Origin: Nemertoderma westbladi
Lineage: Eukaryota; Animalia; Xenacoelomorpha
Length of the DNA: 38,335 bases
Assembly (NCBI GenBank): GCA_032718475.1
Contig: JAUCBJ010005153.1
Location: forward strand, 1-38,335
Direction of reading: 5' to 3'
In this document: positions 1 to 38,335 of the stretch, one piece after another
Numbering within the stretch: position 1 is the first letter of the stretch
How the letters are laid out: every line of letters starts with the position of its first letter
Notes under the pieces: model-generated
What the model was told of the DNA's origin: nothing
The model's database searches: none
Seen by the model: only the letters and a program-made list of their open reading frames with translations
Made by a program: the position numbers and the translations under genes

Positions 1-233
1 TATATAATATTACTATTTATTATTACTCACTACTTCGATCCACCATATCTTGTTGGTGCCTGCCGAAAGAAATTGGATAGTGCGTCTTCTATGGCATTTG
101 ATGTAAATAGGGTAGTGTTTTTCATCATGGCTTCTGCAAATTAGATTGATGTTCACATATAAAGACAATGGAATTCTACCGCTGTCTTTACTACAGTGTA
201 CAGGTACGTGGAAATCTATTTGTAAACTCCTTA

Positions 234-402
234 CTATTTACTAACATTAGTTGGAGACTTGTAATCTCCAGACTCGTTACGAGTCTCTTCAAGAAGTACG
301 AGACGTTGGGTTGGTCTGTCTACCGTACGACCGTCAATTGTCCGTACCGTCACGGTTCTTGTCACTCCATCCATAGATGGATGTGTGTCTAAAATAATAC
401 CT
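234..402 (-). pseudogene. BEL/Pao retrotransposon remnant: extreme C-terminus of pol (post-integrase DUF5641-like tail)
   Basis: Minus frame reads GIILDTHPSMDGVTRTVTVRTIDGRTVDRPTQRLVLLE. This parallels GRIMETHISDDGLVRSVELV...RPVGRLCLLE at the end of the BEL pol at 27609-30632. It is cut off upstream by the 68-bp repeat array. Confidence 0.75.
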
Positions 403-413
403 CTGTAAATATA

Positions 414-855
414 CCTCTGTAACCTGCTTCTTTCTCTCAATTGGTAATGTTATCGTTTATTTTTTTGGTTAGAAAATCCCGTCTCTGTAACCTGCTCCTT
501 TCACTGATTTGGTAAAGTGACTGTTTATTGTTTTGGTTAGAAAATCCCGTCTCTGTAACCTGCTCATTTCTCTCAATTGGTAATGTTATCGTTTATTGTT
601 TTGGTTAGAAAATCCCGTCTCTGTAACCTGCTCCTTTCCCTGATTTGGTAAAGTAACTGTTTATTGTTTTGGTTAGAAAATTCCGCCTCTGTAACTCGCT
701 CCTTTCCATCAATTAGTTAAATGATCGTTTATTGTTTTGGTTAGAAAGACCCGCCTTTGTAACCTGCTACATTCCTTCACTTGGTAAAGTGACTGTTTAT
801 TGTTTTGGTTAGAAAATCCGACCTTAACCTGCTCCTTTCTATCAATTGGTAATTG
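414..855. repeat. Tandem repeat, 68-bp monomer x ~6.5, arranged as alternating A/B (136-bp dimer)
   Basis: aacctgct-like anchor at 421, 489, 557, 625, 693, 761, 826. Odd units carry tcaattggtaatgttatcg and even units carry tgatttggtaaagtgactg. Confidence 0.95.
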
Positions 856-1077
856 TTTTAGGCTATAAAATGAGTGTTTTTCTACGTCATGTGGTAATCG
901 ATTATCGACAACAACCACAAACTATTAAATTTAGAGTCTTTTACCACAGGCGCATATGGAAATCTATCTCATAGTCTATAAATCATGGAATCATGGTGTG
1001 TTTTGGCACAGGAATAGTGAAACCAACTGTCCGACAGACCAGAAATCAGCAGTCTGACAGTTTGAAGAAATACATAC

Positions 1078-1190
1078 ATAAAAAGTCATTAAAAGGACAA
1101 CACAAGTCATTAAAGGGACAATAAAAGTCATTATGCACAATTCGTAAAAAAAAGGAGGAAAAAAAAGTCAAATAAAAGGACATAAAAAAT
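1078..1190. repeat. Degenerate ~20-bp A-rich tandem repeat
   Basis: aaaagtcattaaaaggacaa-like unit recurs 4-5 times. Confidence 0.7.
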
Positions 1191-1382
1191 CACTGCCTTA
1201 TTTAATTAATATCACCTGGCAGCAATACTCGAGCTGAATATTTATTTATTTGTACTTCCCTCTTGTTTCACTCTAGCATACATGAGGCCGTTAGGTCCAC
1301 TGTTAGTGGTAGAATATATGCAACTTAAGAGTGCCTGTTCAATAGAAGTGGATTGGGTGGGATAGTGAATGTCAGGGGCTAG

Positions 1383-1452
1383 TGGCTGAGCTGGTTAGCG
1401 CTACTGATGAGGCCTGTTAGGCCGAAACGTACGTATAGCGCTGGTTCAACCC
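1383..1452 (+). promoter_or_regulatory. Putative internal RNA polymerase III type 2 promoter (A box + B box)
   Basis: TGGCTGAGCTGG resembles the tRNA A box (TRGCNNAGYGG), with D-stem-like GCTG/TAGC pairing. GGTTCAACCC fits GTTCRANNC and lies in a T-arm-like CTGG-loop-CCAG hairpin. Box starts are 60 bp apart. Confidence 0.55.
1396..1443 (+). ncRNA. Type I hammerhead ribozyme (minimal stem III with palindromic loop)
   Basis: Stem I TAGCGCTA(1396-1403)/TAGCGCTG(1436-1443); core CTGATGA 1404-1410; stem II GGCCT-gtt-AGGCC 1411-1423; GAAA 1424-1427; stem III AC-gtac-GT; cleavage triplet GTA 1433-1435. Confidence 0.92.
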
Positions 1453-1461
1453 CCAGTGACA

Positions 1462-1632
1462 CCCATGACTTTCGTGAGACGCATCTTAAAGGACACTGGC
1501 CTTGAAGATGCGGATGATCTAGCCAATGTCATGGGTGATAGGGAGATGTGGCGGTGCAATTTTGTCGATAAGCCGGCACAGCATTCTTAAAAATGCAGCT
1601 GCAATGCAGCATGCCGATCCTAGTAGTAGTAG
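1462..1632 (+). mobile_element. 3'-terminal 171 nt of the RTE-type LINE at 4408-6483
   Basis: Direct alignment at constant offset 4850, 165/171 identical, same (TAG)n tail. Confidence 0.97.
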
Positions 1633-2474
1633 ACGCTCCTTCTCATTTTTTCCACTTCTGAACAAACCATAATATTACATCCATGTAGTAAGGCCGACCA
1701 GCTGATTGGTTTGGTTTTACACAGTCCATCAAACACTTACTTATATGTAACGATATTTAAGAATTTAAACCAATATTTTATTTTATTTTCATGATTCCGT
1801 TTTTTAGACTTGTATACAATAATTTATTCATTGACTTTTAATTGGATAAGAGAGGCGCTTATTATTCAAGACTGGGGCCCATATATAGGAATAGAAACAT
1901 TATTGGCACCAGTATCATATTTTAATACACTCTCTAGTAAGATTAACTATATATTCTTATAATACTTCACATGTTAGTTTACCCGAGTAACATACTATAA
2001 TTACACTGACAGTCATATTTAAAAGAGTATTAAACTGTATCATATGAAAGGCTTATTAATTTATTTTATGGTTAGGTTAGGTTAGCAGTTTGGCACAATA
2101 AATAATTGCCCTTGTATACAGGTGATGTACTACAGTAAGTAGCCTGGTTACTAAATAAACATTCCGAGTAGTAGTCCTAAAATGTGGTTTTAGTTTTTTA
2201 ATTGTAAACTCCACTATAATAAGTCAGAATGTAGCACTTTATATTCTAGAAATTAATTACAACATATAATGTAAGTCGCAACAATTAGCAAAATTTACAA
2301 TAGGATTTAAGTAACTAATCAGTAAATATTTAATCGTTAAATTGTCTACATTATTTATCCAACGTTTTTATTGAAAATCAAGATATTTTATAAGACATCT
2401 AATAGATAAGTCATCTAATAGTTCCCGCTATAACTGTAATTTTTCTATCTACTCCATCAGTAATTGACCTAAAA

Positions 2475-3527
2475 ATGGTACATCAAGGTATCTATAGTGA
2501 CACAGGAATTCCAATAGATGAAATTCTTTCAGGGCCTCTGGAAGGTGTGTATGAGGTCATACCGGATAAAGTAATCCCAACATCTCCTTCAGAAGTTAGT
2601 AGAGATCAGTATAAAGCAGTTACTGTGCCTGGGAGGGGAATGTCATCAGTTAGAAGGTGGTGGGTTGGGGTTATTGTTGGTGTGGTCATTGTGGTGTTAG
2701 TTGTTGCAGCAATAGCAACATTGTTTGTAATAATTTCTACCAACAAAGAAGAAATAAAACTGATTAAAATTCACAATAATGATGTTGTGGAACGAATTGG
2801 AAATTTGTATGAAAGTTTCAGAAAATTGGATGAAAGTGTTGGGGGTCTAACAGAAATAAATATCCGTTTAGAGAAAACGTTGTTGCAACTTCACCCAGTA
2901 TTAGTTTGTTTAAATACTCCAGTAGATGTAACCGCGTTTGTCAGCGATATTAATGGACTAAATGGGCTCATTCGTTGCGACAACACAGTACCAGGTGGGC
3001 CTTGGGTAGTCATACAGAGGCGGGTAGATGGATCAGAAGATTTCTATCTAAATTGGAAACAATATGAAAGTGGTTTTGGAGATGTTGAGAGGGAGTTCTT
3101 TCTAGGTTTAGAAAATATATACAAATTGAGCAAAGATGGAGTTCAACTGCGGGTCGATTTGTGGTACATAGATGAACACAAGTACGCTGAGTACAACAAT
3201 TTTTACATTGGAGATTCCCTGGATAATTACTCGCTACATATATCTGGGTACAGTGGCACTGCTGGTGACTCAATACTTTGGGGGAATCCTGGTGGGATCG
3301 CTTACCTCAATGGTTCCCCTTTTTCTACTCAAGATAATGATAATGACCTTGCTTCTGGAAACTGCGCCACTGCCCATGAAGGGGCATGGTGGTATCGAAG
3401 CTGCGCCTACTCCAACCTAAACGGAATCTATGGGAGAGCGGATCTGCAGGGACTAGTTTGGTGGACATTCACTGATAATGAGAACCACGTACCCTTTGAT
3501 AAGGTAGAGATGAAGATTAGAATTTAG
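2475..3527 (+). CDS. Intronless type II transmembrane fibrinogen-related domain protein (FReD; FIBCD1/ficolin/tachylectin-5-like architecture)
   Basis: 350 aa: ~60-aa N-terminal tail, hydrophobic TM aa 62-87 after RR, heptad-like neck, then fibrinogen C domain motifs WVVIQRRVDGSEDF, WKQYESGFG, EFFLGLENIY, LRVDL, FSTQDNDND, CATAHEGAWWYRSCAYSNLNG, EMKIR. Confidence 0.9.
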   Translation: MVHQGIYSDTGIPIDEILSGPLEGVYEVIPDKVIPTSPSEVSRDQYKAVTVPGRGMSSVRRWWVGVIVGVVIVVLVVAAIATLFVIISTNKEEIKLIKIHNNDVVERIGNLYESFRKLDESVGGLTEINIRLEKTLLQLHPVLVCLNTPVDVTAFVSDINGLNGLIRCDNTVPGGPWVVIQRRVDGSEDFYLNWKQYESGFGDVEREFFLGLENIYKLSKDGVQLRVDLWYIDEHKYAEYNNFYIGDSLDNYSLHISGYSGTAGDSILWGNPGGIAYLNGSPFSTQDNDNDLASGNCATAHEGAWWYRSCAYSNLNGIYGRADLQGLVWWTFTDNENHVPFDKVEMKIRI

Positions 3528-3671
3528 TGAATCTGTAATCAACATTCGACCAACTTCTACAATCAGTTGACTTTGTTGTTATTAATTATTATTATATATA
3601 AATTGCTCAATATAAGTAGCTTATGGCTTCATTTTTGGTTATTTATATTTGTTTTTATAAGAGAGTGTATT

Positions 3672-3702
3672 TAAACCCTATAAGTACCGGGATATAAAAT
3701 GT
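3672..3702 (+). mobile_element. Left-end-like sequence related to the TTAA element at 16670
   Basis: taaaccctataagtaccgggatataaaatg versus ttaaccctattagtaccgggctataaaatg at 16666. No convincing right end found. Confidence 0.5.
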
Positions 3703-4407
3703 AACAGGGATGGGGTTTTGACTTTTTTAATTTCAGACAGTCATCTGCAATTCAAATATTCATTTTCTATACATTTGGTTCCAGTAGGCCTAAAGTAGTT
3801 TATTCAGCAATCAAATATTAAATTGATTAATAATTATCATTAAAATAATTAAATCAATTAATGATATCGGTAATTTTTATTTTTTTATTGGAATGATTCA
3901 AATTCATACCAATTTCTTATCCGTGTGTTCCTGATTCCGTGTTCTGTGTCCTTTCATCCCTCGTTCCATCACGCATTGATGTAGATAAGCCAAGTATGCC
4001 TACTGCAGTACTGCTTCCAATTATGGGGCCAAATAAATGAAGTAGCTATAACGGCACACAAACAAAACCTGCCTTACCGCCTTATGAAGATATGCTAACA
4101 GTTTAGATACCGGTAAACTGACTACTTTTAAAGCCTAGCTGTATGTGAACATTATTTAGGCTGACTTTGATTAAAATTAAAGTGATAAGTAGTCAAACTC
4201 CAGTGCAAAAGCATTCTACGCCTCAGTATACTATGATAGGTAGGCCTACATCTGGTACCCGGTACCGATTGTAGTGAGTTAAAAACATAAACTGAAAGTT
4301 TATATATTGTTAGTATACCGGTACATAGCAGCCCCCCAAGGGAGGCCAATTTTTAAAAGCGTCTATAGCATTATAATAAACCGATGTAGGTCAGGTCAGG
4401 TATTCTA

Positions 4408-6483
4408 GGTCATTGATCAAGAAAACTTGCCACCTCCATGCAGCATAAAGGAGGTGCCACCTGTAGCTGCATAGACCCTCTTACTAGGGCAAATCTGATC
4501 CTGTAATTAGGACCCCCTTCGTTCTGGGATAAGGACGCCCTTGGTCCTGGATTAAGGACCCATATACTTGGCTGCAGGGATGGTGAGCTACCAATGGCTG
4601 GTCAGGAGTAGAGTGTTCTCATGTCCACTCTGAGAGCACTTCACTGCGACCTGCACCTGGCAGCAAGGGTACAGGGCATGACCCAGCAGATGAGCTGCAA
4701 CAGCCAATGGTGGGTCATGTGCGCCAGAGTAGATATGGGGATGGCAAACCAGGGTGTGGTATTTGCCCCGAGAGCTGACACGGCAAAAAAGTACCCCCAA
4801 ACCCCCACTATGGATTACATTAGCAATGCGGAGGTCCGGCCACTAGAGACCAGTGGAATTACCGGACACAATTGGCCGCACAGGCGTCAGTTAACTCCTG
4901 ACCGGCTGCCTGTCTCACCCCCTACTGGAGAGAGAGCAGCCAACAATTCTTTGAGTCCCTTTCCTGATGACCTTTCTGGCCCAAACCCTGGGTCACCAGG
5001 GAGGCCAGATTGTAATGGGGAGAGGGATTCTGGAGTTGGAGGCTACTCTCATGTTCCACCCCGACTTTTTATAAGTTGGTGCCAGTTCCCAAGAAAGGCA
5101 ACCTAACACTCTATGGTTCTTTTCGGGGAATCTCATTGATCTCGATTGCTGCAAAGCTATACAATAGGATTGTATTAAATCGCATCAGGGATCCCATTGA
5201 GAGACTGCTCCGTGGAAATCAGAATGGGTTCCGTAAAGGTCGTGGGACCATGGAGCCCATTTTGGCACTTAGAAGGATAATTGAAGAATTATCAAAAAAG
5301 AAAGACAGGCATCTGGCTGTTATCTTTGTTGACTTCTTCAAGGCCTTTGAATCAGTCTCTCGCTCACGTATGTTCAGCATACTTTCATTAATGGGATTCC
5401 TGATGAAATTATTGCAGCAACAGATCAGTATACGATGGCTCGACAACATTTGTGTCGACTGTTGACGGTGACACAGAACCATTTGAAGTGTTATGGGGCG
5501 TCCTCCAAGGAGACACACTTGCACCATTCTTGTTCATTATTGTGGTTGACTATGTTCTACGCATGTCCTTAGATCATCATAATGATGATGGGGTGATGAT
5601 AACACCAACTACTGGCTCCAGAAGTCGAGGAAATCCTGCCAAGTACCTAACTGATCTAGACTTTGCTGATGACTTAGGAGTACTCTCAGAATCATTAGAG
5701 GGAGCCCAACGGCTCCTCAGCTCATTAGAACATGCTGCTTCTAGTGTTTGTCTTTTTATTAACTCCAGAAAGACCAAAATTTTGACAGTTAACTTTGAAA
5801 GTCCTCAGCAAGTCTCTGATCGGATGAGCATAAGCTCAAAGGATGGTATGCTTGAGCATGTGGACGACTTCTGTTACCTGGGATCATGGATCCGGAAGTC
5901 AGGTAAGGACCTTCGAATACGTAAGGGAAAGGCATGGGCAGCCTTGAATAGGCTTTCCAGGATTTGGAAGTCACCGAGAATTAATCGGAAACTTAAGGTC
6001 CGATTATTTAGAGCAGCAGTAGTTCCAGTACTCCTCTACGGGAGTCCATGCTGGGTTCTAACTGCTGAGGACACCAAATCTCTGGATGGCACATTCACAA
6101 GAATGCTACGCCAGGTTCATTGTGTTAAGTACAATGCACACATCTCCAACCAGACACTATATAACATTGGACGTGTCTCATTGGTTCCCCCAAGCTTGAC
6201 ACTAGAACAAAATCGCCTCCGCTTTGCAGGACATTGCTTTCGCCGTGAGGACCAGCCAGTGCATAATCTTGTACTTTGGCAGCCTCATGGAGGAATAAGC
6301 ATGGTGGACAGCCCATGACTTTCTTGAGACGCATCTTAAAGGACACTGGTCTTGAAGATGCGGATGATCTAGCAAATGTCATGGGTGATAGGGAGTTGTG
6401 GCGGTGCAATTTTGTTGACAAGCCGGCACAGCATTCTTAAAAATGCAGCTGCAATGCAGCATGCCGATCCTAGTAGTAGTAGT
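4408..6483 (+). mobile_element. RTE-type non-LTR retrotransposon; frameshifted, apparently lacking the AP-endonuclease domain
   Basis: RT motifs VPKKG, QNGFRKGRGT, FVDFFKAF, GVLQGDTLAP, DLDFADD, YLGSW, RLRFAGHC across 5076-5465/5452-6318; (TAG)n tail 6471-6482. The GC-richer, structured 4.4-5.06 kb segment is inferred to be its 5' region and runs directly into RT. Confidence 0.85.
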
Positions 6484-7379
6484 ACTATTTTTGTGTTTCC
6501 AATAGATACTTGAAGCATTCAGCTATCCACTCATAACTAAATTTTTACTCTCGACCCACGTCTGGTATTTCTGGATCTCGTTGACATCTTCAGCAGCTAC
6601 CATAAGTCTGTCCCCACCTTCGTGTTCTGCCCCCCCCCCCCCCCCCCCCCCGTCCCCTCTGGGTCTGCAGTTGCGCGTCCCCTCACCCCCACTGGGTCAG
6701 CGGTGCCCCACTGTGTGCCCCCTCAGGTCCCTCTGGAAAATGTGTTTGATTTGGGGGCAAATTTATTTATTTTGGCGAAAATGTATTCTTTTGTTTTGCG
6801 AAAATTTGTAATTATTTCGGGGGTTTTGTCATTTATTTTGGGCTAATAATTGGTTTTGGGGAGCATTTATTTATTTTGGTATTGAAAAATTGTTTTTGGT
6901 GTTGAACAATTTGTTTTGGTGTTTGAATACTTTTATTTGGGGTGACTTTATTTTATTTGGTGTTGAATAATTTTTTTTGGGGTCATATTATTTAATTTGG
7001 TGTAAAATAATTTTTTTTGGTGAAATTTTCATCAATTTTGGGATTACTTTAATTGGTAACTCATTTTGGTACTCATTTTGGTGCATCTCTCACAGTTCGT
7101 CTCTCTCATTCACCCTAAATACTTTAATTATCTCACAAAATTATTTACAGTTTTATGGTAATATTGGTACTATGGTTTTATGGTATTATGGTCCTCCACC
7201 ATTGACTACATACGCTCGTAGAACCAGAATAGGATGGTTCTGTACCGGTACATCTATGAAAACTCTAAACGAAAGAAGAAAGCAGAAAGAAGAAAAGAGA
7301 CACAATCTGAACTAACCACATTCATTCGGAAGTTATTAGGTAGTCATTACATCCGTTCACAAAAACCCATCAGGATCAT

Positions 7380-8609
7380 GGAAGCGGAGAGTTTCGCGGA
7401 GGGAGGATCCGATTTTGGTTCAAAAATTTCAAAAATTCGGGACTATATTTCGAGAGACTCCAGCGATAACGATCTACCGACCTTCCGTTTCAACACAGAT
7501 GACGCGATTATATTGATAGAATATGGAGAATACACCTGCTGTTTACTAACAGAAGTGAACCCATTAACAAACTATTACTCAGACACCGAAGAAGACAGGG
7601 ATATTTTATTGCGTAAAAACATCGCCGACGCCGCTTTAACTGAGAAAATATCTAACTGGGTAGACCAACAAAAGATGGAAGAAAATTACCATGATCGCGA
7701 CCTATCATCTATTGAGGAAAAACGAGCTATACAGATCCAAAATACCACCACTCGCTATATTCCTGATGAAGGTAGATATGAAACAGGGCTGCTGTGGCGC
7801 TCCAAATCGGTGAAGTTAATGAATAACCGCGTCCTAGCTGAGAAACGCTTAAGAAAACTTAAAAGACGTTTAAACGGTGATCCCAACACAACGAACAAAT
7901 TTCTAAGACCATCAGCGAAGGATATGCTACAGAGGTGCCACCTAATACTCCCCATACTGATCGCACGTATTATATAACTCACCATTACGTGAAACTGCCT
8001 GATAAACCAGACAGGTTCCGAGTAGTTTTCGACGGATCAGCCCTGTACAAAGGACAATCGTTCAATTCTCAACTAATGGCCGGCCCTAACCTACTGCGTT
8101 CACTTCCAGGAATATTAATTCGTCTACGGCAATTTGATGCCGCCTTCGCCTCTGAAATCGAAGGAATTTTCCTGCAAGTCAAGGTCACGCGGGAGGATCA
8201 GGAAGGTCTGCGTTTCCTCTGGTGGCCCGGAGGAGATACTAGCAAGACACCCAAGGAGTATTGGATGACTATACAAGCCTTCGAGCTAATATCCAGCCCT
8301 TCGGACGCCTGCCACGTCGTTTCTCGCACAGCAGATGATAATAGACATTTATACGAATCTGAAGTAATTAACAACATCAAACGAAACATTTACATGGACG
8401 ATAATCTACATTCTGTCCCTACTGTAGAAGAAGCCATGTCCGTCGCAAAGGGAACAGTTGATTGTCTAAAGAAAGGTGGCTTCCGCCTAACCAAGTTTAC
8501 CAGCAACTCCTGGGGATTTCTATCCACCATTCCCGAAGCGGAAAGGGGTAGCAACGATTTAGACCTCAGTACAGATGATTTACCAGCAACTAAAACCCTC
8601 GGCCTAAAA
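7380..8609 (+). pseudogene. BEL/Pao retrotransposon pol fragment (RT), frameshifted and truncated
   Basis: GRYETGLLW, NNRVLAEKRL, HHYV, FRVVFDGSA, GPNLL, LRFLWWPGG, YMDD, GGFRLTKF, KTLGLK; homologous to the element at 27.6-31.5 kb. Confidence 0.92.
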
Positions 8610-8620
8610 CACAACTGGAC

Positions 8621-8873
8621 GATTCGCTATGCGGGGATTGTTTTCCCGTGAGTTTGGTCTGTATTTGTAGACTGTACATCTACCTCACCAGTTAGAGGCC
8701 GGGCATCCTGTTTGTTATCCTGTTAGTTAGCCTGGGCAATTGATTCGCCCAAGTATTAGAAGAGACATCAGGCTCTGCGTAGTTTTGCACTTAGTATCTG
8801 TTTATTTAGACACCCTGGACTGGGATTTCTTGTCAGATACTGTACGAGCCCGTATACGCTGCTGGATTCTACA
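8621..8873. repeat. Dispersed ~250-bp repeat, copy 1 (possible LTR fragment)
   Basis: Diverged homolog of 35937-36185; both start gattcgcta, share gagtttggtctgt, cctcaccagttag and tgattcgcccaagt, and end at ctggattctaca. Confidence 0.8.
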
Positions 8874-9536
8874 GTAAGGTATTTTCGTTACTAGGATCCG
8901 GTAGGCGGTATACTACTGGACTTATCAGTAGGAGATACTCTTATAAATATTTAGTAGGAGTAGTATTTGTACGTTCTGATAAGTGCGTATGCACTTATCA
9001 GTAGGAGAATACTTTCTAATTCTAGTATTAGTAGAGTTGTAGAGTAATTTTTATTTTATTTGGCCAGCTATAAATAGTTAGTTAGTTTGTAATTATTTTG
9101 TCTCAGGCCGTGTGTGTTAGGGTGGATCGAATTTTGCAAATGTTGGAAATCAAAGAATGGCTAGTGCTAAAAAGAGGCACATGGGCTTTAGAAATATGCA
9201 TGCAAAATATTTTTTAATTTGATTAAGTCCTTGCTCCCCCACAAAGCCTCTGAAGTTTGAAAAGTAAAATTAATTATTAATTGTTGATATTTATTACACT
9301 TTTACTGTTTTTACTGTTTTTTTTTACACTTACATTGTTACTATACACCATGCCTCCTAATAAAATGCCTCCTAATAATATATATTAAGAGTTGATAGGA
9401 AGTTATTGTTTTTCAGTGGTTAAACTATTTATTGAGTGTTATCATCTCAAATATTATTTTACATTCTACTACAAAAAGTGGGCCTGGCAGAAAATTTTAA
9501 AACACCACCACATTATAATATTACAAGAAATCTGAT

Positions 9537-9605
9537 ATGAGTTGGGGGATAACTGATAGAAGCTGGGGACAACTGATAGGAACTGGGGACAATTGATGAG
9601 CTGAT
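9537..9605. repeat. Short ~20-bp tandem repeat x3
   Basis: agctggggacaactgat-like units. Confidence 0.7.
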
Positions 9606-9840
9606 ACAGCCCCGTAGCCAGGATTTTAAAAGGGCGGTTCGTTTTTTTCCAAAAAAGGGCACTTTTTTAATTTGTTTTATTATTATTTTATTGTTTTATA
9701 CAAATTATTTAATTTGTGGGGGGGGGGGGGGGGGGGGGATTGGTTGATCTGAAGCCCGATACCAAATGTAGGGGTCGGGGAAATGTAGAAATATGATGAT
9801 GTTTGGCATGACTTGTTGTTGAATTTAGTAATGTTTAAGG

Positions 9841-10032
9841 TCATCGACTGAAGTCACAGAAGTCCGAACGCTTGTAGTAGATAGATTACCTCCGCGATTT
9901 TTTATACCTGGGCGCACACATAGTTTGAAAGGAGCAGATATTAAAGGATTACTTTTGGCCGATCCAATTATTGGTGATGATTTGCGAGATATCGGGATTA
10001 TTATTGGCATTGATTATTATTTTGAATTTGTT
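9841..10032 (+). pseudogene. BEL/Pao aspartic-protease-region remnant (not in ORF track)
   Basis: Frame from 9841 reads ...VVDRLP...KGLLLADPIIGDDLRDIGIIIGIDYYFEFV, matching the LADP...I-x-I-L/I-IG-x-D-YY pattern of BEL/Pao proteases. Confidence 0.65.
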
Positions 10033-11019
10033 GTATTGTGTATTGTGAATTTGAATTGTTGTACTCGCACAACAATTATCTAGTGTTTTATATTGCGTAC
10101 CATCTGTGCTAGGTGATCGAACTATGTGTTTAATTTCCATAGGTGCAAATTATAATGTAGATAATGATAGTGAAACCAAACTAGTTTTTGCGACAATTTT
10201 GCCGCCCTCCCCTGTCCTGCTGCCTCAGTGCTGTTATGGTTTGTAAAATTGAGGAACATTTAATGTAGTTGTTGACAAACGTCAATTATGTGTGTCTGCA
10301 GAGCCGATAGGCGATAAGTATAGTGCAGTGTGAAGTTTTGTAGTGAATGTAAATATGTGGGAAATTATGAAAGTGTCCACTCGCTTTGCTCGCTTTTACT
10401 GGTAGTTTACAGAGAAACTGCATGAATTATAGAATATGCTTGGGAAAATTGCAAAATACAAGAAACTTTTTAAGTTGATTTTCAACTCGAGGTTTAGACT
10501 TTCATTCTGCCATTGTGGTAACGGCATAACAGTTACAGGGTTACAACTGCTCTATAGTTGTTCCAATAAAGTCACAAATCAGCGGTTCGCAGGACATTGG
10601 CGAGGCGCGCAGAAAAACTGTCAGACTGTATTTTACCGAAAAAAATGTATGTACAACCAGATAAAATAATATTTCACATTTCGAACAACATGAAACATTC
10701 TGAAATATTCCTATATTCTAGCACTTCTGCACTTATGCATATCTTATTATTAGTAAATATGTAATAGGTCTACATAGTTATCTTAGGACAGTATTTATAT
10801 TTGTATGTTAATAATACAGCAACATGGGTAGATTGCATAAATTTTAGGGGCGAATTATGGAATGGAAGTGAACTTACCTGATTTATAATACCTTATTAAC
10901 CTTAACAAAATGTAAATTTTTATGTAAAATAATGTTTTAAAATAATGTTTAAATATGGTAGGCCTATAGTAAAAAATAAAATTAAAAAATATTTTTCCAG
11001 GATTTTTTAAAGTTACATA

Positions 11020-11405
11020 CCGTATTTACTCGAATAAACGCCCCCTCGAATAAACGCCCCCTCGAATAAACGCCCACTCGAATAAACGCCCCCTCGAATT
11101 AACGCCCCCCCGAATTAACGCCCCCCTTACCATCAAATTAGCAACTTAAACGCCTTCCCCGAATAAACGCCTCGGCGTTTAATAATATTACAATGTGGGA
11201 CGAGCCACGATTTGTGAGAGAAGCCTCTAGCACATAATTGTCATTAATATATAGGGCCAAATGTTATCTCACTGACATTGTTGAGAGTTAACTGAATGTT
11301 AGAACTGAACGCCTTACCCGAATAAACGCCCCCCTCGAATAAACGCCTCCCCAATTGGCAATTTATAAACTTAAACACCCGAGGCTCTTATTTAAAGAAA
11401 TACGG
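11020..11405. mobile_element. Tc1/mariner-pogo-type MITE with subterminal 16-bp repeats
   Basis: TA|CCGTATTT left end, AAATACGG right end; six tandem cgaataaacgccccct units at 11031-11126 and further copies at ~11160 and 11319-11347. Confidence 0.8.
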
Positions 11406-11464
11406 AATATATAATATATTTTATTTAAAATAAAAATATTATTACGAAACTATGTCGATACGCT

Positions 11465-14400
11465 TATAATACCATATCCATCCAGTAGTGTCCATAGTAG
11501 TACCGTAACCAGTAGTGTCCATATTATAGTACCACATCCAGTAGTGTCCATAGTAGTACCGTAACCAGTAGTGTCCATGTTATAGTACCAAATTTAGTAG
11601 TGTCCATAGTAGTACCGTATCCATTAGTGTCCATATTAATTATAGTACCATGTCCAGTAGTGTCCATAGCAGTACCGTAACCAGTAGTGTCCATAGTAGT
11701 ACCGTAACCAGTAGTGTCCATAGTAGTACCATATCCAGTAGTGTCCGTAGTAGTACCGTAACCACTAGTGTCCATATTTTAGTACCAAATCTAGTAGTGT
11801 CCATAGTAGTACCGTAACCAGTAGTGTCCATATCATAGTACAATATCCAGTAGTTTCCATAGTAGTACTGTAACCAGTAGTGTCCATAGTATAGTATTAA
11901 ATCTAGTAGTGTCCATAGTAGTACCGTAACCAGTAGTGTCCATAGTAGTACCGTAACCAGTAGTGTCCATATTATAGTACCAAATCTCGTAGTGTCCATA
12001 GTAGTACCGTATCCAGTAGTGTCCATATTAATTATAGTACCATGTCCAGTAGTGTCCATAGTAGTACCGTAACCAGTAGTGTCCATATTATAGTACCAAA
12101 TCTCGTAGTGTCCATAGTAGTACCGTATCCAGTAGTGTCCATATTATAGTACCAAATCTCATAATGTCCATAGTAGTATCGTAACCACTAGTGTCCATAT
12201 TATAGTCGGATTGGTCGCACGATGGAGGTTTGTTGCGCGAGTTGTCCCTGGAGCAATGGAGTTCTTCGTTAAACTCGAGGAATCCGTCGTTCAGTTCCTA
12301 CAGGGATTTACAAACCGCCCCAGTATATCGTCCTCGGAACGCGAACTGTTCTCGCTACCGGTGCGCCATGGAGGATTGGCCATCCCAACACCTACAGACC
12401 TAGAACGTGAACACAATAATTCTAGGTGGATTTGTGAACCGTACACCAACCTCGAAACACCGGAAGCCATAAAGAAGTCGCAGCGACAGATCGCAACCAG
12501 AATAAAGGCCAGCGCCGTGGAACAACTCAAAATTAAAGTAGAAACAGCCAGCAGCCATTTACCTGTACATCAACAGAAGTTGAGGGAGTTGGTTGCTGAA
12601 CCCGGGGCCTCGGCCTGGCTAAACGCGCGTCCAATAACCCTCCTCGACACCTATCTCAGTAAGGAGGAGTTTCGTGATGCCTTGTGTCTACGTTATGGGT
12701 GGCAACCCGATTCGCTTCCCGCCCGTTGTGCCTGTGGGACAAGATTTTCAACCAACCATGTCTTGTCCTGTCCCACCGGCGGTTATCCGTCGATTCGGCA
12801 CAACGAACTGCGGGATTTCGTCGCCTCCACCCTAACGGAAGTTGCCCACAACGTCACCATCGAGCCGCACCTGCAGCCAATTACCGGCGAGCAGTTTAAC
12901 CGCGCGTCCACCTCCATTGACCAACAAGCCCGGCTGGATGTCTCAGTTTCCGGTTTCTGGGGGAGTCGATTCCAGAAGACGTTTATTGACGTCTCAGTTT
13001 TCAATCCCCTCGCCCCAACGAACGCAGCTATGGAACTCAACGCCGCCCATCAGTTCCACGAGAACCGGAAACGGAACAAATATCAGGAACGGATCAGGGA
13101 GGTCGAACTCGCGACGTTTACACCCCTCATATTTTCATCGTTGGGGGGTATCTCGCCCACTACAACGCTGTTTGTGAAGCATCTCGCTTCCAAGTTGGCG
13201 GAACGTCGCGAGACGCCATATAGCGAATGTGTGAACTGGGTGCGACGGCAACTCAGTTTCGCCTTGCTGAGGGCCTCGCTCATGTGCGTCCGCGGCTCTA
13301 GGTCTGCCCGTAAACGCCCAGCAGGCACATATCAGGACATCGCCCAAGCCTCCATCCGGTTGGCAAATGCTGATACAAGAATAAACTAATTTTGAAATTC
13401 CCGCTAAGCCAAGCAACATTGTACAGTAGCCTGGTGGTGGGTGAGGTTTTTCTTATTTTTTATAACTTTTATGTGTCTTTTTATATATTTTTCAAGTTTG
13501 TCAATAAAAATAAAAAAAGCACTAAGCAGCCAAAAAAAAAAAAAAAAAAAAATAGTACCAAATCCATCTAGTAGTGTCCATAGTAGTACCGTAACCTGAG
13601 TGTCAGTATTATAGTACAAAATCTCATAGTGTCCATAGTAGTACCGTAACCACTAGTGTCCATATTATAGTACCAAATCTAGTAGTGTCCATAGTAGTAC
13701 CGTAACCAGTAGTGTCCATATTATAGTACCAAATCTAGTAGTGTTCATAGTAGTACCATAACCAGTAGTGTCCATATTATAGAAACAAATCCATCTAGTA
13801 GTGTCCATAGTTGTACCGTAACCAGTAGTGTCCATAGTAGTACCGTAACCACTAGTGTCCATATTATAGTACCAATTCTAGTAGTGTCCATAGTAGTACC
13901 GTAACCACTAGTGTCCATATTATAGTACCAAATCTAGTAGTGTCCATAGTAGTACCGTAACCAGTAGTGTCAGTATTATAGTACCAAATCTCGTAGTGTC
14001 CATAGTAGTACCGTATCCAGTAGTGTCAGTATTATAATACCTAATCTCGTAGTGTCCATAGTAGTACCATAACCAGTAGTGTCAGTATTATAGTACCAAA
14101 TCTCGTAGTGTCCATAGTAGTACCGTAACCACTAGTGTCCATATTATAGTACCAAATCTAGTAGTGTCCATAGTAGTACCGTAACCAGTAGTGTCCATAT
14201 TATAGTACCAAATCTAGTAGTGTCCATAGTAGTACCGTAACCAGTAGTGTCCATATTATAGTACAAATCCATCTAGTAGTGTCCATAGTAGTACCGTAAT
14301 CAGTAGTGTCAGTATTATAGTACCAAATCTCGTAGTGTCCATAGTAGTACCAAATCTAGTAGTGTCCATAGTAGTACCGTAACCAGTAGTGTCCATAGTA

Positions 14401-14695
14401 GTACCGTAATCAGTAGTGTCCATATCATAGTACCATATCCAGTAGTGTCCATAGTAGTACTGTAACCCATATTATAGTACCAAATCTAGTAGTGTCCATA
14501 GTAGTACCGTAACCAGTAGTGTCCATATTATAGTACCATATCCATCTAGCAGTGTCCATAATATAGTACCAAATCTAGTAGTGTCCATAGTATTACCGTA
14601 ACCACTAGTGTCCATATTATAGTACCAAATCTAGTAGAGTCCATAGTAGTACCGTAACCAGTAGTGTCCATATTATAGTACCAAATCTAGTAGTG
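11465..14695. repeat. Satellite of 27/28-bp units (often 55-bp dimers), interrupted by a retrotransposon at 12207-13552
   Basis: Units ccagtagtgtccatagtagtaccgtaa and tagtagtgtccatattatagtaccaaatc repeat for ~1.9 kb in total. Confidence 0.98.
12207..13552 (+). mobile_element. 5'-truncated CRE-type non-LTR retrotransposon (zinc knuckle + restriction-like endonuclease), poly(A) tail
   Basis: Open frame 12211-13389: LPVRHGGLAIP, ASAWL, FRDALCLRYG, CACG..HVLSC, RHNELRD, ARLDV..FIDVSV..KRNKY, FTPLIFSSLGG. A-run 13532-13552; TSD atagt at 12202-12206 and 13552-13556. Confidence 0.88.
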
Positions 14696-17176
14696 GGGGA
14701 ATTCGAACAATAAAACAACATTGTAGTTTTATACGCCCGTTTGATATTTAATTAAAACTAATAATAACTCGTTCGACGTTACTCCAATCAAGAAACGCGG
14801 TCCGTGGCTTGTCGACACCCCTATGGGAATGGATCTGAACGGGGAAGTGGAGGGGCTGGGCACAAGGTTGGCGGCGGTCTCCATAGGTATCCCGGACACG
14901 GGGGATTCAAACGTGGCGAGAAGGTTATTCCGGAATGCGAGTGTTGAACCCCAACCCCCGGGGTACGTAGGAAGTACGAGTATACCCATCGAACAGCCCA
15001 CCCGGGATGGGGAGGACGTCCTAACCGGATTCGGGTCTGCTACACCAAAGAGAACTGGCACCCCAACTAGATACGTTAAGAGAGTCAAGTTTATGGAGCC
15101 GATGGGACGACGAATACCGGGACATGAGAAAGAAAACTCGAGGATCGAGGTCGCTCCGTTGATCTACAAACCAATGACGGTACCCGCCAGATGGAGGTAC
15201 GTTGCTCCAGTGAGTGAGGACCCCGCCACTGAGGCGGTGATAGGCGAGTTACACAGGTCCATCGAACGCGAGGTTCGGAGTTTAAGGACCACGAAGAGAG
15301 CTACGAGGAACCTCTCAGAGGAGCAGAGTAAAATCTTACGGGAAATAAAGAAGAAGAAAGCAATCGCGATTGTACGAGGTGATAAAATCGGAAATGTAAT
15401 AATCGTAGATGAGCGAATTAAACATAAGGAAATCGGTAGGATACTGGCCGAAAAAGAAACATATCAGGAACTCCCATGGGACCCCACCAGCAAGTACATA
15501 GCAGATTTAAAGAAAACTATTCGGGATATGGATCTGGCAGATGGACCGTTGAACTTACGTTGACTTTCTAGTCATGAAACGGCCAACGATGGGGAATGTA
15601 TACCCGTTGTTTAAAGACCACAAGGACATCGACCAGTGGATTGTTTGGGAGAAAGAGGACAATGACGAGGATGGGTTCGACACCGTCGCACCTAAAGCAA
15701 GGCTGATCGCATCCACAGCGGGGACATCGGTTGAGCGCCCAGCGAAACTGTTGAACTCGTGGATACAACCGCTGCTCGGTAGGATGCCCCACTGTGCCAG
15801 GGATTCATATTCCATAAAGGAATCCATCCCGAGTGACACTTACCCAGAGTTGACGGTCATGTCCCTCGATGTTATCGACATGTACCCGTCGATCACGTTT
15901 GACATAGCCGTGGAAGCCGTTACGGCGGCAGTTAAAGAGAACCCCGACTTAGTAGAACGAACAGGGATTGACGTACAACAGATTATTTTACTATTAAAGT
16001 ATGTAATCACTCACACATATTTTGAGTTTAATAAGGTTGTTTACGTATTGATAAAGGGGCTCGGGATGGGTGTCCCAGCGGGTAAGGCGATTGCCGTACT
16101 AGCAGTCCATCGTATACACACACACACGTCAGTTTAATATCACTGTATGGTGCAATATTTTTTCAAACATTCGTGGACGACGGTCTGTCCATTTTTGATC
16201 ATACTGTGCCGGACTTAGTAGAATATAGTATTAGGGAGGATTACAACACTGCCTGTGCGTCTGTTTATGGGGTAAATAGTGTTAAATTCATGTTTGAATT
16301 TTCCAGTACCGGTACAGTATTTTTGGATATGGAACTGTATAGGAACAGTGAAGGGAAGATCGGCACAAAAGTGCACTTTAAACCGTTGTCAAGGAAACTA
16401 CCGATCCCGTTTCATAGCAACCACGATACACAGTTGTTGAAATCGGTGGCCAGAGGCCAACTGTTGAGATTCTGGCGGCTTACAGGGGGTGGATTTAATT
16501 ATGAGTGTGCGCGAGATAGGTACCTTACCGACCTATGGGTTTCCGGATATCCGGTAGAGTTCCTTGAACGTATACAGGGTGCATGTTGGGAAAGTAAATC
16601 GAGGGTACTGGTAAGCTGGAAGGATGATGATGTGACATGATGTTATTTAGCGATAGACGGGAGGTTTAACCCTATTAGTACCGGGCTATAAAATGTTGTA
16701 CAAATACCTGTAAAATCTACAAATATTTACGAAAACGTCTGATTTTTTGTTTGTACGTAGGTATCACTTGTCTGGATCCGACCGAAAAAAAATTTTCGAA
16801 AAAATGTACAGGGGTGGTTATAGTGCAGCACCAAAATTACAAGTAGTGCACAATTTTCACCAAATTTGAAAGTTACATTTTCGGCTAATTATTTTTCAAT
16901 ACAGGTTTTCTGGGGTGCAAAATACATTGGAAAATATTAAAAAATTATATGATTACTATAAATGGCTGTTTAGTCCTCTCTGCGTAGGAAAAAAATGAAA
17001 AAAACAAGTAACCAGCACTTTTCAGTTAGAACACAAAATTTTTAATTCACTTATACGATGCTATAAATTAACATTTTCAGGTTTTTGAAGGCGCTGATTC
17101 TAATGGAATACATTTCTAATATGCCAGATCATTGCTACTTGTTTTTCGGCGTAATTTGGCAAATTTTGGTGCTAGC

Positions 17177-18836
17177 TATGCTAACTGTAAATGAGGTATC
17201 TGGTCGGAAAAGTTCTGCAAAGGGGCGCCTCAAAGCCGATAGTCCTGAAGAACGTGTTGGGAAGTGGAAAAATCTCGAGGTCAGCCCTACAAGGAAAATA
17301 TATGACAAGACACTACCTATAGAAACAGGGGACTTCACACCTGCCGAACTCCAAAGAAGCATTAAAAGCATGTCCAATAATAAAGCGAGTGGATTAGATG
17401 AAATCCCAGCGGAGGTATGGAAAACCGGAGTGCTAAATAGACCATTATTGAATGTTTGCAACCGGATGTTAAAAGGGGAAAAGCCACCACCAATTTGGAC
17501 TAAAGGTCAACTAAAGCCTCTCCCCAAGAAAGGAGACCTCGGCATACCAACAAACTATCGTGGGATCTGTCTGCTTGTGGTAGCTGCCAAAATATACAAT
17601 AAAATGATTCTATATAGGATTAGGCCTCACATAGAGAAACTACTGCGTAAGAGCCAAAACGGATTTCGACCAAGTAGATCAACAATAGCTCAGATACTTG
17701 CACTACGGAGACTGATTGAAGGAATTAAGTCAAAGAATCTCCCCGCAGTCATGACTTTTGTGGACTTCAAGAAGGCATTCGACTCCATCCATAGAGGTAA
17801 AATGCTTGAAATCCTAAGAGCTTATGGAATACCAGAAGTAATTGTTGCTGGCATTGGATTGTTATATTGTGACACAGAAGCGCAGGTACTCTCACCAGAC
17901 GGTGAAACTGAGTTTTTCTCAATCCTGGCTGGCGTACTGCAAGGTGACACATTATCACCATTACTATTTGTAATTGTGCTGGATTACGCAATGAGGACGG
18001 CCACAAAGGGTGAAGATCTGGGATTCACACTTCAAGAACGCAGAAGTAGTAGATATCCGGCAACTACAGTCACAGACACCGACTTTGCGGATGACATCGC
18101 CCTGCTCTCTAATACGCTAGCAGATGCACAGCTTCTACTAAATAAAGTGGAGAGGGCTGCTAAGGAGGTTGGATTGCATATAAATGCTACCAAGACCGAA
18201 TTCATGACCTTTAATGTTGATGGAAACTTGACAACCATTGATAATAATCAACTAAGGAAGGTCGATGACTTCCAGTACCTTGGATCATGGATAGAGAGTA
18301 GCAAAAAGGTCATAGAAGTTAGGAAAGCAAAGGCTTGGGTAGCTCTATCAAAAATGGATACCATCTGGAAATCAGATCTCTCCAGGCACCTGAAGACTAA
18401 GTTCTTTTGAGCCACAGTGGAAAGTGTATTTTTATACGGGGGTGAGACCTGGACGCTGACTAAATCACTTGAACAACGAATTGATGGTTGCTACACAAGA
18501 CTACTAAGGGCAGCCCTAAACATCAGCAGGAGACAACACATGACAAACGCCGAGCTTTATGGTACAATACCACCTGTATCAACCACCCTCCGTGAAGGCA
18601 GATTAAGATTCAGTGGGCACTGCTGGCGAAGTAAAGACGAGGTCATACCAGATCTACTTCTCTGGCAACCAACTCATGGAAAGCGTAGTCGTGGACGACC
18701 TGCCATAACATATATAGATCAACTTGAAAGGGATACTGAACTTGGGAGAAACGAAATTGCGACAACTATGGAGAATCGGGAAGCCTGGAAGGATCTCATT
18801 TCCACTGTCCGAGTTCGCTCGACCTAGTAGTAGTAG
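17177..18836 (+). mobile_element. 5'-truncated RTE-type LINE (second family) with (TAG)4 tail and 11-bp TSD
   Basis: KASGLDEIPAE, LPKKGD, NYRGI, QNGFR, FVDFKKAFDS, GVLQGDTLSP, DFADD, YLGSW, RLRFSGHC; one in-frame TGA at 18408-18410; TSD ttggtgctagc at 17166-17176 and 18837-18847. Confidence 0.95.
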
Positions 18837-19620
18837 TTGGTGCTAGCACCAAATTTCATACCCATCACCAAAAAGTACAAGTTTGCGATGTCCAGTGCTG
18901 TTTTTATTGATTCCATCGGATTCAGGACCCTCATAAACCCGTATAACGCAAGAAACAAGGTGATACTATCTACTTATCAATTTGCATATTTTCCAAAATT
19001 TGGTGCTCGCACAACAATTTTCACCCACCGGCGGCAAATACAACTTTGAGAACTCTTATTAAATTTTTACTGATTCCATTGAATTCAGAACCATCACAAA
19101 CCCGTATAACGCAAGAAACAAGGTGACACAATCAATTGATATATTTGATGGATTTCAAAATTTGGTGCTAGCACCACATTTTGCACCCACATCCGAAAAA
19201 TACAAGTTTGAGATGTCTAGTTCGATAATTATATTTTCAATTGAATTCAGAACAGCCATAAACCTCTAAAACGCAAGAAATAAATTGTCACAAGCAATTT
19301 TATCTATTGAATGGATTTTCAAAATTTCGTGCTAGCACCAAAATTTGCACACAGCACCGAAAAATACAAGTTTGATACGATTGGTGCAACTCGTATATAT
19401 TTCATCGAATCTAGAAACCCAACAAACCCCAATTGCGTAAAAAACAAGTTTCAAACGATCAATTTACAAAATTGACTTATTTCAAAATTTGGTGCCGGCA
19501 CCAAAATTTGGCACCCACCGAAAAAAACAAGTTTGAAATTTCTAAATCAATTTATATGAATTCCATCAAATTTCTAACACCAAAAAACCAATGTAAATCA
19601 AAAATAGAGATGTTGCAATT
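18837..19620. repeat. ~163-bp internal tandem repeats (x5) of the TTAA element, each with a tggtgctagcacca-type palindrome
   Basis: Palindrome starts at ~18838, 19001, 19163, 19327, 19490; shared tacaagttt and aacgcaagaaa motifs. Confidence 0.88.
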
Positions 19621-19878
19621 CATATTTAATGAAATGTAATTTTCAAAAAACGTCTCAAAAAAAAGTGCCAAAAGTAGGGTTAAAAAATGGTGCTATAACT
19701 CGAAAAGTACCCAATATTTTTGAAAACAGTTTTCACTACTAGGAAGACAATAGATTTTTAGGAAAAGTCGTAAAATTTCAGATTCCCAACTGCGTTTGTT
19801 TCAGAATTATAATAAAAAAACCACGGGGGGGGGGGGGGGTCATATAAGTTTAATAGGGTTAAGTCCTGCACTAAGAAG

Positions 19879-20415
19879 GTGCTTAGCAGGAACAAGGCAG
19901 AGTTAGGCAGGAACCAACTCCAAGTAGCGGTAACCAGTAAAGGAGGGTTGAACATAGGTCACTCGCTGGTGGTAAAGCGTGAGCGCCTTGAAGAGAGGGG
20001 AAACCGATCCTGTAACCGTAAATGTCTCACGTGTCCGCACATGTACGACCTACAGGTTCTACCATGGGGGGAACGGGTCAGGGGCTCGTTTAACTGTAGG
20101 TCAGCCAACATACTGTACATAATCACCTGTAAGGACCACCCACGGGGCTTTTACATAGGACAGACAGAACAGGAACTGCGGGAGAGAATGAACAAGCACA
20201 GATCGATTATCAACGCGTATAGGAAACACCCCCCAATTGACTACACTGAGTTGTCCGAGTATTTACTGTGTGAGCACTTTCGCTGGTGCCCGTGGGGCAG
20301 CTTTCAGATCTCAACGTTCAGCCAGTTCAGATCAAACAAGACTAGGATCCACGCGGAAGCCAACTGCATTTTCCAGTTTAGACCCCCGTGGAACAAGGGC
20401 AGACCGGCTGTCTGA
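19879..20415 (+). pseudogene. GIY-YIG endonuclease domain of PLE 1 with Cys-rich linker
   Basis: CNRKCLTCPH, FNCRSANILYIITC..FYIGQT..LRERMNKH, EHF, E..I..F.P.WN. Confidence 0.9.
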
Positions 20416-21526
20416 TGGAAGTAAGGTCCAGATATGCCGCACGGCCTACATACAGTACGTGATTACATATAATATGTTTGTGGATATTTTGTGTTCGCGC
20501 TTTCAGACCTTTAGCAGTTTAACCTGCCAAATTTAGGTGTCTTCTAGGTTATAAATCGACTTTAGCCTATGACGAGTATTTGATACACTACATTAGCCGA
20601 AGCCAGTCTATGCGCGACCATTCACCCGCTGGATATACCCGGGAGACTGGATTCGGAAGCTCTGACCTTATTGCGGTGTAGGCCTACTGTATTATTCGAC
20701 TGATCGTTAATATATAATCTCTGACAAATATTTTATTCACTTTCGGGAAATATCAACAGTTCCTTTAGGACGTGGCGCTCTAAGTATGTAAACAGAGTTA
20801 TGACTTACACTAATCACAACAGGATGGCTATTGATTCACGTATAAAGCGCATTCTTTAGGAGATGCTTTGTTATCTATCACAATCATGCACACTACCGCA
20901 CAATGCTGCACACTGATCTGCCGACCTTCACTAATTTTAGTCACATATAAAGAGAACAGCAACCGACACATGTAGTGCCTATGAAATAGCATTAGATTCA
21001 CTCCAAAACCAATATAATGTAAGTCGCAATTGCTATATGTAACCTGTCTCTTACCTTCAGTATATCAAGAAGATTGGGGTTTTATAATTATTTATCGATA
21101 TTATCCAAATATAATAATATTCCATCAACTGATATAATTAATAACCGACAGTAAATAGCAGTAAAATAATGCGGTGTTTGTAGGTGACAATATGATTTGA
21201 TTTGAGTCTGATGTTGCGTGTTGTGGTTTGGTTTGATAACAGTTATACATTTCTATGATCAAAGCCTACTAATGTTTGGCTAAAGCCTGAAACATAGAAT
21301 CATTCCAAAGCCGGTGTTCTGGCATCAGGAAAAAAGGTATAAACCGTAATGCATTGCACGATTTCCCGGAGGTTTCTGTACAAATAACATGAGAATCGCT
21401 CTGATTGGTTGAGCGAACAAAGAAACAAAGGAAAAGTTACACGTGTACATATCAGCTGTGAGATGTCGTCATGGTAACTACACTGTATCAAGAGGATTTT
21501 GGCTTATTGCGACATAAAATCGCTAG

Positions 21527-21630
21527 TTATGTCCGCTAAAGTACACATACAGAAGAAATGGCTTTTTATGTCCACTAAAACACCGGTACAGTAAGGAAAC
21601 GGCTTTTTATGTCCGTTAAAATGCCTACAG
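21527..21630. repeat. ~40-bp tandem repeat x ~2.7
   Basis: ttatgtccgctaaa-like motif at 21527, 21566, 21607; the last two are preceded by ggcttt. Confidence 0.8.
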
Positions 21631-21703
21631 AGTACTTTGCGGGAAAATAACCAGCTAATTCCGCAAAAGCCTTTACACCGCTCCCAGAAAATGGGATTTA
21701 ATT

Positions 21704-24700
21704 CTATAAAATATAAAAAATCACAGTTTCTAAAATATAAAAATACTCTAAACAGTTAGTCTTTCTTACGCGGACAGCGTTTACGCAGTTTTTTGAGGCT
21801 AGCAAGAGTCCTTTTCTCTTTGGGGCGAGCCACTTTACTAGGAGGGCTATAACTCCTGGGTGAAGGGTGCAATACATTGCATCAGAAGGTTTAGGATTAC
21901 GATCGGTGTATCCGCCGGTCGAGGTACCTGGTTGATCGATATCAACTTCAGTGGAGCGAGGTCTAATGGCCTTTAGGGCACGTCTTAGGACAGCAGCTCC
22001 TACTGGTCCCTGACGAGTCGTCTGGACAATAGCGGTAGGTGGACCGTGAGTGGTGAGAAACTTCCTCGGTTTAATGGTTCTTTCCAGCTCGCGTTCTCGG
22101 GCTCGATATTCATAGGGCCGTCGAGATACTTCCTGTAACTCAGGGTGCGAGTTGATAAATAAATCGCCATACTCAGGGTCTTGACGGATGAAATTGATCA
22201 AATGGTATGAATTAATATCGTTAGGATTGACGTTCCTGAGATATTTTCGAACAAATTTGGTGGAAATACACTCACCAACACGCTTCATTAGTTCGTAACT
22301 CGGTGTGCGTGTTTTTTGTTCAACAGACGCGAATAGATAAGGATGGAACGCGTAAACTCCCTTGTAGGCGCGTCGAGGGTAATAGCGATGGTGTGACTCA
22401 TAATGTAAATCCGCATTCGCTTGCCAAGCTCGGATGTAGCGCAGGGTAATCATCTCATCTACGTTTTCCAGATCGCGGTTAAAAGGACAATCATAACTGG
22501 CATGTCCTTTAAGTTGACAGTGGTGGCATTGAGTCATAAATTGGGGGCAGACTGCAAAAATGTGCGAGTTATTGAGTCTGCAATACGCACAATAGATCTC
22601 CATCATTGGTTGTTCATGGAAATAGGAGCAGGGTACGTCTGAGTCCATAGGGGTGAAATGATCTCTCGATGCGCATAATCGGCAAAGTTTTCGAGAAACA
22701 TAGTTGGCGTGCCGATAATCGTATGCGGTGAGACATTGTGGACCTTGATACCATTCCAAGACGTAGTCGTTATCGCTGCTCCGGGGCGCTGTAGGCTGAA
22801 TCTTCTCAGATTCTAAGCATATTGGTTCGTCTTCCAATTGCATAGCTGAGGTAGGTGCGGCTGTCTCCGCAAGCGAACCCACTGTTTGAACTTCCACGAC
22901 AGAATAACCCGTGGGTATTCGAGGTCTTTGTATAACAGATGAATGTAAGTTCTGTATACAAACATCCTTGAAAAGGGCGAATCCCGCGCTGTCTAACTTC
23001 TCCGCAGCTGAATCTCTTAGGCTGAGTTTGGTCAGAGCGCGCTCCTTGAACTGACTATCAACGTTACGGAACGGAGTCAGAAAGCGCCTGAAACATTCGA
23101 AGCGAATGAATTTATTGTGTTCATCTAGCTTGGCGAGTTTGGTTCCAAGTATTAAGGGATGGGCGCGTATGGTACGACTGCACACATCGGCTAGCCAACC
23201 GGCAAGTGCGGCGTTTTCAAAGATCGTGTATATAGCTAAGGAGGGACGAAGTGGAACACTCATAAAGCTATACACGGCGCCAGGTGCAGTCAATGGTCCA
23301 TCAAAGTATAATCGAGAATAATGATCTCCATATACTTGTTGGTAGTTGATAGGATTTCCAACCTTGAAATTCCATCCGTATTCTTGAAAGGCAAGATGTC
23401 CGATGGAGGTTCGTTGTACTTTAGTAACGCCGCTGGGTGTATTTGCGTACATAGTGCGGAAGAAACCTCGGCCTTCTGCCCAGGGAGCAATCAGCTGGGT
23501 ATCGACGAAGGGGTATGGAATGTTCTCCATGTTCCGAAAGTCGTTTTTGAGATCTCCATAAACAGCTGAGCCGATTTTAAGGATTCTTTCGTTAAACAAC
23601 ATCTCGAGCACGGGCTGGGGTAACATCGATCCATCGATACCCATGGCCGGTTTGCGCTCGGTGTCGGTGACGTAACGCTGCGCGAGTTCGAATTGTCCAT
23701 GTCGGAGTTTCTTTTGTATCTCGGTAAGGGTCTCAAAAGAATAATCAATCACATTGGAACACGCTCGAGTAAATACGTGGGTAGAACCAGCTAGTCCTCG
23801 TATATGTATCATGCGCGTAGTTCCCAGTTCTCCAACCGGAACGCTACCTTCGTTATCGTAAGTGACAACTCCATACATCTCGATAACGTTAAGAGTCTCA
23901 TTCCACTCTTTAGTGGCGTTTTCTAGAGTCATTCCCACTGGATGCCACAAGGTAGCGCATTCGCTAGCATTAGGTAGATCTCTATACTTTAAATATTGTG
24001 TAGTATATGTTTCTACATCTCCATATCGTTGTATTCTTTCCTCCTCGAATAACACGTCGAGATTCCAGTGTACTAATCGAGTTTTGATGAATCCATCAAG
24101 ATTATACGGAGGTATTGTCTCTTTCTCTATTCTGGAAACATTATAGGGTTTTCGAAATGAGTTTACTTTGACTAACTGATCCAGATGTTTCTGCAGTTGT
24201 TCGAGTTCGACAAGATCGAGAGGATTTATTAGTGGTAGAAACCTCAGACTATGTGTAGGATCTTCCGGTTTTACCATGTAATATTGCATTAGATTGACAT
24301 AATAAGGGTGATCTTTGATCCCATAAAACGAGTTCGGTAAAGGTCTAGCGCGTATGTTAACCTCGTGTACCATACGACGGACAAGATCCGCTCTATTGTC
24401 CAGAGGTTCAACTAGTATACCATTGACACGAGCGGCCTCGATTGGCGGACGTTGCAACATGGGAGCGTCAGCGATAAGATCTCGAGATCTTAGGTTGATA
24501 TCAACCGGTTGAGGCTGTGCCGTGGCGAAGAGTTTGTCTCCGAAATGGGGAACCATCGAAGGATGGATGATGGTTTTAGAATAGAGATCCGTCATAAGGA
24601 TTTGAGCTTCTGGCTGGGCTAAAGCGGCTTCTTCTCTCTCATCCATTTCTATGTGTTTCTCCTCGAGCTGATTTTCCTCCGCTTGTTGTTGTAAACGCTC

Positions 24701-26008
24701 GTCTAGGAACTCTTGTAGAGAGTAGGTTCGTCCACGTTTGATGTCTTCTTCGAGATTCTGGATTTCTCTATCGAACTGGGGTAAAACTAATTCTTTCACC
24801 GCTTGGACTTGTTGCTGCAATTTGCGTTTCTCTAAACAATCATAAGTTCCTTTTCCGATCTTCTGCCGAATAGCGTCTAACGCGTTTCGTACAACGCTCT
24901 CTTCGACTTCGGTAACGGGTTGTATCGGGGTTAAGCCGGGACGGTTGTACGGGTTAAACGGCGATATTAGATGACCGTGTCCTAATCCGGCTAGGTAGGG
25001 TTGGCGAATATCTAGAGAGCCCACTACCGGAGTGCCACCGATTAATTGTTCGGGTAACACAAGATCTTTAAATAGTGAGTACAGTTCAGGGGGATCCGTT
25101 ATACTATTAGGATCAAGCGTTTGAGGTCTCACTGAGGAATGAGGAGGTCTGACCGAGTATTCCGGAACTCTGATCATCGGTTTATTTAAGGATCGTTTGA
25201 GTCGAGCGAGCGTAGGTGATACATCAAACAGGTTTCGCTCGAAACTCCCATAAGTATATCGTGTAAAACTGTGTTTAGCGCAACGTCTCCGCGGATGTTA
25301 ATGTCTTTCCGTTTGCTGATTGGGTCTAGGGCATTCGTCGCAGTAATACCAAAGACGCACGTCCTGCAGGGGAAACGCGGGTGATCGTTCTCCAGTTTTA
25401 CAATATTCCTCCATCTGTTCGAAGCTATCTGGGACGACAGGTAGCGGTCGATCGGCGGTAAGATACATCATAGTGAAATAGAGTCGTTTGAGTTCTATCA
25501 TAGGGTCATGATGTATACCTTGAGGATATCGAGTTTCTAGATTTTGTTGACTGGCAATATTGAGATATGTTTCTCTCAGGAATTCCAGATAATCGTTGAA
25601 GTCGCTGCGTTTATCCGGCTCTTCAACGTCTTCCCTTTCGAGTCTGTTTCGAATAGAATTCTCGTGTTCTATTCTCGGTTTATCATTCCGACTCCGCTGC
25701 GTATGATATTTAAATAAAACCATTTCGCTTTCGGTGTCTACATCGTCCGTATCGTGTAAATCGATAGGATGGCCAGTAGTTAAGAAGTCCATATACGTAC
25801 CATTACGATGCGTATAGCGAGCGGTGAATTTTCGATAGTCCAATTCACGAGTGAGTTGCTCCTGGGACATTGACGGTTCGATATAACGACCATCGTCCTC
25901 CGTAGTAGTTGGACCAGCGTCGCCGCGTATCAAGCTATCAACAAACGCTTGTAAAGGTAGAGTATATCGCTCCCTGATACCAAGATCATCTTCTATCAAC
26001 TCAGTCAT
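21704..26008 (-). pseudogene. Long orphan ORF (~1434 codons) with zinc-knuckle cluster, interrupted by a single in-frame TAA (listed 236-aa and 1157-aa ORFs are one frame)
   Basis: 25297-25178 is 40 sense codons in frame with both ORFs. Contains a coiled-coil-like Q/E-rich stretch and CRLC..H..C, CAYCRLNNSHIFAVC, CHHCQLKGHASYDC. No RT/IN/TM motifs recognised. Confidence 0.75.
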
Positions 26009-26828
26009 ATCTGCTATATGAGTTTATCAATATTATAATGAGTTTATATTTAGGCTAGCGGGCGTCGCTGCCTACCCCTCTCTGCCCCCGGACAGTGCAA
26101 GATCCTCAGCGCCGATGTACCGTCATCGCTGTGTTTTCGCCAACGTAGTAGCTATACAACGACAACGATAACCGGTACAAGTCACTCCACTGTCCGTCCC
26201 AAAGGCTTAGATTTAATTCAGGTTCTTGCTGCAGAGTTAGGGCTACTTTCACAATTGCGACTCGCTACTGTAAACACACTTTAGTAGTAACATTCACCTA
26301 TAAACGCACAAATTCCACACAACTGTCACAAATTGTACACATTCGGGCCATTTGTCCGTTAGTCAAGTGCCTTCCAGAATGCCACGTTATTATTATGTAT
26401 CCTTGGATACTAGCAGTATGCTATTTATTCCCTATGCTATTCAATGGGGCAAGCTTTCTATTGTTCTTTTAACTCACTTCTAATTCTAGCGTGGTTGTTG
26501 CTATGGTGACATTATGGAAAGCTAGCGGTAGAATTAGGGTAATTCTCATGCATACAGATCTGGGATGCTATTTAATAGTAATTCTTTAATTGTCAATATC
26601 CCCTTTATACATGATTTTATGAATTTTATCGGCTATTGACTATAATATTGGAGATTCTCGCACACTAATACACTTAATAGGGTGAATCTCCGCTCCCATG
26701 ATCTATTAATTATTGGAATTTTGGGAATGTTATAAATTGTATAAAAATGACAATTTATCAAATTCATTAAAATATGAATTTAAATTTATTCCCGTAAATT
26801 TTATTATTTAATATTAAATAGACACAAT

Positions 26829-27000
26829 TTTATTCCAGAACATGTCTGGGGACTAGGATCCTTGATTCTAGGAAATTGGTAGACTAGCATTTTAAAGGAT
26901 CTAAAATTTGACAGATTTTATAAATATTAATATTTAATATTTAGGATGGGCACCAGTTTATTCCAGAACTTGTCTGGGGACGTTAACCACTGATTCTAGA
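26829..27000. repeat. Two ~43-bp imperfect direct repeats, 128 bp apart
   Basis: tttattccagaac(a/t)tgtctggggac...tgattctag at 26829 and 26957. Confidence 0.85.
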
Positions 27001-27608
27001 ATTTTGTCTTTCAAGTAAATCGGTGGGTGCTGCGATATCTTAATCGACTAGAATTAAAGATGGTCAAAGGGTTTAACAGATTTATTTGCGTTGTACGCTA
27101 CTGTTAAAGGGACATCACGCTACTATATGTATTACTTAATATACGGTATGAGAGCAATATCGCAAGAAGCAATGTCAGTGAGAAGAGGCAAGTCGTTTCC
27201 AAGGTCTACCCAGAGCTTGGTTTAGCCGAGACATGAGGATCTGAACTTTGCATTCCTAATACTCTACTTACCAATAATACTTGAATATAGTAGGAGCTTT
27301 ATTGTACTTTAATAAGTACGGATATTTCATCTTACTGTAGTCACGTATTTATAATGTAATACGAACAGTAAGGAAAGAGAAAAAAGAATTATTTCTCGCC
27401 GTCGCACTAAATATATAATATATAAGTAATTAAGTAATAAACGCGAATATATATATGGCACTAATCTATTAAATAATCGCTAAAATAACATTCTACTAAA
27501 TAAAATTAAAGAAAACGATTATAATAAAATTACATAATAATACATACATAAATATAAAATAATAAGAATATATGAAATAATATAGTCACACACCCACTCC
27601 AGACGCTG

Positions 27609-30600
27609 TTATGTTGGGGAGTCCCTAGATGTTTGTTGGATCAGGTAGGTGGTCGTGGGAAGAGTATCTTGCCTTCCATAGTTTCCGGAGAGTTCTCGGT
27701 CTCTTTCCAGTAAACATAAACGGCCAACTGGGCGATTGAGCTGCTGTGTCTCGAAGACAATTCCCGGTTTCTTAAAGTTACGTCGCATGATGACGAGTTC
27801 TACCGATCGCACCAAACCATCATCCGAGATGTGAGTCTCCATGATACGACCTGTCTGCCACCGCTTACGTGGAAGATCTGAATCCACAATAAGGACCATG
27901 TCTCCAGCGCTGACGTTTTCTTGCTGCGCAAACCACTTAGTTCGAAGTTGTAGCGTGGGCAGATAATGTTTTTCCAAATGGTCAGCGAAACGACGGGATA
28001 ACAACTGCATAAGTTGCCAAGTTTGTCGGCAGTATTCGTCTCCGTCTGTGATTTCCGATCGTGGGAGCATGGCTACAAGTTTCTTCAGTAGGAAGTGCGC
28101 GGGTGTTAGCGCTTCCAGGGAATCGGGACTCGATGAGACTGGCATAAGCGGTCTCTCGTTGAGATAGGCGGCGATTTCCTCCATTAACGTCCGCAAAAGT
28201 TCGTCGGTGAGATACGCGCGGCACGGCACTATAAAGTGAAATGCGGTCTTCACGCTCCTGATTAATCTCTCCCAACTTCCTCCCCACCAAGGGGCGTTGG
28301 CGGCGTTGAAGGTCCAGCTAGACGCTGTTACCCTTAGCTGATCGTCCACCTGTCTTTGGTTCCAATCTTTGACGTAAACCTTGATTTCATTGTTGGCACC
28401 AATGAAGTTCGTTCCCTTATCAGATCTCATCGTGTTACTAGTTCCAAAGCGAGCGATCTGTCGTCGTAAGCTCAATAGGAAGCTGTTGGTAGATAAATCG
28501 TTCACCATATCAAGATGGATAGCTCTACAAGTCATACAAACAAAGATGACACACCATCTCTTGACTATAGTCCTAGCACGATATACTTCAATAGGGCCAA
28601 ATAAATCTACACCGGTATTAGTAAAGGGTGGTTCATAGAAGCTTACTCGTTCCCTAGGTAATTCTGCCTCTCGCTGTGTTAAAGGCCTACTGAATGCTTT
28701 CCTACAGGGTATGCAGTTCCCAAGAACTTGGTTCAGAGCTCTATGGGGTTTATAAAAATAATAGCGAGTTCGAATTTCGCTAAGAACTCGTTCTCTACCA
28801 GCATGATAAAGTTTGCTGTGAACATCTACAATCATCTTGATTTGTATTTCAAGATTTCTAATGAGTATGGGAAACTTAGTGTCAAAGGATAATGGAGCGT
28901 TAGTTAGTCTTCCTCCAACACGTATTAACCCATCTATCATTGTGCTAGAGAAACGATCCCTTAAGCGCATCTGTGGATTTCTCAACAACAGGAAATACTT
29001 ATCGGAATCCTCATAGCATTGCAGGAGTCTCAGCATCTGCTTATTGGTTTCTTCATGCTCCTGATAACTGATCTTCTCCTTCAGAAACCTGTCGGATATC
29101 TTATATTTGGGAAGATCTTTAACAACATGGACCTGCACAGATGTCAGTGGAGCGGTATCGCTATTGGTCTTCGTCCTGGAGTAGTGATGATGAAAACATC
29201 GCTTTAAATATGTAACGGCCTTACAGAGCCGATTCCAGGAACTGTAGTGATATATCGCTCTCTGCAGGAGAGGTGAGAGTCCTTGCGAGACGTCTGGTAT
29301 TCCAGATTTCCAATCCTTCTCTCTGATTTCCACAACAGACTTATTTGTGGCTGTGTGTTTCGGATCCAAAGCGTCGTCTCCGGAAGTGTGTAGTACAGAC
29401 AGATCTACCACGGGTTTAAATAACTTCGATTTACTCGCCCGAGTTTTAGGTTTGACTTTCTCCGCTCCCTTGGCCTGTCTAATCTCCGCTGTAGTAAGAT
29501 GAGGAGGCCATTCATCCTCTTCTTTGCTTAGAAAGTCGGGTCCACCTAACCAGTCTGGAGTATCTATCAGTTCTTGTGGAGTTGCTCCCCTGGAGGCGAT
29601 GTCTGCTGGATTTATCGTTCCGGGGCAATGTCTCCATTGATCCATCTTCGTGCGACTAAGTATAATGGCTACTCTGTTGGTAACAAAGACGCTGAACTGA
29701 CAGACTTCATTGGTTATATACTCCAACACGAGTAAAGCATCGGTCCAATAGACAGTTTTCTCCAGTGGATATTCGATCTGTTCTGTTACATTCCGGCCGA
29801 TGGCTGTAGCGTATAGAGCCGCTTTTAACTCCGCTCGAGGAACTTTCAACTTGTTGTTTATCAATGCCTTAGAGGTTACCAAGGCGACTTTGATTCCATC
29901 CGGAGTTTCAACTCTCAGGTAGGCTACTATACCTATTCCCATATCGCTGGCGTCTCCAAACACATGGAGTTGATAGGAATACGTAGGGAGAACATGACCA
30001 AAATATGAACGGGAAATTATAAAGTTCTCGATGGCTGGTAGAGAATCTTCCCATTTCATCCACTTCTTTAATAGTTCTCCCTTAAGTGGATCGTCCCATG
30101 AGTGGTTTTCAAGCCACATTTGTTGTACTAAACTCCGAGCAATCAATATAACTGGGCTAATAAATCCCAATGGATCGAAATAAGTGCTCAGGATACTTAA
30201 ACAAATCCGTTTAGTCCGAACTGTATTATCTCGCTGTTTTAACTGGAAAAACAGGATATCTCTCTCTGTGTCCCATTTCAAACCAAGTGTCTTGGTTTCT
30301 GGAAGATCGTCTTTGATTAGGTCTAGATCTTTCGCTCCTCGATCTTCTACCGGGATCGATTCCAGAAACTCACGGGAGTTGCTGGCGAATTTAGTTAATC
30401 GAAATCCACTTCTTTTTAAGCACTCTACCGTTCCTTTGGCGACATCAATGGCTTCTTCAACTGATGGAAGGGACTTTAAATTGTCGTCCATGTATATATC
30501 CCGTTTGATGTTGTCGATCACCTCTTTAGAGAAGGCGTCCCGGTTGTCATCAGCAGTGGTGCGCACTACTGAACAGGCGTTTGAAGGGCTTGAGATGATC

Positions 30601-31478
30601 CCAAAAGCCTGGATGGTCATCCAATACTCCACCGGTTTCTGGTTGAGGTCTCCTTCTGGCCACCACAGAAATCGTAGGCTGTCTCATCCCTATCCAGCGC
30701 CTTGACTTGTAAGAACATGCCTTCTATATCGGAGGCGAAAGCGATTGAATATTGTCTTAATCTTAAGAGTATTCCCAACAAGGATTGGAGTAAGTTGGGT
30801 CCTGGTAACAACTCGGAATTAAGGGATTGGCCCATGTAGAGGGCGGAGCCGTCAAAATACTACCCGTACTTCATGGGGTTTACCGGGTTTGGGAACATAA
30901 TGATATGTTAAATAGTACGTTCCCTCAGTTATGGGTGTTTCTTCCGGTACTCGCTCCGCATATCCCTTGTTAATAAATTTCTTCAACTGAGTCTGATACA
31001 TTTCTTTAGCTGAAGCATTTGCCGTAAGGCGTCGATGTAGTTGAGCAATTCTTTTCTCCGCCAAGGGTCGGTTGTTTATGAATTTTGGTTCTCTCTTTCG
31101 GAATGGTAGACTGATTTCATATCTACCTTGATCTTTAAGAAAACGTGTAGTTGTCTCCTGGATCTGCTTGGCTCTTTCTTCTTCTACCGATAGGGCCTTA
31201 TCGTAGGAATTGGGCTCTACAGCCTCTTGAGTAAAGAATCGTACGGCGTGTTCATCCCGAGTCTTCGCGTTATAGCGCTCTACTACGTCATTCAGTTCGT
31301 CGTTATAGTCAACTTGTCCTGATGGACGAATGAGTTGACGTCACTTGGTTTTGCCAAGTCTCGTTTTCCGTAAGGAGATCGATGGTATTCTCCTCGTCGA
31401 AGAGTTGGTGGATGTCGTCATTATCTGAGGAGTATGGTGTTCCCTCAGTTGGGTCGTCTACCTCACTGCTCTCCGCTT
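27609..31478 (-). mobile_element. BEL/Pao LTR retrotransposon pol (RT-RNase H-integrase); 5' part frameshifted and cut by PLE 2
   Basis: RVVF, GPNLL, YMDD, YFDPLG, LHVFGDAS, YWTD, WRHCPGTINPADIASRG, H..H..CIPC, GVDLFGP, SDKGTNF, PWWGGSWERLIRSVK. Purine-rich GGAGTGGG followed by TG just after the stop (27600-27591) may be the PPT/LTR start. Confidence 0.96.
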
Positions 31479-34400
31479 CTTGGTTTAAATGCTTCTGTTG
31501 ATCCGATTCCTTGTAAGTTACATATTTTACATTTTGCTAAATATATTATATCTTTGTCATCACAGGTAAGGCGCTGTTTAATTTCATATTTAGTTTTCAA
31601 ACGGGTCGAGGTTAATCCGAATTGTTTTGTTGGTTTTATCGCTTCACATGGTATACATTTCTGTCTTCTGTCTTGTACATTTTTTAGATCCAGCATGTGT
31701 TGTATTTGCCTGGTTCTTCTGCTTTGATGTTAAACTGGATGGAGCTAAAATTCCCTTTAGCGTAGGGGCCCTATGGTTAATATTTACTATTTTATAAGAG
31801 TCAATGAGTTGCTTGGTCCTGATGTCTGTTCTTAGAATAGGTGTATGTTTGTCTACTATCTTTTGTATTGATCCTAATATAGGTTCAGTGTTACTAACAT
31901 AAAATATGGTATATTTACTTTTATTTCGTTTTTTATCATTTTGTAGAGATTCTAACTAACTGTGTCTGAATAGCTGGATCTAAAAAATGTACAAGACAGA
32001 AATGTATACCATGTGAAGCGATAAAACCAACAAAACAATTCGGATTAACCTCGACCCGTTTGAAAACTAAATATGAAATTAAACAGCGCCTTACCTGTGA
32101 TGACAAAGATATATTATATTTAGCAAAATGTAAAATATGTAACTTACAAGGAATCGGATCAACAGAAACATTTAAACCAAGGCTATCACAATATAAGTGT
32201 AATATAAAGCATCATAAGCCAGCCACAAACGACTATAGAGAAACATTTTTGTAAAAATGAAAACCATGATTTTTCGCATTTCGAAATAACACCCATTGAA
32301 AAGGTCCATTACAAAGGCAGGGGAAAGAAAGATCAGCGACGGGAGATCCGTACAAGGGAAGGATACTGGCAGTGCACCTTAAGAACAATCAAGCCATTTG
32401 GTCTCAACACTATAAATGAAGCGGTTTGCAATAATTTCGGCTTAGACGTATTTAATCCAGATTAGAGAACTCATTATGTAGACTAATGTACTGTAGACGC
32501 TTAATTTTCATGGAAACTGTAATGAATTAGCTATTTACTTATTTAATTATTTAAATCACTTGAAAAAGAAATATTATATTATTTCGAAAGCTTGTGTAAT
32601 TTCTTATAATTTTTATTTAACGTGGTTGATCTTGGTTTCCTTACAATTATATTTATAATATATTTAATTTTTGTAACCGGATCCCACACCCCAACGGCTT
32701 TGATTTGCTAAATTTATAATCTATATTATCTAAGCCGTAGAAGAATATAATGTCTAGCTATAATAATACAAATTCCGGAAAACGATCCCTCTACTTTCAA
32801 CTTTCTAATATAGGAGTGAGTTTAAAGTCATGTGAATACCAATTACATTTTCTTAAGGATTGTGAAATTAATGGAGTCATTCCTCGAGGTATTTTAACAA
32901 TTTTAATTAAACATGCAGAGTTACGCAAAAAAGAGTTATGTGCGAATTTTTTATCACTTAAAGCGAAAATAAGAAGGGTTACAGACACACATCAATGCAA
33001 GGAATTAATAACTAAATGTCACAGGTATTTATTTAGAAAATCTCAAGAAATGTACAGTCGTATTTTGAAGAAAAAACAATCACTAATAAAGGAGATTACA
33101 AACTACCAAGGGGAAGTAGGCCAATCAGAAATAAGCCCAACACAAACCCCCTTACAGAATGTACACCAGCAGCATGAAACACACGCCCGGCATAGGTTTG
33201 GACACATGCACACTTTGCAAGGTTCACGTAGTCGATTTAGAAATAGACAGAAGCTGGCCGAAAAAATAGAGGACGGTATAAGAAACAATATTTGTGACCC
33301 AAGAATATTTGATCCGTTAGTAGCAGATGGCTTGTCCCTATCTGACAATCAAAAAACGCTACTTCGATTGGGACCTTCATTTTGCCCCACACCAATGACT
33401 GTTGATTTGTATCAAGCACATTTGGACTGCAATGACTTTGCAACTAGATTACGTGACAAATACAACCACGTAATAAAAGGAGTCGATGTAAATACTGAAA
33501 AAGAATCATTGAATACTACCCAGGATGATGACGATAACAACGAATCGAGATGCAAACCAAAACAGCCATGGGAGGTAAGTAGACATTTTACTAAACCATC
33601 CAGAAATAGTACGCTGGAGCAATTTTTAACAATATATATACTGAAACGTTTAGTGATAGAACATGAAATACGTGGAAGACAATCTCTCTTCAGGAGAAAG
33701 GGAGGCTCTTAGGGAACTGAAGCGGGCAATAAAGGATGATGAACAAGGAACCATTCTTAGGATACAGGATAAGGGCTCAAAACGCTTTGTTCTAACCAGT
33801 AAGGATAATTACGTAAGTGCAGTTGAAGATTACCTAGGTGACACTAATATTTTCATTAAACATAGTAATGATCCTACAGGTAAATACAAGAATAAAATAA
33901 AAGAATTTGTTAATAAATGGAAAGATTAATTATAATTAATTAAACGTTGTGAAAAATGGCTCACAAAGGATGACGTCAAACCTGGAACTGCTTTCGCAAA
34001 TGTGAAGACACACAAACCAAACTGGCCATTAAGGAATATTTTATCGGCCTGTGGGACAGCCTCAGAGAATCTGGGCCGTTTTCTAGAACATTTTTTAAAA
34101 AATTTTGCCACTGCACATAAAGCATATCTCAAAGACACACGTCATCTAATAAAATGGATTCAACAACAGAATAAAAGATTTGCCCCATTTCCCACTTCAA
34201 CAAAACTTATTTCGGTAGACATTACAAACTTCTTCCCTTCAGTGGATAACATAATGGGTATTGCAGCAGTTATGAGAACAATTACGGAACACCCAGATTT
34301 ATTACTAGAAGACTCTCCCCCAGTAGAATGTTTGACTGAAGCTCTAGAATTATGTTTAAATTGTAATAATTGTAGTTTTAATGGAAAACATTACACACAA

Positions 34401-34793
34401 GTGGATGGGTCGGCAATGGGCCCATCATTCTCTTGCTCTTACACAGACATTTTTGGTGCTGAATATATTGATACAGCAGTCCGAACTTCACCAAAGCCTC
34501 CAGAAGAATGGAAACGATTTAGAGATGATGGAATAGCTATTACACTTGAACAAGAAGATGAAGATATCAGTATTCTGATTGACCACCTCAACAATACCGT
34601 TAAACCTGGGAAAATAAAGTTTAAATTAGAAGAATATGGAAAGAAAATTAATTACTTAGATTTAACTATATTTTTTGATGACAATGGAATACTTCAAACA
34701 AAAATATACCACAAACCAACAGACGTCCATCAATATATATGTACGCACTCAGCCCATCCGCACAGTCAACTTAAACACTATCCCTATCCCTAA
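31479..34793 (+). mobile_element. Penelope-like element 2: inverted fragment + upstream endonuclease/pseudo-LTR + ORF (3'-truncated)
   Basis: Endonuclease tail 31973-32465 (CIPC, LTC..ILYLAKCKIC, REGYWQ..PFGLN); ORF 32750-34793 with LGPSFCPTP, QDKGS, KTHKP, SVDITNFFPS, GSAMGP, RFRDD, YLDL, YHKPTD; 31479-31965 is a minus-strand piece of the same family. Confidence 0.93.
32554..32602 (+). ncRNA. Minimal hammerhead-like ribozyme in the PLE 2 pseudo-LTR (variant core)
   Basis: CAC-TTGAAAAA-GAAATA(ttatat)TATTTC-GAA-AGCT-T-GTG. This is a U3-A8 covariant of the CUGAAGAAG-type core with a 6-bp stem II and palindromic AGCT in place of stem III, located between the endonuclease stop and the next ATG. 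Confidence 0.7.
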
Positions 34794-35194
34794 AGGAGGT
34801 CGATATATTCCACCGGCTTGGTCGGAAACGCTCGAACACTCAAACCCCTGAAGTTCTTCTCGCAAACGGTTCCAACAGGGTTAATTCTCGCCCCATAATA
34901 GTAAAATTATATGGGCACTCCTCGCGTAAAACCACTTTATGAAACCGAAAGAGTCTCACTGACGGGATATATGTCACAGAACATCTGACACGTGATCATG
35001 CGGCATTATTCCGACCAGAATCAAAGATGAAATCCTCTAATCGTATTTCTGCAGCCTTTACTTTCGACTGTGCTGTCTTCGTCCATGTCAAACCCGACGA
35101 CAAAGCAATAAAGATGGATAATATTTCAAATCTACATGACCTCGAAAGGGTAATTGTCCCTAGTGGTTCTGGTGGCAACAATGGTGCAGCCTGA
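34793..35194 (+). pseudogene. LINE ORF1-type (RRM + C-terminal domain) remnant, not in ORF track
   Basis: KEVDIFHRLGRK...RPIIVKL...L*NRKSLTDGIYVTEHLTRDHAALF...ISAAFTFDCAVFV; one in-frame TGA. Confidence 0.75.
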
Positions 35195-35936
35195 ACTAAC
35201 TTGGGAATGTTTGGCTAGTCTAGACGAGTATTGCAGTTGATCTCATTAAGTTGCCCTTAACTTTATCATTAGCTCAAGTCTATGCTATACTACTTTCCTT
35301 CAATGAACAACTTTTTTTTTCTCTGTTTAGGCCCCTCCTTTTTTTATCACAAAAAAGTTAAGATGTTCTCTCTTTTTGTTTAATTGGAAATTATTCGCTA
35401 CTCAATTTTTTCTTTTTTTTAGTCATACAACTTCTATTTGGAAATGCAGAAATGTATAATAGATATGGTACTGGTGATCAACTTCAAGATTGTGCTTATA
35501 TTTATGAAAATTTTTGAATTTAAACTCAATATATTTTTTGGGGTTATTGATTGCCAACTTAATGATTTCCTGCCACTCGACCGCCAGTGTGTCATATGGG
35601 ATTTGAAATTCGACTACACGTACGTTGCATTTCCCCAGTTACCCATCCTAACCCTATCCTATCACCCATCTGTGTCGCATGCAATCGCCCACCACACTGT
35701 GTACTGCGTGCTATCTATTATACTGTACGTTTTTATTACGATTATTGATTACACAACTCAATGATTCTTGTTCTTATTATATGATTCTTATTATACTGAT
35801 ATTACCCTTTTTTTGACTGCTTTTTCTGTCAGCAGTATTGTTTTACGCTAGTTTTATCAACCCACTGGCTTGTTATACCCATATAAATCACACCACGGCA
35901 AGTCTACAGTAGTTTAGGTCCATTAGCGGTAGTTAG

Positions 35937-36185
35937 GATTCGCTACGCGGGTATTGTTGTCTCGCGAGTTTGGTCTGTTTCTGTAGACTGTATTTCTGCC
36001 TCACCAGTTAGGGACCGGTTACCCCGATTGTCAAGTTAGCCCGGGCATTTGATTCGCCCAAGTTTAGGGGAAGACATCAGGCACCGATCTCGCCAGTAGT
36101 AGTTTGTGTACATTGGTATCTATTATTTAGGCCCGATTGTTGGGATTTTACAGTAGATATTGTACAGCAGTCACTGGATTCTACA
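35937..36185. repeat. Dispersed ~250-bp repeat, copy 2 (possible solo LTR, may start at TGTT 35871)
   Basis: Homologous to 8621-8873; ends ...ctaCA; no TSD found. Confidence 0.8.
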
Positions 36186-36498
36186 ATGAAAATATTTACA
36201 TCTTAAAATATTGTGTGTATGATAATTTATAATAGTTAGAATGTTGTTATAGCTTTCGATACAGTATAGTATACCATCCATCTGTTGCAATATACAACAG
36301 AGCTGCTTGCCGGCTATCATGCATTATATTATACAGTAAATACATAATAAGGTATTCTGCTGTTGTAATCCATAACTTCGCTTGTGGTTTGGGCTGTAAT
36401 ATCTCTATTTAACCCCACTTTTACAACACTGCACTTTAGGTTCATTACTTAGTGTTTCGACTATCCCGTTCTGGTGGTTCCATTAACAATATTGATTT

Positions 36499-36742
36499 TA
36501 TCTCTTTACATTAATATAATTGTGTAATGAAAGGATATCCTCTGCATGTGGAAGGTCATCAACTTTATTAAAATGGGATTTCTTCATTCTATACAAAGAA
36601 GAAGATGAGATTTTGACATGCCACTTGTACAGTACAGTCACATGAAGTTGTTTACCAGTGCTTGAATTTCTGCATTCTGCGATTTAATGGCTTCACACCT
36701 GATTAAATTATCCAATTTCCGAAGAACATAACCAACTTCCGA
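36499..36742 (-). pseudogene. Decayed coding fragment resembling metazoan tyrosine-recombinase-fold proteins that often accompany SET domains
   Basis: VGYVLRKLDNLIRCEAI...NNFM*LY then frameshift to KWHVKISSSSLYRMKKSHFNKVDDLPHAEDILSLHNYI; pattern recalled by eye only. Confidence 0.45.
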
Positions 36743-36899
36743 CGATGTAATAACAGTAGCGCTGACCATGCATTGCAGTGACATTCATACATGCACGACG
36801 CACGTATAGAGTATGCAAGCACGCGGCTCGCACATGGAAATCGAGTTTTTGAGTTGAGTTGTATTATTCAAATAGCAGACAACTTACCACAGAAAACCG

Positions 36900-37242
36900 T
36901 GTGTGGGAGTGGGGGTCTGTGTATGTGGGAGTGGGGAGGGTGGGGGGTGGGGGTGCCAGGTTGGGGTGGGGGATGGGGTGGGGTGGAGTGAGGGGGTAGG
37001 CGGTGGGGGTGGAGGGCGGGGGGGGGGGGGGGGGCATGAGGGACAAGGGGTTGGGGACAGGGGTTGTGAGAGGCCGGTTGAGTACCAGAATAGACAGAGT
37101 TAATTGATGGTTAGATTAGAACGGAGTGGATGACTGGGGTTGGTAAGTGGGGGGCAGAGCATGAGGGTGTGGGGTGGGAGGTGGGGGTGAGACATGAGGG
37201 TGGGGGCTGGAGTGGGGTTTTGGGTGAGACAGAGATGGGGGC
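36900..37242 (+). repeat. G-rich low-complexity tract (G-quadruplex-prone)
   Basis: Dense GGG-GGGGG runs with short spacers and a long poly-G at ~37017-37034. Confidence 0.85.
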
Positions 37243-37652
37243 AGACCTGTCGACATCGATCTATCCGCCATTAGCCAAGGCAAGTTATAAGCCACACTAC
37301 ACCACGGACTCTTCACAGCTGTTAAACACTCGGAGACTCTTGTTCTAGAGATCAGATCCAATATTGCTCGATCCCTTTCCAACCACGCCTTTCTAGGTCT
37401 GGAATTTGTAGAGCAAATGACATTGCCACGGACACCACGGTATTATACAGAGGACGTATAGGACTGCATGTGGGGGGCGACGACTGTACCATGTGACGAG
37501 TCTCATGACACGGGACAGGGGTGGTACCAATACCACAATTACAGTTTGCCATTGGCTCATCCTAATGATGCCTTTTACTGAACTTAATACTGACAACACT
37601 ATGTTAGAGACTGTTAGAGATTTATTCATACATAATATAAATATAATATTAC

Positions 37653-37989
37653 CTTCTACTATTTCCATTTCCAGTGGAGGATCAATTTTCTTGCGCTTTT
37701 TTGAGCAGTTCTTCGCCGTTGGTGTAACATGAACTGGTGCTAGTGGAGTACTATTCCTCAGAGTATCCAAAGATGTCTCGTACTCAGTTTCAAACGCTTT
37801 CACTGCCCTGCTGTGGCTCGCCGCCTGAATGGTGCCCTGATATTCCACATCACTCACGGAACAGGAAACAACACCTCCGACTTCTATCTTTCCGCGAACC
37901 TTGGAGGAACAACATATCCCATGTGTGCCGTCTTTCCAAACAATGAATACAAAGTTCGGGGGTCGAACCTCTCGGGAAGCTGTTGGCAT
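37653..37989 (-). CDS. Probable coding exon of an unknown gene (first ~112 codons of listed ORF 37393-37989)
   Basis: ATG preceded by ttcag/atcag acceptor-like sites; protein-like composition with KKRKK NLS; AG|GTAAT donor at 37652 followed by AT-rich sequence. Confidence 0.4.
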
Positions 37990-38186
37990 ACTGATTACTG
38001 AATTTAGAATAAAAACACTAGTAAAAGTAAAATGTATAAAAAAATAATCGCAAAAGTGGTTTCAAGCAAACAGGAAAATATAACATGATGAAATGAGCCC
38101 TGCCTGTATCCATCCTTTAAGTAGATTACAGTAAGCGTAATAAACGTGCACACCGCTCTCACTGCCTCTTCTCTTCCTAAGCAGTG

Positions 38187-38222
38187 ATTGGTCGTTCAAA
38201 GTCATGGAAGCTGCAGGATTGG
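38187..38222 (-). promoter_or_regulatory. Two CCAAT boxes 31 bp apart
   Basis: gattggt at 38186 and 38217, ~200 bp upstream of the minus-strand ATG at 37989. Confidence 0.35.
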
Positions 38223-38335
38223 TTGCAAAATAGGCAACATCATTTCAACAACTTTGTTTCAGTGGTCAAATTAGTGTTAACATCATATCGGCAGTCTATT
38301 TAGAGTTTATTCTGTCAAATGTATATCCCAACCCC

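Follow-up and report, generated by a model that had tools for sequence, protein, structure and literature searches.

The window analysed here, a stretch of 38,335 nucleotides of Nemertoderma westbladi DNA (contig JAUCBJ010005153.1, positions 1 to 38,335), carries one copy of a high-copy repeat of about 341 bases which we take, with fair confidence, to be a non-LTR retrozyme with its hammerhead ribozyme inside a tRNA-derived promoter, interrupted at this locus by the chance insertion of a LINE fragment. The repeat is likely to be a promoter-carrying variant of the known retrozymes and not a new SINE. The original prediction, made from the letters of the window, had read 1371-1632 as a Pol III-transcribed SINE in which a hammerhead between tRNA-like A and B boxes was fused to the tail of a neighbouring RTE LINE, or else as a template-switch chimera. 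Other copies of the repeat were taken from contigs of public sequencing runs compared with the window. X1 and X2 represent one sample, X3 and X4 come from other studies under the same organism label and X5 carries another label. Contigs matched to 1100-1900 numbered 17,541 (X2), 11,580 (X1) and 6,858 (X3). The features are, along the window:

1076-1206, + strand: AT-rich high-copy repeat of 21-base subunits, separate from the unit, which it overlaps by 9 bases (1198-1206); X5 record 25 leaves at 1206
1198-1461, + strand: 5' part of the repeat unit, 44% GC, seen by high summed depth in three DNA runs and in a self-closing X5 contig
1370-1461, + strand: tRNA-derived head, predicted to form a single long hairpin whose ends (1370-1378/1452-1461) pair like an acceptor stem
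1383-1394, + strand: A box, D-arm-derived, a strict pattern match and predicted 5' strand of the distal stem I
1398-1441, + strand: hammerhead, canonical metazoan type I, from motif scan, fold and Rfam, with layout as in the available text of PMC4209133; cleavage predicted after 1435
1398-1403/1436-1441: hammerhead stem I, 6 bp
1404-1410: hammerhead core, CUGAUGA half
1411-1415/1419-1423: hammerhead stem II, five pairs, or four pairs and a five-base loop; the stem-loop spans 1411-1423
1424-1427: hammerhead core, GAAA half
1427-1428/1433-1434: hammerhead helix III, two base pairs closing a palindromic GUAC loop of four bases
1433-1435: GUA cleavage triplet
1443-1453, + strand: B box, T-arm-derived, a strict pattern match and predicted 3' strand of the distal stem I
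1462-1632, + strand: 5'-truncated LINE end within the repeat, with the last 42 codons and stop, a short 3' UTR and (TAG)4
1633-1679, + strand: remainder of the repeat unit past the insertion, from joints and loose ends; right end approximate
1646-1651, + strand: T6 run, predicted Pol III terminator, from a T-run scan
5046-6484, + strand: LINE of the donor family, a frameshifted copy of APE-RT type; left end approximate

A structural scan of both strands of the window found a hammerhead motif at 1398-1441 only, and such a motif was present in one of 300 shuffled windows (two-base block shuffles). By its layout the motif is a canonical metazoan type I hammerhead, and self-cleavage is predicted for it. 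This type has a helix I of 6 bp, a helix II of 4 bp, a helix III of 1-2 bp and a palindromic loop, and its weak helix III hinders cleavage of the monomer, which is restored when two tandem copies pair (PMC4209133, in the part available). Here, the dimer co-fold of 1393-1447 via the palindrome reaches a predicted -46.6 kcal/mol, compared with 2 x -17.8 kcal/mol. The known tertiary contact (PMC11875169, available text) agrees with the U at position 1.7 (1442) and with the A that closes loop II; the same U1.7 faces A1397 and could pair with it. The predicted catalytic fold with the A/B-box extension has -28.0 kcal/mol versus -32.4 kcal/mol for the best fold, and the folding energy of the head is no better than that of shuffles (z -0.56). 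Covariance and tRNA models had been named as a check in the original prediction. Rfam had no match at gathering score and a weak one below it, to Hammerhead_3 (type III; 22.3 bits, E 0.032, gathering 48.5), and ARAGORN called no tRNA. Rfam matches to IRE_II and snoRNA models (E 0.04-0.23) were taken as chance. Inside the same repeat unit, 1278-1300 is a degenerate echo of the stem II region (like 1402-1425), which may be an old internal duplication.

In this tRNA-derived Pol III cassette the hammerhead occupies the place of the anticodon arm and the variable arm. This part of the original prediction held, the core being complete and the boxes strict matches; both boxes are present, within narrower limits than it had given. 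Their identification follows strict consensus patterns. They are the sole pair of A and B boxes spaced 20-70 bases apart in the window, and any pair of that spacing occurred in one of 300 shuffles. The tRNA ancestry of the two boxes is firm. In the best predicted fold the A box pairs with the B box, extending stem I distally past a short bulge. Once the LINE piece is removed, the order reads A box, hammerhead, B box, about 20 bases and T6. This T6 is the only run of at least four T in the unit; the loose-end consensus retains it in X1 and X3 and has five T in X4. The commonest A-box variant, G1390A, accounts for 43%, 46% and 90% of depth in X1, X3 and X4, leaves the box intact and changes a G-U pair to A-U, and the B box has no variant at 5% of depth or more.

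The repeat encloses the LINE piece and spans 1198 to roughly 1679, and thus begins some 170 bases upstream of 1371 and continues past 1632, as joints and loose ends show; the element limits first proposed, 1371-1632, do not stand. Contigs on the 300 bases 1182-1481 number 1007 (X1), 798 (X3) and 61 (X4). Summed depth, which is not copy number, rises from 20-48 on the unique flank past 1694 to about 100,000-340,000 over the hammerhead and 1.3-3.2 million over the LINE piece; the head exceeds the flank by three to four orders. No contig of X1, X3, X4 or X5 lies over 1472-1481 or extends past 1481, and none lies over 1182-1191; contigs show presence, not absence. The unit length comes from X5 record 26 (371 bases, depth 5.5), which consists of 1432-1460, 1644-1668, 46 other bases and 1198-1460, and which closes on itself with a period of 341 and no LINE piece, fitting a tandem array or a circle. 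Because the RNA status of X5 is a guess, this contig is used for unit length only. In X1 and X3 the loose ends in front of 1198-1200 have a common consensus, and its first five bases match 1675-1679, a weak sign of head-to-tail order in these runs. The window itself holds a solo copy, and head-to-tail order is suggested by one low-depth X5 contig and this 5-base overlap. Long contigs carry partial copies with varied starts, one of them with two inverted pieces, and strand inversions make up 5 of the 15 joints among those listed (24 found) for 1182-1481. No ATG-initiated ORF of at least 30 codons is confined to the unit's own sequence, each of the three listed extending into the LINE piece, and nothing convincing as a target-site duplication was seen round the whole unit 1198-1679.

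Variation among copies bears on whether the head is maintained. Five variant sites fall within the ribozyme among the rows listed (40 of 49), at 1408, 1413, 1417, 1419 and 1423, and each of these affects core position 7, which is free, or loop II, or is a stem change that keeps a wobble pair. From 1424 to 1460 the complete table of variants at 5% or more is empty. When the window is compared with the X5 contig, all 13 listed differences are in 1198-1369 and none in the head (P 0.004, or P 0.022 if a 14th, unlisted difference is counted in the head). Across the family, the head shows no deficit of sites at the 5% level or above (5 of 91 vs 14 of 172 upstream, P 0.62). Selection on the head is therefore no more than suggested.

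As had been seen at the outset, the 171 nucleotides that follow the head match the LINE 3' end at 6312-6482, (TAG)n included, with 165 of 171 positions identical. Upstream of 1462, 6 of 24 positions match the LINE in register, and a 4-base microhomology with the target at 1458-1461 is reached with one gap. Translated, the LINE piece aligns with the C-terminal end of its best LINE homologue (12 of 30 positions identical, E 9e-9); since the 42 codons and stop align there, three quarters of 1462-1632 is ORF. Other copies skip this piece. Joints that leave the head at 1449-1460 and land at 1632-1644 make up 11 of the 15 among those listed (77 found), and the best LINE-skipping joints have depths of 2415 (X1) and 2073 (X3) against 47.5 and 22.5 on the unique flank; the joints' shorter sides are 21-35 bases long, a length that further copies of a repeat would be expected to give. 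Loose ends behind 1460 (35, 43 and 5 contigs in X1, X3 and X4) resemble 1634 onwards and are unlike the LINE, among 18 of 353 rows listed. Ahead of 1462 the loose ends (162, 117 and 86 contigs) lead on into LINE sequence, and past 1632 they run into unrelated AT-rich flanks. The summed depth of the LINE family is about 10 times that of the head, and LINE 3' ends meet unrelated flanks. No exact repeat of at least 5 bases flanks 1371-1632 (1320-1380 compared with 1622-1680). We regard 1462-1632 as likely to be a 5'-truncated LINE end inserted by chance, once, in this copy. The piece is ordinary, and at most shows the kind of accident able to found a SINE.

The family of the LINE at 5046-6484 is RTE-like by architecture: a single long ORF is followed by a 42-base 3' UTR with (TAG)4, and the architectural features of RTE elements are present. 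Its best homologues are mostly proteins of 950-1060 residues with RVT_1, many with PF14529/PF03372, and no named RTE element was found among them. A second LINE of the same general type lies at 17187-18815, its protein being 44-46% identical to the homologues of the first, and downstream of it, at 18837-19566, is a 162-base satellite.

By design, the unit is kin to the Schistosoma repeats with which the original prediction had compared it. Sm-alpha and Sj-alpha are likewise short multi-copy repeats that combine a type I hammerhead with a Pol III promoter of tRNA type, and cleavage of their multimers leaves monomers without a usable upstream promoter (PMC6765202, PMC2770079, parts available). 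Sm-alpha differs in that promoter and hammerhead follow one another, as drawn in the available part of the review (PMC6765202), whereas here the hammerhead lies inside the tRNA body; tRNAscan also reads whole tRNA-Gln genes in Sm-alpha-like copies (PMC2770079, available text), whereas ARAGORN finds none here. In the present unit the predicted cleavage would divide the promoter in two: the cut after 1435 is predicted to part the A box from the rest, as originally proposed.

Metazoan non-LTR retrozymes fit in size and ribozyme type, and by these two features the unit is probably one of them. They too are non-coding, of 150-450 bases, below 50% GC and of high copy number (PMC7229834; PMC7761336; 10.64898/2026.07.22.740005, each available in part), and the size of the unit with its 44% GC (1198-1461) fits this description (PMC7229834). 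A canonical type I hammerhead, a short palindromic helix III and common solo monomers are shared features in the same accounts. Such retrozymes share their genome with Penelope-like elements, and the window holds reverse transcriptase fragments that we read, from their motifs, as candidate Penelope-like ones. Two differences stand out. Retrozymes seem promoterless and may rely on read-through, in the available part of a 2020 review (PMC7761336), whereas the unit here has strict A and B boxes and a predicted T6 terminator round the ribozyme, a Pol III promoter folded into the ribozyme that bears on how animal retrozymes are transcribed. Self-cleavage and circles have been demonstrated for retrozymes (PMC7229834, in part), whereas for the present unit they are predicted.

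Penelope pseudo-LTRs also carry type I hammerheads with a palindromic helix III, in tandem and inverted partial copies (PMC4209133; 10.1101/2021.04.23.441226, parts available), but here the ribozyme is canonical and not minimal, a tRNA cassette is present and no RT/GIY-YIG ORF adjoins. The non-autonomous LTR elements Helenus and Cassandra/Ajax resemble the unit in having a small-RNA-derived Pol III promoter within a repeat that is not a SINE; as described in the available text (PMC10886601) they have no hammerhead, and in the window copy no LTR pair or primer-binding site was seen. The literature covered yielded no account of a hammerhead that lies between an A box and a B box, and retrozyme sequences with this nested layout may exist in supplements without comment.

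Sequence collections were also scanned for the layout, and the viral, metagenome and prokaryote collections used hold little animal DNA. The hammerhead core with the window's helix III pattern matched 1 viral locus and 33 metagenome loci; six of these 34 have stems II/I of at least 3 and at least 4 pairs, and none has an A or B box. A pattern of hammerhead plus B box matched 9 viral loci, one of them with stems and a B-box-like word and no A box, and a D-arm word plus hammerhead matched 14 prokaryote loci, none with stems. Metagenome contigs L028 (675-1036), L034 and L042 carry a related canonical hammerhead and no A or B box, with two hammerheads each in inverted orientation on L028 and L042. 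On the minus strand of phage contig L175, near 150-204, a well-formed type I hammerhead is followed by a B-box-like word, with no A box.

From this layout we infer how the repeat may be transcribed, cleaved, ligated and mobilised. Pol III would initiate near 1376, and most transcripts would end at T6 as a tRNA-like RNA of about 100 bases with a single hammerhead. Such a lone short transcript should cut poorly because helix III has only two base pairs. T6 lies some 20 bases past the B box and would be expected to terminate the majority of Pol III transcripts, and the cycle therefore needs read-through of tandem copies, by Pol III past T6 or by Pol II from outside, which would place two hammerheads on one RNA. 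These would pair via the palindromic helix III and cut after 1435, and the released unit would begin with the B box and finish with the A box. RtcB would then ligate it into a circle in which promoter and ribozyme are both restored, and from this circle, or from an uncut multimer, a Penelope-type reverse transcriptase might make the tandem, truncated and inverted copies of the genome. In the available parts of the sources, RtcB circularises retrozyme monomers in vitro and Penelope-like elements have been put forward as mobilisers (PMC7229834; bioRxiv 10.64898/2026.07.22.740005), strand inversions among copies are a Penelope trait (10.1101/2021.04.23.441226), and 8 of 9 Xenopus retrozyme dimers were without cleavage in vitro (bioRxiv 10.64898/2026.07.22.740005).

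The original prediction had pointed to a puzzle, namely that cleavage would limit the element's own copying; poor cleavage of the lone transcript together with cleavage of multimers would answer it. Because the window copy spans the cleavage site, a cut linear monomer is not its source; it arose from a circle, from an uncut multimer or by copying at the DNA level. Should cleavage split the promoter and ligation rejoin it, the life cycle would have to pass through circularisation, which would then be more than a by-product. Promoter, terminator and cleavage site are separately mutable within the 341-base unit, which makes this candidate source of circular RNA directly testable.

tRNA-derived SINEs join a head with a type 2 internal promoter to a tail from a LINE 3' end, and the present repeat shares the type 2 promoter and, at the window locus only, a LINE 3' end downstream. 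A family with a Pol III head and an RTE tail, mobilised by the LINE and perhaps a young minor subfamily, would account for the anatomy of the locus, where A and B boxes, a LINE 3' end with (TAG)n and then T6 follow one another. We nevertheless hold this to be very unlikely, and the SINE reading is largely refuted: other copies pass from 1460 into 1634-1680, the promoter is internal to a longer unit that reaches 170 bases upstream of the predicted start, the tail is unshared and begins within an ORF, a target-site duplication is absent, and T4 at 1560-1563 could halt Pol III before the LINE 3' end. Many copies with a common head-tail junction and flanking duplications had been named as what would support a SINE family; the head is found in many copies without the tail and no such duplication was seen, and because the head occurs so widely without it the SINE reading fails the test it had set for itself. 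U6-L1 chimeras are known template-switch products that follow the same principle as the other origin first proposed, a jump of the LINE reverse transcriptase from LINE RNA to a small Pol III RNA. The order of parts, with a small-RNA head before a LINE tail, and the 4-base microhomology at 1458-1461 agree with such a jump. It would be expected to start at the RNA's 5' end and to be framed by a duplication, whereas the repeat reaches upstream as far as 1198 and, past the LINE, picks up again at the exact position where it was broken, and we give this origin hardly any credence.

Two further readings place the repeat elsewhere. It might be a satellite or DNA-amplified small Pol III gene whose sole product is an RNA of about 100 bases, running from A box through hammerhead and B box to T6, with the LINE piece still a chance insertion; the RNA may cut itself in trans-dimers into pieces like tRNA halves, and spread would occur at the DNA level with no RNA circles. 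The cassette has the full layout of a Pol III gene, and the retention of T6 across runs, as the unit's only run of at least four T, speaks for this. Against it, long unique contigs hold partial copies whose starts vary, and 5 of 15 listed joints are inverted, with both of which retro-integration fits better than unequal crossing-over; the ribozyme type, too, is that of retrozymes. We consider a small gene of this kind improbable. Slightly harder to accept is that the unit is the pseudo-LTR of an autonomous Penelope-like element, or a derivative of one, co-transcribed with it, the tRNA cassette being a captured promoter. Fragments of reverse transcriptase that we read as Penelope-like are present in the window, and one contig of 2247 bases (depth 104) ends in 1332-1460. 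Moreover, 24 of 57 Xenopus retrozyme families are homologous to known elements, 21 of 22 being Penelope-like, in the available part of a preprint (bioRxiv 10.64898/2026.07.22.740005). Yet no coding sequence adjoins the window copy, the unit does not match the flanks of the window's Penelope-like ORFs, and the X5 contig closes at 341 bases. The hammerhead is also canonical, whereas those of metazoan Penelope elements are mostly minimal (PMC4209133, in part). The retrozyme with an internal promoter is the reading that we prefer.

Within that preferred reading, the source of the ribozyme is a further question. It is conceivable, though we think it doubtful, that the ribozyme was built in place from a tRNA gene, which would make the repeat a self-promoting retrozyme that cuts its own promoter and has it restored by the tRNA-splicing ligase. 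Hammerhead stem-loop II and the core's GAAA half would then derive from the anticodon arm of tRNA-Asn(GUU), stem I from a duplicated D-arm palindrome, and the distal stem from the A and B boxes; only circle-derived copies would stay alive. An alignment of the anticodon arm to tRNA-Asn matches 14 of about 16 bases, in a biased set, and a pattern that included the loop II bases found tRNA-Asn(GUU) at 17 of 17 viral loci, a count biased by the anticodon lying within the pattern. With the D-arm and B-box words only, 104 of 119 loci among the matches listed were tRNAs (Asn 10, Ile 56, Met 14), and in this set, again among the matches listed, whole-head scores fail to single out Asn. When 79 distinct tRNAs fetched without anticodon information were scored on the middle segment, Asn supplied the two best and 4 of the top 6, and shuffles in this test gave 18 and 34 of 5000; the panel consists of viral tRNAs, not those of the host. 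CGAAA is needed in any hammerhead, which weakens the middle-segment likeness to Asn, and GAU stands in loop II in about half of depth. We treat an Asn parent and an origin in place as a lead suggested by these likenesses. If upheld against host tRNAs, the likeness to tRNA-Asn would bear on how hammerheads arise in genomes; if the reading is true, the origin of a hammerhead could be traced to a tRNA, and Pol III-driven circular RNA would have a new route of formation.

Several other elements are present in the window. Two broken elements encoding reverse transcriptase, at 14745-16640 and 32741-34793, are 22% alike over 130 residues, and 19816-20415 holds a GIY-YIG-like fragment; from their motifs, we take all three to be Penelope-like. 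The reverse transcriptase fragment 33936-34793 resembles clusters with RVT_1 and HTH_animal at 0.96-0.97, and searches of Pfam, NCBIfam, PDB and homologues gave no match to the Penelope-like RT fragments. No hammerhead was found beside the Penelope-like fragments, and no sequence shared between the repeat unit and the Penelope-like ORFs or other parts of the window was found. On the minus strand, 21704-25297 is an open frame of 1197 codons with no Pfam family, with a 241-codon frame upstream of it (25298-26023). The longer frame has a Cys/His zinc-knuckle cluster near residues 880-960 and an Atlas lead of 0.89, below the reliable range, to DNA_pol_A_exo1 and CCHC proteins; it lies downstream of a Bel/Pao pol ORF on the same strand (27609-30683) and may be an extra gene of that element.

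At 11449-14695 a 56-base satellite (about 13 + 20 copies) is split by a 417-codon ORF (12136-13389), whose motifs look like a CRE/R2-type C-terminal zinc finger and a restriction-like endonuclease, with no Pfam match; the element is possibly a satellite-targeting insertion. An uninterrupted frame of 373 codons at 2406-3527 encodes a fibrinogen C-terminal domain, its listed homologues reaching at most about 50% identity, with the best named ones in oyster, sponge, amphioxus, starfish and coral. The window also contains a tandem array of a 68-base unit in 6.5 copies at 415-853, and a MITE-like pair of 216-base inverted repeats with 96% identity at 31479-32181.
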